Positions 1 through 62,807 of a DNA stretch of 62,807 nt are shown here, piece after piece. The stretch is from an uncultured Candidatus Saccharibacteria bacterium (lineage in GTDB: Bacteria; Patescibacteriota; Minisyncoccia; Ryanbacterales; HO2-45-13). The stretch covers positions 1-62,807 of the forward strand of contig CAYHBS010000005.1 in NCBI GenBank assembly GCA_964354975.1. Direction: 5' to 3'. The notes beneath the pieces are model-generated. The model was not told the origin of the DNA, ran no database searches, and worked only from the letters and a program-made list of their open reading frames with translations. The position numbers were made by a program, and so were the translations under genes. The number at the start of each line of letters is the position of its first letter. Position 1 is the first letter of the stretch.

Positions 1-466
1 GCCACACCACCATGGTCATTCTTCCTCCTGGTTTCAATGAATTGCATATATTTCTTAGCGCAGCAGTTGCATCTGAAAAAAACATGGTGCCGAATCGAGC
101 GAACGCGAGATCGTATGGCCCACCGAGATTATCTACCTGTACATCTTTGATATCAAACGTTACGTTCCCCTCCTTGTCGGCATAATGCTCATTTGCGTAC
201 TTAATAAAATTAGGTGAACAATCTACGCCGTATGCGCGTCCGGTAAATTCCGCTATTTCGGCAGTTCCGTCTCCAAAACCGCAACCAATATCAATCACCC
301 TCTGGCCCTTTGCGGGCTTAATGCGTCTCAGTGCCACTGTGCCATGCACCGCAAGTCCATCTAAGAAAATATATTTAAACCGACTAAACTTCTCAAACAA
401 TACACCGTCCCATGCTTCAATGATGACTGCATTTTCGCTGTTCTTTATTTTGGTTACGTCTGACAT
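1..466 (-). CDS. class I SAM-dependent methyltransferase, C-terminus cut by window edge
   Basis: Own translation of the minus strand from ATG at 466: MSDVTKIKNSENAVIIEAWDGVLFEKFSRF...GQRVIDIGCGFGDGTAEIAEFTGRAYGVDCS...LKPGGRMTMVVW. It has the GxGxG SAM motif I and a Rossmann-type layout. It is absent from the ORF track because no stop lies inside the window. Confidence 0.7.
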   Translation of the reverse strand, partial: MSDVTKIKNSENAVIIEAWDGVLFEKFSRFKYIFLDGLAVHGTVALRRIKPAKGQRVIDIGCGFGDGTAEIAEFTGRAYGVDCSPNFIKYANEHYADKEGNVTFDIKDVQVDNLGGPYDLAFARFGTMFFSDATAALRNICNSLKPGGRMTMVVW

Positions 467-541
467 ATGAGAAGCATATCATAGCTCTGAAATTTTGACA
501 CAATTTAAATTCTACTCACTCATAAACCTAAAATCGGGGCG

Positions 542-560
542 CATATACCCATGTCGCACA
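542..560. repeat. 19-bp direct repeat copy 1 (CATATACCCATGTCGCACA)
   Basis: Exact 19-mer also present at 934-952. On the minus strand it encodes VRHGYM in both copies. Copy 1 sits in a short dead-end frame (..NIVRHGYMRPDFRFMSE*). Confidence 0.85.
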
Positions 561-627
561 ATATTCAGTCTACAAATAGACAATTTCTATTCTACTATTC
601 GCCCGAATGGTTCCTAAGTGTATTTAT

Positions 628-1038
628 TTATATAAAGGGTTCAGGAGGGTTTTCGGAGGTGCCGCCGATGCCGAAGAGCACTTTAAAGTTATTTCTGTTT
701 TTTGTTTGGATGCGAAACCCACGGTTTGTTGATGCAATATATACCTTCTTTCCTATCCAGATCCGAACGTAGTATCCCTCAACCTGCTCAGGTTTGATGA
801 ACCCAGGCACACGGTATTCATGCTCTCCCTCCTCAACTTCAGTTGAGAGAAATGTATTATTCCCATACCCAATTTCCGCATACACCGATTTCATACATTC
901 AATATACCACGAACAAATTCCGAAATCCGACCTCATATACCCATGTCGCACATCATGTACCTTTTTAACTTGCAAATCAGCAATATACCGATTGGTATCG
1001 AAATATAACTGCGGCTTCACAAATCGCCCGGACGACAA
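628..1038 (-). CDS. hypothetical protein (136 aa as tracked; start uncertain, TTG at 1038)
   Basis: ORF track only. I recognised no motif. The start codon at 1038 is TTG inside a 9-bp hairpin, so the true start may be downstream. Confidence 0.4.
   Translation of the reverse strand: MSSGRFVKPQLYFDTNRYIADLQVKKVHDVRHGYMRSDFGICSWYIECMKSVYAEIGYGNNTFLSTEVEEGEHEYRVPGFIKPEQVEGYYVRIWIGKKVYIASTNRGFRIQTKNRNNFKVLFGIGGTSENPPEPFI
934..952. repeat. 19-bp direct repeat copy 2 (CATATACCCATGTCGCACA)
   Basis: Identical to 542-560. Lies inside ORF 628-1038 (codons for VRHGYM). Confidence 0.85.
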
Positions 1039-1068
1039 GCAGTTGTCGTCCTAGCAAAGCTACGATTT

Positions 1069-1087
1069 GTGACCCCACGGGGAATCG
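1069..1087. repeat. orphan copy of the 3' end of tRNA-Glu (att-like direct repeat)
   Basis: GTGACCCCACGGGGAATCG is identical to 1251-1269, which is the T-arm/acceptor 3' end of the tRNA plus 1 nt. There is no complete tRNA around this copy. Confidence 0.8.
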
Positions 1088-1217
1088 GTCACGAATATTT
1101 GCAGTGCTCTGCAAATTCCGCTACCCCGTCTCGCACGCGCTAGGGCGCGACGCTCCGACTTTCGATATCCCCGACAAACGTTACGCAGGTAACGTTTTTG
1201 TGGTCACCCAAGAAAAA

Positions 1218-1237
1218 AGGCCTCCAATAGGAGGACT
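1218..1237 (-). terminator. hairpin with flanking A/T runs downstream of tRNA-Glu
   Basis: AGGCCTCC-AATA-GGAGGACT (8-bp stem, 1 mismatch). The A6 run at 1213-1218 gives a T tract on the minus strand. T6 follows on the plus strand. Confidence 0.55.
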
Positions 1238-1251
1238 CTTTTTTCGACGGG

Positions 1252-1323
1252 TGACCCCACGGGGAATCGAACCCCGATTTAAAGCTTGAGAAGCTTCCGT
1301 CCTAACCGTTAGACGATAGGGCC
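1252..1323 (-). tRNA. tRNA-Glu (anticodon CUC), 72 nt, CCA not encoded
   Basis: Hand-folded cloverleaf of GGCCCTATCGTCTAACGGTTAGGACGGAAGCTTCTCAAGCTTTAAATCGGGGTTCGATTCCCCGTGGGGTCA. Acceptor 7 bp, D stem GTCT/GGAC, anticodon stem GAAGC/GCTTT with loop TTCTCAA, T arm CGGGG-TTCGATT-CCCCG, discriminator A. Confidence 0.88.
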
Positions 1324-1363
1324 AATACAATAGCTTATAGCTTGAAGCTTTTAGCTGATAGCG

Positions 1364-1392
1364 AGTATACAAAAAAACGCACTTACAAACAA
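1364..1392 (-). promoter_or_regulatory. candidate sigma70-type promoter for tRNA-Glu
   Basis: Minus strand reads TTGTTT-17 nt-TATACT, about 35 nt upstream of the tRNA 5' end. Confidence 0.3.
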
Positions 1393-1455
1393 GGCAAGAC
1401 ACTTAAACAATTTCTAATTGATCTAATCTCTAATTGCTCTAAATGGGCTCAATTG

Positions 1456-2433
1456 CTACATGACGCGAGTGACGAGCGCAATCATTTGCTCCTTCTTTTT
1501 TGGATCGCTTTCCGCGACTAGCAGCGTCAGCGCTGTAAGGGCGCCCGGACTTATCATTGCTGCTTTCTTAAACTTCGCCTTTCGTAAAAACCATATAAAC
1601 GCAAAAGCACCCGATCGTTTGTTTCCATCCGAAAATGGATGATTTTTCACCATAAAATAGAGCAGGTGTGCCGCCTTTTCTTCAATACTTGCATAAATTG
1701 GTTTTCCTCCAAATGACTGCATAACGTTACCCACAATACCCGATATACTTCCCCGCTCTCTTTCCTGTGCAAATAACTCCGTTGCTTCGCCTTTGTCCAT
1801 TAACCCCTTGCGTAGCTGAGAAATGGCAGACGTAAGTTCGTCACCAGATAGTGCAATTGCTTTTTTGGTAACGCCGATGGGCGTGAGTACATCTCTATCG
1901 TATGCGTCGAGCGAGACCCACGTGCTGGAGAATTCCTTAATCAACTCCAAAATAGTGACCGGATCTAATAGCGTGTGTGTTGGCAAGAGTGACTGCACAT
2001 CAGTCACGGACTTCATGAACGACGCATAATTGCGGGCAATTTGCTTGCGATTGAAGGTATATCCTTTTGTAATATGCTCCCGTAGTGTCTTGGTGGCCCA
2101 TTTTCGGAATTTTGTTGCAGTTTTGGAATTGACTCGGTAGCCGACGGATAGAATGGCATCAAGATTGTAGTACTCGATATGTCTAACAACGCGTCGCCCA
2201 CCTTCGATTTGAACTGTTGCATTTTTTGCAACAGTTGCCTTTCTATTAAGTTCTTTGTCATTATAAATTTGGGATAAGTGACGAGAAATCACGGACTTAT
2301 CCCTATTGAATACTGCTGAAATTTGATCGAGAGTCGCCCAAACTGTGTCGTGCGTTGAATCAGCACGCATCTCAATTGCACCACTTGAAACCTGATATAT
2401 AACAATATTTTTTTGTGGTTGCTTCTTTTTCAT
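1456..2433 (-). CDS. RhuM-family N-terminal domain fused to a Fic/Doc domain protein
   Basis: N-terminal half resembles RhuM virulence proteins (..HIEYYNLDAILSVGYRVNSKTATKFRKWATKTLREHITKGY..). The C-terminus carries the Fic/Doc core motif HPFSDGNKRSGAF. Confidence 0.8.
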   Translation of the reverse strand: MKKKQPQKNIVIYQVSSGAIEMRADSTHDTVWATLDQISAVFNRDKSVISRHLSQIYNDKELNRKATVAKNATVQIEGGRRVVRHIEYYNLDAILSVGYRVNSKTATKFRKWATKTLREHITKGYTFNRKQIARNYASFMKSVTDVQSLLPTHTLLDPVTILELIKEFSSTWVSLDAYDRDVLTPIGVTKKAIALSGDELTSAISQLRKGLMDKGEATELFAQERERGSISGIVGNVMQSFGGKPIYASIEEKAAHLLYFMVKNHPFSDGNKRSGAFAFIWFLRKAKFKKAAMISPGALTALTLLVAESDPKKKEQMIALVTRVM

Positions 2434-2445
2434 ATTGTAGATTTA

Positions 2446-3894
2446 TTACGCAATATACGGCCTTGATGCGTTACGATATATCCAAACACCGAGCGATACG
2501 ATTACCACAGCAATAGGCCAGGTGATGGGGGTGATGACTACGCCACCAAGTACAATTGCCGAGCCAAATAGCTGCTGAAGAAACCTCGCGTTTCCCCGCT
2601 CCTCCGCTTCCTTCCATACATCCTCTTGGCGCACGAGCACATGCGCGCGCTCTTCGGGGTGCGCCATTATTTCCTCCACCGCACGTTCCATGCGAATACC
2701 TTGCGATCCTTTTACAAGCACAATGTCCCCTTCATCCACCATTTCCTGTACGGCGTGTCCCGCCGTGATTGCGTCGGGCGCTTCGATGATACGCGCGGCG
2801 GGCATAAATTTAATTGCTTCATCGGCGATGAAATACGAATGCGGACCTACGATAAATAAGTTGTCGCACACTTCGGAAACATGTTTGCCGATTTCGCGGT
2901 GTGCGGTCTCGGACGCTGCGCCGAGCTCTAACATATCGCCCAGCACGCAAATCGCGCGGCCTTTTTTAATATCTCCCAGAGTGTCGAGTGCGGCATGCAC
3001 CGCAAGCGGTGAGGCGTTATACGTGTCGTCGAGAATGTGTGAACCTTTGATACCATCAATCACGCGGAGTCTACCGGGCTGCGATTCGTAGTTGCGAAGC
3101 GCCTCGCTGATCGCAATAAGATTCATTCCCCGCGCAATGCCCACTGCAGCAGCGGCAAGCGCGTTATACACTTGCTGCCTCCCCAGTGCACCGTACAGAC
3201 GTACCGGCACCGCACTTCCTTTGTATTCAACTTTAAACGTAATGCCTTCGGGCATCGTTGCGCTTTCGTGTGTGTACAGCAGTTTGTACTCGGATGCGCG
3301 AATATCTGCGTCTTTGTGAAATCCGTACGTGAGCACTTTTCCTTTTGCGGCCTGTGCAAGCGCGCGCACCACATCATCGTCGTAATTGAGAATTGCCCAA
3401 TCTTCGTGTCCTTGTTTGGAAAATATTTTTGCTTTTTCACGCACGAGTGCGGCGGCATTCTGAAAACGCTCCATATGCACCGGTGTGTCTCCAATCGCGG
3501 TCATCACGGCAATATGCGGGCGCACAATGTGAAGGAGCAGATCCATGTCTCGCGGCTTGTCGACGCCCATTTCAAGCACCAGTGTACGAGGGTAACTTGG
3601 TGTGTGCACAGCGCGCAGCGCGGAGACGAGGAGTACGCGTATCCACCCAACGACGGAACGGTAGGGACTGGTAAGCTCCAGTATCGCAAATGGAAGTCCT
3701 ATTTCGCTGTTATAGCTTTTTTGACTCTTCCCCACGCGCTCCGTCGCGCCAAGTACACACGCAATGGCTTCTTTCGTGCTTGTCTTTCCCACGCTACCAG
3801 TGATACCCACGATACGCGGATGTTCACGTTTAATGACTCGGCGCGCAGTTGCCTCGAGATATTTTGTGATAACTGTTTTGAAAATATTGGTCAT
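2446..3894 (-). CDS. murF: UDP-N-acetylmuramoyl-tripeptide--D-alanyl-D-alanine ligase with C-terminal membrane-anchor extension
   Basis: Mur ligase P-loop GITGSVGKTSTKE, DTYNASP, and LVKGSQGIRMERAVEEI near the canonical end. About 68 further residues follow, with hydrophobic stretches (AIVLGGVVITPITWPIAVVIVSLGVWIY). It lies in the dcw cluster after ftsI. Confidence 0.88.
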   Translation of the reverse strand: MTNIFKTVITKYLEATARRVIKREHPRIVGITGSVGKTSTKEAIACVLGATERVGKSQKSYNSEIGLPFAILELTSPYRSVVGWIRVLLVSALRAVHTPSYPRTLVLEMGVDKPRDMDLLLHIVRPHIAVMTAIGDTPVHMERFQNAAALVREKAKIFSKQGHEDWAILNYDDDVVRALAQAAKGKVLTYGFHKDADIRASEYKLLYTHESATMPEGITFKVEYKGSAVPVRLYGALGRQQVYNALAAAAVGIARGMNLIAISEALRNYESQPGRLRVIDGIKGSHILDDTYNASPLAVHAALDTLGDIKKGRAICVLGDMLELGAASETAHREIGKHVSEVCDNLFIVGPHSYFIADEAIKFMPAARIIEAPDAITAGHAVQEMVDEGDIVLVKGSQGIRMERAVEEIMAHPEERAHVLVRQEDVWKEAEERGNARFLQQLFGSAIVLGGVVITPITWPIAVVIVSLGVWIYRNASRPYIA

Positions 3895-5573
3895 TGTGTT
3901 TGCCGATCGGGAGGAATCTGATAGTACTGAAGCGCATAGGTCATGATGTCTTTAAACGGCGGCGTGAGTGATATGGATGAAAACGCAGCGCCAACGGGAC
4001 GCTCCATATAGAGTAACACAATGAACTTTGGATTCGTTGCGGGGGCGTAGCCAAAGAATGAGTGTAGATACGCATCAATGTATCCTGCGCCATTTGGGTT
4101 TGGAAGTTGTGCCGTGCCGGTCTTTGCGCCCACAGAGTAGCCAGTGATTTTTCCTTTCCCTTGCAGTAACGCATCATCCACCACGGTGACGAGCATTTTG
4201 GATATTTGCGCAGCAGCCACTTCAGACGCCACACGTTCACCGGAGTTGTCCGCATGCTTGGTTACTGTACCGTCTGCATGACGTACTTCTTCAACGAGAT
4301 ACGGCATTGGCTCTACCCCGCTATTCGCAACGGTTGAAAGTGCACGAATGAGTCCTATGGGAGTGACTCCAATCCCCTGTCCAAATGATGCAGTTGCGTG
4401 ATCAATTTCATATTTTGAGCTAAGGTTTTTGATATTGCCGGGCGTTTCCTGCACTTCAATGCCAGTTTTTTCACCAAGCTTCAGAGAGGTAAAAAAAGCA
4501 CTAAACGTACTCATACCCATTTTTTCCATTAAGTGTATCACACCAGTATTGAGTGATTGATTGAGAATTTCTTGCAAAGGAATCGTTCCTCTTCCCTTTT
4601 TGTCGTGGTTATTTACCGTGTATCCATCGATCTTGCGATATCCCGAATCAAAATATGTGTCGGTGGGACGCACAGCTCCCGCGTTAAACGCCGCAAGAAA
4701 TGTGAGCGGTTTTACCACTGACCCCATTTCATACTGGTTTTTCGTATTGGGATTGATGTACGCTTTTTCACTTGAAACATTTTGATAGTCATTGGGATCA
4801 AATGTGGGGCGTCCCGCCATTGCAAGAATTCTTCCGGTGCGCGGATCCATGACAATTGCGCCACCGCGCGCGGTGAAGTACTGCTCAAGCGTATGGTCAA
4901 GGACGTCCTCGACATATGTTTGAAGCGCGGCATCAATGGTAAGCACAACGGCGCTCTCGCCGGTACCGTATTTCAATCCCCCACGAAATGATTCAAATAA
5001 TGAGGTGGGAGCGAACGTTGTCTCTTCCGCAAGTATATTTTCATATTCTTGCTCAATTCCATAACTTCCTTTTCGTCCTCCGGCCGAATCTCCAAGAAAT
5101 CCAATCACGTGAGACGCGAGCGTACCACCGGGATAGTATCGATCGGTATTTGGAACAAAAATAATTCCTACGGGCGCAATTTGCTCTAATGCGAGATATC
5201 GCTCTTCGGAAACGCGACGCGCCACCTCTTCGAACGGATCGGAAACGTCGCGTGTTTTGGCATTAAAATCGGCCCTTGAAAGCGCAAATTCACGGTTGAG
5301 AAACTCGTACACCGCCGTGGAATCAACGATTTTTCGTGAGTCGATTGCAACGGTGTAAAAAACCGCTTCCGTAGCAGCGACAAACAACCCATCACTCCCC
5401 TGCAAATAAATATCACCACGTTTGAGTTCGGCGTCCTTTGAAATACCGGAAGCGGCCTGCGCACGGTATATATCATCCTTTACAATTTGAAGCACGCCAA
5501 GGCGAAATGCGACTCCGCAAAAAATCAGGATAATAAACCCCTGTAGAATCCGGAGTCGCTTTGTCGCTTCCAT
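3891..5573 (-). CDS. ftsI: penicillin-binding protein, division transpeptidase (FtsI/PBP3-like)
   Basis: N-terminal TM segment. Transpeptidase motifs SVVKP (SxxK), SLN (SxN) and KTGT. Located between ftsL and murF, with a 4-nt overlap with murF. Confidence 0.85.
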   Translation of the reverse strand: MEATKRLRILQGFIILIFCGVAFRLGVLQIVKDDIYRAQAASGISKDAELKRGDIYLQGSDGLFVAATEAVFYTVAIDSRKIVDSTAVYEFLNREFALSRADFNAKTRDVSDPFEEVARRVSEERYLALEQIAPVGIIFVPNTDRYYPGGTLASHVIGFLGDSAGGRKGSYGIEQEYENILAEETTFAPTSLFESFRGGLKYGTGESAVVLTIDAALQTYVEDVLDHTLEQYFTARGGAIVMDPRTGRILAMAGRPTFDPNDYQNVSSEKAYINPNTKNQYEMGSVVKPLTFLAAFNAGAVRPTDTYFDSGYRKIDGYTVNNHDKKGRGTIPLQEILNQSLNTGVIHLMEKMGMSTFSAFFTSLKLGEKTGIEVQETPGNIKNLSSKYEIDHATASFGQGIGVTPIGLIRALSTVANSGVEPMPYLVEEVRHADGTVTKHADNSGERVASEVAAAQISKMLVTVVDDALLQGKGKITGYSVGAKTGTAQLPNPNGAGYIDAYLHSFFGYAPATNPKFIVLLYMERPVGAAFSSISLTPPFKDIMTYALQYYQIPPDRQTQ

Positions 5574-5584
5574 GTAGCTCTATG

Positions 5585-5884
5585 TTACCGGCTAGGTCCC
5601 GCGAGTGCTACGCCAGTACCACCTCCACGGTATACAAATATCGGCGCGTCTTCTGCCTTGAGCGTTCCTTCCTGCTGTAACGTTCGATTTTCCTTTGCAA
5701 CAGTAGTGTTAAATTTTTGCTGCTGCGTCGTAAGCGTTCCCGTGAGTTCTTTATTGTGTTGCTCGAGTTGAGAAACTACATTTGCGTAGTGCATGCGGCG
5801 CTCCACCAGTCCGAGCCATGCGGCAATAAACAGAATAATACCGATGCCGAGGAACACGTTGATGCGTGAAAGTCGGTGTGTCAT
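5585..5884 (-). CDS. ftsL: FtsL/DivIC-like small bitopic division protein
   Basis: 99 aa with a single TM (VFLGIGIILFIAAWLGLV) followed by a coiled-coil-like Q/E/K-rich region. Sits in the canonical position between rsmH and ftsI. Confidence 0.55.
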   Translation of the reverse strand: MTHRLSRINVFLGIGIILFIAAWLGLVERRMHYANVVSQLEQHNKELTGTLTTQQQKFNTTVAKENRTLQQEGTLKAEDAPIFVYRGGGTGVALAGPSR

Positions 5885-5888
5885 CGCA

Positions 5889-6761
5889 TTAGTTTGTTCG
5901 CTCCCATATACGTAATTGTGCGGACCGTGCGCTCGGGTTTGCTTTTATTTCTTCGCGTGTTGGTTTAATGGCGTGCGCAGTGACTGACGCGCCGTTCCCG
6001 CGACTTCCGAATACTTGCTTCACTAACTTGTGTTCGAGCGAATGATATGTGAGCGCGAGCACTCGCCCGCTTACTGCCACGGTACTACATGCCACCTCAA
6101 GACCAGTGCGCATGGTATCGAGCTCGCGGTTGACGGCAATGCGAAACGCCTGAAACGTTCGCGTTGCGAAATGTGTCTTTCCGCGCCGATACCATGCTGG
6201 CACACCTGCACTGACCGCCGCGACAAGCTGATCAGTGGTGATAATAAGCGCACGCTTTCTTTCTCGCACGATCGCTTGCGCAATGCCTCTGGCATAGCGT
6301 TCTTCGCCGTATCTCCCGATGAGATCGGTTAAGCGATCGGCTGGGTAGGTGTTGATGATGTGTGCGGCAGTCTCTCCGTCGGTCGTATCAAATCGCATAT
6401 CGAGCGGTTCGGTTTTTTGAAATGAAAATCCACGATTACTCGCTACAAAATGGAATATGTTTACGCCGAAGTCGAAGAGCACCCCATGAATTGGCGTCAT
6501 GCGCGCGGCCGTTGCCATGGTCTGCATATCGGTGTATGTGCCGTGCTTCAGGGTGATGCCTTCGTGCCTGTTTGCTATTTTGAAGAGTGCGGGATCGCGC
6601 TCGATGCCAAGTACACACCCATGTGGGCGCACGCGTTCAAGGATCGCTGTTGCGTGTCCTCCGGAACCGTATGTCGCGTCGATAATATTCATATTGGTTT
6701 TTACATTAAGATATTCGAGCACTTCCCTCACCATGACGGGCTCATGTACACGCCGGGGCAT
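5889..6761 (-). CDS. rsmH: 16S rRNA (cytosine1402-N4)-methyltransferase
   Basis: HEPVMVREVLEYL, IDATYGSGGHA, FDFGVN.. and AFRIAVNRELD are typical MraW/RsmH motifs. Follows mraZ. Confidence 0.92.
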   Translation of the reverse strand: MPRRVHEPVMVREVLEYLNVKTNMNIIDATYGSGGHATAILERVRPHGCVLGIERDPALFKIANRHEGITLKHGTYTDMQTMATAARMTPIHGVLFDFGVNIFHFVASNRGFSFQKTEPLDMRFDTTDGETAAHIINTYPADRLTDLIGRYGEERYARGIAQAIVRERKRALIITTDQLVAAVSAGVPAWYRRGKTHFATRTFQAFRIAVNRELDTMRTGLEVACSTVAVSGRVLALTYHSLEHKLVKQVFGSRGNGASVTAHAIKPTREEIKANPSARSAQLRIWERTN

Positions 6762-6762
6762 A

Positions 6763-7197
6763 TTAATACACTCCTTGATTTCCTAATTCTTCTGCGAGCT
6801 CGTCCGCCCGCTCGGTGACCAAGGTGCGATAGTTCTCCCACGTGTCCTTCGCCCATATCTCGGCGCGCGTATACACTCCCGTGACCACCACTTCCCCTTT
6901 CAGTCCGGCATACGTTGCGAGGTGATCGGGAATGAGCACGCGTCCCAAGGTATCAAGTTCAACTTCTTCTGCACCGGCAAGCATCATGCGCACAAATTGT
7001 CTGGTACGCGTCTGCCCCATGGAAAGCTCGGAGAGTTTACTCGCAATCACCCGCCACTGCGACTCGGTGTAGAGGAATAAGCACTGATCAAGTCCTCGCG
7101 TGACAATGAGACGATCGCCAAAGACCTTGCGCATTTTGGCAGGAATGGATACTCGCCTCTTTGGATCTAGTCGATGGAGATATTCTCCGATGAGCAT
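6763..7197 (-). CDS. mraZ: transcriptional regulator MraZ
   Basis: Two SpoVT/AbrB-like halves with the DxxxR signature (LDPKRRVSIPAKMR and LDTLGRVLIPDHL). First gene of the dcw cluster. Confidence 0.92.
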   Translation of the reverse strand: MLIGEYLHRLDPKRRVSIPAKMRKVFGDRLIVTRGLDQCLFLYTESQWRVIASKLSELSMGQTRTRQFVRMMLAGAEEVELDTLGRVLIPDHLATYAGLKGEVVVTGVYTRAEIWAKDTWENYRTLVTERADELAEELGNQGVY

Positions 7198-7213
7198 ATA
7201 AGATAAGAGTTAT

Positions 7214-7260
7214 CCACAATTTATTCCACTTCTTCCCACTTCATATATAGTCTATACCAC
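7214..7260 (-). promoter_or_regulatory. array of four GTGG(G/A/T) boxes (candidate MraZ operator) around an AT-rich -10
   Basis: On the minus strand: GTGGT (7260), TATATAT, GTGGG (7239), GTGGA (7229), GTGGA (7217). Spacings are 21, 10 and 12 nt, immediately upstream of mraZ. Confidence 0.45.
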
Positions 7261-7404
7261 TTATGAGTAAAAACACATATTTTATATATAAAGATGTGCA
7301 TAAATGCTCACCCGGCAAGGAAGGCCCTGTAAGGAAAAATCGAATTTGACGATATATGGACGGTGGTGCTATGTTCACGCTCAGATTGCCGTGTGGAGGG
7401 GGTC

Positions 7405-7710
7405 ATGTCGCGTCGCAACACTTCTCGACGGTTCATTGCAACACTTGCTTCCCAACCTCGGTGCAACGGATGTCGCCAGGTCGTCTACGCCTACGAAAAC
7501 CACTGCGCGAATTGTGGCAAAAAGAATGATGTATTCGTGCACAAAGAATTTGTCGCACTGCGTGGAGAGACACTCAAACATACACTTCGAAAATGCGGAG
7601 AAGCTCACACGAGAGATGTCACCATTCTTTCTGTGCTCCGCGTCGATCGTCTGGACTACGCATACTGCGAAGATTGCGGAACGTACTTTCTGAAGCATAC
7701 GGCCAACTGA
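7405..7710 (+). CDS. small zinc-ribbon protein (101 aa), function unknown
   Basis: SD GGAGGGGG lies 3-4 nt before ATG 7405. Contains CNGC..x13..CANCG and a distal CEDCG. The tracked start at 7363 has no RBS. Confidence 0.5.
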   Translation: MSRRNTSRRFIATLASQPRCNGCRQVVYAYENHCANCGKKNDVFVHKEFVALRGETLKHTLRKCGEAHTRDVTILSVLRVDRLDYAYCEDCGTYFLKHTAN

Positions 7711-7749
7711 AACTGCTACCGTGAAATCTATAGTCCCATGCATACGAAA

Positions 7750-7779
7750 CCGCCGTCCCGATGCACATCGGGACGGCGG
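7750..7779 (+). terminator. 13-bp perfect hairpin downstream of the zinc-ribbon gene
   Basis: CCGCCGTCCCGAT-GCAC-ATCGGGACGGCGG. There is no clean T tract on the plus strand. Confidence 0.45.
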
Positions 7780-7820
7780 ATCATTATATTAACGCTGATC
7801 TATTGCTTACTTGAGTTCAA

Positions 7821-7849
7821 TTGACATTTCAGCTCTGAACATGTATACC
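7821..7849 (+). promoter_or_regulatory. near-consensus sigma70 promoter
   Basis: TTGACA (7821-7826), 17 nt, TATACC (7844-7849). The predicted TSS near 7856 lies downstream of the tracked ATG at 7851. Confidence 0.5.
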
Positions 7850-7889
7850 AATGCTAGAATCCATCAGTGTTAAAATAAAGGAGAACAAC

Positions 7890-8195
7890 GTGGGAATGTC
7901 AAAACAATACATTGAGGTCCCGACCGAACTCATCAACTTCATCCGGCCGCGCTTAATCGATCTATTTAGCGCCTACAGAGCGCTCGTTAGCGCTCTCACC
8001 ACGGTTGGCTTACACGGCTGCGGCGAAATCTGCTACTCCGTCCAATGCAAACTGCAAAAAGATCTTCATGCCATAGAGATCGAAGCGCAGCAGTTTTGGG
8101 GGACGATCAATATCAAAGCGGCATTCGGACGTTTCGGGATTGACAATCCCTACGATGTGAAATTTCAACTCATTTCACAAATAGAGATTCCGTAG
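7890..8195 (+). CDS. hypothetical protein (about 100 aa)
   Basis: SD AAGGAG at 7878-7883. Start is GTG 7890 (6-nt spacing) or ATG 7896 (MSKQYIEVPTELINF..). The tracked ATG 7851 precedes the predicted TSS. Confidence 0.5.
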   Translation: MGMSKQYIEVPTELINFIRPRLIDLFSAYRALVSALTTVGLHGCGEICYSVQCKLQKDLHAIEIEAQQFWGTINIKAAFGRFGIDNPYDVKFQLISQIEIP

Positions 8196-8209
8196 AGTGA
8201 ATTTCGAAC

Positions 8210-8237
8210 AGGAGCGCGACCTCACGGTCGCGCTCCT
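8210..8237. terminator. bidirectional hairpin between convergent genes
   Basis: AGGAGCGCGACC-TCAC-GGTCGCGCTCCT (12-bp stem), between the stop at 8195 (+) and the lysS stop at 8266 (-). Confidence 0.6.
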
Positions 8238-8265
8238 AATATATTTCACCACCTTGTTTATTTCA

Positions 8266-9747
8266 TTACTCCTGCTCTCCTTCCTTCTTTGTCCGAAGTA
8301 GTGGGAACAGAATTACTTCGCGGACATTGTGTGTATCGGTGAGCAGTTGCACAAAACGGTCCACGCCAATACCAAATCCCGCGGTCGGGGGCATACCGTA
8401 TTCCATTGTTTCCAAATAGTTTTCATCCACGGACACTGCCTCCAAATCTCCGCTTTTACGAAGCTCTTCTTGCCCTTCAAAGCGCTTGCGCTGTTCGAGT
8501 GGATCATTGAGCTCGGCATACGCATTCATCACCTCCTGTCCACCTATAATCAACTGTACGCGGTCGGCGTACTGCCCGCCGGGAGCGGCTTTTGCAAGCG
8601 GAGAGATATCAAGCGGATGATGTGTAACAAACGTGGGACTCATGAGGTGTTTGCGTACCGCTTTTTTGAATATTTCATCAAGCAGTTTCCCGCGACTCAT
8701 TGCGCGGCCTACTTGGATGCCAAGTCGTTCGGTCGCGGCTTTGAGCTCTTCCATATTCATACTCTCCACGCCAGGGAGGAGCGCGTATTCTTTAATTGCG
8801 TCCATAAACTTGATGCGCTTGAATGGTTTTTTAATTTTGATGGTCTCTCCATCAAACGTAAATGACAAATTGCCAACCACCTGCTTGACCACAGCCATCA
8901 CCATGCGCTCAAGAAACAATTCAAGTGACGCACGGTCTTCATACGCCATATATCCTTCAAGCTCGGTGAATTCTGGAGAGTGCGAAACATCGATGCCTTC
9001 ATTCCGAAAATTCTTTCCAATTTCAAATACGCGCGGCATACCTCCTACAATGAGACGCTTTAAATACAGCTCTGGCGCGATGCGCATGTAGAGTTTTTCG
9101 CCGAGCGCATTGTGAAATGTTTCGAAGGGACGTGCGAGCGCGCCTCCATACATTGGCTGAAGAATCGGAGTTTCCACCTCTTCAAATCCTTCTTTTTCTA
9201 AAAACTTACGCATCGTGGCAATGGTGTCGCGACGACGCTTGAACCTAGCGCGCGTGTCTTCGTTTGTAAGTAAATCGAGCGCACGGGTACGAAAACGCTC
9301 CTCCATATCTTGCAGGCCCACCCAACTGTCTGGAAGTGGCGCAAGCCCCTTTGCAAGTGGACGCCAATTGGACACGAGCACAGTTGGTTCTTTGCGCTTA
9401 GTCAGAAATGGTGTCCCCGTGACTTCGACAATGTCGCCCACATCGATGTTGCCCTCAAAGGCTCCGTAGAGTTCGTCACCGATGTCGTCCTTTTTGAGAT
9501 AGATTTGGATCTTTCCGGTGCCGTCATCAATATCGACGAATGTTGCCCCTCCGTGCCCACGAATTGCCCGCACTCTGCCCGCAACCGTTAGTGTCAGACG
9601 CTTTTTTTTGAGGAGTGTCTTAAAATTTCCCGATACCTCTGCGGTGGTATGTGTGCGCGCAATCTCCGATGGGAACGCCGAACCAAAGCGCTCTGCGAGG
9701 CGCTGCATTTTTGCGAAGCGGATATTGCGAATGTCTTCTCCTGACAT
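8266..9747 (-). CDS. lysS: lysine--tRNA ligase, class II
   Basis: OB-fold N-terminus (VAGRVRAIRGHGGATFVDIDD), class II motifs (FRNEGID..HSPEF, ..GIGVDRFVQLL). Confidence 0.95.
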   Translation of the reverse strand: MSGEDIRNIRFAKMQRLAERFGSAFPSEIARTHTTAEVSGNFKTLLKKKRLTLTVAGRVRAIRGHGGATFVDIDDGTGKIQIYLKKDDIGDELYGAFEGNIDVGDIVEVTGTPFLTKRKEPTVLVSNWRPLAKGLAPLPDSWVGLQDMEERFRTRALDLLTNEDTRARFKRRRDTIATMRKFLEKEGFEEVETPILQPMYGGALARPFETFHNALGEKLYMRIAPELYLKRLIVGGMPRVFEIGKNFRNEGIDVSHSPEFTELEGYMAYEDRASLELFLERMVMAVVKQVVGNLSFTFDGETIKIKKPFKRIKFMDAIKEYALLPGVESMNMEELKAATERLGIQVGRAMSRGKLLDEIFKKAVRKHLMSPTFVTHHPLDISPLAKAAPGGQYADRVQLIIGGQEVMNAYAELNDPLEQRKRFEGQEELRKSGDLEAVSVDENYLETMEYGMPPTAGFGIGVDRFVQLLTDTHNVREVILFPLLRTKKEGEQE

Positions 9748-10229
9748 TATTTAATTTCGGTAATGCGGTATGCCCGATCACCTTTTGGTCCTTTCACTAT
9801 CACTTTTTCACTCACCTTGTGGCCGAGAAATGCTCTGCCAAATGGAGATTCGTGTGAAATTTTTCCTTCGGATACGTTTACTTCCTGCGTACCAACTATA
9901 GTATAGGTCACTTCTGTGCCATCGTCACTGGAAACGGTCAGTATGGTACCAAGTCCCACCGTATCGCGACCTGCGCGTTTCTCAATGATTTTCGCACGTG
10001 ACATATAGTCCTCAAGGCGCTGAATTTGCGCCTCGTTGACCATGTGTTCTTCTTTGGCTTGTGCGTATTCTGCATTCTCCGAGAGATCCCCCAGGCCTTT
10101 TGCAAATTCTAATTTATTTGCAATTTCAATTCTGCGGGGACCTTTTAATTCCTCAAGTTCGTGCTTGAGCGCGTTCAACCCCTCCTGTGAAATATATTCG
10201 TCTGAAAATTCATCGTGTGATTTTGACAT
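9747..10229 (-). CDS. greA: transcription elongation factor GreA
   Basis: Coiled-coil N-terminus with GDLSENAEY and a C-terminal FKBP-like domain (SHESPFGRAFLGHKV). SD AAGGA lies upstream. Confidence 0.92.
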   Translation of the reverse strand: MSKSHDEFSDEYISQEGLNALKHELEELKGPRRIEIANKLEFAKGLGDLSENAEYAQAKEEHMVNEAQIQRLEDYMSRAKIIEKRAGRDTVGLGTILTVSSDDGTEVTYTIVGTQEVNVSEGKISHESPFGRAFLGHKVSEKVIVKGPKGDRAYRITEIK

Positions 10230-10314
10230 GTATTTATCCTTATGGCATTTATGTGCTAAACGCGCCCAGAGGCGCGGTGTGTTTGGATCATTCTACTGAA
10301 TCCTTTCTGAACGG

Positions 10315-12063
10315 TCAAGGTGCCTCGGTGGGTATAGCATCCCTTGACATCACGGCGTCCACACCTTCGTTTTGTGCTACCCATTCGAGAATCCGGTACG
10401 CAAGTACTCCCGATCCAACGTTGTTTTCCCGAGGCCCCGCTTCGAGAAATATCACCATACCAAGCGGTTCTTTGGTGTCTGTGGTGTATGCAAGCAGCCA
10501 CGAATGCGAGCGCTGTTTGTTTCCTATTTCAGCACTTCCGGATTTTGCCGCAATGGCGAATGGTAACCCTCCCAGGAGGCGCGCAGTACCGATCTGTGTG
10601 GCCATCACCATTCCCTCCTTTACCACCTGGAGATGCGCGGGGTCCAGCGCGATAGCAGTTCCTCTTGTGCTCATTTCTTGTTTTTCGGGCCCCGAGAGTA
10701 CCGCGCCAAGTACATGCGGAGTAACAAGTTCTTTCCCATTCACCAGCGCAGAAAGCGCAACACCCATTTGAAGCGGGGTAATCGCAAAGTCCCCCTGTCC
10801 AATACTCGAGTGATACGTGTCTCCCAGACGCCACGTGGGATCATCCGGATGGCGTTCTGCTTTTTTCGTGGCGTCCGGAATGGTGCCTTGTTTTTCTCCC
10901 GATAGATCGATGCCAGTTATTTCTCCGATGCGAAATTTTTGAAGCCATGCAGTCAGACGCGAGATGCCAAGCCCCGCCACATCGCCATATCCTCCGCCAA
11001 TAGTATAAAAATAGATGTTCGAAGATACTGCGAGGGCTTTCCGCATATCAACAAGTCCTTGGGCACGAAATTCTCCAAAACGGGTAAATGTTCCTGGTTG
11101 ATATGGGTTTGGAATGAGTAGCGCATCGGTACTCAAAATCTGCTTGTCGGGCGATATCACATTCTCATGGAGTGCAGCCGTCGCGTAAAATGGCTTTACG
11201 GTAGATCCGGGAGCGTAGGTGCCAGCAATCGCTCGGTTATATAATGGACTCCGTGGATCACCGACGAGTTCCGCATACGCTTCGCGCGTGATGCCTTTTG
11301 AAAATACACTTGCGTCAAAGCTTGGGTAGCTCGTCATTGTGAGAATTTCGCCGTTATTTGCATTAAAGAATATTGCCGCACCCCCACGAAATCCTTGCTC
11401 TTTAATGATGTTTTCGAGCTCAATATATGTTTTTATCTGGAGCTCGCGGTCAATGGTGAGCGCAATATTTCCACCCGCGTCCGGTGGATCAACAAATCCC
11501 GATGATATAATTTCTCCTTTTGCGTTGACTTCTTTTAGTCGCTCACCGACTTCCCCGCGGAGAATTTCGTCGTAGGTGTATTCCACGCCGTCGCGACCAA
11601 GCGCTTCGTAATCGCGCAGCTCCTTGTCACGCGCCAAATCTTTTTCTGACGGCGCACCGACAAATCCGACCACGTGTGAAAATGCGGTAGGGTGTACAAG
11701 CACTCGGATACTCCGCTCTTCTTCGGGTACCCAACTGTTAGAAACAATCACCCTCCCCTTGCGGTCGTAAATGATGCCGCGGTCTGCGGTATAAACTTCA
11801 CGGAGTAAATGGTTTTCTGTGGAGCGAGCGGCAAATGCTTCCCCCTCGACTGTTCCGAGGTATGCGGTACGCCCAAAAAGTAGTGTCCCCATGGTCAGTA
11901 AAATGGCGAATAAGAGCAGGTATGAAAATGATGAGAACGGACGCTCTACCACCGCAACCCGGCTTTCATCATCGCCAAAAAAAGCGCCGGAATCTACGAG
12001 TACTTCATCAAATCCAATATAGTCAGCGTAATCGCGCTTTTTGAGTTTTTGATACCAACGCAT
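10315..12063 (-). CDS. mrdA: penicillin-binding protein 2 (elongation transpeptidase)
   Basis: STVKP (SxxK), SSN, KSGSAE (KSG). Follows mreBCD. Overlaps the mreD 3' end by 41 nt if ATG 12063 is used. Confidence 0.85.
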   Translation of the reverse strand: MRWYQKLKKRDYADYIGFDEVLVDSGAFFGDDESRVAVVERPFSSFSYLLLFAILLTMGTLLFGRTAYLGTVEGEAFAARSTENHLLREVYTADRGIIYDRKGRVIVSNSWVPEEERSIRVLVHPTAFSHVVGFVGAPSEKDLARDKELRDYEALGRDGVEYTYDEILRGEVGERLKEVNAKGEIISSGFVDPPDAGGNIALTIDRELQIKTYIELENIIKEQGFRGGAAIFFNANNGEILTMTSYPSFDASVFSKGITREAYAELVGDPRSPLYNRAIAGTYAPGSTVKPFYATAALHENVISPDKQILSTDALLIPNPYQPGTFTRFGEFRAQGLVDMRKALAVSSNIYFYTIGGGYGDVAGLGISRLTAWLQKFRIGEITGIDLSGEKQGTIPDATKKAERHPDDPTWRLGDTYHSSIGQGDFAITPLQMGVALSALVNGKELVTPHVLGAVLSGPEKQEMSTRGTAIALDPAHLQVVKEGMVMATQIGTARLLGGLPFAIAAKSGSAEIGNKQRSHSWLLAYTTDTKEPLGMVIFLEAGPRENNVGSGVLAYRILEWVAQNEGVDAVMSRDAIPTEAP

Positions 12064-12454
12064 GATAGAGGTAATAACTCAACATAAATGCAACCGAGAA
12101 TATCAAGAGCGTAATCATATAGAGTACCGCGCTCGACACCCCACGCGTGATTATGGTGGGTGCAAGTGCCCCGCGTAGTAGCACAAGCACCATCCCTGTT
12201 TTGACCGCCAGGTAGGTGCCAATACCGGTGAGCTCAAGAAGGAGTATTGCGATGGGCTGCTCAAATAGGAGTCGACGTTTCAACATTTCGATCGCAACGT
12301 ACGCACTTGCGAGAGATCCAATAGTGATCCCCACTGGCAGTGATGATAACGATTCATACATCAGTCCTGCAATGAGCAACATCACTACACCCACACTGCG
12401 AGGTGCTTGTGCCATCAGTATCACTGCACCAACGATGAGCAGTTCTGGAATCAT
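12023..12454 (-). CDS. mreD: rod shape-determining protein MreD (by position and topology)
   Basis: 143-aa polytopic membrane protein directly after mreC, with a 4-nt overlap. Confidence 0.6.
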   Translation of the reverse strand: MIPELLIVGAVILMAQAPRSVGVVMLLIAGLMYESLSSLPVGITIGSLASAYVAIEMLKRRLLFEQPIAILLLELTGIGTYLAVKTGMVLVLLRGALAPTIITRGVSSAVLYMITLLIFSVAFMLSYYLYHALVSKTQKARLR

Positions 12455-13215
12455 TCGGAACGCATAACAAATAATCGTTGAATTGTTTGCACGTTTGTCG
12501 GGGATTCAATACGCACGTCAGCAAACGAACTTGTGGGTTGCAGGTCCACTGCAGTAATAACGCCGTAGACCAACTTTTCCGACGCATTATTGACAACGAC
12601 CATTCCCTCTTTTGGAAGAACGTCACTTGGGATACGTGCACTGTATATACCAAGACCAAGCCCTTGAATCTGGAGTGGCACATTCACGTCAAGCAGTAGT
12701 CCCTCGATAATATGCCCCGGAGTGGAATATATTTTTACGGAACTCCGATGCTCGGTCACCACGGTCACTTCTCCAACGAGTCCAGATGAAGTGCGGATAC
12801 GATTTCCAGTACGAACGCCGTCGGAAGCGCCCCGGTCAATGATAATCGTATTTTCAAATCCATCGAGCGTCCGCATCAGTACCCGCGCAGGCATATCTCC
12901 CTCATTCACACCGCCTTCCACAAATGCTGTGTTGAGGGCTTCGAGCTCGGTGACACGCGCTTGAGACGTGAGTAAGTTTTCCTGCAATTGTCCCACCTGA
13001 TTTGTAAGCCCCTGAATGGCCGTGCGTGATCCAAATCCGAGCTGGTCCCACCCATTACGAATAAACCGCAACGATTCTTCAACACTCAAAATAGGTGGAA
13101 GCGCAATGTGCATGAGCGCAATGCGCACTGGTTGAAAAAAACCAACGACACTCAATGTTACATAGGACGCAATACACGTCGCGATGATGATACCAATGAA
13201 GCTGCGGCGACGCAT
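12451..13215 (-). CDS. mreC: rod shape-determining protein MreC
   Basis: N-terminal TM, a coiled coil (QVGQLQENLLTSQARVTELEALN), then a beta-rich domain (SSGLVGEVTVVTEHRSSVKI). Confidence 0.8.
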   Translation of the reverse strand: MRRRSFIGIIIATCIASYVTLSVVGFFQPVRIALMHIALPPILSVEESLRFIRNGWDQLGFGSRTAIQGLTNQVGQLQENLLTSQARVTELEALNTAFVEGGVNEGDMPARVLMRTLDGFENTIIIDRGASDGVRTGNRIRTSSGLVGEVTVVTEHRSSVKIYSTPGHIIEGLLLDVNVPLQIQGLGLGIYSARIPSDVLPKEGMVVVNNASEKLVYGVITAVDLQPTSSFADVRIESPTNVQTIQRLFVMRSE

Positions 13216-13218
13216 GAT

Positions 13219-14271
13219 TTAGGTAAACGACGCTTCTTCGTCAGGCTCGATGAGTACCTCACGGAGCGCGTCAAGATCTTCAAGAATAATACCCGTGCCA
13301 CGCACTACCGCCGTAAGGGGGTCGTCAGCAATGTGTACGGGAATGTGCGTTTCTTTTTCAAGTAAGATATCCAGACCACGGAGGAGTGACCCTCCCCCGA
13401 CAAGTACAATTCCGCGATGAATAATATCTGCAACAAGTTCTGGTGGCGTCATCTCAACAGTTTCTTTTACTGCTTTCACAAGAATCTGCACCGATCCCTT
13501 GAGCGCCTCTCTCATGTCAGAGTCTGTCACAATAACTTCGCGAGGAAGCCCCGAGACGAGATCGCGTCCGCGCATGGCGGCCTCTAACTCTTCAGACAGT
13601 GGAACGGCGGATCCCAGTGCAATCTTGAGGTCTTCTGCGGTGCGCTCTCCGATAAGCATTTTAAATTCTTCGCGTGCGTAATCAATAATGTCTTTGTTGA
13701 GTCGGTCTCCAGCAATGCGAAGATTTTTTGCTGCGACAATACCCCCGAGTGAAATAACCGCAATATCTGTCGTGCCTCCTCCAATATCCACAATCATGTT
13801 TCCTACCGGATCTTGGATATTCATACGCACACCAATCGCCGCAGCCATGGGTTCTTCTACTAAAAATACTTCACGCGCACCGGCAGACGTTGCGGCGTCT
13901 TTCACGGCGCGTCGTTCTACTTCGGTAATTCCCGAAGGAACGCCAATCACCACGCGAGGACGCGCAATGCGACGCACCTGCGAACCGTATACACGTTCAA
14001 TGAAGTAACGGATCATTTCTTGCGTTACTTCGAAATCAGAAATAACACCGTCCACGAGTGGGCGATGTGCAGTAATGTGCGCGGGAGTACGCCCCACCAT
14101 ACGCTTTGCGGCACTACCCACAGCGAGCACTTTTCCTGTTTTTTGATTGACCGCGACAACAGAGGGCTCGTTGATGATAACACCCTTTCCCTTCACATAG
14201 ACAAGTGTGTAGGCGGTACCCAGGTCAATGCCAATATCGTTCGCAAATCGTTGTAGGAGTCGTCCGAACAT
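13219..14271 (-). CDS. mreB: rod shape-determining actin homolog MreB
   Basis: DIGIDLGTAYTLVYV, EPMAAAIG, VDIGGGTTDIAVISLGG, VLVGGGSLLRGLD. Confidence 0.95.
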   Translation of the reverse strand: MFGRLLQRFANDIGIDLGTAYTLVYVKGKGVIINEPSVVAVNQKTGKVLAVGSAAKRMVGRTPAHITAHRPLVDGVISDFEVTQEMIRYFIERVYGSQVRRIARPRVVIGVPSGITEVERRAVKDAATSAGAREVFLVEEPMAAAIGVRMNIQDPVGNMIVDIGGGTTDIAVISLGGIVAAKNLRIAGDRLNKDIIDYAREEFKMLIGERTAEDLKIALGSAVPLSEELEAAMRGRDLVSGLPREVIVTDSDMREALKGSVQILVKAVKETVEMTPPELVADIIHRGIVLVGGGSLLRGLDILLEKETHIPVHIADDPLTAVVRGTGIILEDLDALREVLIEPDEEASFT

Positions 14272-14276
14272 ACGTA

Positions 14277-15566
14277 TTAGGAGCGAATGAGTGAGATGAG
14301 CGTATCGAAATCGACCAATTGTGCCTCCCCACCGCTCCGATGCTTGAGCTCATATTTTTTTTCTTTGAGTGTTTTTTCCGATACGACCACGCGATACGGC
14401 AGTCCAAGAAGATCGGCGTCTGCAAATCGTTCTCCTGCGCTTGCGTCTGCGCGATCATCGAGCAGTGTGGTGATGTGTGCTCCGTGGAGTCGCTCATACA
14501 GGCCCCGAGCTTCCATTGTCACAGTTCCACCAGCACCAACCGGAATGAGATGCACGAGTGCCGGAGCCACTTCACGCGGCCAAATTATTCCTTTGTCGTC
14601 ACTGAACACTTCAACAATGGTGCCCATAAGACGTCCGGGACCGATTCCGTAACTCGCCATCAGCGGATACTGATCTTTTCCGTTCGCATCCTTATATTTC
14701 AAGTCGTACGCTTCTGGAAAGCGCTTACCAAGTTTAAAAATATTTCCTACCTCAATTGATTTTGCGCGCGTGAGTGCGCCGCCACAATTTGGACACTTTT
14801 CTGTTCCTTCCGCAACCTCTGCGTTTCGCGCAAACGTGCAGGACGGACAGTACACAATTGTATCCTCACCCGACTCGGTGAGAACCTGATACTCGTGAGA
14901 GAATTTATCGGTAAAAGCACCTCCCGACGCTTCTACTTCGCGCGCGTCCACGCCGCAGCGAGTAAAAATATTTCGGTATGCTTGCCTGACCGAATTGTAA
15001 AACGCATCTTGCTCCTCCTCGGTCGTGTGGAAGCTATATAAATCTTTCATGAAAAATTCGCGACCACGCAGTAACCCCGCTTTTGCACGCGGCTCGTCAC
15101 GAAACTTTGATTGAATTTGATACACGGCAAGCGGTAAATCTCGGTAGGACGCGATCGCGCGTTTCGCAATTTCCGCAACAAGCTCCTCGTGCGTCCACGC
15201 AAGTCCCACGTCCCTACCGCCGTGATCTTGGAATTGATACATGATCTCCTGTCCGCTCCAGCGATTTGTCGCTTCCCAGAGCTCACGCGGCTGGAGTGCC
15301 GGCATATGCATCTCTACCGCACCAATGTGGTCCATTTCTTCACGAATGATGGCGTTGATGTTGGAGAGCACACGCCACCCAAGTGGTAGATATGTCCAAA
15401 CACCGGCCATCAGCTTATCAATGTAGCCCGCACGAGAAAGAAGCCGAGCGTTCACGCTGGGTTCGTCTTTTGGATCTTGGTGGAGCGTGCGAGAAAACAG
15501 TTGAGATTGCAACATAAAATGAGCGAGTGACTGGGTCAGTGTAGCACTTTTACCCACTCCGGACAA
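14277..15566 (-). CDS. proS: proline--tRNA ligase, short form without INS editing domain
   Basis: Class II motif 2 FRDEPRAKAGLLRGREFFMKDLYSFH and a C-terminal class IIa anticodon-binding domain (APALVHLIPV). A CxxC-x17-CxxC mini-insertion sits between motifs 2 and 3. Confidence 0.88.
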   Translation of the reverse strand: MSGVGKSATLTQSLAHFMLQSQLFSRTLHQDPKDEPSVNARLLSRAGYIDKLMAGVWTYLPLGWRVLSNINAIIREEMDHIGAVEMHMPALQPRELWEATNRWSGQEIMYQFQDHGGRDVGLAWTHEELVAEIAKRAIASYRDLPLAVYQIQSKFRDEPRAKAGLLRGREFFMKDLYSFHTTEEEQDAFYNSVRQAYRNIFTRCGVDAREVEASGGAFTDKFSHEYQVLTESGEDTIVYCPSCTFARNAEVAEGTEKCPNCGGALTRAKSIEVGNIFKLGKRFPEAYDLKYKDANGKDQYPLMASYGIGPGRLMGTIVEVFSDDKGIIWPREVAPALVHLIPVGAGGTVTMEARGLYERLHGAHITTLLDDRADASAGERFADADLLGLPYRVVVSEKTLKEKKYELKHRSGGEAQLVDFDTLISLIRS

Positions 15567-15572
15567 CGCATA

Positions 15573-16655
15573 TTACTGGAAGAGAAACATGACATCCCGC
15601 AGGGTAATACCGATGAGAAGGAGTAGCAAAATGATGAAGCTGACCGAGTGTGCAATGCGTCCAATGTTTGGCGCAATCGGACGACGACGTACCGCCTCAA
15701 TACCGAGAAAGAAAAGTCGTCCTCCGTCGAGCGCAGGAATAGGAAGCACATTAATCACGGCAAGATTGATTGAGAGTACCGCCACCAGCTCGAACAGAAA
15801 TGAAATACCGAGTTTTGTGGAGTCTGCAATGAGCACTGCAATACCGACGGGCCCGGTGAATTGATCCGAAATCGGTTTTTCACCAAAGAGTGATGTTGCG
15901 AGTCGCCAGAGCGCACCAAGAATGTCTCCGGCGAGACCGAATGCACGCGTGAACCCAACAATGGGAGACTCAAGGAGTGAGGAGCGCGTCACACCAACTT
16001 CTCCGAGATTAATACCAATAGGTCCTTCGCCATCCGGAGGAGTTACGCGAGGAGTGAGCGAAACGCTCACAGGAGTGCCGCTACGACGAAGTGTAACGCT
16101 CATTTCCTTACCTTTTGATGCCTCAACAAGTGATTGAAATTCATCTGACGTTTCGATTGTCTCCGCGCGGCCATCAATGGTCACTGATGTAATGACATCA
16201 AAATTCTGAATACCCGCGGTAGCGGCAGGTGAATTTGGCGCAATATTCGTGATGAGTACGCGCACATCTTCGAGCGTACCTACCGGATGGTTTGCGTCCA
16301 CCATGGCTGGCTGTCCAAGTGCCGCAACCACGGTAAGGAGCACCCATGCAAGCAACATATTCATAACGACCCCTGCAACCACCACTGCCATGCGTACCCA
16401 TACCGTCTGCGCACCAAAACTCCGCGGGCTGATGACGGGCCCGTCTTCCCCTTCGACGCGCACAAATCCGCCGAGTGGAAGTGCATTAATACTGTAGAGC
16501 GTCTCTCCTACGCGCTTGCTCCACACGCGTGGAGGAAATCCAAACCCAAATTCCTCAACCGCGATGTTGTTCTTCTTTGCAATGTAGAAGTGGCCAAACT
16601 CATGTGAAAGTACAAGCACCGCAAGCACCAGAATGAATAGTAATGTTTCAATCAT
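15573..16655 (-). CDS. rseP: RIP metalloprotease RseP (M50 site-2 protease) with PDZ domain
   Basis: HEFGH zinc motif in TM1, a central PDZ-like segment (APNSPAATAGIQNFDVI), and a C-terminal LAVINVLPIPALDGG motif. Confidence 0.88.
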   Translation of the reverse strand: MIETLLFILVLAVLVLSHEFGHFYIAKKNNIAVEEFGFGFPPRVWSKRVGETLYSINALPLGGFVRVEGEDGPVISPRSFGAQTVWVRMAVVVAGVVMNMLLAWVLLTVVAALGQPAMVDANHPVGTLEDVRVLITNIAPNSPAATAGIQNFDVITSVTIDGRAETIETSDEFQSLVEASKGKEMSVTLRRSGTPVSVSLTPRVTPPDGEGPIGINLGEVGVTRSSLLESPIVGFTRAFGLAGDILGALWRLATSLFGEKPISDQFTGPVGIAVLIADSTKLGISFLFELVAVLSINLAVINVLPIPALDGGRLFFLGIEAVRRRPIAPNIGRIAHSVSFIILLLLLIGITLRDVMFLFQ

Positions 16656-16666
16656 GTATCAAACAG

Positions 16667-17221
16667 TTAAATGCGGCCAAGTTCTATGCGCTTTTCCTCC
16701 TCGAGGGATTCCAGTACTCCGATGATGCGGTCTGTTTCATCTTGGAGCGTCTTTTGAAATCGAAACTTTTCATCTTCAGAAATATTTTTTTCCTTTTCGT
16801 CTGCCTGTATTGCCTGCCGCGCACTGTCACGTGATTTACGAATACCAATGCGAGATTCTTCAGCTTTTCTTCCAACAAGTTTTTGAAATTCTTCTCTTCG
16901 CTCTTCCGTCAGTGGTGGAAGCTGTAACAGCACGCGCGTTTCTTGCACTGATGGATTTGCACCGAGTCCCGCAGATTCGAGTGCTTTGCGAATTGGTTCA
17001 AGCGCCGCTTTGTCCCACGGTTGAATGATGAGGGTACGTGGATCGGGTGCGGTGATAGACGCGACGTGTTGCAGAGGCTGCGTCGCCCCGTACATATCTA
17101 CCGGCACGTGTTCAATAAGCGACGGAGTCGCACGCCCGGCACGAATAGAGAGTAATTCTTTTCGAAAATGTTCGAGATGCCCCTCGGCGTCTTTGATAAA
17201 TATCGTAATATTCGGATGCAT
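16667..17221 (-). CDS. frr: ribosome recycling factor
   Basis: From ATG 17221: MHPNITIFIKDAEGHLEHFRKELLSIRAGRATPSLIE... The tracked 50-aa N-terminal extension overlaps holB and was trimmed. Confidence 0.92.
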   Translation of the reverse strand: MHPNITIFIKDAEGHLEHFRKELLSIRAGRATPSLIEHVPVDMYGATQPLQHVASITAPDPRTLIIQPWDKAALEPIRKALESAGLGANPSVQETRVLLQLPPLTEERREEFQKLVGRKAEESRIGIRKSRDSARQAIQADEKEKNISEDEKFRFQKTLQDETDRIIGVLESLEEEKRIELGRI

Positions 17222-17256
17222 AGTAAAAATATCATACCATCCACACGCGAGTATCG

Positions 17257-18027
17257 CTACTTGCTTTCCATAAGCAACGCGCACGCAGCGGCTGCGTGAT
17301 CTACCGTGAGACGCGCATTCACCGTAGTATATTCGAGGTCGTGGATAGCTGTCGCAAGCGCCAGGAGACACGCGCGCCTCGCCGATAGTGACGTGGTTGC
17401 TATTTCTTGTTTTTTTACCATCTTGGTAAATGATCCATGCACATGGTGTAGCGTCGCGGTCAGCACGCGGACCAGTGCCGCCCGGTCATCTCCATGTTCT
17501 TTGGCGAGTACGGACGCTTCGGTAAATCCATGAAATCGTGCACTTGTGGGAGGAATTTCGCCCCCGGGAAGTGTGAGTACCGCGGACCGAGAGCGAATAG
17601 TGGGGAGCACAAATGCGGCGCGCGTCGCGGTAAGAATAAATTTAAGACTCATAGATGGTTCTTCAAGTCGCTTGAGAAGCACCACCGCCGCCTCTCTCGT
17701 GATACGATCGATTTGCCGAATGCGAAGTACTCGGATATGCGCGGCACTCGTGAGTGCGCTTGTTTCTAATATTTTGATTATTTGTTCTCGATAAATATGA
17801 GGTCCTTCTGGAATCACGTCTTCCACATACAGCGCGCGCATCGCGCGGTATCCGTTACATCCCTCGCACGTTCCACACGCTTCTTCATGATCCTTGAAGC
17901 AAAACAGCGCGGCGGTGATATCCTCCATGAGCGCGGCGCGGGCCTGCTCGGAGCCACCGACAATGAGGAGCGAGTGATTTTTTTTAAAATTTGAAACGCC
18001 CGTCGTCACGTACGTCTGGGTGGACAT
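17257..18027 (-). CDS. holB: DNA polymerase III delta-prime-like clamp-loader subunit
   Basis: Cys module CGTCEGCNGY. Clamp-loader box VLRIRQIDRITREAAVVLLKRLEEP and TIRSRS (SRC-like). Confidence 0.7.
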   Translation of the reverse strand: MSTQTYVTTGVSNFKKNHSLLIVGGSEQARAALMEDITAALFCFKDHEEACGTCEGCNGYRAMRALYVEDVIPEGPHIYREQIIKILETSALTSAAHIRVLRIRQIDRITREAAVVLLKRLEEPSMSLKFILTATRAAFVLPTIRSRSAVLTLPGGEIPPTSARFHGFTEASVLAKEHGDDRAALVRVLTATLHHVHGSFTKMVKKQEIATTSLSARRACLLALATAIHDLEYTTVNARLTVDHAAAACALLMESK

Positions 18028-18028
18028 A

Positions 18029-19039
18029 TTATCTCTTCATCATCACACTTGCTTTGTATGTGTCCAAATGCTCCAGCGCGGTACCCGTGCCTTTTGCAAC
18101 ACAAAAGAGCGCATCGTTTGCAACGCGTGCCGGTACTCCCGTGGAGCGATGCACCAGTTCATCAATGTTGCGAAGGAGCGACCCGCCACCGGTCATCACA
18201 ATTCCATCTGACATGATATCTGCGGCAAGTTCGGGGGGGGCGTCTTGAAGCGTCATTTTTATGGAACGGAGCATTCCTTCGAGACTCCCCCGAATTGCCT
18301 CCACTACTTGGTTGGTGGAAATTTCAGTGGTGCGGGGTAGACCGGTAAGAAAATCGCGGCCCTTGATGGTACAAGTGAGCTCGTGTTCCACTGGAACGGC
18401 TGAACCAATTGATATTTTTATTTCCTCTGCAGTGCGTTCCCCAATCGCTAGGTTGAGTTTTTCCTTAATATAGTCTGCGATTGCCTGATCAATTTTATTT
18501 CCCGCGATTTTAACAGAGTTTGCGCTGACGATTCCTCCAAGCGCAATGATAGCGGAATCGGTGGTACCCCCTCCAATATCGACAACCATGTTGCCATGTG
18601 CTTCATAAATTGGGAGTCCCGCGCCGATAGCGGCAAGAATTGGTTCTTTAATGACATACGCATTGCGAGCCCCTGCCCGAAGCGCCGCCTCAATCACGGC
18701 GCGCCGCTCGGTAGATGTGACGCCGGCGGGAACAGAAATCATCACGTCAGGGCGCAAGAATCGCATGCGACCGAGCGCCTTTTGAATAAAATAGCGGAGC
18801 ATTGCTTCGGTGACCCGATAATCCGCAATAACGCCATCGCGGAGTGGCCGGTGCGCAATGATCGTTTCCGGCGTGCGTCCGATCATAACTTTCGCTTCTT
18901 CTCCAACTGCGAGTACTTTTTTTGTTTCTGTTGAGATTGCAACAACCGAAGGTTCATTCAAAATAACCCCTTTGTGCGGCACAAATACAAGTGTATTTGC
19001 GGTACCGAGATCGATGCCAAGTTTCCGAATGATTGCCAT
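18029..19039 (-). CDS. mreB: second MreB/Mbl-family actin homolog
   Basis: From ATG 19039: MAIIRKLGIDLGTANTLVFV.., VVDIGGGTTDSAIIALGG, VMTGGGSLLRNID. The tracked 18-aa extension was trimmed. Confidence 0.9.
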   Translation of the reverse strand: MAIIRKLGIDLGTANTLVFVPHKGVILNEPSVVAISTETKKVLAVGEEAKVMIGRTPETIIAHRPLRDGVIADYRVTEAMLRYFIQKALGRMRFLRPDVMISVPAGVTSTERRAVIEAALRAGARNAYVIKEPILAAIGAGLPIYEAHGNMVVDIGGGTTDSAIIALGGIVSANSVKIAGNKIDQAIADYIKEKLNLAIGERTAEEIKISIGSAVPVEHELTCTIKGRDFLTGLPRTTEISTNQVVEAIRGSLEGMLRSIKMTLQDAPPELAADIMSDGIVMTGGGSLLRNIDELVHRSTGVPARVANDALFCVAKGTGTALEHLDTYKASVMMKR

Positions 19040-19108
19040 ACTATTGAGGACAACTATACCACAGAAGTTCCCGCACGAGTAGATTCTTCGCACTCACCCC
19101 TTTGGGTG

Positions 19109-19114
19109 TAGAAT
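19109..19114 (+). promoter_or_regulatory. -10 box TAGAAT placed 6 nt before ATG (leaderless layout)
   Basis: TAGAAT-acgcgt-ATG(19121), with no SD. The same geometry recurs at six other gene starts. Confidence 0.4.
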
Positions 19115-19120
19115 ACGCGT

Positions 19121-20029
19121 ATGCGACCCTACACACGCAAATTCTTCTTTTGGATTGCCTATATTTTTATTCTCATTATTGCTACGGTGACTTTGCTCTA
19201 TTCGTTCGGCTATAGGTACGCAAACGGAAATATTGTCCTCACTGGTGGACTCTTTATTTACGCAACACCGTCCTCGGACGTGGCAATATATTTGGATAAT
19301 ACGTATATTGAAACATCCTCAATTATCAATCGCACAACCTTCATTCAATCCCTCACGCCCGGAACGTACACGATACGCGCAGAACACTCTGGATTTCAAA
19401 CGTGGCAAAAAACTCTTGATGTCTCACCGGAACTTGTCACCGAAGTACGTCCCGTACTGGTGCACGACACACCGAGTCTAGATATTCTTATCCGTGGAGA
19501 ATTTACCGACATGCAGCCATGGAACACAACGGCAATCGCGCTCACAAAAAAAGGCAACATTACACAATATTTTAATGTCAACACCGGAGAATTTGTCGCA
19601 TCCGCATTGGTGGCGGCGTCATCCACACCGATTGTGATTGATGAGGAACTGAAAACGCTCATTACGTTCACCACAAAAGCAGTTGTAGTGGTAGATGCAC
19701 AACAGCAGAATTTTGCGTGGTTTGAAAATGGTGTCGTATTTGTGTCTCGAGATCCACGTGCGCCAATACCGTTTTACGGCAGTCAGCGCACGGAGAGCGT
19801 GTACACACCGCGGTACCGAGTTGATCAAATAGCGTTTTATCCACGCCGCGACGCCCTCATCATTACTGAAGGATATCAAATCGTCATTATTGAGCTCGAC
19901 GGACGAGGAGGACATATCGTCACCCCTCTCTATAAAGGAAAAGATCCGAAGATTGTGATTCCGGATCCTGCACGGCGGGATATGTATATTTTTGATGATG
20001 GTGCGCTCATTCACTTAGAACTCAACTAG
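19121..20029 (+). CDS. membrane-anchored PEGA-domain-like protein
   Basis: N-terminal TM (FFFWIAYIFILIIATVTLLY), then a beta-rich segment with a PEGA-like signature (LTPGTYTIRAEHSGFQTWQKTLDV). Confidence 0.5.
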   Translation: MRPYTRKFFFWIAYIFILIIATVTLLYSFGYRYANGNIVLTGGLFIYATPSSDVAIYLDNTYIETSSIINRTTFIQSLTPGTYTIRAEHSGFQTWQKTLDVSPELVTEVRPVLVHDTPSLDILIRGEFTDMQPWNTTAIALTKKGNITQYFNVNTGEFVASALVAASSTPIVIDEELKTLITFTTKAVVVVDAQQQNFAWFENGVVFVSRDPRAPIPFYGSQRTESVYTPRYRVDQIAFYPRRDALIITEGYQIVIIELDGRGGHIVTPLYKGKDPKIVIPDPARRDMYIFDDGALIHLELN

Positions 20030-21329
20030 CGCGTAATGCATTAACAACGCGCCATTGTTCCCCCGCACCAAGCGCCACAATCACGCTCGGTGTTTTTTCT
20101 TCCGAGCGAATAATTGAAACCGCTTCTTCGATACTACGTACTTCCCGCACGTTCGAGTGATTACGCGCAATAGCTCGTGTGAGTTCAGACGTAGTGATAA
20201 CCGTAGACACCTCTCGCGCCGACGCGAAGATGGGCAGCACAATAACAGCGTTGGCGTCGCGAAATGCGCGCGCGAATTCGTAGAGAAATGTACGTGTGCG
20301 CGTATAGGTATGCGCTTGGAATACGGCCGTAATGTGACGCTGTGGGTAGCGTGCGCGCAGGGCGGACAGCGTTGCAACAACTTCTGACGGATGGTGCGCA
20401 AAATCGTCCATCAGCACTCTCTCTGCCTCTGGATCGGAATAATATTCCATGCGCCGCTTTGTTCCCTGAAACCGAGAGAGCGACTTTTTTGCGAGTGTTT
20501 CATCAAGACCGAGCGCGGTAGCAACCGCCAGTGCAGCGCCCGCATTCATTGCATTATGGGCACCGAGCACATGCAGCGGAACATCGATGGACTCGTACTC
20601 CATAACAGTAGCTTTCGTCATCGCAATTGCATCTTTCAACATTCGCGCCGCATCGGGAGATATTACCAATGTCGCGTCCGACGATAAACCCTTTATAAAT
20701 GTCTCAAACATATCAATATACTCCGCCGCGTTATGGAAAAAATCCGGATGATCCCACTCCACATTCGTGATCACAGCAATGTACGCGCGATATGAAAGAA
20801 TTTTTTTCTGATATTCATCGCCCTCCACTACCATGAGATCAGACGCACCGTGTCGTGCTGTACGATGCCACGCGCTCACCATTCCTCCAATAATTGCGGT
20901 GGGGTCCTTCCCTGCATCTACCAGCATCGTCGCAATCATCGCGCTTGTTGTTGTCTTTCCATGCGAGCCCGTCACGACAATACTGCGGTGATCATTCACC
21001 ATGCGCGCAAGCGCTTCGGTGTACGTTTCAGTTGGAATCTGCAATTCACGCGCGCGGGCAATTTCTTCGTGATCATCATTGTACGCAGTCGAATGAATGA
21101 CGAGAGAAATGTCTTTTGTAATATTATGTACCGAGAATGGAAGCGCGGTAAGTCCAAGGTCGGTAAGCACCGAGTCGGTTACGAACGTATCTGCAACGTC
21201 ACTTCCCGTGATGATCGCTCCCATATCATAGAGCACGGTGGCAAGCCCAAGAACGCCAGTACCTTTAATTCCAACGAAGTGAATGTGTTTTCTGTGGTAT
21301 TCGCCCGCACGTAGCTGATCTTGTACCAT
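20022..21329 (-). CDS. murC: UDP-N-acetylmuramate--L-alanine ligase
   Basis: HFVGIKGTGVLGLA, VTGSHGKTTTSAM, DEYQKK.. and AHHPSE motifs. Start is ambiguous (21329, 21347 or 21371). The 3' end overlaps the convergent PEGA gene by 8 nt. Confidence 0.88.
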   Translation of the reverse strand: MVQDQLRAGEYHRKHIHFVGIKGTGVLGLATVLYDMGAIITGSDVADTFVTDSVLTDLGLTALPFSVHNITKDISLVIHSTAYNDDHEEIARARELQIPTETYTEALARMVNDHRSIVVTGSHGKTTTSAMIATMLVDAGKDPTAIIGGMVSAWHRTARHGASDLMVVEGDEYQKKILSYRAYIAVITNVEWDHPDFFHNAAEYIDMFETFIKGLSSDATLVISPDAARMLKDAIAMTKATVMEYESIDVPLHVLGAHNAMNAGAALAVATALGLDETLAKKSLSRFQGTKRRMEYYSDPEAERVLMDDFAHHPSEVVATLSALRARYPQRHITAVFQAHTYTRTRTFLYEFARAFRDANAVIVLPIFASAREVSTVITTSELTRAIARNHSNVREVRSIEEAVSIIRSEEKTPSVIVALGAGEQWRVVNALRAS

Positions 21330-21336
21330 ACGCAAT

Positions 21337-23166
21337 GTGTATATCATAACTGCCCTACCCCTGAAAGTCATTTACCCGGCACATACCGAAGTGCCGCTCA
21401 CGTATTTTTCCCGTACTCGCCCGGAGTTTGGTGCGATTATTCATATTCCTATTCGAAAAAAAATTGTGCGCGGTATTGTCGTTTCGGCGCGTCCCGCAAC
21501 ATCTGCAAAACTATCGCTGAAAACTGCGTCCTTTATTCCAAAAAAAATTGACGTCGCAGATGATGCGTTTGTCCTCCCTGCCTCACTATTTGCGGCCGCC
21601 ACCAACACTGCGCGTTACTACCTACAACAGCGCGGAGCGGTACTTGGTACCATACTTCTTGCTTCTTTGCTACCACCGCGCACACAGAAAGCGAATGAAG
21701 TGCCTGCCGGAACTTATAGAGAAATATTTTCGGTTGGAAATGCTGATGCACGCGTACGCGCGTATCAAGATGTACTTGCGCGCGCTACAGGGAGCGTGTG
21801 GATACTTTGCCCCACCACCGCGCGCGCCAAGTATCTCGCACTGTCGCTGGCAAGCGCGCGTCCGATACTCATACATAGCGGCAAAGGAAAAAAACAGCTG
21901 CGTGCGGACTATCAAACGTCACTGGAGTCTCGCGCGGTGGTGATTGCCACCGCATCTGCTCTTGGGTATATCACGAATCGCGTTTCCGACATTATTATTG
22001 AAGACGCGGCGAATATGCATTGGGTACGTACGGAACGACCGCATATTGATACGCGGATCCTGATACGACACGTCGCACGCGCCCAGCAATGCATACTCCA
22101 TTGGAACGCCGCGCACTCTTCACTCGCGCTCCCGACTGATCTCCCCCCAAAAAAAGTACTCACCTTTTCAGACACAGCAACCGTGCATATGGTAGATATG
22201 AAAAAAGAAACCGAAGAGAAGAAGCGCTGGACGATACTTTCAGATGCACTCACGGACACGCTCGCGCGTCTCGAGGGGTCGGCCATACTCTACGTCAGCA
22301 GAAAAGGATATGCACCCACTCTGATGTGTGGTGACTGCGGGACGGTAGTGAGATGTGCATCGTGCGCACATGTCATGGCGCTGAAAATCTCCGGCGAACG
22401 CTTTCTTTCGTGCCCGCACTGCAAAACAACACAGCACCCTGAAATACGTTGCGCACAGTGTGACAGCTGGAATATCATTGGCTACGGTGTTGGCGTAGAG
22501 CGTGTATATGAAATGCTCAACGCGTTATTTCCCGAACGACCACTCATACGCTTCGATAGGGATGCAATCACGTCCGCGCGCAAGGCAGTACATGCGGTGC
22601 AAGAATTTCAATCTGCCACGCGACCAATCCTGATCGGCACTGATCTGATTAACGAACATCCGTCGCTCCACGCGCAATTTGCGTGCGTTGTTCATGTGGA
22701 CAATATGTTTACGTACGCCGACTATATGGTTCCGGAGCGCATCTGGTCCACTATTACAAACATAAGAGAGCGAAGTACACAACTGATGATTCAGACGCAC
22801 ATTCCAGATGATCGCATCTGGCAACATTTTATTGGTGGAACTGAAGATATATTTTTTTCAGATGAGCGACGTGGCCGTGAAATAGCATCACTCCCTCCAT
22901 TCACCAATTTACTCCGCGTGACTCCTCCTATGCCAAGTGAGCGCGCACATCGCATTGTGAGTCGCTTTATCGAAATTTGCACTCAACAGGGTGTACCTGC
23001 GGTTATTACGGATACTCATCTCGCACCCGACGAAAAACGAAGGGCTGTTTGGGATATTCAATTTCCTGCCGACGCATGGGAGAAACACGCAGACGCCATT
23101 GCACCAATCGTAGATAAATTTCCTCCAGACTGGACGCTTGTCATGAACCCACAACGCGACCTATGA
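21337..23166 (+). CDS. priA: PriA-like primosomal protein N' with degenerate ATPase/helicase motifs
   Basis: PriA-type N-terminal 3'-DNA-binding region and four CxxC pairs (CGDCG..CASCA..CPHCK..CAQCD). The Walker A position reads SVGNADAR, the DEEH position reads IEDAAN, and the QxxGRxGR position reads TNIRERST. Start is GTG. Confidence 0.72.
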   Translation: MYIITALPLKVIYPAHTEVPLTYFSRTRPEFGAIIHIPIRKKIVRGIVVSARPATSAKLSLKTASFIPKKIDVADDAFVLPASLFAAATNTARYYLQQRGAVLGTILLASLLPPRTQKANEVPAGTYREIFSVGNADARVRAYQDVLARATGSVWILCPTTARAKYLALSLASARPILIHSGKGKKQLRADYQTSLESRAVVIATASALGYITNRVSDIIIEDAANMHWVRTERPHIDTRILIRHVARAQQCILHWNAAHSSLALPTDLPPKKVLTFSDTATVHMVDMKKETEEKKRWTILSDALTDTLARLEGSAILYVSRKGYAPTLMCGDCGTVVRCASCAHVMALKISGERFLSCPHCKTTQHPEIRCAQCDSWNIIGYGVGVERVYEMLNALFPERPLIRFDRDAITSARKAVHAVQEFQSATRPILIGTDLINEHPSLHAQFACVVHVDNMFTYADYMVPERIWSTITNIRERSTQLMIQTHIPDDRIWQHFIGGTEDIFFSDERRGREIASLPPFTNLLRVTPPMPSERAHRIVSRFIEICTQQGVPAVITDTHLAPDEKRRAVWDIQFPADAWEKHADAIAPIVDKFPPDWTLVMNPQRDL

Positions 23167-23173
23167 TGGAAGA

Positions 23174-23704
23174 GTGAGTTCCACAATTATCACCACAAAA
23201 ACACATACCACCATCCTTCGTGCAATCGCGAAGGAGATCGCTATCTCCGAAATACCCACCGAGCACATTCAGAATGTTATCCGTCAAATGTCAGAAGCAC
23301 TCCGAGCTACAAAAGATGGTGTGGGTATCGCCGCTCCGCAGATCGGCAAGTCGCTGCGGATTTTTATTGCGTCTGAAGAAGCATTATTTGATGATGAGGA
23401 TCGCCCAGAGGATAGAACGAAAAAAGATTGGAAACATTTCATCTATATTAATCCCGTGATTACCAATTCTTCAAAGAAAGTTCAAAAAGGACCAGAAGGG
23501 TGCTTGTCGGTACCAGGTATATACGGAGAGGTAAAGCGTTCCATGAAGGTGCGAGTCCGCGCATATGACGAACACGGTCACGTGTTTGAACGAGGTGCGT
23601 CGGGTCTATTTGCGCGCCTCATGCAGCACGAGGTAGATCACCTCAACGGCACACTATTTATTGATCACGCAACGCACATTACTGAAAGAGCACATGAGCA
23701 CTAA
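23174..23704 (+). CDS. def: peptide deformylase
   Basis: GIAAPQIG, EGCLSVPG, HEVDHLNG. GTG start. Confidence 0.93.
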   Translation: MSSTIITTKTHTTILRAIAKEIAISEIPTEHIQNVIRQMSEALRATKDGVGIAAPQIGKSLRIFIASEEALFDDEDRPEDRTKKDWKHFIYINPVITNSSKKVQKGPEGCLSVPGIYGEVKRSMKVRVRAYDEHGHVFERGASGLFARLMQHEVDHLNGTLFIDHATHITERAHEH

Positions 23705-24638
23705 CATTCCATTTGTTTTTTTTGGAACACCTGATTTTTCTGTCATTATCCTGGAAGAATTGTTCCGCGTTGGACTTGTTCCTACGCTCGTTGTAACCGC
23801 TCCTGACGCGGCACGTGGGCGTGGCATGGAAGTGCTCCCATCGCCAGTTCGCGTGTGGGCCCAAAAGCGCGGTATCTCTACTATCACGCCGTCATCGCTC
23901 AAGGATACGGAGACACAGAACGCGCTGTCCGCAACACACGCAGATGTGTTCGTGATTGCCGCGTATGGATATATATTACCGAAACACATACTCGATATCC
24001 CGCCGCGCGGCGTATTAAATATTCATCCTTCCCTCCTCCCACAATATCGCGGAGCAACCCCCATTCAAGGAGCACTCCTTGCGGGAGAAACACATACCGG
24101 TGTAACTGTGATGCTCACGGATACAGACATGGATCATGGACCAATTATTGCGCAGCGCGGCGTGCCAATTACACCAGTTGATGATGCCGCAACACTCACC
24201 GATGCGCTTGCACACCTCGGGGGCACACTTGCCGCTGAAGTGCTTCTAAAATGGGTACGCGGAGAAATCACAGCCACACCGCAAGAGCATACAAAGGCAA
24301 CATTTACTGCACCACTCACCAAAAGTGATGGACGGATTGACTGGAACACCACCATTGCGCAGTTTCTGCGGACACTCCGCGCGTATCACACATGGCCAAC
24401 GTTTTGGTGTGAAATACCTTCAAAAAAAGGAACCGTGCGTGTGCGTATTCTCTCCGCGCATGCAGTGAGTGCCGGCGCCTCCCGCCCCGCAGGCACCCTT
24501 ATTTCATATCAAAACAAACCCTGCGTTGCACTCGCAGATGGTTGGATTCTCCTGGATACTATTCGTATTGCCGGAAAAAATGATGCGGATAGTGTCGCAC
24601 TATGGAGCATCACCACGCCCGATACAATGTTGCTCTAA
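23694..24638 (+). CDS. fmt: methionyl-tRNA formyltransferase
   Basis: From ATG 23694: MSTNIPFVFFGTPDFSV.., NIHPSLLPQYRGATPIQ, C-terminal beta-barrel domain. Overlaps def by 11 nt. Confidence 0.92.
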   Translation: MSTNIPFVFFGTPDFSVIILEELFRVGLVPTLVVTAPDAARGRGMEVLPSPVRVWAQKRGISTITPSSLKDTETQNALSATHADVFVIAAYGYILPKHILDIPPRGVLNIHPSLLPQYRGATPIQGALLAGETHTGVTVMLTDTDMDHGPIIAQRGVPITPVDDAATLTDALAHLGGTLAAEVLLKWVRGEITATPQEHTKATFTAPLTKSDGRIDWNTTIAQFLRTLRAYHTWPTFWCEIPSKKGTVRVRILSAHAVSAGASRPAGTLISYQNKPCVALADGWILLDTIRIAGKNDADSVALWSITTPDTMLL

Positions 24639-24640
24639 CG

Positions 24641-25822
24641 CTACTTCGTGATTCGTGCAAAAAATCTCTTTCCCTTTTGAATAAGTGCCCCATTTGGTAC
24701 TTCCATCTCCGGATCTGTGACCATGACATCATTTATTTTAACTCCTTGTTGCTCAATCAAACGGCGCGCTTCACTTTTACTTGCAGCAAATTTAATTTCA
24801 ACGAGCACTGAAGAAATCGCGCGCGCACCAACAATAGTGAATACAACAATCTCTTCTGGTTTTTCTTTTTCGGAAAACACGCGCACAAACTCGCTTGCCG
24901 CTTTGTCTGCCGCTGGGGCGCCGTGTATGAGCGCGGTGACCGCATGTGCCATCTTCATTTTGATGTCGCGCGGCCCTTCAGAACCGTCCACGAGCGCTTC
25001 TTGATACATGCGCACTGTTGCCGTAGGTACCCGAGTCACTGCATACAGATACTGAACGATATGTTCGTCATGTACGCGCATCAACTTTCCAAACATATCA
25101 TTTGGTTCGTCAAGCACATTAATCGTATTCCCTTTTGATTTACTCATTTTTGTCCCATCGGTACTCGGAAGTAAATCAAGGAGTAATACTCCTTGTGGCC
25201 TCTGTTTGTAATGCTCTTGAAGGGTCCTGCCCGCAAGAATATTAAATTTTTGATCGGTAGCTCCCAGCTCCAATCCCGCCCCAATCATCACTGAATCATA
25301 TCCCTGCATCAATGGGTACATCAGTTCTCGGAGTGAAATGCGCTTCCCTGCGTCCAACCTCCGTTTGATGTTGACGCGCTCTGTGAACTGGTGGAGCGAA
25401 AACACGTTCGCTTGCGCGAGAATTTCACGATACGACAATTTTTTTAGCCAGCGAGAGTTGTAATGAATCTTCGCTTTTCGCGAAACAAGTATTTTACCGG
25501 CCTGGAGTAAATATGACTTCAGATTTGCTTTGACTTCTCTGGTAGATAACATTGGACGCTCGCTCTCTTTATCACTCGTATCCCCTATTTCTGCCGTGAA
25601 ATCGCCAATGACAAAATGTACTTTGCATCCCAGCTCCTGTGCGTCGCGCAGTTTGAGTAGCACCGCAGCGTGTCCGAGGTGTAAATGAGGCGATGTGGGA
25701 TCAATTCCAAGCTTTACGATGATCGCCTCCCCCGCTTTCAATTGTTTGGCAAGATGCTCACCTCCAATAACCTCTGCGACGCCTCGCGTGAGAAAATCTG
25801 TAATCTGTGCCTCGGTTGTCAT
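24641..25822 (-). CDS. tyrS: tyrosine--tRNA ligase with C-terminal S4 domain
   Basis: HLHLGH (HIGH) and KMSKS motifs, S4-like C-terminus (SKSEARRLIEQQGVKIND). Start reset to ATG 25822 (MTTEAQITDFLTRG) because TATGAT-N6 precedes it. The tracked start is 25906. Confidence 0.9.
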   Translation of the reverse strand: MTTEAQITDFLTRGVAEVIGGEHLAKQLKAGEAIIVKLGIDPTSPHLHLGHAAVLLKLRDAQELGCKVHFVIGDFTAEIGDTSDKESERPMLSTREVKANLKSYLLQAGKILVSRKAKIHYNSRWLKKLSYREILAQANVFSLHQFTERVNIKRRLDAGKRISLRELMYPLMQGYDSVMIGAGLELGATDQKFNILAGRTLQEHYKQRPQGVLLLDLLPSTDGTKMSKSKGNTINVLDEPNDMFGKLMRVHDEHIVQYLYAVTRVPTATVRMYQEALVDGSEGPRDIKMKMAHAVTALIHGAPAADKAASEFVRVFSEKEKPEEIVVFTIVGARAISSVLVEIKFAASKSEARRLIEQQGVKINDVMVTDPEMEVPNGALIQKGKRFFARITK

Positions 25823-25828
25823 GAAAAT

Positions 25829-25834
25829 ATCATA
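25829..25834 (-). promoter_or_regulatory. -10 box TATGAT placed 6 nt before the tyrS ATG (leaderless layout)
   Basis: Minus strand reads TATGAT-ATTTTC-ATG(25822). Confidence 0.4.
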
Positions 25835-25919
25835 CTTGGTTTGTGCGCGACTGTCACTCATTGACGCCACACGCCCATTGCGTACACTGATAGTCAGTCT
25901 GCACATACCGGAGTGGCAT

Positions 25920-26231
25920 ATGAAAGAAAAACCTTCGCACCCGACCGTTCAAGACGTTGCAAATCTGCAAACGGACTTTGCTCTCTGGGTGGATCGCATC
26001 AATCCTCCGGAAAAGTATCAAAAAGGATTTAGACATATATTGCGGAGCCTGTGGACCATTATGGGAAGCGAGTACGGGTACTCACCAAATGAACTTCGCG
26101 AGCTCATTCCAGATACACCACTACCGCCCCGATCTACAAAAGCATTTATGCTGCTTTGGAGCTACTACCATTCCGACTGGTTTAAAAGCCCCCCACCTCC
26201 GCGACTGCTTAGCAACGAGGATGATGAGTGA
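25920..26231 (+). CDS. hypothetical protein (103 aa)
   Basis: ATG 25920 is preceded by GGAG at 7 nt. Translation MKEKPSHPTVQDVANLQTDFALWVDR... A strong terminator follows directly. Confidence 0.5.
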   Translation: MKEKPSHPTVQDVANLQTDFALWVDRINPPEKYQKGFRHILRSLWTIMGSEYGYSPNELRELIPDTPLPPRSTKAFMLLWSYYHSDWFKSPPPPRLLSNEDDE

Positions 26232-26240
26232 TAAAAAAGT

Positions 26241-26274
26241 GGCCACGCGCATGCGCGTGGCCGTTCTTTTTTTT
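26241..26274. terminator. bidirectional intrinsic terminator
   Basis: 22-nt perfect palindrome GGCCACGCGCATGCGCGTGGCC, flanked by A6 upstream and T-rich GTTCTTTTTTTT downstream. Lies between convergent genes. Confidence 0.8.
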
Positions 26275-26527
26275 AGATTCGTGCTGGTAGAACCGGAAGT
26301 AGTGGCCTTCTTCTCTGCTCGTTTCCGCAGAGTGGGCATACGATCTTACATCCTTCCACCACACACGCACAGGGTGGCTCTTCATATGTGCATATGCGCC
26401 TGTCCGCACACCGATGGCGTGCCATGTGCTCTGCAATACCGGCCGCATCGCGAGTCGAGACCAGTATGCATGTCACCGACAGCTTCTTGCAACTCGGACA
26501 CACCAGCTTACTTTGTTTACTCCCCAT
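26273..26527 (-). CDS. cysteine-rich small protein (84 aa)
   Basis: SD GGTGGAGGT lies 4 nt before ATG 26527. Contains CPSC near the N-terminus and CPLCG near the C-terminus plus 6 further Cys. Ends at the palindromic terminator. Confidence 0.5.
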   Translation of the reverse strand: MGSKQSKLVCPSCKKLSVTCILVSTRDAAGIAEHMARHRCADRRICTYEEPPCACVVEGCKIVCPLCGNEQRRRPLLPVLPARI

Positions 26528-26574
26528 AGGACCTCCACCGCGCAGTGTACAAGAGTTGAGTGGTACGTCAATTG

Positions 26575-27018
26575 CTATTTAAGCTGCTTCATCCCCATTA
26601 ATGTGACTATCACGAGTATTGCAGAAAAAGTTGCCGTAAAAATATATCCCAGTCCCGCAGCTACTCCCACACCCGCCGCAACCCAAAGCCCCGCGGCGGT
26701 GGTGAGTCCATGAAGCATATCGTTGCGAAAAATAATTACACCTGCGCCAATAAAGCCAATCCCGACGACTACTTGTGATGCAATGCGTGTGGGATCAATT
26801 GCGCCCGTAGCGTCGTCCATAGAGAGCAATGTGGACATACTGACAAACAACGCCGCGCCAAGTGTCACAAGCGCGTGTGTACGAATGCCCGCAGTGTGGC
26901 CAGAAATTTCACGTTCCACACCAATTGCAATACCAAGAAGTAACGCAATCAGCAGTCTGATAGCAACAAGAAATTCTGGAATTATGAGTAAATCATCAAT
27001 GGACATTGTACGGAGCAT
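26575..27018 (-). CDS. mgtC: MgtC/SapB family membrane protein
   Basis: LLLGIAIGVEREISGHTAGIRTHALVTLGAALF is the conserved MgtC N-terminal domain signature. 147 aa, polytopic. Confidence 0.85.
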   Translation of the reverse strand: MLRTMSIDDLLIIPEFLVAIRLLIALLLGIAIGVEREISGHTAGIRTHALVTLGAALFVSMSTLLSMDDATGAIDPTRIASQVVVGIGFIGAGVIIFRNDMLHGLTTAAGLWVAAGVGVAAGLGYIFTATFSAILVIVTLMGMKQLK

Positions 27019-27070
27019 CTATGCCCAATAATCGCACTATATACGAGTGTACCATTTACATTCAGAAACA

Positions 27071-27463
27071 TCACTTCGATGTCGCCGCAACGTGTTCAAG
27101 CACCTGGGACACAATTTCTTGAAGTGAATTATGCGCCTTTACCAAGTATGCTTTCGCCCCAAGACTAAGCGCTTTTTCCCTATCGGTGTCTTGGTCTAAA
27201 TTGGAAAGCACAATGACCGGAATATCAGTAATCGTTTTATCAAGTTTCTTTTCGATCAAAAATTCAAAGCCGTTTTTTTGCGGCATCATCAAATCAAGCA
27301 CCACGAGATCAATCTTACTACTTTTAATCGCTCCAAGCGCCTGTTCTCCATTATGCACGTGGATCACCTCAAGTCCGTCGCGAGTCAGTTCGTTGACAAG
27401 TGTTTTTGCGAGAAATCGGTCGTCCTCTGCGAGAAGTATTTTCTTTCCCTGCGGTTCAGTCAT
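27071..27463 (-). CDS. stand-alone response regulator receiver domain (CheY-like)
   Basis: KKILLAEDD.., phospho-acceptor context DLVVLDLMMP, VIVLSN, KALSLGAKAYLVK. No output domain. TACGAT-N7-ATG lies upstream. Confidence 0.88.
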   Translation of the reverse strand: MTEPQGKKILLAEDDRFLAKTLVNELTRDGLEVIHVHNGEQALGAIKSSKIDLVVLDLMMPQKNGFEFLIEKKLDKTITDIPVIVLSNLDQDTDREKALSLGAKAYLVKAHNSLQEIVSQVLEHVAATSK

Positions 27464-27495
27464 ACTGTGTATCGTACCGGATGTTGCATAAAAGA

Positions 27496-27526
27496 AAAAC
27501 CCCGCACTACGTCAGTTCGGGGTTTT
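27496..27526 (-). terminator. intrinsic terminator after the major pilin gene
   Basis: Minus strand reads AAAACCCCG..loop..CGGGGTTTTTCTTTT. Confidence 0.65.
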
Positions 27527-27536
27527 CGATAGGTAT

Positions 27537-28055
27537 TTATCGTTGCACTGAGATTGTGGAAGGACTCTCCGCATCACAAGATCCAATAACAATTGAGCCG
27601 TTAGTATTTTTACGCATGTAATAACCGGTCAGCGCGCTGGACCAACTTCCACTGCCATTTGGATTCACGGGAAGCGTCGAAAGATACCCTTCCGTAGCGA
27701 GACCCGAGAGATTTACGCAATCATTTGCACCGGCGACAGTTTGATCAACAACGCTACAGCTCGTGTTACACGCGACTGTTGTAGATGCGTTTGATATTTG
27801 ATAAGCATTTCCGGCAACGGTTGCAGCAGCGGTAGCATCAAAATTGACACCATAAATATACGGACCCCGATTATCCACTTGGTCAATCTTAATTGAAGAG
27901 AGTACTGCCGTGACATCTGACCAACGCTTTGCGTCTCTGGCGTCGCGGAAACGTGAGAGTGGATCGAGCGCGACAAACGCCACTCCTGCGAGGATAGCGA
28001 TAATTCCGATGACAATGAGTAATTCGAGCAACGTAAAACCTTTTTGCTTTTGCAT
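27537..28055 (-). CDS. type IV pilin (probable major subunit)
   Basis: Class III signal MQKQKG/FTLLELLIVIGIIAILAGVAFVAL with E at +5. 172 aa with four Cys in the globular head. Has its own terminator. Confidence 0.85.
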   Translation of the reverse strand: MQKQKGFTLLELLIVIGIIAILAGVAFVALDPLSRFRDARDAKRWSDVTAVLSSIKIDQVDNRGPYIYGVNFDATAAATVAGNAYQISNASTTVACNTSCSVVDQTVAGANDCVNLSGLATEGYLSTLPVNPNGSGSWSSALTGYYMRKNTNGSIVIGSCDAESPSTISVQR

Positions 28056-28080
28056 ATAAATAAGGAGCTAATAAGAGAGA

Positions 28081-29664
28081 TTAATTGGACAAGCGCTCCG
28101 CATACTGACGCGCGATCCAACCTTCTTGTTGACCTATACGAATATGATACCAGTCGCCCTTCTCCTCCAGTAGTGGATAACTCTCCCCTGGATTTACCCT
28201 TGTGACTTGGGCATATGTGGTCCCTGGCCCACTGCGGACGTTGAGCCACCCCGTTGGTGTTTGAAGAATTTTTACCATTTCGGATGCTGACGGTGTTGTA
28301 GGCAAAGCGGATCCGGTTGTAGTGCCGACCTGATTTTCATTTTCCTCCCCTGCCGGCATGAGCGTGATATATTCCACATTCGGTACAAACACATCTGTAT
28401 CGCCAGCGCGAAAACGTTCAACCGTGTCCTTAAACGAAAGTGCGGTCAGTGCCCCAAGGCCTACAATGCAGAACAGCCCAAAAATGAGGAGTCGAAACTG
28501 ATTGAATGCGCGTGGGAATATACTCATCATGTGCACTGATTTTTTTGCGCCTTGTGCAACTCCACTCAACGATACCGTTTGACGTTTTGAAGGGGCCCCT
28601 TCGTATTCAGCCGAGAAACAGGGATCTCCCTCCCAACCGCGATCAAGCGCTCGTCGTGCAAGCCCCACCGCAGCAACACCAATGTTCTTGGCAAAAACAG
28701 GATATTCATCCTCGTGGTGCGCGCCTTCAACTGCAAGTACCGGTACACCAATTGATACAGGAACATCGCTTGTGACCTGCATATATTCTTTGAGCCCAGG
28801 CAATTGACTGGTTCCTCCCACAAGAACCACCGATGCAACTCTTCGCTGGTATTTTTCATAAAAATCATCGAGTGCACCTCGGATTTCTTTTCCAACGGGC
28901 TCCAGTGCTTTCACCGCGGCGATAAAGATGGGAGATCCGGATTCTTTTACTCCTTCTTTTTTCTTACGATCCTCCGCTTCATTGACGCTCATACCAAGTG
29001 ACACCGCGATACTGGTGGTGATATCCTCGCCAGCAGTGCTGACTTGCCGCGATGTGCGAAGTCCCGCACCGTCAAAAATGGAAATGTCGGTTCGTCGCGC
29101 TCCAATATCTACCACGGCAATCACTTCCGTTTTACGATGCATCATCAGCCCTCGATACAGCGCGAGCGCTTCCACATCGAAACAGCGCAGTGGGATATCG
29201 AGTTCGGCAAAAAAAGCTCTCCATGGGGCAATTGCAGAGCGACTCATCGCAATGAGCAGTACATCAGCATTCACACCGGAAGTAATCAATTTTTGCGTGA
29301 CGTATAATGCATCTTCGGTCGCAAGGGGTACATTTTCCGCAAGAGCGCGCGCGACGTGCCCAGTAAAATCTTTTTCGTCTACGGGTGCGTGGAGCGTATG
29401 TACATAAATGAGTGAATCGGGAATGGCGAAGACAACATTTTTTGGTTTAATGGGACGGGGCAATGCATTGCGCATTGCTTCCTCAATAATAGTTTTTAAC
29501 TCTTCGGGAGATACAAGTACGCCTTGTTCCACGACGCCTTTCGGCAGCGTGCGCTTTACTGCTCCGTCAACAAAGAACCTCCCTTTTTGGACGCTGATCT
29601 GCACGATTTCTAAAATGTGATCGGTGACATGGATGCCAACCGCTGACCGTTTTCCTAGTAGCAT
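28081..29664 (-). CDS. pilM: PilM-like actin-fold pilus assembly protein fused to a TM segment and C-terminal SH3b domain
   Basis: PilM/FtsA-like ATPase fold (VVDIGARRTDISIF, VLVGGTSQLPGL). TM at aa 391-411 (RLLIFGLFCIVGLGALTALSF). SH3b-like C-terminus (GWLNVRSGPGTTYAQVTRVNPGESYPLLEEKGDWYHIRI..EGWIA). Confidence 0.78.
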   Translation of the reverse strand: MLLGKRSAVGIHVTDHILEIVQISVQKGRFFVDGAVKRTLPKGVVEQGVLVSPEELKTIIEEAMRNALPRPIKPKNVVFAIPDSLIYVHTLHAPVDEKDFTGHVARALAENVPLATEDALYVTQKLITSGVNADVLLIAMSRSAIAPWRAFFAELDIPLRCFDVEALALYRGLMMHRKTEVIAVVDIGARRTDISIFDGAGLRTSRQVSTAGEDITTSIAVSLGMSVNEAEDRKKKEGVKESGSPIFIAAVKALEPVGKEIRGALDDFYEKYQRRVASVVLVGGTSQLPGLKEYMQVTSDVPVSIGVPVLAVEGAHHEDEYPVFAKNIGVAAVGLARRALDRGWEGDPCFSAEYEGAPSKRQTVSLSGVAQGAKKSVHMMSIFPRAFNQFRLLIFGLFCIVGLGALTALSFKDTVERFRAGDTDVFVPNVEYITLMPAGEENENQVGTTTGSALPTTPSASEMVKILQTPTGWLNVRSGPGTTYAQVTRVNPGESYPLLEEKGDWYHIRIGQQEGWIARQYAERLSN

Positions 29665-29666
29665 GA

Positions 29667-30080
29667 TTATGGAACGGGCACGAATGATGTGTGCTCGACA
29701 TTCACTGTTGCGGGAACGCTTCCACTCACAAGTACAGACGCCCGTAGTGCGGTAGCGTATCCGTCTGTTGTTTGCGCAACCACAAACACATCAGAGGGCG
29801 TTCCTCCCGCCACCGTTATTATACACGATCCATTTGCCATCAATAACGAGCCTCCCGCGTCTGCCGGTGCACGGACAAACGTGCGTAGTTGTTCTTCCAC
29901 ACACCCCTCTGCAAGTGCGCGCGCGTGCAGTGTTCCTATTGATCCTAAGTGTCTCGTAAGCTGACCGATGCCTGATTGTGATGCGGACATAGCCATGAGT
30001 AGAAGTACTCCACCAAGTATCACAACCACGAGCAATGCCCCTACACCCTGCTCATAGATGTGCTCGTGTATTTGACGCAT
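29667..30080 (-). CDS. PilX-like / pilus-associated membrane-anchored protein
   Basis: From ATG 30080: MRQIHEHIYEQGVGALLVVVILGGVLLLMAM... Single N-terminal hydrophobic helix without E+5. Embedded among the pilin genes. Confidence 0.45.
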   Translation of the reverse strand: MRQIHEHIYEQGVGALLVVVILGGVLLLMAMSASQSGIGQLTRHLGSIGTLHARALAEGCVEEQLRTFVRAPADAGGSLLMANGSCIITVAGGTPSDVFVVAQTTDGYATALRASVLVSGSVPATVNVEHTSFVPVP

Positions 30081-30081
30081 A

Positions 30082-30564
30082 TTAGTTGGCGGTGACAAAC
30101 GAAGTAGTAATAGGAATTTCGAGCGCGTTCCCCCCTTCGCGATCGGTACGACCGACCAGATACACACCCACATGATCTCTCCGGCCAATAGTATTTCTAT
30201 GCACAAATGACAGCGTCGTAATGGTCACGCTCGGATCTGAAATTGTGGTGGATGCAAACCCATTCACACCTCTCACTATCGTGGCTCCCGAGAGACCAAA
30301 GGAAGTGATTTCAAACGTCTCTGCATTGATCAACGCGAGATAAGAATCAGACGCACCTGCGCTTGGAAACTGCACGATGTTAGACACTGCGAATGAATCC
30401 GCAAGTTGTTCCATTACCATGTGTAATGATTCTTCGAGATTGGCGCTTCCACTAGTGCGTCCTGTTGAACCGGCGATGCTTATCGTAAGTGATCCAAATG
30501 CAACCGCAATCAGACCTAAGACTGCGACGTAGATGATGAGTTCAATGAGTGTATATCCCTTCAT
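30082..30564 (-). CDS. minor pilin / pseudopilin
   Basis: From ATG 30564: MKG/YTLIELIIYVAVLGLIAVAF (prepilin cleavage/methylation motif, E+5). The tracked 76-aa extension overlaps the upstream gene and was trimmed. Confidence 0.7.
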   Translation of the reverse strand: MKGYTLIELIIYVAVLGLIAVAFGSLTISIAGSTGRTSGSANLEESLHMVMEQLADSFAVSNIVQFPSAGASDSYLALINAETFEITSFGLSGATIVRGVNGFASTTISDPSVTITTLSFVHRNTIGRRDHVGVYLVGRTDREGGNALEIPITTSFVTAN

Positions 30565-30565
30565 G

Positions 30566-33472
30566 CTATTGATAGTTGATGCGCACTTCTTGAAGTATTG
30601 GCGTTGCTGACCCATCACCGGTGAGCTCTGCACGGTATTGTACCCATTGATTTCCATTGAGTGCTGTGGGTACCATCGCTCCTGTCGGCAAATTGAAATA
30701 CGTTCCCGCTCCGGTGACACCGTACCACGCCCCCCACAACCCTGGCATTCCCCCGTTATCGGGCGCAGTATGTACTTGAAATTTAATATCACACATTGCG
30801 GGACATGTGCTTACATCTTCATCCCACTCAATAATTTCAACTGCTGACGCATCAGTCATGTCGAATGCTGAAGAAATCAGTTCACCATACACCGCATATG
30901 CTCCGCTACTAATGACCTCGCGATATGTTATTGTGATTTCATCAATCTGTATTTGCTGGGCCCCATTGCTTGAAAGAAACGCGCGAAACGCAATTTGACC
31001 CGATGATGGATCTACGGTTTGGATATTCGCATTCACGACGCCTGCGGTGTTGAAATGTATTGGCGCAGTTACAGTGGTCCACGCACCGCCATTCCAGTAC
31101 TGCCATGTTGCCCCTCCATCATCGGAAAGTTGGTAGTATACCGATCCTCCGTTCACAATTTCCATTGCGTTAAATGATGTCCATGCGTCTACATTACCAA
31201 CGTTCAAGCTCATCACCGGCGCAATCGTTGGATTCGTGGTGGGATACCCAGATCCTCCCGGACTCGACCAATCGAGCTGGGCGTTGTCGAACCGCGCGAC
31301 GGATTGTCCGTTTACTGCTCCTCCGCCCCCTTTCGTTTGGATGTGCGCGGCAAGCTTCACGTAGTAGGTGCCGGGTACGGTAACCTTGGGCGCAATATTG
31401 ATTGCGGGCGCACTTGCCCACCCTGACACGGCGGTGCGGTTACCACTCGACCACACTTCGGTGTCAATGGTGGGAGCGCCGGGTGCGGCGTCCACAAACG
31501 CGTACAGCTGAAATGAAGTCATGTATGTGGTGTCAATTTGACTCACCGCCCAATCAAAATTAAGCGAAGCGGTCGGATTGCTTACGGTGGTCGTAAATGA
31601 TTGTTCCCAATATCCCGAGAGTATTGAAGATTTGCGCTCGGCAATGGTGACACTCACGTTGCCTGTGGGGTTTCCTCCGGTGGCAGTATATGCGCCGTTC
31701 ACATACGTTGCAGTGTCATTCCAATCCGCATATGTCCATGGCGGAGCGGCGGTTGCAAAATCTGCGTTCGTGGTACCACCTGATGCGGGAGGAATGGTGA
31801 CTGACACCAACTCTGCGTATCCTCCGTTCACTTGGATGTCGGCAGGGTCGAAGAGGTAATCAGATGCGTTGGTGAAGGGCCACTGGTACGCGCGACGGCA
31901 TTCAATACGCACCGCATTGAGCCGCACTAATTGGGATCCATCACTGGAGAAAAAAGCTCTAAACATAATATTGGATGCAGTAACGGGAAATGATGTAATA
32001 TTTGCATTCACCACACTTGCGGTATTGAAACTCGTCAGTGTAACCGCAGTGACCCACGAAAGACTGTTCCAATATTTCCATGTTGCCCCTCCATCATCAG
32101 ACAGTTGGTAATATATTTCTCCACCATTTTTTACTGCGTCTTCTTGAAATGCACCCCATTCAGACATTGATGTGGGACTGTATGCACTCACCGGCGCAAT
32201 CGTTGGATTCGTGGTGGGATACCCAGATCCTCCCGGACTCGACCAATCGAGCTGGGCGTTGTCGAACCGCGCGACGGATTGTCCGTTTACTGCTCCTCCG
32301 CCCCCTTTCGTTTGGATGTGCGCGGCAAGCTTCACGTAGTAGGTGCCGGGTACGGTAACCTTGGGCGCAATATTGATTGCGGGCGCACTTGCCCACCCTG
32401 ACACGGCGGTGCGGTTACCACTCGACCACACTTCGGTGTCAATGGTGGGAGCGCCGGGTGCGGCGTCCACAAACGCGTACAGCTGAAATGAAGTCATGTA
32501 TGTGGTGTCAATTTGACTCACCGCCCAATCAAAATTAAGCGAAGCGGTCGGATTGCTTACGGTGGTCGTAAATGATTGTTCCCAATATCCCGAGAGTATT
32601 GAAGATTTGCGCTCGGCAATGGTGACACTCACGTTGCCTGTGGGGTTTCCTCCGGTGGCAGTATATGCGCCGTTCACATACGTTGCAGTGTCATTCCAAT
32701 CCGCATATGTCCATGGCGGAGCGGCGGTTGCAAAATCTGCGTTCGTGGTACCACCTGATGCGGGAGGAATGGTGACTGACACCAACTCTGCGTATCCTCC
32801 GTTCACTTGGATGTCGGCAGGGTCGAAGAGGTAATCAGATGCGTTGGTGAAGGGCCATTCGTAGAGCCCACAGGTCATTCCACCTGATGCGAGCTTCACA
32901 CTGCCCACAGTACCGATATCAATATTTCCGTCATCACTTTCGTATTTTGTTGAATCACTCCAAATTGTCTGCCCACTTCCACCAATCCAATTTGTTTGCG
33001 TCCAAAATGATGAGGCCCAGTTCGTGAGTAAGGTAGTTGCGCTCACGATGCGTTCACTTGCGCCCACTCCCCATGTTACTTCCGCGGTCACTGATTTTGA
33101 GTGCGGATCGGTGTACGCGCCTGGGCACGCAATAATATTGTGTGCACCATCTCGACACACATCAGCGAAAAGGACACGCCGTGAAAATGCGCCAAGTACT
33201 TCTGTAGTGCTTTCTCCAAGAAAGTTCCATGTGTCTCCCGCGAGTGTAAATCCGGAATTTATGAGAGTGAATTCATTCCACGCACGATCTTGAATGGTGC
33301 GCACCGCGGTCATTGCCTCTGTGACGTATCCTTCTGCCTCAACGAGTGGTGCGGCGATCACACTCACATCAAGTCCGGTGGCCGCAAGCGAGGCGACCGC
33401 ACTCGCAATCACGCCAAATATGGCGACTGCGAGCACTATTTCAAGAAGCCCCACTCCTTCATTACTCTTCAT
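30566..33472 (-). CDS. giant prepilin-like protein (968 aa) with duplicated 325-aa module
   Basis: N-terminus MKSNEG/VGLLEIVLAVAIFGVIASAV (E+5). Two tandem modules each end in an Asp-box SDDGGATW. 223 aa of the two modules are identical. Confidence 0.75.
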   Translation of the reverse strand: MKSNEGVGLLEIVLAVAIFGVIASAVASLAATGLDVSVIAAPLVEAEGYVTEAMTAVRTIQDRAWNEFTLINSGFTLAGDTWNFLGESTTEVLGAFSRRVLFADVCRDGAHNIIACPGAYTDPHSKSVTAEVTWGVGASERIVSATTLLTNWASSFWTQTNWIGGSGQTIWSDSTKYESDDGNIDIGTVGSVKLASGGMTCGLYEWPFTNASDYLFDPADIQVNGGYAELVSVTIPPASGGTTNADFATAAPPWTYADWNDTATYVNGAYTATGGNPTGNVSVTIAERKSSILSGYWEQSFTTTVSNPTASLNFDWAVSQIDTTYMTSFQLYAFVDAAPGAPTIDTEVWSSGNRTAVSGWASAPAINIAPKVTVPGTYYVKLAAHIQTKGGGGAVNGQSVARFDNAQLDWSSPGGSGYPTTNPTIAPVSAYSPTSMSEWGAFQEDAVKNGGEIYYQLSDDGGATWKYWNSLSWVTAVTLTSFNTASVVNANITSFPVTASNIMFRAFFSSDGSQLVRLNAVRIECRRAYQWPFTNASDYLFDPADIQVNGGYAELVSVTIPPASGGTTNADFATAAPPWTYADWNDTATYVNGAYTATGGNPTGNVSVTIAERKSSILSGYWEQSFTTTVSNPTASLNFDWAVSQIDTTYMTSFQLYAFVDAAPGAPTIDTEVWSSGNRTAVSGWASAPAINIAPKVTVPGTYYVKLAAHIQTKGGGGAVNGQSVARFDNAQLDWSSPGGSGYPTTNPTIAPVMSLNVGNVDAWTSFNAMEIVNGGSVYYQLSDDGGATWQYWNGGAWTTVTAPIHFNTAGVVNANIQTVDPSSGQIAFRAFLSSNGAQQIQIDEITITYREVISSGAYAVYGELISSAFDMTDASAVEIIEWDEDVSTCPAMCDIKFQVHTAPDNGGMPGLWGAWYGVTGAGTYFNLPTGAMVPTALNGNQWVQYRAELTGDGSATPILQEVRINYQ
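31213..31882. repeat. 670-bp intragenic repeat, copy B
   Basis: Appears base-for-base identical to 32188-32857 (offset 975 bp), by my own line-by-line comparison. Identical antisense track ORFs at 31578-31859 and 32553-32834 agree. Confidence 0.9.
32188..32857. repeat. 670-bp intragenic repeat, copy A
   Basis: See 31213-31882. The 305 bp between the copies (31883-32187) is only loosely similar to the segment after copy B. Confidence 0.9.
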
Positions 33473-33938
33473 ATATCAATCCCGCTTCCGTGAGCGTTAG
33501 CGTGTGTGTGTCGCCTCCCGTAGTAATAAAAATCTTTCTTGCGGTGGTGGTGCCGACGGATCCCGAAAAATGCACATCGGGAATCGATGGCTCCAGCGAC
33601 ACCACCGCGTCCGTCTCCAATGGAATCATGTAATCTGCCTCACTACTCCGCACACCATAACTCTCTCCTTGGTACATTGTGAGCATAACGGGCGCGCTGA
33701 TGATATTAACAAAAAGTCCGTGCGTGGTGTATTGAAAATTTCCACGTGAACGTGAGCGCGCCTCGCGGAGAGCGTCGGCAATGGTACGTTCCGCACTTGC
33801 GAGTTGTGCTGACGTATAAGACCGAGAAAGAAGCGGAAGTAATACCGCGCCGAGCATCATGAGCACCCCAAGCACAAAAATTGTTTCAAGCACACTGATA
33901 CCTGCGGACTTTCTCTGCAACTGCCGCGCCCGATGCAT
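33462..33938 (-). CDS. minor pilin / pseudopilin (GspH/FimT-like size)
   Basis: From ATG 33938: MHRARQLQRKSAG/ISVLETIFVLGVLMMLGAVLL (E+5). The tracked extension overlaps pilC and was trimmed. Confidence 0.65.
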   Translation of the reverse strand: MHRARQLQRKSAGISVLETIFVLGVLMMLGAVLLPLLSRSYTSAQLASAERTIADALREARSRSRGNFQYTTHGLFVNIISAPVMLTMYQGESYGVRSSEADYMIPLETDAVVSLEPSIPDVHFSGSVGTTTARKIFITTGGDTHTLTLTEAGLIYEE

Positions 33939-33939
33939 A

Positions 33940-34995
33940 TCACCGACGCAAACTTCCGGTAATTTCGTAGATCGGAGAAATGATCGAAAGCGCAAGAAAC
34001 ACCACCACTCCTCCCATGACAAGCAGTAGGAGCGGCTCTACCAAACTTGCAAGGGACTTCGTCGCGGTATCGACGTCAGATTCATAAAATTCCGCCAAGT
34101 AGGTGAGTGTACTTTCATATGCTCCCGCATTTTCTCCCACCCGAATCATATTTGTGACAAGTGGCGGAAAGAGTGATGCGTGGTCGGCGAGCGCGGCGGA
34201 AAGTGTCTCTCCCCCACGTGCGCGCTCCCTGGCGCTCCTGATGGCGCGCTGGTAATACACATTCGTGGCGTTTGTTTCTGTCACCGCAAGCGCCTCATCA
34301 AGTGTGAGCCCGCTTTTGAGGAGCATGGCGGACGTACGAGAAAATCGCGCAATATGTGAAGAGACAACGACGCGTCGAACGACGGGAATCCAGAGCGCGA
34401 GCGCGCCCGTCACTGGCCTCATAAATTTTCTCGTTACCAGTATACTCACCGCAATGAGTCCCACCGCGAGTCCAGTGGCAATGACGGCGCCATGCGCATC
34501 AACAATGTCGGTAAGCCATAGGAGTGCCCGTGTGCTTGCCGGGAGCGTCACACGAAGTCCGCGAAATATCGGGGTAATCTTGGGTAATATAAAAATCGCA
34601 ATAAGCACAGCAAGTCCAGATGCGGCGATCAGGATAATGAGTGGATAGAGCATCGCGCCCATCACTTTTGCCTTGAGTTCACGCTCTTTTTCTAAGCTCA
34701 CCGCGAGATGTTCCAAGTTCTCGACTAACGTGCCCGAAGACTCTCCTGCGCGAACCGCCGACACAATATGCGGAGAAAATACGCGAGGATGTTCCGCGAG
34801 CGCCTGCTCGAGCGTGCGCCCCGACTCCACGGCGCGCGCCACGTGCGCGAGCACGCGCTTGAGTCCTCCACGCGCGGAACCTCCCGCAACATGTATCGCT
34901 TCTGTCACGGACATGCCCGATTTCAACATGACCGCAAGATGACGCGCAAGAATTGCGAGATCGGCGAGCGGTGCTTTTTGTTCAAATATGTTCAT
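33940..34995 (-). CDS. pilC: type IV pilus platform protein (GspF/PilC family)
   Basis: Two T2SS-F repeats (LAVMLKSGMSVTEAI.. and SAMLLKSGLTLDEAL..) and three TM regions. Confidence 0.9.
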   Translation of the reverse strand: MNIFEQKAPLADLAILARHLAVMLKSGMSVTEAIHVAGGSARGGLKRVLAHVARAVESGRTLEQALAEHPRVFSPHIVSAVRAGESSGTLVENLEHLAVSLEKERELKAKVMGAMLYPLIILIAASGLAVLIAIFILPKITPIFRGLRVTLPASTRALLWLTDIVDAHGAVIATGLAVGLIAVSILVTRKFMRPVTGALALWIPVVRRVVVSSHIARFSRTSAMLLKSGLTLDEALAVTETNATNVYYQRAIRSARERARGGETLSAALADHASLFPPLVTNMIRVGENAGAYESTLTYLAEFYESDVDTATKSLASLVEPLLLLVMGGVVVFLALSIISPIYEITGSLRR

Positions 34996-34998
34996 ATG

Positions 34999-36687
34999 CT
35001 ATTCCCGAATGACGCGCAATACTTCATCAAGCGTGGTAAGACCAGACATGACTTTTTCGACTCCATCATCGAGCATGGTGCGCATGCCGCCCGAGCGCGC
35101 AAGACGCGCAAGTTCTCCGGCAGATACGCGTTTCATAATTCCCTCTTTAATCGGCTCCGTCAGCTCCATCATTTCGAAAATACCGATACGTCCATTATAC
35201 CCCGACTTGTGGCAAACCGCGCAGCCCTTTCCGCGAAATACCGTGAGCCCCTTCAGTGTGTCTTTCCCAAGTAAATGGAATGACTCGGTGAGCCGAGGAT
35301 CATCAATAATACTCGCCTCCTCTGCGTCAGTGAGTTCATGCGACTCTCTGCAATGCTCGCAAATTTTGCGCACTAAACGTTGTGCAATCACCATGCGCAC
35401 CGTGGACGCAACCAAAAATGGTTCAACTCCCATCTCTAAAAATCGCGGCAGTGTGGTTGCGGCATCATTTGCGTGCACCGTGGAAAGTACCAGGTGTCCC
35501 GTCATGGCAGAATTCACTGCAATACGTGCGGTATCTTCATCTCGAATTTCTCCCACAAGAATGATGTCTGGATCTTGGCGTACAATGGCACGAAGTCCTT
35601 CCGCAAACGTCAGATTCGTTTTTGAATTCACCTGGATTTGTGATATCCCCTCTACATCGTACTCAACCGGATCTTCGATACTCGCGATATGCACGTCCGG
35701 CTTATTGAGAATTTTAAGCATCGCATACACCGTGGTCGTCTTTCCACTTCCGGTGGGTCCCGTGACAAGGAGCATTCCGTGCGGATGCATCATTCCATTT
35801 TGTAATTGTTCCATGTGTGCTTCGGAAAATCCGAGGTCGCGCACACTGAACCTACGACTACGCGATGACAGGAGTCGCATCACTACATTTTCTCCGTGTG
35901 TCACTGGTACGATGGAAACACGCACATCAATGTTTTCTCCGGCGACGGGAAACTGGAATTTTCCGTCCTGTGACGCGCGGTGCTCATCAGTGCGCATGCG
36001 AGAGAGCACTTTAATGCGCGTCACAACAGGATCCATAAATTCCTTCGGCATTTGGAGTACCGCGTGCATCACGCCATCAACGCGAAATCGCACAACAATT
36101 CGATCCTCCATGGGCTCCACATGCACGTCGGACGCGCGGTTACGATATCCGTGTTCCACGAGCACATTCACGAGTGCCACCGTCGCCTTGTCGCGATCCT
36201 CCGGCGAAAGATCTGTGCTGTCAAATTGAGTCTTCAAATGTGCGTATGCGGCATCAATTCCTTCTTCAAATTGCGTCAGTGCGTCCACAAACGCTCGACG
36301 CGTCATTGCAAATATTTGTACCTTTTGTCCCAGTTTTTTTTCGACAAGACGAACAGTATCCTTATCCGAAGGATCAATCATTCCCACCTTCAGTCCATGA
36401 GCGTCCAGCGCAAATCCGAGTATCCCTTTTGCGCGACTCATGACTTCAGGAATAGATTCATACGCTCTGCGGTCCACCGCTTGCTGATGTAAATTAACAA
36501 ACGGCACTTCGTAAAAGTTGGCAACCAGTTGCCCAAGTTGTTCATCAGAAATGAGATCGCGATCAACGAGAATTTCATCAAGTGCTCTCCCCGTTGCTTT
36601 CGCGTCCCCCGTGGCTGCAGAAAAATCGTCCAAGCTCACAAAGCCGGGATCAACCAAAATCAAGCGATATTGCTGTGGTGTTAACAT
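34999..36687 (-). CDS. pilB: type IV pilus assembly ATPase (GspE/PilB family)
   Basis: N-terminal GSPII_E_N-like domain, Walker A GPTGSGKTTT, Asp/His boxes, tetracysteine CEHC..CAVC. Confidence 0.93.
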   Translation of the reverse strand: MLTPQQYRLILVDPGFVSLDDFSAATGDAKATGRALDEILVDRDLISDEQLGQLVANFYEVPFVNLHQQAVDRRAYESIPEVMSRAKGILGFALDAHGLKVGMIDPSDKDTVRLVEKKLGQKVQIFAMTRRAFVDALTQFEEGIDAAYAHLKTQFDSTDLSPEDRDKATVALVNVLVEHGYRNRASDVHVEPMEDRIVVRFRVDGVMHAVLQMPKEFMDPVVTRIKVLSRMRTDEHRASQDGKFQFPVAGENIDVRVSIVPVTHGENVVMRLLSSRSRRFSVRDLGFSEAHMEQLQNGMMHPHGMLLVTGPTGSGKTTTVYAMLKILNKPDVHIASIEDPVEYDVEGISQIQVNSKTNLTFAEGLRAIVRQDPDIILVGEIRDEDTARIAVNSAMTGHLVLSTVHANDAATTLPRFLEMGVEPFLVASTVRMVIAQRLVRKICEHCRESHELTDAEEASIIDDPRLTESFHLLGKDTLKGLTVFRGKGCAVCHKSGYNGRIGIFEMMELTEPIKEGIMKRVSAGELARLARSGGMRTMLDDGVEKVMSGLTTLDEVLRVIRE

Positions 36688-36703
36688 GCTCGCTACTGCA
36701 TGT

Positions 36704-36712
36704 AGTATATCA
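36704..36712 (-). promoter_or_regulatory. candidate extended -10 (TGATATACT) for pilB
   Basis: Minus strand TGATATACT lies 16 nt before the pilB ATG and just after the RRM-gene terminator. No SD. Confidence 0.25.
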
Positions 36713-36736
36713 TGCCGAATTTATGAATAAACAAAA

Positions 36737-36759
36737 CACCCCCCGCTACGCGGGGGGTG
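36737..36759 (-). terminator. intrinsic terminator after the RRM gene (bidirectional shape)
   Basis: CACCCCCCGC-TAC-GCGGGGGGTG with A/T runs on both sides. Confidence 0.8.
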
Positions 36760-36775
36760 TTTTTTGTACTGCTAC

Positions 36776-37030
36776 TTATTTCTGCATTGGGCGAGCGAGA
36801 TCGACGGTCAACTTGCGACCCTCAAACTCCTTGCCGTGCCAGAGGTCAATTGCAGCACGAGCTTCGTCTTCGGTACTCATCTCAACGAATCCAAAACCTT
36901 TGGATCTACCGCTCATGCGGTCCTTGATGATGACAGCGGACTGAACCGTTCCTGCAGAAGCAAAAGCTTGTGCGAGAGCGTCTTCAGAGGTGCTGTACGG
37001 AATTCCTCCGACGTATAGTTTGCTATTCAT
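36776..37030 (-). CDS. RRM-type RNA-binding protein (84 aa)
   Basis: From ATG 37030: MNSKLYVGGIPYSTSE.. (RNP2 LYVGGI) and RNP1 KGFGFVEM. Confidence 0.9.
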   Translation of the reverse strand: MNSKLYVGGIPYSTSEDALAQAFASAGTVQSAVIIKDRMSGRSKGFGFVEMSTEDEARAAIDLWHGKEFEGRKLTVDLARPMQK

Positions 37031-37124
37031 GTGACTACTATACACTAATTCGCAAAGGCGACCTGAACTCTCGACCGCCCCTACATTCGTAGTGCACATC
37101 GAGACCCTTACGTTTACGAGAGGT

Positions 37125-37152
37125 ATTATACATACTCCCCGGGAAAATGCAA
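37125..37152 (-). promoter_or_regulatory. sigma70-type promoter of the RRM gene
   Basis: Minus strand reads TTGCAT-16 nt-TATAAT, which predicts a 5' UTR of about 88 nt. Confidence 0.4.
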
Positions 37153-37183
37153 GGGGTCACTTGGGGAGACTTGTGTAGTGGCA

Positions 37184-37189
37184 TATACT
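37184..37189 (+). promoter_or_regulatory. -10 box TATACT placed 6 nt before ATG (leaderless layout)
   Basis: TTGGGG-17 nt-TATACT-agggat-ATG(37196). Confidence 0.4.
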
Positions 37190-37195
37190 AGGGAT

Positions 37196-37495
37196 ATGAA
37201 TCTCGACACCGTGCTGAAAGCCGATATCTTTTTTATGATCGCGGCAGTTTCATTCGTCATACTCACAGGTGCGATGGTATTTCTCACTATTCGCTTGATG
37301 CGCATTTTGGCGCTTGCCGAGGACATCATGTCTCGTATTAAGCACGAAGTTGGAGTAATCTCTCACGACGTATCGTTCGTGCGAGACACGGTAAAGGAGA
37401 AAACGGCAAATATTACTTCGCTCATGGAATCGGTACTAGCAATGGTGACTCTGCAAAAAATACGAAAATCTCGAAAGAGAAAATCGTCGAAGTAA
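37196..37495 (+). CDS. small membrane protein, DUF948-like architecture
   Basis: MNLDTVLKADIFFMIAAVSFVILTGAMVFLTIRLM, then a helical tail and a basic C-terminus. Start moved from the tracked GTG 37178 to ATG 37196. Confidence 0.5.
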   Translation: MNLDTVLKADIFFMIAAVSFVILTGAMVFLTIRLMRILALAEDIMSRIKHEVGVISHDVSFVRDTVKEKTANITSLMESVLAMVTLQKIRKSRKRKSSK

Positions 37496-37508
37496 CCGAC
37501 GCTTTTTT
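37485..37508 (+). terminator. small hairpin plus T6
   Basis: CGTCG-aagtaac-CGACG followed by CTTTTTTC. Spans the stop codon. Confidence 0.45.
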
Positions 37509-37542
37509 CTCCCTACTCCCTGCTCCCTGCTCTTTTCGCCCG

Positions 37543-37821
37543 CTACGCTTCCATCGTCCCCACTAACGTAGCGCGAATATCGTCGATATATTTTTTTAAT
37601 TCCGTGCATTCCTCGTGTGTAGCGCCGTAATATATTGCCTCTTCAATGCGCTTCAATCCTTCGTCCAAGTGATCAATAGCGATATTGATGGGGTCGTGGA
37701 ATCTTGGCGTACTCGCGCTCACAACATGTCCATCCCGCATCGCAATTGCTTTCGCTTGCTCGAGGAGCTCTGCAGCGACCTGTAGGTGTCGCGCCACCAT
37801 TTCATCATCTCGCTGGCGCAT
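37543..37821 (-). CDS. hypothetical helical protein (92 aa)
   Basis: ORF track. Lies 1 nt after the ZIP transporter stop, so likely co-transcribed. No motif recognised. Confidence 0.45.
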   Translation of the reverse strand: MRQRDDEMVARHLQVAAELLEQAKAIAMRDGHVVSASTPRFHDPINIAIDHLDEGLKRIEEAIYYGATHEECTELKKYIDDIRATLVGTMEA

Positions 37822-37822
37822 A

Positions 37823-38626
37823 TTATTCCAACAGCATCAGTGCGTACATTGCCCCTACTCCTATTGCAATAGCGATCATCTGAAGTATCGATGATAGTAT
37901 GGTGGGTCGCTTATGTAGTTCCGGAACAAGATCCGAACTCGCAATATAGATGAATATCCCCGCAGAAAAAGGAACGATGTATATGAGTACTCCCTGCACC
38001 GCATCTCCCAACGCAAGCACCGTGAGCGCCCCTAGCATTGCAAACAACGCAGAGTATAAATTAAACAGGAGTGCGCGCGCACGCGAATATCCCGCATAGA
38101 GGAGTATCCCAAAATCTCCTATTTCTTGGGGTATCTCGTGAAAAATGATGGCTACGGTAGATGCAATGCCCGTGGGAATATTAATAAGAAAACTTGCCGC
38201 AATAATCACACCATCAAAATAGTTGTGCACACTATCTGCAATCAGCACCAGTCTCCCCACCGGCTTTATTGTGGCTATGGGAAGCCCTCCGGTTTCGGTA
38301 AACGCCACTTGCGCACTTGATGTATATTCTGATTCGTCATGATGATGGTGATGATGGTGCCCGAGCACTTTTTCAAGCACAAAAAATGTCATCATTCCTG
38401 CAATGACGAATAGACCGATTGTATGAATGCCCATGCCATTTTCTACGGCTTCAGGAATAAGGTGAAAAAATGCATCCCCCACGAGCGCACCAATAGCGAG
38501 TGCGACGAGTACAATAATGAGATGATGGAGTACGCTCTTGCGAATAGATATCAATGCTGCACCAATCAGAGAAATGAGACTGACAACGAGAACACTGGAA
38601 AGCGAGTAAATATAAATATCAATCAT
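37823..38626 (-). CDS. ZIP-family divalent metal transporter (ZupT/GufA-like)
   Basis: His-rich loop GHHHHHHHDESE, HNYFDGVIIAASF, HEIPQEIGDFGILL. Confidence 0.88.
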   Translation of the reverse strand: MIDIYIYSLSSVLVVSLISLIGAALISIRKSVLHHLIIVLVALAIGALVGDAFFHLIPEAVENGMGIHTIGLFVIAGMMTFFVLEKVLGHHHHHHHDESEYTSSAQVAFTETGGLPIATIKPVGRLVLIADSVHNYFDGVIIAASFLINIPTGIASTVAIIFHEIPQEIGDFGILLYAGYSRARALLFNLYSALFAMLGALTVLALGDAVQGVLIYIVPFSAGIFIYIASSDLVPELHKRPTILSSILQMIAIAIGVGAMYALMLLE

Positions 38627-38676
38627 AGAAATTCGTTAATGCACGCAGTATAGCGTACTTCGCGCATGCATAAAAA

Positions 38677-38714
38677 CACCCCGTGAGATGGCGACATGCC
38701 TATCTCACGGGGTG
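38677..38714 (-). terminator. strong intrinsic terminator after the FN3 surface protein gene
   Basis: CACCCCGTGAGAT..ATCTCACGGGGTG (13-bp stem) followed on the minus strand by TTTTTAT. Confidence 0.8.
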
Positions 38715-38737
38715 AACCCTCGTCGCTTCGATCAATA

Positions 38738-40279
38738 TTAGAGACCGAGCGTTACAAACGAAGATTCTGAACTCGTGGCGCTATTACCGCTCCCATCCTT
38801 CGATACTACAAGGAAGTAGTATGTCGTGCTCGCAGTAAGACCAGTAAGGCCGAGCGCGTGCGAGGTTATGAGACTTGCATTCGTCGATGTCAGTGCACCT
38901 GTGCCAACAGCAACAGGAGTCGTAGTTCCATACCACACGGTACTGTCCGCATTCTCATCGGTTGTCCAGAGAATGGTAGATGCCGCCGCAGTGGTGCTTG
39001 ATGCAGTAACTCCACTGATTACCGGAGCTACAGTGTCGGTCGTCGTCACTGACTGCTCCGAGCTGGTCGCGGTGTTCCCCGACCCATCCTTCGACACAAT
39101 CAGGAAGTAGTAGGTTGTTCCCGGCATGAGTCCGGAAAGATTGATTGTGTGAGAAGTACCGGTGCTCCCCTCATTTGCACTGTCCGCAGTTGCGAGTGCT
39201 ACGGGACTTGTGGTTCCGTAGAGAATTTTTCCATCAGCACTCTCATTGGTATTCCAACTGACTGATGCGCCGGTGTTCGTAATATTGCTCTTTTGAATAT
39301 TCGAGATCACTGGAGCGGTAGTGTCAGATGAAGATGACGTAGTAAACGACTGTTGAGAACTAGTTGCAGTATTTCCAGACGCGTCACGCGACACTACGAG
39401 GTAGTAGTATGTGGTGCCTTGTGTAAGTCCGGAGAGATTAATCGAGTGCGACGTGGACCTTCCGCTCTGGGTTGCGGTTGAAGTCGTCGATGCAATTGCT
39501 ACGGGGTTTAACGTTGAGTACCACACCTTTCCAGTTGCAGACTCGTTCGTCATCCATGTAATTTTTGCAGCTACTCCAGTAACATTTGTTGCCGTGAGAT
39601 TCGTAATGACCGGGGCGGTAGTGTCTGGAGTGGTAGTGGCGTTATCGTCATCATCATCGTCGTCATCGTCATCGTCGTCGTCTTTTTTGCACGAACCCGT
39701 CAGCCCGTATTTCTTTGCAATACCACACGGGAGCGTTGTGCTTCCGTTTTGGAAGAGGCCCGGAGGAAACATACCCGAATTCCCTGCGCCATTTGCAAAT
39801 CTTTCTCCGAATTTTTCAGCCATGTTTGCAAACTTCTGTGCCCAGTGCTCCTTAATTTTTTGGCGCGTCTTTGGACCCACTTCGCCGATTGCGTCGATAC
39901 CATATTTACGCTGGTAGCGTTGCACCGCACGCATCGTGAGAATTCCATAATACCCAGTGATCAACGCTTCAGGGTATACGTCGGGATCCGATGAGAGAAA
40001 CTCCTGAAGTTGCTTCACGTCGTCTCCCCTCGTGCCCATACTCAATTGGCGCGTGATACGGAGCTCCTGCTGTGTTTGCTGGAGATCTTGCGTTGTTGTC
40101 TTAACCTCGCCTTTGAGCACTGCGAGTTGGTCTTGTAATTGTTTGATCTTTTCCTGCAACTGTGAAATGAGCTGCTGGAGATCGGTCGCACTCGTGGTAC
40201 TTGTTTGGGCAAGCGCTGCCGCTGGTGTTGAGAGCAACATCGAAAACCCAAGAATACCCGCAATAATTGACTGTTTCAT
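38738..40279 (-). CDS. secreted protein: coiled coil + peptidoglycan-binding domain + poly-Asp linker + three FN3-like repeats
   Basis: From ATG 40279: signal peptide MKQSIIAGILGFSMLLSTPAAALA. PG_binding_1-like GDDVKQLQEFLSSDP..ITGYYGILTMRAVQRYQRKYGI. D13 run. Three repeats of about 97 aa (DTTAPVI.N...W.T.E.A...V.YG....GTTYY.LVVS.D.SGN). Confidence 0.8.
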   Translation of the reverse strand: MKQSIIAGILGFSMLLSTPAAALAQTSTTSATDLQQLISQLQEKIKQLQDQLAVLKGEVKTTTQDLQQTQQELRITRQLSMGTRGDDVKQLQEFLSSDPDVYPEALITGYYGILTMRAVQRYQRKYGIDAIGEVGPKTRQKIKEHWAQKFANMAEKFGERFANGAGNSGMFPPGLFQNGSTTLPCGIAKKYGLTGSCKKDDDDDDDDDDDDDNATTTPDTTAPVITNLTATNVTGVAAKITWMTNESATGKVWYSTLNPVAIASTTSTATQSGRSTSHSINLSGLTQGTTYYYLVVSRDASGNTATSSQQSFTTSSSSDTTAPVISNIQKSNITNTGASVSWNTNESADGKILYGTTSPVALATADSANEGSTGTSHTINLSGLMPGTTYYFLIVSKDGSGNTATSSEQSVTTTDTVAPVISGVTASSTTAAASTILWTTDENADSTVWYGTTTPVAVGTGALTSTNASLITSHALGLTGLTASTTYYFLVVSKDGSGNSATSSESSFVTLGL

Positions 40280-40443
40280 ATACACAAATTTAGCCGATAA
40301 TGGCGATTTCCCTAACCAATAATGACGACATGCTCCCAAAAGTATAACACAGAGTACATAAAAACACCCAAATATTTGACCAAACCGTCCATATGTGGTA
40401 GGTTCGGTATAAATTCGATCTCTCAATTCCGGGGTGAAAAAAA

Positions 40444-40818
40444 ATGGCCGAAGTAGTGAGCATAGTGTTCGTACTCTCAATAGCTATTGCGCTGAAGCTC
40501 ATGTCACAGCGAGGACAGGAAACAACAGTTTCGCTCTTTTGGAACGCGATTTGGGTTCCGGCACGCTTCTGTTGCGCAGTTGCAGTCACGTATATCCCAG
40601 CATTCGGAGTGGCGTACTGGACCTGGATCCATGTCCACTGGCTTCTCGCGCTCGTCCTTGTGTTGATCATTGGCCTCGCAACACTGCTCATGCTTACCTT
40701 GGCATATCTGACGATTGCAGAAACGGGCACAATTCTCCGCGAGGGCATACCCGAGGCACACCGTACCGCGCTTCAGTTCCAAAGTCAGATTCAAGATAAG
40801 GCGCCGTCATCTGGATGA
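40444..40818 (+). CDS. small polytopic membrane protein (124 aa)
   Basis: SD-like GGGGTGA lies 7-8 nt before ATG 40444. Three or four hydrophobic helices. A hairpin spans the stop. Confidence 0.5.
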   Translation: MAEVVSIVFVLSIAIALKLMSQRGQETTVSLFWNAIWVPARFCCAVAVTYIPAFGVAYWTWIHVHWLLALVLVLIIGLATLLMLTLAYLTIAETGTILREGIPEAHRTALQFQSQIQDKAPSSG

Positions 40819-40834
40819 TGTGGCGCCCTTTTTA
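40798..40834 (+). terminator. hairpin plus T5
   Basis: AAGGCGCC-16 nt loop-GGCGCCCTTTTTATT, between convergent genes. Confidence 0.5.
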
Positions 40835-40845
40835 TTACTATTTCA

Positions 40846-41334
40846 TCACGTGTGACATGTACCAAGCCCTCTCTTGTGCAAATATTGCTGATGATACTCT
40901 TCTGCGAGCCAGAAATGTGTATAGTCTTCTACCCGAGTCGAAATGTGCGTTGCATACTTCCCCGACGCTTGCAGTTTCTCAATATACATTTCCGCACTTT
41001 CTCGCTCGCTACGGGTACGCACAAAAATAACAGAACGATATTGCTCCCCCTCGTCCGGCCCCTGCTTGTCAATCTGGGTAGGATCATGATTCTCAAAAAA
41101 TAATTTCAGCAGATCACTAAACGTCACCACATTTGGATCGTACGTCACTTCCACTGTTTCAATATGTCCGGTACCTCCCGCACATACCTGCTCGTATGTT
41201 GGGTGGTCGACGTGTCCGCCCGCATATCCTACTCGCGTGCCGGCCACTCCTGGTCGCGTCCGAAATACCTCCTCCACACCCCAAAAACAACCGGCGCCAA
41301 AATAGGCGGCGGCTGTCGGTGTGGTACGTACCAT
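40846..41334 (-). CDS. msrA: peptide-methionine (S)-S-oxide reductase
   Basis: GAGCFWGVE active-site motif and GYAGG.. Typical length of 162 aa. Confidence 0.93.
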   Translation of the reverse strand: MVRTTPTAAAYFGAGCFWGVEEVFRTRPGVAGTRVGYAGGHVDHPTYEQVCAGGTGHIETVEVTYDPNVVTFSDLLKLFFENHDPTQIDKQGPDEGEQYRSVIFVRTRSERESAEMYIEKLQASGKYATHISTRVEDYTHFWLAEEYHQQYLHKRGLGTCHT

Positions 41335-41335
41335 A

Positions 41336-41512
41336 TTATTTCTTCGTATTGAAATACTCGGGAGACATCACGAGAATTTTTGCCTCAAGACGCTTCTTCT
41401 CTTCAACACTCTTTGTCTTTGAAATACGTGACTTCAGCACTGCAATTTTCTTTCGACGTTGTCTCTTCAACGTAATCGCGCTTGCTCTTTTGCTACGGTT
41501 TACTTTACTCAT
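41336..41512 (-). CDS. unannotated small basic protein (58 aa)
   Basis: Own translation: MSKVNRSKRASAITLKRQRRKKIAVLKSRISKTKSVEEKKRLEAKILVMSPEYFNTKK. Below the 60-aa track cutoff. Exactly fills the 177-nt gap between tspO (1 nt away) and msrA (1 nt away). Confidence 0.4.
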   Translation of the reverse strand: MSKVNRSKRASAITLKRQRRKKIAVLKSRISKTKSVEEKKRLEAKILVMSPEYFNTKK

Positions 41513-41513
41513 A

Positions 41514-41984
41514 TTAATTTAGTATGAGGATACGATAGTTGAGAATGCCTGCAATAGCAACCCATACTACATATGGAACCATGAGAAACGCAACGGCGCC
41601 TACTTGTTGCCAGCCAAAATATAGAATCGCAATATTGGTGAGTTCAAGCATGATAAGCACAAAGATCGCGAACCCGGGACTCTGCATACCAAAAAAAATG
41701 TAGCTCCAACTTACATTCAGCGCCGCATTGAAAAGTAGTAGCCCCACGATGAGACACGCCACGCATCCCGCACCTCCGCGCGGCAGTGTATTCCATATGT
41801 AGAGCGCAAATATAGTGGTCAGCGCATAAATGATTATCCATATGACGCTAATAAAAGCACCATTTGGCGTCCACATAGGTTTGATGAGCGTGCCGTACCA
41901 CGAGAGGCCCTGCTCCGTGAATATGCCCCCGAGTAGCGCGATAGCTGCCGTAATAAGCGGCGTGATAATATAACTCCACTTCAT
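41514..41984 (-). CDS. tspO: TspO/MBR tryptophan-rich sensory protein
   Basis: Five TM helices. W-rich signature (WYGTLIKPMWTPNGAFISVIWIIIY, NVSWSYIFFG). Confidence 0.85.
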   Translation of the reverse strand: MKWSYIITPLITAAIALLGGIFTEQGLSWYGTLIKPMWTPNGAFISVIWIIIYALTTIFALYIWNTLPRGGAGCVACLIVGLLLFNAALNVSWSYIFFGMQSPGFAIFVLIMLELTNIAILYFGWQQVGAVAFLMVPYVVWVAIAGILNYRILILN

Positions 41985-41995
41985 ATGTACATGTA

Positions 41996-43180
41996 TTATG
42001 TTAATGTAGCTTCTCCAGCAATGTGTTGCAGGCGATTATACTTTGCCACACGTTCTGCTTGGCGTGGCGCGCCGAGTTTGAATCCATCGGCGCGAAGTCC
42101 AATTGCAATATCGGCAATAGCGGTGTCCATTGTTTCTCCAGACCGATGTGATACAACGGTAAACCACCCCCAAGAACGCGCAAGTTTGACCGCTTCAATG
42201 GTTTCTGTAAGCGTGCCAATTTGATTTGGTTTGATAATAATTCCGTTAATTGCGTTTGCTTCGTGCGCCTTTCTCATGAGCTCTACATTCGTAGTAGTGA
42301 GATCATCTCCCACAATATGCACGTGGCTGCCCGCGATGCGATAGAGATCGGCAAACTGGGCGTGTTCTTGCTCGGCATATGGATCTTCAATATATGCGAG
42401 CTGAAAACGCTCAATGAGCTCCAAATACAAGCGCTTTAACTCTTCGGGCTTCATATCGATATTTGATGCGGCGGCGTCAATACCAAAACGCACATTCATC
42501 ACCTCATTTTCCTGTAAAATTGCGTCCCGCAACACAGAAAACGGTTCGTACGGGTCGATAAATTCAGCCCAAAACCCACCTTCATCTCCCACGTGTACGC
42601 CGGAACTGCCAAATTGATGGCCCAGTATTTCTTCCGTCCGCGCATAAATACGCTTCACCGCAGCGATTGCCTCGGTGAGTGATGCGTGCATCGGAATAAC
42701 TAAATGTTCCTGAATAGCCAATTTTCCTGCCGCGTGTACTCCGCCTTCAATCATATTCACAAGCAGTCTCGGAATTTCAAGTCGCAACTTTCCCATGTCT
42801 GCAATGTCTCCAATGTGTTTCCAGAGGGGTATATGTTTCTCTTCCGCCGCGGCGCGCGCAACAGCAAGTGATACCGCAAGCGTAGTATTCCCTCCGATAA
42901 TTGACTTATCCGACGTTGCATCAAGTTTCAGCAACGCCTGATCTACTTCTCGTTGCCGCTCGCTCTCAACCCCCATAAGCGTAGGAAGGACGGCTGTTGT
43001 GATGATGGTGATCGCGCTTGGAACGGAAAGTTCCACTACTTCCGTGCCGCCCTTACTCTTTCCATGTGGCACCGACGCAGTGGCGCGTACACCATTTTCA
43101 AGTACCACTTCAACCTCGAGCGTAGGATCTCCTCGTGAATCCAAAATCTGTCGTCCGGAAATGTGTGCAATCGCGCTCAT
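41996..43180 (-). CDS. eno: enolase (short, 394 aa)
   Basis: GRQILDSRGDPTLEVEV, DDLTTTN, IKPNQIGTLTET, SHRSGETMDT. The catalytic loop reads PHGKSKGGTE instead of PSGASTG. Confidence 0.9.
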   Translation of the reverse strand: MSAIAHISGRQILDSRGDPTLEVEVVLENGVRATASVPHGKSKGGTEVVELSVPSAITIITTAVLPTLMGVESERQREVDQALLKLDATSDKSIIGGNTTLAVSLAVARAAAEEKHIPLWKHIGDIADMGKLRLEIPRLLVNMIEGGVHAAGKLAIQEHLVIPMHASLTEAIAAVKRIYARTEEILGHQFGSSGVHVGDEGGFWAEFIDPYEPFSVLRDAILQENEVMNVRFGIDAAASNIDMKPEELKRLYLELIERFQLAYIEDPYAEQEHAQFADLYRIAGSHVHIVGDDLTTTNVELMRKAHEANAINGIIIKPNQIGTLTETIEAVKLARSWGWFTVVSHRSGETMDTAIADIAIGLRADGFKLGAPRQAERVAKYNRLQHIAGEATLT

Positions 43181-44193
43181 GAGACAACGTTCATTGGTTT
43201 GTGGTGAAAGAATGCCTTAATATTTTGTGCGGTTGTGCGAAATATTCTTTGACGCGCTTCTATAGTGTTAAACGCATTGTGCGGAGTAATAATCACGTTT
43301 GGGAGTTCCATTAAAATATGATTTGCGAGCACCGTGCGTAGCTCTTTTTCACCCGGATGTCCATTAAACATGAAAGAAATTTCATCTTGTACTCCTCCTT
43401 CTTCCTCAAGCACATCAAGGCCCACGCCTCCAATAACACCACTGCGCAGGCCCTCCACCATTGCTTCGGTATCGACAATTCCTCCGCGCGCCGTATTGAT
43501 AAGTATCGCGCCGCGCTTCATGTGTGAAATAAATTCACGATTGACCAGATGGTGTGTTTCCTTGAGATACGGAACATGGATGGTGATGACATCACTCCTG
43601 GAGGCAAGTTCCCGCAGACTCATATACGTCACGTCCTGTTTCTTTGCAAAATCTGTATCTGGTTGGGGATCATATGCAATAACTTTCATATCAAATCCTC
43701 GCGCCATCGCAACGGAGTGTCTCCCAATACGACCAGTACCTATAATCCCAATCGTTTTCCCATTCAAATCAAATCCTTCAAGTCCATCGTACGAAAATTG
43801 ACCCTGCGTTTTGACGCGTGTGATTGCGGGATACATACGACGCGACAGCGTAAGAAGTAGCGCAAACGCAAATTCAGCAACGGTGTGTTCGCCGTACGAC
43901 GGAACGTTGGTGACTACAATGCCTTTTTCCTTTGCCGCAGAGACATCTATGTGATCATACCCAGTACTTCGCGTCACGATCATTTTGACGCTTGGGAGGC
44001 GCGCAATGACATCCTTTGTCACTTTCGAATTCACAAACACCGACATCACCTCAAGGTCTTTATCAATAGGAATATGTTCCGGACTCACAGGGTCACGAAC
44101 AAAACGCGCCTCGTCCATGACGCCCTCCATATCGAGTGCCTTGCGAATCATCTCTTCATCGCGCTCCTTAATACCAAAAAAACCTATGGCCAT
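43177..44193 (-). CDS. D-isomer-specific 2-hydroxyacid dehydrogenase (D-lactate/glycerate dehydrogenase-like)
   Basis: NAD fold GIIGTGRIGRHSVAMARGFDMKVIAYD. Catalytic R/E/H context (NTARGGIVD.., ITPHNAF). Confidence 0.85.
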   Translation of the reverse strand: MAIGFFGIKERDEEMIRKALDMEGVMDEARFVRDPVSPEHIPIDKDLEVMSVFVNSKVTKDVIARLPSVKMIVTRSTGYDHIDVSAAKEKGIVVTNVPSYGEHTVAEFAFALLLTLSRRMYPAITRVKTQGQFSYDGLEGFDLNGKTIGIIGTGRIGRHSVAMARGFDMKVIAYDPQPDTDFAKKQDVTYMSLRELASRSDVITIHVPYLKETHHLVNREFISHMKRGAILINTARGGIVDTEAMVEGLRSGVIGGVGLDVLEEEGGVQDEISFMFNGHPGEKELRTVLANHILMELPNVIITPHNAFNTIEARQRIFRTTAQNIKAFFHHKPMNVVS

Positions 44194-44205
44194 AATTCTA
44201 TTGTA

Positions 44206-46644
44206 TCAGACCGACCACCGATCGCGCTCCTCTTTTGCCACAATGAGTGTCGTCGATATCACCGTGTCCGGGTTAAGCGACATGCTTTCAATACCCGCTT
44301 CTACAAGGAACCGAGCAAAATCAGGATGATCGGAAGGAGCTTGGCCGCAAATTCCAATATATTTTCTCCGCGATCTGCAACGATCAATGACGGTGCGTAC
44401 CATTTCTTTTACCGCCTGATTTTGCTCATCTGCAACGTGGTTCACGATACCAGAATCGCGATCAAGCCCAAGCACGAGCTGTGTGAGATCGTTTGACCCA
44501 ATCGACATGCCATCAAACAAATCAAGAAATCTGTCTGCAAGTAAAATATTAGCGGGGATTTCGCACATCACATACACGGGCATCGGTTCTCCCACAACCG
44601 TGTGTCCGCGCTTTGCTGCATATCTGGATACCAGCCCCCCTTCCGCCATGGTCATGAGCACGCGCTCTCCTTCTTCGGGTGTGCGACAAAATGGAACCAT
44701 CGGAATCACGTTCATCAGTCCCATCTCGCCACGCACACGCGCAATCGCACGGCACTCGAGCAAGAATGCGGATTTAAATTTTTCATCATAGTAACGGGAC
44801 GCGCCGCGCCAACCGAGCATTGGGTTTTCTTCATGCGGCTCATAGAGCTCTCCGCCAAGCAACGCGCGATATTCATTCGTTTTAAAATCAGAAAAACGAA
44901 CAATCACATGGTGCGGGGCAAATGCAAGCCCAATACGCGCAATTCCGTACGCAAGTTGATCTACGTAGTAGTCTACGGGATCGTCCCATCCTGAAATGCG
45001 CACACGGATTTCCTCCTGTATTTTCTTTGGGAGTTTTTTGAAATTGAGGAGGGCCATCGGATGTATACCAATCGTAGAGGCAATAATAAACTCCTCGCGC
45101 GCAAGCCCAACTCCCTGATGCGGTAAAAATGACTTTTCAAATGCAGTCTCGGGAGTTGCAATATTGACCATAATTTTTGTGCGTGTTTTGGGAAGCGCTT
45201 TTACATCACGCTCTTCCACAGTAAACGCAAGTGTCCCACGAAACACCAACCCCTCGCTTCCTGATGTATCCACCGTAAGCGCGTCCCCCGTTTTGATCAC
45301 TTGCGTGGCGTGTTCGGTGCCCACAACCGCAGGGATCCCAAGTTCACGACTCACAATCGCGGCGTGACTGGTGCGACCTCCTTTGTCTGTCACAATTGCA
45401 GATGCAATTTTCATGATGGGTTCCCAATTAGGATCCGTCATATCGGTGACCAGCACCTCCCCCTTTTTAAATGAGTTCATATCCTTTACGTTCATAATCA
45501 CGCGCGCCTTGCCAGTCGCAATTTTATTTCCCACTGAAGCACCACGTACAATTGGCGTGCCTTCCCCCGTGCGCGTATATTCCACAATCTTGGAATAATC
45601 ACGCTCACTGTGCACGGTCTCGGGACGGGCTTGCACAATAAACAGCTCTTTTGTGACACCGTCTCTCGCCCATTCAATATCCATCGGTGTCCATTTCCCT
45701 GCGCGCTGGCTATAATGCTCCTCAATAATAACTCCCCACACCGCGAGCATTTTAACTTCCGCGTCCGAAAGCACAAAGGAGATGCGTTCCGTGGGAGTGG
45801 TGTTAATTATTTTGGTGCGATGAATGCCCTTTGCGGCTCTGCCGTAGATCATTTTTTGCTTCTTCACGCCAAGTTTTTTCCCAACAAACGGAAGTGCGGA
45901 CTTCTTCAGCAGCGACTTGCCAATATAATGCTCGTCGGGAGTTACTTGCCCCTGCACAATCATCTCCCCAAGTCCCCACACCGCGTTGATGAGTACCACA
46001 TCACGAAAACCAGATTCGGTGTCCAGCGTAAACATCACACCCGATGCTCCCGAGTCCGAGCGCACCATGCGCTGTACAGCAACCGATAGTGCAATACTAA
46101 AATGATCGAACTTCTTATCAACACGGTACGAAATTGCGCGATCAGTAAACAGTGATGCCATCGCAGACTTTACGGCGTCTATGATATCATTTGCGCCACG
46201 AATACCAAGGAATGTTTCGTGTTCTCCTGCAAAACTTGCTCCCGGCAGATCCTCCGCCGTTGCGCTCGATCTCACTGCAGTATCGATGTTTTTCCCATAC
46301 ACCGTTTCCATTGATCGGTACCCATCACGGATCGCATCTTGCAGTGCCTTCGGCACTTTTGCTTTTACGATCGCATTGCGAATATGTGCCCCACGACGCG
46401 CAAGGTCTCTCATATTTTTTGTATTCAGTCCGGTGAGCTCTTTTCTGATCACAACGTCCAACCGCGCTTCCTGAATAAAATAACGATAGGCGTCGGCAGT
46501 GACAACAAATCCACCCGGCACACGTACCCCGCGCGCACCAAGTGTTTGAAGCATTTCACCGAGTGATGCGTTCTTTCCTCCCACACGCGCAACGTCTCCC
46601 ATATTGACGCTATCAAGCGGAACTACAAAATGTGTGTCTGTCAT
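44206..46644 (-). CDS. ppsA: phosphoenolpyruvate synthase (pyruvate, water dikinase)
   Basis: ATP-grasp N-terminus (VGGKNASLGEM), phosphohistidine swivel GGRTSHAAIVSRELGIPAVVG, PEP-utilising C-terminus (GSNDLTQL, GICGQAPSD). Confidence 0.93.
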   Translation of the reverse strand: MTDTHFVVPLDSVNMGDVARVGGKNASLGEMLQTLGARGVRVPGGFVVTADAYRYFIQEARLDVVIRKELTGLNTKNMRDLARRGAHIRNAIVKAKVPKALQDAIRDGYRSMETVYGKNIDTAVRSSATAEDLPGASFAGEHETFLGIRGANDIIDAVKSAMASLFTDRAISYRVDKKFDHFSIALSVAVQRMVRSDSGASGVMFTLDTESGFRDVVLINAVWGLGEMIVQGQVTPDEHYIGKSLLKKSALPFVGKKLGVKKQKMIYGRAAKGIHRTKIINTTPTERISFVLSDAEVKMLAVWGVIIEEHYSQRAGKWTPMDIEWARDGVTKELFIVQARPETVHSERDYSKIVEYTRTGEGTPIVRGASVGNKIATGKARVIMNVKDMNSFKKGEVLVTDMTDPNWEPIMKIASAIVTDKGGRTSHAAIVSRELGIPAVVGTEHATQVIKTGDALTVDTSGSEGLVFRGTLAFTVEERDVKALPKTRTKIMVNIATPETAFEKSFLPHQGVGLAREEFIIASTIGIHPMALLNFKKLPKKIQEEIRVRISGWDDPVDYYVDQLAYGIARIGLAFAPHHVIVRFSDFKTNEYRALLGGELYEPHEENPMLGWRGASRYYDEKFKSAFLLECRAIARVRGEMGLMNVIPMVPFCRTPEEGERVLMTMAEGGLVSRYAAKRGHTVVGEPMPVYVMCEIPANILLADRFLDLFDGMSIGSNDLTQLVLGLDRDSGIVNHVADEQNQAVKEMVRTVIDRCRSRRKYIGICGQAPSDHPDFARFLVEAGIESMSLNPDTVISTTLIVAKEERDRWSV

Positions 46645-47960
46645 AAAGATTTTTCTTTCATTGCAATAATGAGATCAGATACATTCGATCCCGTGTCTCC
46701 TGTTAGTATCGCATCTCCCGAGCGAGAAAAGAATACAGCAGAGTTGTTGGTATCCAAAAATTCACTCACATTGATACCCGCGGTGTCTGCGTGCGCGAGG
46801 GTTCGTTTGTCAGCAATGCCTCCCGCATGAAGACCGTTATCGCGCCCATCCGACGCCAATGAACACACAAGCTCGTCTTCATGAATATCCGACAGTGTCG
46901 CAAGCGAGAGCTCCTGATTTCTCCCTCCATGCCCAGTCCCATGCACCACCACCGTCGTTTCGCCTCCATAGAGCTGAACCACACCTTTCGGAGCCGAGTG
47001 CAGACGCTCAATCACTTTTGCCGCAACGATACGCGCACTTCCCGAAACTGTTTTTGAAATGATTTCTGGCGCATATCCAAGTTCAGTAGCACGCGTGCTC
47101 ATTGCGTTCAGCGCTATGACGTTTGAAACCACGAGTGCGTTCACTACGCGCGCAAAATATGTATCCTCTTTTGGCGTTTCAATAAGACCGCAGTGTGCAA
47201 TATTACATGTACGCAAGATGCGATATTTTTCAAGAATCACATCTGCATCCGCAATCGTCGTGGTGTCTTTCACGGTTGGCCCCGACGCAATAAATTCCAG
47301 ATCATCTCCGGGTACGTCCGAAAAAATCAATGAGAACACACGCGCAGGATGCGCATACTGTGCAAGATATCCTCCACGCGCAAGCGACATGTGCTTGCGT
47401 ATGGTGTTTATCTCTTGAATAGATGCTCCCGCAGACATCAGTGCGCCCACGATGACTTTTTCTTCCACACAGGTAGCCCCCGCTTCCGGCATACAGAGGA
47501 GCGTGGATCCGCCACCCGATATCACAAATATCACGACATCCCGTTCGGTAAGACCACTAAGTAGTGAGACAATTTTTTTAGTAACCTGAATATTATAATC
47601 TGACGGTAGAGGGTGCGTACCTGCGTAGCAGAGCATTTTCTTGAGATCACAATGTTCGGTGATGTGCACATCGAGCACAATTCCCGCATCAATATCGTCC
47701 CCAAGCACTTCCTCGAGTGTATGTGCGGCCTGCATCGCACATTTACCAATACCAATTACGAGTAACCGATCCACCGCATCACGATCAATGCGATTTCCCG
47801 CAATATGATACTGCGTATCCGACACCTGCACCGATCGTCTTATTGCACCTTTTGTATCAATCGCATCGAGACCACTATCAATGATAGAGAGAACATCTTT
47901 GCGAAGCGTGGTACTCGCAAGATGGGTTGCATTGTGAATGTTGTTTGACGCAATGTACAT
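46641..47960 (-). CDS. glycerate 2-kinase, MOFRL family (DUF4147+MOFRL)
   Basis: GIGKCAMQAA, GTHPLP, VISGGGSTLL, IRKHMSLARGGYLA, SDVPGDD..IASGPT, GGETTVVVHGTGHGGRNQE, TGDTGSNVSDL. Confidence 0.8.
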   Translation of the reverse strand: MYIASNNIHNATHLASTTLRKDVLSIIDSGLDAIDTKGAIRRSVQVSDTQYHIAGNRIDRDAVDRLLVIGIGKCAMQAAHTLEEVLGDDIDAGIVLDVHITEHCDLKKMLCYAGTHPLPSDYNIQVTKKIVSLLSGLTERDVVIFVISGGGSTLLCMPEAGATCVEEKVIVGALMSAGASIQEINTIRKHMSLARGGYLAQYAHPARVFSLIFSDVPGDDLEFIASGPTVKDTTTIADADVILEKYRILRTCNIAHCGLIETPKEDTYFARVVNALVVSNVIALNAMSTRATELGYAPEIISKTVSGSARIVAAKVIERLHSAPKGVVQLYGGETTVVVHGTGHGGRNQELSLATLSDIHEDELVCSLASDGRDNGLHAGGIADKRTLAHADTAGINVSEFLDTNNSAVFFSRSGDAILTGDTGSNVSDLIIAMKEKSL

Positions 47961-47963
47961 ATT

Positions 47964-48428
47964 TCAAATACGTTCTGCGATATCTCGCAGCACCTCATCC
48001 GCGTGGAGCGCAGGACGCACCGTATCGTATATTTTTGCTATCCTTCCCATTGGATCAATAAGATATGACATTCGTTTGATACCAAGAAATGTACGTCCCA
48101 TCATAGTCTTCTTTCCGATAGCGCCGTACTCCTTCATGACTGATCGATCTTCATCGGACACAATGGGAAAGGGCAATGCGTGTTTGTCGGAAAATTTTTC
48201 ATGGCTACGCGTGGAGTCTCCGCTCATGCCCACCACTACCACGCCTGCGCGCTCATATTGTGTGTATGCATCACGAAATGCACATGCCTCAATCGTGCAT
48301 CCTGGAGTGTTATCGCGAGGATAAAAATAGAGCAGCACCCACTGACCTTTCCACTCTGAAAGCGAGCGCGACTTCCCCATCTGATCCGGCAGTGTAAATG
48401 CCGGTGCGATGTCTCCAGTGTTTAACAT
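47964..48428 (-). CDS. bcp: thioredoxin-dependent peroxiredoxin (Bcp/PrxQ)
   Basis: YFYPRDNTPGCTIEAC active site, 154 aa. Confidence 0.9.
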   Translation of the reverse strand: MLNTGDIAPAFTLPDQMGKSRSLSEWKGQWVLLYFYPRDNTPGCTIEACAFRDAYTQYERAGVVVVGMSGDSTRSHEKFSDKHALPFPIVSDEDRSVMKEYGAIGKKTMMGRTFLGIKRMSYLIDPMGRIAKIYDTVRPALHADEVLRDIAERI

Positions 48429-48434
48429 TTCGTG

Positions 48435-48440
48435 AAAATA
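48435..48440 (-). promoter_or_regulatory. -10-like TATTTT placed 6 nt before the bcp ATG (leaderless layout)
   Basis: Minus strand reads TATTTT-CACGAA-ATG(48428). Confidence 0.3.
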
Positions 48441-48494
48441 TGAATTACCATCACTTCTATTGTGATGCTTTTTTCATGTGTGAGCAATGTATGC

Positions 48495-48734
48495 TTACGC
48501 GAGACGCGAGAGTTTAGCGGCAAGTCCTTTTTGCACTTCTCGAAATGCCTTGTTGATTGCGTCACGCACGTCCGAAAGCGTCTGCAAAGAAACATCCCCG
48601 TCTGCGGAAATATCTTCCACTTCAAATGAGCCGTTCACTCTCACCGTTACATTTCCCGCACTTGCAGTCGCACGCTCTTCTTTCATCAGTTGCTGCATTT
48701 GTCTCGCCTTCTGCATGTCTCCAATAAATCCCAT
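48495..48734 (-). CDS. YbaB/EbfC-family nucleoid-associated protein (79 aa)
   Basis: From ATG 48734: MGFIGDMQKARQMQQLMKEERATASAGNVTVRVNGSFEVEDISADGD... This matches the YbaB layout (N-terminal MQKxQxMQ helix, then a beta segment, then a helix). The tracked 58-aa extension was trimmed. Confidence 0.6.
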   Translation of the reverse strand: MGFIGDMQKARQMQQLMKEERATASAGNVTVRVNGSFEVEDISADGDVSLQTLSDVRDAINKAFREVQKGLAAKLSRLA

Positions 48735-48937
48735 AGTATTATTGTGTGATGATTCCTGCTTGATCAATAATAGATGCGTGTAATGTGCCTCATGCATTAC
48801 TGTGCGACTGGGAATACGCCAACCCACTTCCAAATCCCCAAGATCAATAACAGCAGGCTTATTGCCAGTACGACGCGCGTATGCCGATGAGGAAATATCA
48901 TGCACCAATCATATCGAAGCAAAATACAAATGAAAAG

Positions 48938-48961
48938 GCGTGCGACCTCATGGTCGCACGC
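48938..48961 (-). terminator. intrinsic terminator
   Basis: GCGTGCGACC-TCAT-GGTCGCACGC, followed on the minus strand by CTTTTCATTTGTATTTT. Spans the stop of the upstream gene. Confidence 0.6.
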
Positions 48962-49268
48962 ATCTGTCGAGTAAAAGTTGTTCGAGTAGCTCGGGGAGTC
49001 TCCCGTGCATTTCGAAGTGTTCTTGCGTTGCGGGATTTCGCATTTGCCCAACATCCCAAAAGATCTCCTTGAGATGCTCCGTGATACACTGGTTACTGTA
49101 TGCGATCCACCCCTCGCGCCACTGGCTGAATTTTTGTGTACTCACCCTTGTGAACGGGTAGAATGGATTATCTGCAAGGGACGCTCCGCTCATTGCCGCC
49201 ACAAAACCAATCGTATGCGCGTCGATGATTTCGTCGGACCCACTGTAGGCACACATTCCGTCCGCCAT
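48948..49268 (-). CDS. hypothetical protein with Rmf-like N-terminal motif (106 aa)
   Basis: SD GGAGGTG lies 6 nt before ATG 49268 (MADGMCAYSG..). GFVAAMSGASLADNPFYPF..FSQWREGW resembles the G(Y/F)xAG..G....(C/N)P(Y/F)....W..GW core of ribosome modulation factor. Confidence 0.45.
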   Translation of the reverse strand: MADGMCAYSGSDEIIDAHTIGFVAAMSGASLADNPFYPFTRVSTQKFSQWREGWIAYSNQCITEHLKEIFWDVGQMRNPATQEHFEMHGRLPELLEQLLLDRCVRP

Positions 49269-49317
49269 AAGACACCTCCTCTCGGTTCTACTCACACTCT
49301 ACATAATACATAAAAAA

Positions 49318-49339
49318 ACACAACCGCAGAGGGCTGTGT
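49318..49339 (-). terminator. typA terminator
   Basis: ACACAACC-GCAGAG-GGCTGTGT directly after the typA stop. T7 follows on the minus strand. Confidence 0.65.
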
Positions 49340-49343
49340 TTTT

Positions 49344-51149
49344 CTATTTGCGCTTCGCTTTTGAGCGTTCGTTTTCCGTGAGAAATTGCTTACGAAGACG
49401 CACCAGCGATGGCGTGATTTCCAAATACTCATCGTCCGACATAATTTCAAGACCGCGCTCAATGGTAAGCTCCCATTGTGGTGTGAGTTCAATCGCCTCA
49501 TCTGATCCCGATGCGCGCACATTACTAAGTTGCTTTCCCTTTGTTGGATTGACCATCATTTCTTCACCTTTGGATGTATTTCCTATCACCATGCCTTCAT
49601 ACACCTCGGTGGTAGGACCAACGTAGAGCGTCCCGCGATCCTGTAAATTCCAAAGCGCAAATCCAAGTGCTTTCCCCGATGTCATCGAAATCATTGATCC
49701 CACTTCGCGCTTACGAATTTCTCCCGCAAATTCTCTAAATCCAATAAATCGAGATGAAAGAATTCCTTCTCCTCTCGTATCAATAACAAATTGGTTGCGA
49801 TATCCGAGCAGGCCTCGTGTTGGTCCTTCAAATATTAAACGCACCGAATCGCCGTGTATCATCATATTTTGCAAGGTGCACCCGCGTACACCGAGGCGTT
49901 CAATAATCGCACCTTGATATATCGAAGGCGTATCTACCACCACTTCTTCAAATGGTTCCAGTTTCTTTCCGTTTTCTTCGCGAATGATAACTTTTGGTTG
50001 AGATACTTGCATTTCATATCCTTCACGGCGCATGTTTTCTAGGAGAATTGAAATGTGCAATTCACCACGTCCTGAAACGGTAAAGGTATCTCCCGTACCA
50101 AAGCCTACGCGCAGTCCCACATTCACCTCGAGTTCACGCTCAAGACGCTCACGAATTTGGCGAGATGTTACAAATTTTCCTTCACGCCCCGCAAATGGAG
50201 AGTTGTTTACAAAAAAGTTGAGTTCAATCGTTGGCTCATCTACCGCAATTGCAGGAAGCGGTTGAATAGTTTCATCTGTCGTGACAGTCTCCCCAATATC
50301 AATATCAGGAAGTCCCGCAATCATCACAATATCCCCCGAAGAGGCGGATGCTACGATTTCTTTCTGCATTCCTTTGAACGAGAAAATTTTAGTTATTTTA
50401 CCCCTGCGCGTTTCGCCGTTTGGTTTTTTTACAAATACCTGATCGGCATCCTTGAGTACGCCCTCATAGATACGCCCCACCGCCATACGGCCTAGGAAGT
50501 TATCATACGCAAGGTTGAACGGCTGAAATGTGAGCGCCTTTCCTGTGGTGTCCCGATTTGCTGCGGGCACGTGGCGTAAAATCTCATCGAGAAGCGGCGT
50601 GAGGTCAGATGATTCGTCAGTGAGTTTTTTCTTTGCAATGCCTTGGCGTCCAATTGCGTAGATGACCGGAAACTCGGCCTGCTCATTCGATGCGCCAAGT
50701 TCCAAGAATAACTCGAGTACCTGCTCTTCTGATCGGTGCGGGTCTGCTGCTGGTTTATCGATTTTATTGATGACCACAATAGGACATATACCAAGCTCAA
50801 GGGACTTTTTGAGCACAAATCGTGTTTGTGGCATTGGACCCTCCTGCGCGTCTACCACAAGAAGCACCGAGTCAATGGAACGCAGCACGCGCTCAACTTC
50901 AGATCCGAAATCGGCATGTCCCGGAGTATCTACAATGTTAATTTTTGTTACGGGACGTCCCGAGTTCGTCGAGGGGTAAAAGATTGCTGCATTTTTACTA
51001 TAAATTGTAATTCCGCGCTCAATCTCGAGTGCGTTGGTGTCCATAGTTGCTCCTTCCACCGACTGTCCGGTTTGGCGCAGTAGCGCGTCAGTGAGCGTCG
51101 TTTTCCCATGGTCTACGTGTGCGATAATAGCAATGTTTCTTATTTCCAT
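49344..51149 (-). CDS. typA: translational GTPase TypA/BipA
   Basis: [33 protein letters not shown]-like domains plus the BipA-specific C-terminus. Confidence 0.95.
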
Positions 51150-51272
51150 ATTAGCGACTTGCCCCGTAGTGCACCGTAGGTGCTACTACTGGGGTATTTC
51201 GAATTTCCATATTGTAATGCCTGCCCCATAGTTATCGCGAAGCGATGTACTATCGGGGTTTCTTATTTCCAT
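51150..51272 (-). repeat. two degenerate tandem copies (about 61 bp each) of the typA 5' end, each an upstream ORF containing a hairpin
   Basis: ATGGAAAT(A/T)(A/C)GAAA occurs at 51272, 51210 and 51149 (the typA start). uORF1 MEIRNPDSTSLRDNYGAGITIWKFEIPQ* spans 51272-51186. uORF2 MEIRNTPVVAPTVHYGASR* spans 51210-51151. Hairpins lie at 51224-51258 and 51162-51194. Confidence 0.7.
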
Positions 51273-51400
51273 ATTACGAAAAAAATTCCCGCAAGGGGTG
51301 ATAAAATAGTACTAAATAATAGACAAGTTGTCAATATATGCACTTCATCCACGCTCGGAAAGAATATATACTTGAAATAGCAAGTCCTTGGAGGTGATTC

Positions 51401-51538
51401 ATGAGCTCACAAGAAGACAGAGAGCTGGAAGGTGGGCTGCGCGCTTTGAAACTAGCGTTTGTCGCTGCTGTTACCATCGCATTTCTGCAATGTGGATCAG
51501 CCATCATCGCGCTTTTCGAAAAAACGGTCACGCCGTAA
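51401..51538 (+). CDS. 45-aa membrane peptide (not in ORF track)
   Basis: SD GGAGGTGA lies 4 nt before ATG 51401. Translation MSSQEDRELEGGLRALKLAFVAAVTIAFLQCGSAIIALFEKTVTP. A strong terminator overlaps the stop. The tracked ORF 51388-51651 is in another frame with no RBS. Confidence 0.55.
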   Translation: MSSQEDRELEGGLRALKLAFVAAVTIAFLQCGSAIIALFEKTVTP

Positions 51539-51552
51539 GGCGGACCGTTTTT
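51524..51552 (+). terminator. intrinsic terminator
   Basis: ACGGTC-A-CGCC-GTAA-GGCG-GACCGT followed by TTTTT. Confidence 0.75.
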
Positions 51553-51565
51553 ACATACAGATTTC

Positions 51566-51838
51566 TTATTGAAAAAGCTCTTCCTTTTTTCCTCTGTCTA
51601 TCTCCTTGTTTCGTTTTCGCTCTTCTTCATCTTCTGACTGTAGATCCTTAATTATTTTCTGTACTTCACTGGGCGGCATCTTTTTCAGTTTTTCCTCGTG
51701 AAGACGATCCAATTCATCTTCAGATGGTAAAATTTCCTTCAAACCTTCGGTTGGGATTTCAGACCACTCTTTTTTCTCGACTTCGGGACCGCGCCTCTCT
51801 ATTTCGGGCTTTGGCTCCCGCTCATGTGCATTACTCAT
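51566..51838 (-). CDS. charged (E/K-rich) hypothetical protein (90 aa)
   Basis: From ATG 51838: MSNAHEREPKPEIERRGPEVEKKEW... TATAGT-N6 lies upstream. The tracked extension was trimmed. Confidence 0.45.
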   Translation of the reverse strand: MSNAHEREPKPEIERRGPEVEKKEWSEIPTEGLKEILPSEDELDRLHEEKLKKMPPSEVQKIIKDLQSEDEEERKRNKEIDRGKKEELFQ

Positions 51839-51844
51839 GTATCT

Positions 51845-51854
51845 ACTATATAGT
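51845..51854. promoter_or_regulatory. palindrome ACTATATAGT giving a TATAGT -10 on both strands (divergent promoters)
   Basis: Minus: TATAGT-AGATAC-ATG(51838), leaderless layout. Plus: TATAGT at 51849-51854, 21 nt before ATG 51876. Confidence 0.4.
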
Positions 51855-51875
51855 ACGCTCACCGAGTAGGTAAAC

Positions 51876-52349
51876 ATGAAAGTCTCATTTATTAAGGAAT
51901 CCGAGCAAAAATATAACCTCACGTGCGTCCGCAACGACGGCACCACCACCTCCGCAGATCTCGAAATGCGGAGTTATTTTAAGCATGACCTCATGCACTT
52001 TGTAGTGGAGCGAATGGCGCACATCGACTATGGATTTTTTGGTAAAATCATTCACGGCATGCAAGTAGAAGAACTCTCTCCCAAGGCAATCAAGGTACGC
52101 AACGAGACAATGGATCCCAAAGAGCACGCACTCGAAATGATTGTTGCCTCGCTTCAAAAAACTCACCCAACGGATACTGACGTCGATGAATTTATAGTGC
52201 GCGTAAGCGAATATCTTGCGCAACTCAATGTGACTCCCCCACATTATTTTAGTGTTGGATTTGTGCGCAGTGTACTCAAGGAATTTAATGATCTACTTCG
52301 AAAATGGCACCTCCTTCGCCACGGCGGCATACTGACTGTTAATTTTTAA
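51876..52349 (+). CDS. hypothetical protein (157 aa)
   Basis: ORF track. No motif recognised. Confidence 0.5.
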   Translation: MKVSFIKESEQKYNLTCVRNDGTTTSADLEMRSYFKHDLMHFVVERMAHIDYGFFGKIIHGMQVEELSPKAIKVRNETMDPKEHALEMIVASLQKTHPTDTDVDEFIVRVSEYLAQLNVTPPHYFSVGFVRSVLKEFNDLLRKWHLLRHGGILTVNF

Positions 52350-52361
52350 TATGTTTTCGAA

Positions 52362-52367
52362 TATACT
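52362..52367 (+). promoter_or_regulatory. -10 box TATACT placed 6 nt before ATG (leaderless layout)
   Basis: TATACT-cacttt-ATG(52374). Confidence 0.4.
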
Positions 52368-52373
52368 CACTTT

Positions 52374-52589
52374 ATGAATACAACAAAAACAATTCGATAT
52401 TTTTCACGAAATCTCTCAATAGTGATTGGGTTGGTGCTTATTTGGCGTGGGGTCTGGTATATTCTTGATGCAATTGATCTGCTCCTTTATGGTGGCTCAC
52501 ATGTGATTACGTCACTTGGTGGGATTGTCTTGGGTCTTGCGATTCTATACTTTCCTGACCACGATCTAAAAGAAATACAGAAGCTCTAA
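52374..52589 (+). CDS. small two-TM membrane protein (71 aa)
   Basis: ORF track. Two hydrophobic helices (LSIVIGLVLIWRGVWYIL, ITSLGGIVLGLAILYF). Confidence 0.45.
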   Translation: MNTTKTIRYFSRNLSIVIGLVLIWRGVWYILDAIDLLLYGGSHVITSLGGIVLGLAILYFPDHDLKEIQKL

Positions 52590-52592
52590 ATC

Positions 52593-53282
52593 CTAGACGC
52601 CGAGTGCCAAGCGCGCTGAAGCATTACGGTGGATGAGCTCGTCATTTCGGAGTGAACGAAAAAACTCATATTGATTCTTCGGTGAACGTCCATACACGGT
52701 GAGAAAAGCGCTATCGATTGGTTTGCCGCGAAGTTCCGCCTCATGCGTATCAATAAATTCTTGATACTGCTTCACAGCGTGCGATTCAAAAATATAGTTA
52801 ATTTCCTGCGAGATTGCAGGTTTAAACAATGCAAGCAGATAGGAAACCCAAAAAAAAGAGAGTGCAAATAGGAGTGGGCCGAGGTAGTGGCGAATGAATC
52901 CCGCGGGCATTTCCTTGCGTGCGAGTTCAGAAATCACAACAACGTGCATGGTTTCATTATCATGTGCGAGACGGGCATACTTTGCGGTGCGCAAAAGCTC
53001 AAGCGCGCGCACGTTATTTGTATACATAAAAGTCTGCATTGTATATGCCGCAGACTCCCAGGAAAAATACGGCACGCGCGCCGCAACTTCAATTGCACGA
53101 AATTTCAAATACGATGCCTGGTGACCATAGAGTATATTTCCAGTGCCCACAATCGCGGCTCCAAGCACACGGGAAATCCACCGAAGTTGAAAGTCTCCGT
53201 ACTCCCCGTTCATTGCGTCAAACTCTGTGGAACTGTTGAGTCTCGCATTCAGCTCTTCGTGGGCTTCGTGTGTAAGTTCCAT
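52593..53282 (-). CDS. alternative oxidase (AOX/PTOX)-like di-iron carboxylate protein
   Basis: Four iron-ligand motifs in AOX order and context: AIEVAARVP (LET.A..PG), DNETMHVV (NERMHL), YIFESHAVKQYQEFI (YLEEEA..Y.EF) and RNDELIHRN (RADEA.HR). Confidence 0.68.
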   Translation of the reverse strand: MELTHEAHEELNARLNSSTEFDAMNGEYGDFQLRWISRVLGAAIVGTGNILYGHQASYLKFRAIEVAARVPYFSWESAAYTMQTFMYTNNVRALELLRTAKYARLAHDNETMHVVVISELARKEMPAGFIRHYLGPLLFALSFFWVSYLLALFKPAISQEINYIFESHAVKQYQEFIDTHEAELRGKPIDSAFLTVYGRSPKNQYEFFRSLRNDELIHRNASARLALGV

Positions 53283-53520
53283 ATAGTGTAATAAAAATAA
53301 TACGACTCACGCCGCATTATGAATTTATTTCTTTCCTTTTTGAGATCCACGCGGCACCTTCTTCCCACCGCGAAGACCCGCATTCTTCGCACGCCCACCA
53401 AGCCGCGGGGCTTGCGTTAAATGCGCCATGCGTTCCTTGTCATACTTTGGTATCTGCTTCTTCATATAGTGTCCGTGACGCTTCTAATATGTTCATCGTA
53501 CGCCTGCCCGCGCGCGGTGT

Positions 53521-54975
53521 CTATTTATCTAAATTAAGAATTTCATCGATGCGCACTTGCTTCACAAATTCTGGCACGTGACTGACAAGAATCATCGCGC
53601 CTTGGTACTTACTTAATGCCGTTGCAATGACGGGGATGTGACGAAAATTGATGTGGTTTGTTGGCTCATCAAGAAACAGGATTCCTGGCTTCATGAGCAC
53701 AAGTTGCGCAAATGCCACAAGCCCCTTTTGTCCCTCCGAGAGTGTGCCAATACGCGCGCGAATAAGGTCCCCGAGAATCAAAAACTGTCCTGCGGTCGCG
53801 CGAATGTGCTCCTCCACTGGCATGGCCATCACGCGAGAGAGCGCCTCGCGTACCGTCTCGTTGGGATCCAGTGTAGAAAAATCTTGACGGTAGTATCCCA
53901 CGCGCACACCATCTGCAAGTGTCGCCCCTTTTGCCTTTCCTGTGGCGAGCGCCTCAAGGAGCGTACTCTTTCCGATACCGTTGGGACCTAAAAGCAGTAA
54001 GTGCTGATTACGTCCAAGTGAAATGTTTGCCTTCCTCTTAATGACCTTGTGATCCTTCATGATGGAATACTCCGAAATATGAATGAGCTCACCCACCAGA
54101 TCTGGTTGAGATGGAATCTCAAACTTACGAATTGTTTTGTCTTCAGCGCGCACATCCACCACCTCTTCTTCAAGCTCCTCGATTTTATCCTTCATTTTTT
54201 TCGCTACGTCGCGCATCTTTCCTCCCTTCTTGGCAAAAAAGTTTGCCTTTTCTTTCCGCTCCTGAATTTCTTTTTCCAGTTGTGCATTCTTTCGGTTTTC
54301 TCGCTCAATACGCGCTGAAATATCCTTCACCACGTCAATATAGTTTCCGGAGTACATTTCAATCTTATGCTTGAACACATCCAAGTACAGCACTCCATGC
54401 GTAAAAGCATTCAAAAATTCAGCATCGTGCGAAATCACCACGCAGGTTTTTTTGTATTCCTCCAAATATTCCGTGAGATGCTCAATCCCTGCTTTATCTA
54501 AATTGTTTGTGGGTTCATCGAGGAGCAACACGTCGGGATTTTGAATAAGCGCCGATGCGAGAAGAAGTCTCGCCTGCTGTCCTCCGGAAAATTCCGAAAT
54601 TTTCTTGTCATGGTCTGGCACCTTGAGGTTCACGACCGCAAGCGCCTTATCAATGCGCGGATCAATATCGTAGATTTTCTTATCAAAACATTTTTCAAAA
54701 AATGCCCGCACGGAAAGGTGTAAATCGGATGGTGAAATTACCTGCTTCGCAGTAGCAATCGACACGCTCGGAGAAATATGAATATCACCCCCTTCGGGAC
54801 GAATTTCCCCGGTAATCATTTTAAAAATGGTACTTTTACCTGCGCCATTCTGACCCATGAGGGTAATCTTCGTGCCCCGACGCACGATAAAATCCACCTC
54901 TTCAAGAAGCGGTTTATTTTGCTGGTAGTGAAACGACACTTTGTCGAATCGAATAATAACGTCTTTTGTTGCCAT
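53521..54975 (-). CDS. ABC-F family ATPase (two fused ABC domains, no TM)
   Basis: Two Walker A motifs (GQNGAGKST, GPNGIGKST), two LSGGQ-type signatures (FSGGQQARL, LSEGQKGLV), and a charged inter-domain linker. Confidence 0.9.
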   Translation of the reverse strand: MATKDVIIRFDKVSFHYQQNKPLLEEVDFIVRRGTKITLMGQNGAGKSTIFKMITGEIRPEGGDIHISPSVSIATAKQVISPSDLHLSVRAFFEKCFDKKIYDIDPRIDKALAVVNLKVPDHDKKISEFSGGQQARLLLASALIQNPDVLLLDEPTNNLDKAGIEHLTEYLEEYKKTCVVISHDAEFLNAFTHGVLYLDVFKHKIEMYSGNYIDVVKDISARIERENRKNAQLEKEIQERKEKANFFAKKGGKMRDVAKKMKDKIEELEEEVVDVRAEDKTIRKFEIPSQPDLVGELIHISEYSIMKDHKVIKRKANISLGRNQHLLLLGPNGIGKSTLLEALATGKAKGATLADGVRVGYYRQDFSTLDPNETVREALSRVMAMPVEEHIRATAGQFLILGDLIRARIGTLSEGQKGLVAFAQLVLMKPGILFLDEPTNHINFRHIPVIATALSKYQGAMILVSHVPEFVKQVRIDEILNLDK

Positions 54976-55071
54976 ATGAATCCACTCCGCCGGCTAGCAG
55001 ACTGCAGATGCTCAATATTACAACAAATCTTGCCAAAATTCTAGCGCTGTGTACTTCCACACGCACTATGT

Positions 55072-55077
55072 TAGTAT
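55072..55077 (+). promoter_or_regulatory. extended -10 TGtTAGTAT placed 6 nt before ATG (leaderless layout)
   Basis: TG-t-TAGTAT-gcgcgc-ATG(55084). Confidence 0.4.
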
Positions 55078-55083
55078 GCGCGC

Positions 55084-56364
55084 ATGAAAAATGTGTACGG
55101 AACACATTGGGACGTCGTCGTCGTTGGTGGAGGGGCTGCAGGAATGATGGCGGCAGGGCGCGCGGCAGAACTTGGCGCGCGTGTAATTGTCATTGAAAAA
55201 AATGCGACGCTCGGCAAAAAACTCCTCATTACCGGAGGCGGTAGATGCAACGTCACCAATGCGGAATTTAATAATCACACGCTCTCGAGTCACTTTCAAG
55301 AAGATGGAAAATTTTTACTTTCTGCGTTTTCAAAGTTTGCTGTAAAAGACACGCTCGAATTTTTCCATACGCGCAACATGCCTACAAAAGTTGAACATAT
55401 GGGCCGCGTATTCCCTACCACTGATACAGCGGCGTCGGTCTGGAAAGTCCTTGTGGGCCATATGCAATCAGGGAAAGTGACGGTACTCCCTAATGCTCCA
55501 GTCGCGACACTTCTACACGAAGACGAACACATCACAGGTGTTCGGCTCAAAAATGGAAAACTGATCGAAGGAGATACGTACATTATTGCCACTGGCGGCA
55601 ACTCGCGCCCAGAGACCGGATCGTCTGGTGACGGATTTATGTGGCTTAAAAATATTGGGCACACAGTGTTCGATACTCATCCTGCGCTCGCCCCTCTCAT
55701 GATAAAAGACATGTGGCCACGCGCACTCCACGGCCTTACACTGCCCAATATCGCCCTCACTTCATATTTGAATGGAAAAAAACAAAAGCGACGCACGGGC
55801 GCGCTCTTATTTACACATCTCGGTATCAGCGGACCCACCGCACTCAATATGAGTAGTGATATTGCAGAGCTTCTCAAATACGGAGTTGTCACACTCACGC
55901 TTGATCTCCTGCCAAGTGCGACCGTGGAAGCACTGGGTGTAAACGTGGATAACATCGTCGCCTCCCAACGTGGAAAGAAAATGAAAAATATCCTCACGGG
56001 TTTTATTCCAAATCGACTCGTACCCACTGTGCTCGCACTTGCGGGAATTGACTCTGAACTTGTTGCCCATCACCTCACGCGTGCTCAACGCTTGATGTTG
56101 ATGCGCACCATGAAAGCACTCCCCATGAGAGTTAAAAAACTCCTTGGATCTGATAAAGCAATTTCCACGGGTGGTGGCGTAGCGCTCACCGAAATTGATT
56201 TTAAAACCATGCAGTCGCGAAAATTCTCCAACCTATATCTCATTGGGGACATCTTAAATATCAATCGCCCGTCGGGCGGATATTCTTTGCAGGTGTGCTG
56301 GACGACCGGATATATTGCGGGCACGCACGCAACGCACATTATTCCATTGGTACCTCAACGATAA
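55084..56364 (+). CDS. HI0933/BaiN-family NAD(P)/FAD-dependent oxidoreductase
   Basis: DVVVVGGGAAGMMAAGRAAELGARVIVIEKN..GKKLLITGGGRCNVTN, and C-terminal GGYSLQVCWTTG. Confidence 0.85.
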   Translation: MKNVYGTHWDVVVVGGGAAGMMAAGRAAELGARVIVIEKNATLGKKLLITGGGRCNVTNAEFNNHTLSSHFQEDGKFLLSAFSKFAVKDTLEFFHTRNMPTKVEHMGRVFPTTDTAASVWKVLVGHMQSGKVTVLPNAPVATLLHEDEHITGVRLKNGKLIEGDTYIIATGGNSRPETGSSGDGFMWLKNIGHTVFDTHPALAPLMIKDMWPRALHGLTLPNIALTSYLNGKKQKRRTGALLFTHLGISGPTALNMSSDIAELLKYGVVTLTLDLLPSATVEALGVNVDNIVASQRGKKMKNILTGFIPNRLVPTVLALAGIDSELVAHHLTRAQRLMLMRTMKALPMRVKKLLGSDKAISTGGGVALTEIDFKTMQSRKFSNLYLIGDILNINRPSGGYSLQVCWTTGYIAGTHATHIIPLVPQR

Positions 56365-57040
56365 GTATGCGTACATTGGACAGTGCGTGCATCTCGACTT
56401 TCGCGACGTCCCATACTCCAACGGCGTCCCGCGGACCAAGTGTGGCCCCCGCAATCATGCACTTTCCTGCGACCACAAAAAAATAGACGCCATGCGCGAC
56501 GTTTTGAATATCGTAAGAGCTGAGCTCATCTTTCTCGAGATGCGCATTCCAAATGTGTGCGTCTTGATGAATGAATAGCGCGCCGTCACTTTTATCTCCC
56601 GACACAAGGAGTGTGCGTTTTGCGTTCGTCCGAAATGCACGCTGATCATAGCGGGGTGGCACTCCAGTAATTTTTGGACGAATCCATAATTGAAACAGCG
56701 CGAGGCGTTCTGTGCGCGATGCGTTGAGCTCGGCGTGTACCACACCGGTACCGGCCGACATTACCTGCACCTCACCCACGCTCACCGTAAACGCATTTCC
56801 CATACTATCGCGATGCGCAACTGCGCCTTCGGTCACAATCGTAACGATTTCCATATCTTTGTGCGGATGCATGTCAAACCCCTTTTCGGGCTCAACAACA
56901 TCATCGTTCAGCACCCGCAGCACGCCAAATCCCATCCGATTCGGGTTAAACCAATCTGCAAAACTAAAACTAAAGCGTGTATGCAGCCATCCATGCTCTC
57001 CCACACCGCGCTCGCTTGCAGGATGAAAAACTGATTGCAT
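56339..57040 (-). CDS. pirin-family cupin protein
   Basis: HPHKDMEIVTIVTEGAVAHRDSMGN (pirin metal-binding motif). Bicupin length. The 3' end overlaps the convergent flavoprotein gene by 26 nt. Confidence 0.9.
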   Translation of the reverse strand: MQSVFHPASERGVGEHGWLHTRFSFSFADWFNPNRMGFGVLRVLNDDVVEPEKGFDMHPHKDMEIVTIVTEGAVAHRDSMGNAFTVSVGEVQVMSAGTGVVHAELNASRTERLALFQLWIRPKITGVPPRYDQRAFRTNAKRTLLVSGDKSDGALFIHQDAHIWNAHLEKDELSSYDIQNVAHGVYFFVVAGKCMIAGATLGPRDAVGVWDVAKVEMHALSNVRILIVEVPME

Positions 57041-57043
57041 ACG

Positions 57044-57562
57044 CTAGAGTTTCCGGAAAGAAATATACACCTGATAGTCCTGTTGCTTTACCGGAACACC
57101 TTCTTCCGGATATGGTTTGACCTGTTGTATCGCAGTCTCGATATTGAATACGGCGTCAATTTCACGCTCCACTAATTCCAATTGTTCCGTTACTCCATCT
57201 TTTGAGGCAGTAAATTTAACTCTTGCTTCTCCCTGCCAAATACACACCACACCAATTGCACACCTACTATCTTCAACTTGTTCTATGGTAAACATCACAC
57301 CTCCATATGTGACGGACTCTCCTACATAGAGCATGGAATTCTTTTTTGGTCCCTCCGTATCTCGTGGAGAGTTCGGGCATTCGGCAAATTCACAATTCGG
57401 TCCCACGCGTCCCACTGCGGTGCCGTCGGGACAAATTTTTGCCTCCATCGTGCATCCAATAGGCTCGTTATTTTGATCCCCCAAGAGAAGCACCGCGCCA
57501 GCAATGGCAAGCAAAACAAGCACCGCACCGATAGAGAGTAAGCGTTGTAATGTATTAGTCAT
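57044..57562 (-). CDS. membrane-anchored/exported hypothetical protein (172 aa)
   Basis: N-terminal hydrophobic anchor (LLSIGAVLVLLAIAGAVLLL) and a Cys-rich stretch CTMEAKICPDGTAVGRVGPNCEFAECP. Confidence 0.5.
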   Translation of the reverse strand: MTNTLQRLLSIGAVLVLLAIAGAVLLLGDQNNEPIGCTMEAKICPDGTAVGRVGPNCEFAECPNSPRDTEGPKKNSMLYVGESVTYGGVMFTIEQVEDSRCAIGVVCIWQGEARVKFTASKDGVTEQLELVEREIDAVFNIETAIQQVKPYPEEGVPVKQQDYQVYISFRKL

Positions 57563-57620
57563 CGCAGTGAATTATTCTCTTTATATATTGAAGCATTAAT
57601 ACTCACTCCTGCATAGAAAA

Positions 57621-57646
57621 TGGGAGGGATCCGAAGACCTCTCCCA
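57621..57646 (-). terminator. terminator after the glycosyltransferase/PDT operon
   Basis: TGGGAGG..CCTCTCCCA hairpin followed on the minus strand by ATTTTCTAT. Confidence 0.5.
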
Positions 57647-57653
57647 TTATTGA

Positions 57654-58520
57654 TCAACTGCCAGGCACCGATCCGAGCAACGTCAGATACGTGGATATAT
57701 CTTTCAATGACGCCCAGATGCGCTTCCCGCGCTCCGAGTAAATGTGGCACGCAAACTCGACGTAAAAATCATATGCATATGGACTTCCCGTGGGAAGCGC
57801 ATGAAGTGCATTAATTCCGACGCCCTCATATCCAATCGCCGCTCCTAACCAGGCAATCGCACGTGGGCGGTTGCGCAAGGTAATACACAAAACACTTTTT
57901 TCCTCCGCTCCCGATATGCTAGCGAATTCATTCCCATATAGTTGGAAGCGTGTCTTATTTCCTAGTCGGTCTGCAATATCTTCTTTGTACACGGTGAGTC
58001 CATATTCTTTCGCAGCCGCACCGGAAGCAATTGCAAAGTACCTATAGTATCTGTCGCTCGTGGCAACAAGGCACGCCGCCTCTGCGGTGCTCATGGTGGG
58101 CATGACGGGAACGGAAAGTCCCGTTAGATATTTGCTACACTGAGCTGCGGCGTGTGGGTGCGTCAATACTCCTAGTACCCCATCCCACTCTTGCCCGAGG
58201 CCAGAGCGCCCGAGCACTTTGTGCTCTACCGGCAACCAGAAGTCCCCCTTGTAGACGATGTTCCGATTCTTCAGGTAGCGCAGGGCAAGAAGCCCCTCAA
58301 GCACAAGGCCCGAAGTGGTATTCTCCACGGGGATGATAGCAAGTTCTGTTCGTTCGTTTGCGAGATGTACCGCTTCTGCGATTGAGGTAGTACAGAGAAC
58401 ATTCGTCGATGTCCTGCGGCCGGTTGAAATTCTTGTTTGCGCCTTCACTGCCGCTTCGTAACTATATGAACCTCTCGGTCCCATAGCATATATCGCGTCC
58501 CATTCCTGTTGACTACCCAT
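57654..58520 (-). CDS. pheA: prephenate dehydratase-like protein (PDT + ACT domains)
   Basis: SD AAGGAGG lies 7 nt before ATG 58520. Motifs: YAMGPRGSYSYEAA, IPVENTTSGLV, THPHAAAQC, NKTRFQL (TRF motif), ACT-like C-terminus. Confidence 0.72.
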   Translation of the reverse strand: MGSQQEWDAIYAMGPRGSYSYEAAVKAQTRISTGRRTSTNVLCTTSIAEAVHLANERTELAIIPVENTTSGLVLEGLLALRYLKNRNIVYKGDFWLPVEHKVLGRSGLGQEWDGVLGVLTHPHAAAQCSKYLTGLSVPVMPTMSTAEAACLVATSDRYYRYFAIASGAAAKEYGLTVYKEDIADRLGNKTRFQLYGNEFASISGAEEKSVLCITLRNRPRAIAWLGAAIGYEGVGINALHALPTGSPYAYDFYVEFACHIYSERGKRIWASLKDISTYLTLLGSVPGS

Positions 58521-58745
58521 GAGCGAACCTCCTTGTTCAATCTGCACAGATACTACCTCTGTGCGACGTCCGTCGCAAGTATTGATCCTATTCTATTATC
58601 GTCCTCATCGTCCCCTTCCCAATCATCTTCATCCTGGTCATCATCTCCCCCATAACCGGCGCAAACCATGCGAAATATGGTGTTGCGCGCCACGTTCCAT
58701 AATCATTATCCAGAACCACAGGATACTTTATGCCATGCTACATCG

Positions 58746-59837
58746 TTACGAGTCTCGTTCAATATTTCCATATAAATATTTTATCATAGCCTTAAAAAGA
58801 CTTTCATATTCGCCAACCATGCGCTCCACCGTAAAGCGGGCCTCAACGCTTTCCCGACAAGCTTGAGAAGATATTTTTGATATATCGTGTACGGCATCAA
58901 CCATGGTATCGACCGTATCTACAATATATCCATTCACCCCGTGTGTAATAATTTCAGGCACAGAGCCTCTTGGAAAAGCGATGACTGGGGTACCGCAGGC
59001 AAGCGCCTCAATCATGACAAGCCCGAATGGTTCTTCCCATTTGATGGGGAAAAGCAGACAGCGCGCTCTTTTCAAATATTCGATTTTTGCCGAAAAATCT
59101 ACTTCGCCAACATACCGTATTAACGTTCCGTCAATAAGCGGGCGCACATCATTTTCAAAAAATTCTTTATCAACTGCGTCCACCTTCGCCGCTATAATAA
59201 GCGGCATGTTAACTTTTTTTGCGACCGCAATCGTCTCCAAAATTCCTTTCTCAGGCATAATTCTGCCAAGAAACAAAAGATAGTCCTGCTTGCTCTTTTC
59301 TAACGGAAAGAGTTCTATGGGAATTGCGTTATAAATTACCTTGGTGTTTGGAAAAAATGTTACTCTGCTCTTTTGGTTCTCACTGATAAAAACCATCCTG
59401 TGCCGGTACAAAGACGTGTGGGTGCGGTAATATTCAATGTTACGTGGAAGGTCGGTCGTATTATGAAATGTCAGCACAACTGGCTTTTTAAACCGGTCAA
59501 GAAGGTTCACGTCTTGCGCGTCAATATTCATTTGAAAAATGATTGGCTCATAGTTGAAATGAATACAATCAAATTCATCCTGACGATCAAGAATGGTACG
59601 AAGCTGTTTTTCTTCCCAAGTGCGGTGTTCTTTAGGGTGTTCGCTTGTCGGGTATGGTGTGGTCTCAACCCGCGTGATACCCTCGCCCGTGATAGTTGAG
59701 CCACCCGCACAAAATACCGTCACCATGTGACCCCGGGCTGCAAGTCCTCTTGCAATCTCGTCGACAATAAGTTCGATTCCGCCATATTTTTTTGGAGGAA
59801 CCGAAACCATCACCGGCACAACAATCGCAATCTTCAT
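58746..59837 (-). CDS. GT4-family (GT-B) glycosyltransferase
   Basis: MKIAIVVPVMVSVPPKKYGGIE N-terminus and the EX7E region (FPIKWEEPFGLVMIEALACGTPVIA). Confidence 0.85.
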   Translation of the reverse strand: MKIAIVVPVMVSVPPKKYGGIELIVDEIARGLAARGHMVTVFCAGGSTITGEGITRVETTPYPTSEHPKEHRTWEEKQLRTILDRQDEFDCIHFNYEPIIFQMNIDAQDVNLLDRFKKPVVLTFHNTTDLPRNIEYYRTHTSLYRHRMVFISENQKSRVTFFPNTKVIYNAIPIELFPLEKSKQDYLLFLGRIMPEKGILETIAVAKKVNMPLIIAAKVDAVDKEFFENDVRPLIDGTLIRYVGEVDFSAKIEYLKRARCLLFPIKWEEPFGLVMIEALACGTPVIAFPRGSVPEIITHGVNGYIVDTVDTMVDAVHDISKISSQACRESVEARFTVERMVGEYESLFKAMIKYLYGNIERDS

Positions 59838-60877
59838 ATACGGCGCGCCTCTATAAGCTTGCTATAAACGTCGATATATTTTTTTGCCATGAGGGAAAGA
59901 TCAAAACGCTCTTCCGCTTCCTTTCTCGCCTCAATCCTCGAGAGTTTGGCGACGTTTGATGCCGCCGTGATGAATGTGTCTTCGTCACCAGCAATAAACC
60001 CCGTCACTCCATCGCGCAATATCTCTGGAACGGCGCCGTTGTTAAGCGCTACGACGGGCGTACCGGAAGCAAGCGCCTCAACGATAACAAGCCCGAATGC
60101 CTCATTCCATCGCGAAGGGAAAAGCAACGCATCCGCATCTTGAAGCAATCGGTTTTTTTCTTCATGCCCGACTTCCCCGCTAAAAATAATTGTTTTTCCA
60201 TCAACGTAAGGAAACACCTCCGTGTCCAAAAAACTCTTATCTTCCTTCCGCATCTCTCCCGCGATGGTAAGTCGCGCCCCCAAGGACCGCGCCGTCTTCA
60301 CTGCAATATCGACTCCCTTGTTTCTTGAAAGAGTGCCTAAAAATACAAAACCATTCCCGTCTCCTTCTGTGCGAGATTTAAATAACTTGGTATCAATGCC
60401 ATGATAAACCGTGGCAACATAGTGCAACATTTTCGCAAGATTCCGCTGAGCATTGCTGATAGACACAAAAGCTGCTTCCCGAAAAGCCTCAGCAAGGGAG
60501 GGAAAGTCTGGTGGCGCACTCGAATGGAGGGTTGTGACCATAGGGATTGGCAAAAGGGGTGCCAGGGCGTTGGGATGAAAGCCCATATGGTTGTGCACAA
60601 CATCAAAGTCTTTTGCACGCCTTGCGAGTTCAAAAAATGATAAAAACTCATATTGTTGTATTCCATTCCAGTCAAAACCTCCAACCAGCTCATACATCGG
60701 ACGTGCAATAATTGGGACCAAAACCCCGCTGACCTCGGAGCCTCCGCATGCAAACGTTGTGACGGAATGGCCGAGTTCATGCAAACCTTTTGCAAGGTTT
60801 GCAACCACTAATTCAGTACCGCCGTATTTCTCAGGAGGAATTTTCTTCCAAAGCGGCGCAAGAATCGCTATATTCAT
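59834..60877 (-). CDS. GT4-family (GT-B) glycosyltransferase, paralog of the downstream gene
   Basis: MNIAILAPLWKKIPPEKYGGTE, FPSRWNEAFGLVIVEALASGTPVVA. 4-nt overlaps on both sides. Confidence 0.85.
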   Translation of the reverse strand: MNIAILAPLWKKIPPEKYGGTELVVANLAKGLHELGHSVTTFACGGSEVSGVLVPIIARPMYELVGGFDWNGIQQYEFLSFFELARRAKDFDVVHNHMGFHPNALAPLLPIPMVTTLHSSAPPDFPSLAEAFREAAFVSISNAQRNLAKMLHYVATVYHGIDTKLFKSRTEGDGNGFVFLGTLSRNKGVDIAVKTARSLGARLTIAGEMRKEDKSFLDTEVFPYVDGKTIIFSGEVGHEEKNRLLQDADALLFPSRWNEAFGLVIVEALASGTPVVALNNGAVPEILRDGVTGFIAGDEDTFITAASNVAKLSRIEARKEAEERFDLSLMAKKYIDVYSKLIEARRI

Positions 60878-62535
60878 ATTCCTGTAGGCGCAAGGTATTC
60901 CTGGTATTTTTGCTCTAGCTCAAACAGTATTTCTTTTGAGCGTATTTTCGTGGGAAAAATCTTCCAATATACATAATAAATGGAAAGCACGGTCAGCGCG
61001 GAAACAGCAAAGGCAATAACCGTGATTGTCCTCGTGCCCCAGAGTAAGGCCTCGTATGTCCCCGCCAAAAACCAAATTCCTAAAATAAGTTCTTTGTATG
61101 AATTTTTAAACAGGCTCGGCATGCGAGAAAGAATAAATTTATTTGTCCTTTCAAATGCCGACTTCGTCCGGACAACCAGTGACATCCACGCCTCAGAATA
61201 AACAAGCGTCATCCCCATGTGGATCACAAACGCTTGGAAAGAATACAGGAAGGGTCTTTTTTGTTTCCGAAGGGCAACCATAAAAAGCACCATTTTGGAT
61301 AGGAGGGTTATAAAAATGGAAAACGAAGCGACGGTAAGCAACTGTCTATGGAGATCAGTTACCGATATAGCAGGAAGAAGTACAATGGTGTAGGCGCCGA
61401 GTACGGCAAACGGTAGAAAATTCAAGTGGTCCCACGCAGTCAGGTGGGCAAAAAATCCAAGCCATGACCGGAATGGGATTTTTCCAATAAGCCCGAAAAG
61501 CGTCCCCAAAGACTGGGCATTCCCAAAGGCCCAACGCCATTTCTGTTTCCGATAGGACTCAAGATCATACGGCATAAGTCCGTACCCGATTGTGCGATCA
61601 GCGTATACCCCCCGATATCCCGCCCCGTAAATCCGAAGACCCACGTCGGCATCTTCAGTTAAAGCCTTTTCTCTAAAGCCCCCGATTTCGCGAAGTACAC
61701 ACACCGCGTATGTACTTATCGTTCCGGTAGACGGAACGCAATCTAAATGGTTTGCCATGTTCATGTAGATCTTGAAAAAGTGTCGGTATTCATCGTTGAT
61801 GGGACGGTTTTTATTTGTGCAATTTCGGTATTGTTGGGGAAATTGGACAAGTGCGATATTGTCAGACGTAAAATATGACAACGCTTCGCGCAAAAAATGC
61901 GGCTCGACGACATAATCCGCATCAATAACTGCCGCGTATTCTGACCGCTGATTGAGACGCTCCAGCCCATAATTGAGAGCGCCCGCCTTGAATCCAGATA
62001 AGTTGTCGACATGAAAAAAGCGAAACCTGCTTCCGAGCGCTTTTGTGAATGCTTCAACGGGTTTCCAGATACTCTTGTCTCTCGTGTTATTGTCGATGAC
62101 AAGAACCTCGAAATGTTCGTAGTTGAGATAAGAGAGGGCCTCAAGCGTCTGCATCAGTAACGCCGGTGGTTCATTGTATGCGGGCACAAGTATGGAAACA
62201 AACGGATGCCCAATATCGCTTCTGCGGTGCGGCTCGAACCGCGGGAATAATGCTATTACAATTTGCAGGACCGAGAGAAAAATGACAATTCCCGTGTTAA
62301 GAATGAGCGCGGCAATCGTATATCCCGGAACCAGGATGGAGGCAATCAAAACAATGATGAAAACCAACAACATAGCGAGTGTTAATAAAGATACGCTAAA
62401 ATTGCAAATTTTGAAAGTCGACTTGTATGCTACTACGCTGACGAAGTGTCGTTTCGTTAAAACGATTTCGCAATGGTTACTACAAACAAAATACCGAGAG
62501 AATTCAATAAAAATGAAATAACTAAAAATTGCCAA
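60874..62535 (-). CDS. membrane-embedded processive GT2 synthase (CesA/PgaC/NodC-like)
   Basis: VSILVPAYNEPP, VLVIDNNT, AVIDADY (DxD), LTEDADVG (TED), RKQKWRWAFG (QxxRW), flanked by multiple TM helices. Start uncertain (62535 or ATG 62373). Confidence 0.8.
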   Translation of the reverse strand: MAIFSYFIFIEFSRYFVCSNHCEIVLTKRHFVSVVAYKSTFKICNFSVSLLTLAMLLVFIIVLIASILVPGYTIAALILNTGIVIFLSVLQIVIALFPRFEPHRRSDIGHPFVSILVPAYNEPPALLMQTLEALSYLNYEHFEVLVIDNNTRDKSIWKPVEAFTKALGSRFRFFHVDNLSGFKAGALNYGLERLNQRSEYAAVIDADYVVEPHFLREALSYFTSDNIALVQFPQQYRNCTNKNRPINDEYRHFFKIYMNMANHLDCVPSTGTISTYAVCVLREIGGFREKALTEDADVGLRIYGAGYRGVYADRTIGYGLMPYDLESYRKQKWRWAFGNAQSLGTLFGLIGKIPFRSWLGFFAHLTAWDHLNFLPFAVLGAYTIVLLPAISVTDLHRQLLTVASFSIFITLLSKMVLFMVALRKQKRPFLYSFQAFVIHMGMTLVYSEAWMSLVVRTKSAFERTNKFILSRMPSLFKNSYKELILGIWFLAGTYEALLWGTRTITVIAFAVSALTVLSIYYVYWKIFPTKIRSKEILFELEQKYQEYLAPTGI

Positions 62536-62786
62536 TTTTTAAGCTGTGAAATTCCCATTAAGCTGATACCAACTTCGTCAGGGAACGGTGAAGCAATAAT
62601 TATTGCCCCCATAACATTTTGCCGTGGCAATGGTTTGTGTCGTTTGTGCGGCTCGGTGTCACTGAAATATACCCCACAGTATATGGGATTGGTGCGTTGT
62701 ATACTACTCACCCGGACAAGCGGCAAACTCGCAGCTTGGCGCTCTGCGTCCGACATATGTTTTCCCATCCGGACATAATTTCGCAT
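62457..62786 (-). CDS. hypothetical protein with C-terminal TM helix
   Basis: ORF track only. Compatible with the GT2 gene only if that gene starts at 62373. No motif recognised. Confidence 0.25.
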   Translation of the reverse strand: MRNYVRMGKHMSDAERQAASLPLVRVSSIQRTNPIYCGVYFSDTEPHKRHKPLPRQNVMGAIIIASPFPDEVGISLMGISQLKNWQFLVISFLLNSLGILFVVTIAKSF

Positions 62787-62807
62787 CCTGGGTACAGTAA
62801 ATACCCT

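Follow-up and report, generated by a model that had tools for sequence, protein, structure and literature searches.

A candidate giant modular minor pilin with an exact internal DNA repeat in a type IV pilus operon of Patescibacteria

The window, by which we mean the whole 62.8-kb stretch of DNA that was analysed, comes from an ultrasmall groundwater bacterium (Patescibacteria) and carries on its minus strand a type IV pilus operon in the order pilB-pilC-H-giant-J-K-pilM-major pilin. The pilB gene (34999..36687) encodes an extension ATPase of 562 aa with MshEN and T2SSE domains (Pfam T2SSE, 7e-128; NCBIfam PilB/GspE) and is followed by pilC (33940..34995), coding for a platform protein of 351 aa with two T2SSF domains (Pfam T2SSF, 3.8e-55). 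Between pilC and pilM lie four minor-pilin genes (H-I-J-K), the second of which is the giant gene. The H-position minor pilin (33462..33938, 158 aa) starts with MHRARQLQRKSAG/ISVLE, the slash marking the predicted cleavage site, with Glu at +5; it shows weak NCBIfam XpsH/ComGE matches, and its gene is called in assembly L001. Orthologues of H in L002-L004 carry G/xxxxE, and the L005 gene call begins downstream of the signal. The J-position minor pilin (30082..30564, 160 aa, MKG/YTLIEL, Glu at +5) scores 17.5 bits with TIGR02532 (cut-off 16.3) and matches Pfam N_methyl and, weakly, ComGF. The K-position pilin-like protein (29667..30080, 137 aa), assigned from its sequence, has MRQIHEHIYEQG/VGALL without Glu at +5. 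This residue is absent in every K orthologue (L002-L005), as it is in the GspK/PilX-type K subunits; the orthologues of H, I and J have it wherever their N-terminus is called. In the pilM product (28081..29664, 527 aa), PilM is joined to a TM segment and, at the C-terminus, to an SH3_3 domain (Pfam PilM_2, 7e-24; SH3_3, 4e-12), and next to pilM lies the major pilin gene (27537..28055, 172 aa, MQKQKG/FTLLELLIVIGIIAILAG; TIGR02532, 32.2 bits). The same gene order was found in other Patescibacteria (L001-L005 and L072).

A receiver-only response regulator gene (27071..27463, minus strand; Pfam Response_reg in the L001 gene table) adjoins the pilus operon and may function with the pilus. REC genes also flank the operon in L002, L004 and L005, so that the association is conserved. 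Among the scanned ORFs of the window, no gene for a prepilin peptidase (Peptidase_A24), PilT or a secretin was found.

The giant gene itself occupies positions 30566-33472, from an ATG start to a stop codon at 30566-30568, and encodes 968 aa, as the original prediction had it, the minus strand being added here. At its N-terminus, MKSNEG/VGLLEIVLAVAIFGVIASAVASLAA, a class III (prepilin) signal with Glu at +5 had been proposed. This proposal is borne out, both Gly at -1 and Glu at +5 being kept across the family: an alignment of 17 family N-domains shows E11 without exception and G6 in 90% or more. The pilin module (aa 1-160; 32993..33472), supported by AF2 models and family matches, comprises the leader MKSNEG, a hydrophobic alpha1 segment and a fold predicted to consist of a long helix at residues 4-63 that packs against an antiparallel sheet with strands at 75-150. 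A Foldseek search of the PDB with the isolated N-domain model returned no pilin (best E 0.076). Profile matches of the 17 family N-domains to ComGE (16/17), GspI (13/17), XpsI (12/17) and PilV (11/17) are all weak and far below curated cut-offs, the best ComGE match having an E of 2.7e-6 and that of the giant window protein itself an E of 0.15. TIGR02532 (GFxxxE) matches 12 of the 17 family members (best E 9.5e-7), and PF07963 is present in several homologues. The giant window protein scored 14.4 bits with TIGR02532 against a cut-off of 16.3 and gave no match to Pfam N_methyl (PF07963). Taken together, its sequence, AF2 model and family profile matches suggest a giant I-position modular minor pilin of 968 aa. 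Its gene is 5.6 times the size of that of the 172-aa major pilin of its own operon, close to the sixfold excess over a normal pilin estimated earlier. The further claim that the protein is built into the pilus fibre stands in part: signal, operon and family matches support its pilin nature, but as a minor (tip or priming) pilin and not as a fibre-building subunit.

Beyond the pilin module, the remaining 800 residues are modelled as six beta-sandwiches, in which a linker is followed by two A-B pairs and by a C domain. The W region (aa 161-205; 32858..32992) combines a low-confidence linker (pLDDT<50 at 163-169) with a conserved Trp-rich segment, NWxSxxWxQTxWxGGxGQ. It is followed by A1 (aa 206-428; 32188..32857), consisting of a beta-hairpin, WPFTNASDYLFDPADIQVNGGYAEL, and a predicted CBM-like jelly roll of ~190 aa, and by B1 (aa 429-530; 31883..32187), an Asp-box beta-sandwich of unique sequence with A on either side. 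A2 (aa 531-753; 31213..31882) and B2 (aa 754-855; 30908..31212) form the second unit, the first 29 codons of B2 being a strain-variable patch. The conserved C-terminal beta-sandwich C (aa 856-968; 30569..30907) is a distant relative of B without an Asp-box.

Base-by-base comparison at an offset of 975 agreed with the predicted direct repeat: positions 31213-31882 and 32188-32857, corresponding to aa 206-428 and 531-753, are identical at 670/670 bases with a 975-bp period, an exactness to which it applies that a repeat node traversed twice by an assembler yields copies identical by construction. Identity falls sharply at both edges, and the length of the exact repeat makes an origin by chance impossible. 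The diverged part of about 100 aa that was said to retain an Asp-box in both copies does so, B1 and B2 being 45% identical as against 100% for A1 and A2. Both contain YYQLSDDGGATW(K/Q)YW and the Asp-box SDDGGATW (SxDxGxTW), at S458-W465 (nt 32078-32101) and S783-W790 (nt 31103-31126). Across 34 sequences, the Asp-box residues S458, G462 and W465 never vary, and D460 and T464 are kept in 90% or more.

The AF2 model of the giant protein (pLDDT 85.5) is all-beta beyond residue 200. According to this model, A is a CBM-like jelly roll and B an Asp-box sandwich resembling a reelin subrepeat. When the whole model was searched against the PDB with Foldseek, the best matches were reelin R5-6 (5b4x_C, E 6.7e-8), the CBM22 tandem 4xup and CBM61 (2xom; prob 1.0, target TM 0.56-0.60), along with CBM4 (3k4z), CBM11, SGBP-B and gingipain adhesin domains; in BFVD, phage tail and receptor-binding proteins were matched. 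The search gave no query ranges, and the CBM matches, which have a low sequence identity of 10-18%, were provisionally assigned to the A domain from their aligned length (~175-200). The A region has no Pfam or NCBIfam match, hence lies outside the curated CBM families, and a profile search of PDB sequences yielded nothing significant; none of the A, B and C domains has a Pfam model. Among family B domains, 13/20 match BNR and 3/20 match Reelin_subrepeat-B, the latter weakly. A BNR beta-propeller was ruled out, as there is one Asp-box per ~92-aa beta-sandwich and the window protein reaches 19.3 bits with Pfam BNR against a cut-off of 27. In the model, the Asp-box is instead a structural hairpin within a single beta-sandwich, closer to reelin subrepeat B. 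Reelin repeats, built as subrepeat A, EGF and subrepeat B with each subrepeat an Asp-box jelly roll, share this fold and the single Asp-box hairpin per sandwich. In contrast to reelin and to bacterial CBM4/9/22/61, the giant protein has no EGF module and no Pfam CBM match, and with ~10-18% identity the likeness holds at the level of fold. The structure prediction suggested as a check in the original prediction thus gave a string of beta-sandwiches with reelin- and CBM-like neighbours, and the proposed carbohydrate-binding or adhesin module is supported at fold level. We infer both glycan binding and display of the giant protein on the pilus.

With 716 clusters at 50% identity matching the A-B unit, the giant gene defines a widespread, unannotated family of putative tip pilins outside Saccharibacteria, found predominantly in Magasanik-, Uhr-, Falkow-, Buchanan- and Kerfeldbacteria, as judged from the names of the related genomes. 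Other members carry LamG, CBM_2, pentaxin or DUF4082 modules beside A-B units or in their place. The middle of the protein (A-B units, LamG, propellers, Cys-rich linkers) is variable, and the pilin anchor before it and the C domain after it are fixed. Giant surface proteins that are TM-anchored and not pilins (P0061, P0063-66; L062) contain the A-B cassette as well, which, because the cassette is found outside pilins, places the giant protein within the modular-pilin definition (Raynaud et al. 2021).

Near-identical A-B duplications were found in at least seven distantly related members or lineages. Unit repeats of this kind are present in L002, L003, L004, L005/6, L007 and a Buchananbacteria cluster (909-1095 bp at 99.6-100% in L002-L007), in proteins that are mostly 38-54% identical among themselves and up to ~62% in the A module. 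B copies within one protein are mostly closer to each other than to the B domains of other proteins; the window protein is an exception, B1 being 50-58% identical to B domains of other species versus 45% to B2. Two strain assemblies differ by a cluster of five SNPs in A, and in each of them the two copies agree at these sites. Comparison of orthologous loci, another check named in the original prediction, showed that unit number differs between near-identical short-read assemblies: L001 has one unit versus two here at 99.6-99.9% flank identity, and one, two and at least three units occur inside one 90% Buchananbacteria cluster. L072, assembled independently from another sample replicate and 99.69% identical over 16.5 kb, contains this two-module gene again, including the exact repeat of 670 bp. 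All these data are short-read assemblies that look like de Bruijn assemblies at a coverage of 5.7-7. At the sequence level, the recurrent duplications and the differences in unit number point to intragenic gene conversion and unequal recombination.

Recent duplication, gene conversion and assembly artefact had been named as possible origins of the repeat. An artefact, in which the second module would be absent, or identity and copy number would be made by the assembler through graph collapse, bubble popping or loop traversal, is unlikely. In its favour, the related contigs all bear names of short-read assemblers and have low coverage (cov 5.7-7). L001, with one unit, and L072, with two, were obtained on replicate filters from one well, and L001 could owe its single unit to assembly collapse and not be a true variant; since identity extends over the entire unit in the Buchananbacteria cluster, a loop count of 1, 2 or at least 3 could there be the assembler's choice. 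On the other hand, B1 consists of 305 bp of unique sequence with the end of A before it and the start of A after it (ECRRAYQ/WPFTNASDY), which requires at least two copies of A. Moreover, two units were recovered in two independent assemblies (the window and L072), and twice for P0005, and L001 has, immediately behind the repeat, a 13-SNP allele of its own and is therefore more than a collapsed form of the same haplotype. Repeats are also much more readily collapsed by assemblers than invented. That the second module is wholly artefactual is accordingly highly improbable; there is a greater, though still minor, chance that A1 and A2 in truth fall a little short of 100% identity or that the true copy number is different. 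A very recent tandem A-B duplication after the strain split, with neither gene conversion nor homogenisation, would fit L002, L003, L007 and the Buchananbacteria cluster, where the identical tract spans nearly the whole A-B unit (953-1095 bp of 984-1146). In the window, however, identity is confined to A. A simple recent duplication is made unlikely by the mere 45% identity of B1 and B2, and B1 is closer to B of other species. Also against it, conversion-tract-like mosaics occur elsewhere, P0027 being a reverse mosaic (B 99%, A 78%) and the B copies of P0012 and P0016 being 86-88% identical despite unrelated modules inserted between them. We give this explanation little weight; of the three proposed origins, conversion is the best supported.

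The surface role can likewise be questioned. The best family matches of the N-domain are ComGE and GspI, PilT was not found in the window, and the A-B cassette occurs in TM-anchored non-pilin proteins, all of which would suit a Com/T2SS-like pseudopilin for DNA uptake or a membrane-anchored protein with an uncleaved helix. Yet the operon includes PilM and a typical 172-aa major pilin with a strong GFxxxE match, and six lectin-like sandwiches have no obvious role in DNA uptake. Furthermore, the homologous kind of operon in cultivated Saccharibacteria yields real pili, and an accessory-domain minor pilin there affects host binding (PMC11623550). A function other than that of a surface pilus adhesin thus appears decidedly unlikely. 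We consider it probable, with some reserve, that the giant protein belongs to a type IV pilus of Patescibacteria (CPR) as a modular minor pilin, with lectin-like modules at the tip and an A identity due to gene conversion.

Modular pilins, including CPR examples from Magasanik-, Falkow- and Wolfebacteria, were listed by Raynaud et al. (PMC8179133). Streptococcus sanguinis PilB (vWA) and PilC (Ig-like and ConA-like lectin) are such modular pilins (PMC8179133, PMC9934059), and the lectin pilin PilC belongs to the tip complex (PMC9934059). Like these, the giant protein has a class III pilin module, a short linker and bulky C-terminal modules that are not pilus-specific, in a monoderm-type envelope, and the S. 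sanguinis proteins form a tip minor-pilin complex with lectin-type modules predicted or shown to bind glycans. Here, by contrast, the pilin module appears to be I-type (GspI/PilV/ComGE-like) and its gene lies in a complete H-I-J-K block. What is appended to it is far bulkier (800 aa, six sandwiches; A, B and C without Pfam signature), with modules that are tandemly duplicated at exact DNA identity. [quoted passage not shown] The giant protein resembles them in description, as a predicted CPR type IV minor pilin with C-terminal accessory domains similar to carbohydrate-binding proteins, and differs in its CPR lineage, its multiple tandem modules and its conserved C domain. As in the HIJK tip or priming complex (GspH-I-J-K, FimU-PilV-W-X, ComGD-E-F-G), four consecutive pilin-like genes carry Glu at +5 in the first three only, the sequence matches being below curated cut-offs. 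In the classical complexes no pilin is smaller than I (~100-130 aa) and K is the bulky one, whereas here I is giant and K small (137 aa). Finally, the periscope proteins SasG, Rib, Sgo_0707 and CdrA have highly identical DNA repeats whose number varies between close strains, and intragenic recombination was proposed (PMC8201768). They share with the giant protein adjacent folded domains encoded by near-identical DNA repeats (670/670 here). Periscope proteins have a cell-wall or outer-membrane anchor and repeats that form a stalk below a distal binding domain, whereas the giant protein has a pilin anchor and a repeat unit that is a 325-aa lectin-like domain pair, of which one to at least three were seen, in short-read assemblies.

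Most probably the giant protein is a device for attachment at the pilus tip, of a kind already known, to which the recombination-prone repeat adds a modest new twist. In the proposed mechanism, cleavage after Gly6 would be the work of a prepilin peptidase whose gene lies elsewhere in the genome, and the pilin module would join the H, J and K subunits in a priming complex from which PilB/PilC begin to polymerise the 172-aa major pilin and which finally sits at the tip of the pilus. With no outer-membrane secretin to cross, the bulky C-terminal string could ride on the tip, where the CBM-like A and the Asp-box B/C modules may attach to a polymer, probably a glycan, on the surface of a host cell, partner cell or substrate. 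The identity of A1 and A2 beside old, diverged B modules would reflect intragenic gene conversion between two old repeat units, and the long identical tracts may in turn let unequal recombination insert or delete 975-bp units as a whole and so alter the reach and valency of the adhesin. A bolder proposal, which we regard as possible but doubtful, is that Patescibacteria keep their pilus-tip cassettes identical in DNA by frequent conversion while unequal recombination rapidly adds, removes and swaps them, as a switch of reach, valency and perhaps host specificity built into an obligate episymbiont's attachment organelle, with the variable middle as a host-range determinant.

Minor pilins with accessory domains are the best candidates for host attachment in the few cultivated Saccharibacteria, and the giant gene shows where its domains could be cut for expression and glycan-array work. 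It also suggests an evolution of attachment modules in which cassettes are duplicated, lost and converted. If copy number is truly polymorphic within a single groundwater population, MAG-based gene catalogues would have to be read with caution, such genes being easily collapsed, and the locus would offer a simple marker of host-interaction microdiversity.

Re-checking the 62,807-bp window (48.9% GC) bore out every descriptive claim of the original prediction, namely the ORF, its prepilin signal, the 670-bp duplication and the Asp-boxes. The giant ORF (30566-33472) is real and comprises 968 codons from an ATG start; its strand, previously left unstated, is minus. Shifting the window by 975 nt against its own sequence revealed 670 consecutive identical bases (31213-31882 and 32188-32857, encoding residues 206-428 and 531-753), with identity falling off at once on either flank. 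Each copy of this segment (modules A1 and A2) is followed by ~100 residues (B1 and B2), in both of which the Asp-box SxDxGxTW is fitted by YYQLSDDGGATW(K/Q)YW. Self-BLASTP of the giant protein returned the full self-match only and no internal repeats; the internal modules were found instead by the offset comparison and with HMMs derived from the window protein.

Iteration of these HMMs on 69 relatives yielded a common architecture consisting of a pilin module (N, ~160 aa), a Trp-rich segment of ~40 aa behind a flexible linker (W), one to three A-B units (A, ~220 aa; B, ~92 aa) and a module C (~106 aa). In the window protein the HMMs cover residues 5-160 (N), 162-197 (W), 208-427 (A), 431-523 (B), 533-752 (A), 756-848 (B) and 862-967 (C). 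In other members, LamG, CBM_2, pentaxin, DUF4082, Cys-rich or propeller-like inserts occur alongside the A-B units or in their place. An hhalign comparison shows B and C to be distant relatives (E 7.8e-5, probability 61%).

An AlphaFold2 model of the giant protein (34-sequence alignment, mean pLDDT 85.5) contains a low-confidence linker (residues 163-169) and thereafter beta-sandwiches only. The highest-ranking Foldseek matches in the PDB were led by reelin repeats 5-6 (E 6.7e-8) and included the RPTPmu MAM-Ig ectodomain, SGBP-B, BcsB, several CBMs (a CBM22 tandem, CBM61 with a target TM of 0.56-0.60, CBM4 and CBM11), CBM-like domains of phage tailspikes and adhesin domains of gingipains. B sequences gave weak Pfam matches to BNR (13/20), DUF5643 (6/20) and Reelin_subrepeat-B (3/20). 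Based on the Foldseek ranking and these weak matches, module A is a predicted CBM-like jelly roll and module B a single-Asp-box sandwich of reelin-subrepeat type. A sialidase propeller blade or BNR propeller was rejected for B, given one Asp-box per sandwich. For the whole giant protein, Pfam and NCBIfam returned a sub-threshold BNR match alone, and alignment profiles of A and B found nothing significant among PDB sequences (best 0.37 for A; best 0.057 for B, to sialidase Asp-boxes); A, B and C each stand outside the curated sequence families covered by these searches. A BFVD search retrieved generic multi-sandwich phage tail proteins only (TM about 0.1). The carbohydrate-binding modules of the original prediction are retained as a CBM-like fold for A, for which Pfam and NCBIfam gave no match to a curated CBM family.

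The giant protein begins with MKSNEG/VGLLEIVLAVAIFGVIASAVASLAA (slashes mark the junction). The class III signal is present, with E+5 invariant and G-1 at least 90% conserved in the family N-domain alignment, and a predicted helix (residues 4-63) and antiparallel sheet (75-150) are consistent with a pilin. Family N domains matched ComGE (16/17), GspI (13/17), XpsI (12/17), PilV (11/17) and GFxxxE (12/17), every match to an I-type model falling below the curated cut-off; on TIGR02532 the window protein scored 14.4 bits, just under the cut-off of 16.3. The N alignment profile found nothing significant among PDB sequences (best 0.0056, to an unrelated LigA stretch). When the model of the N domain was searched on its own, Foldseek gave no pilin among its matches; since most solved pilin structures are truncated and the pilin fold is simple, we take this outcome to carry no information either way.

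The gene belongs to a tightly packed minus-strand operon that extends from pilB (34999-36687) through a receiver-only response regulator (27071-27463) and includes pilC (33940-34995), four consecutive pilin genes, pilM (28081-29664) and a typical major pilin of 172 aa (MQKQKG/FTLLEL). The first of the four encodes a 158-aa pilin (MHRARQLQRKSAG/ISVLE); next comes the giant gene, whose ATG overlaps the stop of the upstream gene by 11 nt, followed by genes for a 160-aa pilin (MKG/YTLIEL) and a 137-aa pilin-like protein (29667-30080; ...YEQG/VGALL) without Glu+5. This gene order is retained around giant-gene homologues in five other contigs, in all of which the fourth pilin gene is likewise without Glu+5, while the first three possess it wherever the N-terminus is called. 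The fourth-pilin junctions in the window and the homologous loci L002-L005 read G/VGALL, G/VAALL, G/YIALI and G/FMALL. Judged from sequence, the Glu+5 pattern and the gene order are the signature of a putative H-I-J-K priming/tip complex as described in the framework for type 4 filaments (PMC9934059). We identify the giant protein, with good but not complete confidence, as the I-position minor pilin of this block. The I subunit is normally the smallest. Here, unusually, it is a giant, and the K-subunit signature (no Glu+5) is carried by the smallest pilin, not the largest.

In the window, PilM (527 aa) has a TM segment and a C-terminal SH3_3 domain fused to its actin-like fold; L002 shares this fusion (536 aa), L004 (441 aa) does not. 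Receiver-only response regulators repeatedly flank the pilus operon (window, L002, L004 and L005), joined in L004 by a HisKA kinase, which suggests two-component control of piliation. Upstream of the operon, past ZIP-transporter and RRM genes, a 580-aa ORF with a TTG start (38738-40480; called as 513 aa in the near-identical contig L001) combines a peptidoglycan-binding domain with fn3/purple-acid-phosphatase-N-like repeats, and its product is probably another cell-surface protein. Among the 50 ORFs scanned in the window, no prepilin peptidase, PilT or secretin was found.

Elsewhere the window carries housekeeping genes, namely mraZ/mraW, Mur ligases, PBPs, two MreB genes, tRNA synthetases, enolase and PPDK. 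The organism has a small genome, and the two MreB paralogues (13219-14271 and 18029-19093) are accompanied by MreC (12451-13215) and two PBP2-type transpeptidases (3891-5573 and 10315-12063). A 325-aa protein with RhuM and Fic/DOC domains is encoded right beside tRNA-Glu(CTC) (1249-1324), the single tRNA gene in the window, and together (within 1249-2433) they may form a small integrated or defence-type islet.

The 69 relatives were retrieved from a search of 5.8 billion proteins; those that are named all belong to Patescibacteria/CPR, some being annotated as PulG, PilV or 'prepilin-type'. Scanning the species genomes of GTDB turned up 65 loci. Where these are specifically named, the names are Magasanik-, Uhr-, Falkow-, Buchanan-, Kerfeld- and Woykebacteria, Microgenomates and the like; many bear generic placeholder titles such as 'uncultured Gammaproteobacteria', and the non-CPR titles Actinomycetota, Humimicrobiales and Bdellovibrionales belong to a few weak matches confined to the B domain. 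With one A-B unit as query, exhaustive HMMER yielded 716 clusters at 50% identity at E ≤ 1e-3 and 418 at E ≤ 1e-10. Giant surface proteins that are not pilins (P0061, P0063-P0066 and locus L062, 4831-6567) also contain the A-B cassette. These proteins have an N-terminal TM helix as anchor, arrays of Big_13/Big_6 or fn3 and an anchor at the C-terminus, and they share the hairpin W-x-F-x5-Y-x-Y-D-x3-I-E-V-x-G-G-x-A-x-L; the cassette is therefore a general CPR surface module. Cys-rich linkers between modules (C-x-G-T-P-x-x-C-x-x-F/Y-x-x-Q-x-x-C-x-x-Q-x-G-C-x-W), which may be disulfide-stabilised spacers, are present in P0009, P0010, P0032, P0047, P0053, P0060 and P0067 and absent from the window protein.

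Near-identical repeats recur in other members; the repeat-bearing proteins are mostly 38-54% identical pairwise (up to ~62% for the A modules of P0003 and P0005). A1/A2 and B1/B2 identities are 100% and 96% in P0003 (L002; 953 bp exact at the DNA level), 100% and 96% in P0007 (L003; 1094 bp exact), 100% and 99% in P0023 (L004; 942 bp at 99.6%), 98% and 96% in P0005 (L005/L006; same protein recovered in two samples) and 100% for both in P0004 (no locus; a truncated contig with three or more units). A further locus, L007, has an exact repeat of 1095 bp. In nearly every two-unit member, each B copy resembles its partner more than it does the B of any other protein. P0027 (no locus), a close relative of P0023, is a mosaic opposite to the window gene (78% and 99%). 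Two contigs from Hainich groundwater well H51 (0.1-µm fraction) are 99.6-99.9% identical to the window: L072 (replicate R2) with two units, and L001 (replicate R1), which lacks exactly one 975-bp unit. Likewise, a Buchananbacteria 90% cluster comprises versions of 648 aa (a single unit; five contigs) and 967 aa (two units) as well as truncated ones with at least three units. Apparent variation in copy number at related loci, as considered by the original prediction, was encountered in contigs that, like all those bearing repeats, are apparently short-read assemblies of low depth.

A simple recent duplication of the A-B unit does not fit the giant gene: A1 equals A2 at 670/670 positions, yet B1 and B2 are only 45% identical, and B1 shares more identity with B domains from other species (50-58%) than with B2. 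The 3' edge of the A identity is sharp and lies within homologous sequence. A cluster of five SNPs in A (residues 296-305; 27 nt, 32559-32585/31584-31610) distinguishes the window from L072, both copies being alike within each, as would be expected from concerted evolution by gene conversion. No second A-, B- or C-like sequence that could have been the B1 donor was found across the rest of the window, and a foreign origin of the repeat was rejected, since the GC of the giant gene (0.49-0.56) falls inside the range of the neighbouring pilus genes. The assembly artefact raised by the original prediction may apply in part. A de Bruijn graph represents a repeat as a single node that is passed through twice, and how often a loop is traversed can be arbitrary, so that the exact identity arises partly by construction; the true copy number could be above two. 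The second module nevertheless stands, as B1 and both its junctions (A end to B1 and B1 to A start), recovered independently in a second assembly, require at least two A copies and cannot be an artefact.

Differences among the window, L072 and L001 are confined to short clusters in mosaic combinations, including 11 SNPs in 85 nt of pilB (35509-35593), a tract at L072 13363-13468 and 13 SNPs in 86 nt at the start of B2 (31127-31212; residues 754-782), private to L001; they are either recombination tracts between co-existing strains or a strain-mixture consensus. L001 could be a collapsed assembly, but its private allele lies directly after the repeat, which suggests a distinct haplotype. A diversity-generating retroelement behind this patch was rejected, the changes not being adenine-specific; no template repeat was found in the window and no reverse-transcriptase gene among the ORFs scanned.

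Overall, the original interpretation is supported with refinements. The giant pilin would be cleaved by a prepilin peptidase encoded elsewhere, its pilin module would assemble with H, J and K into a priming complex, and it would sit at the tip of a pilus built from the 172-aa major pilin, displaying six beta-sandwiches, including two identical CBM-like modules, that may bind a glycan on the surface of a host or partner cell. Family members differ in how A-B units and known lectin-type modules are combined in the middle of the protein, while the pilin anchor on one side and C on the other stay constant, which argues that specificity would lie in the middle. The long identical tracts would permit easy gain or loss of units by unequal recombination, as proposed for Periscope proteins (PMC8201768).

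Modular pilins are an established group, already recorded as widespread and as including CPR examples and modules of lectin type (PMC8179133). In S. sanguinis, the lectin pilin PilC belongs to a tip complex together with an I-like partner (PMC9934059), and Saccharibacteria TM7x has lectin-like PilX1 and PilX2, of which PilX2 is needed for efficient host binding (PMC11623550). A Pam-type pilus was rejected, the 2026 CPR 'Pam pilus' being an unrelated donor-strand-exchange pilus. New here are the domain family A, B and C, for which no curated model exists, its attachment to an I-position pilin, and the recurrent near-identical cassette duplication with apparent differences in copy number. Programmed cassette dynamics, hinging on read-level verification, would be the most interesting part. 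Conceptually, the giant gene falls inside existing frameworks, and it offers a good, well-delimited example for experiments on CPR attachment.
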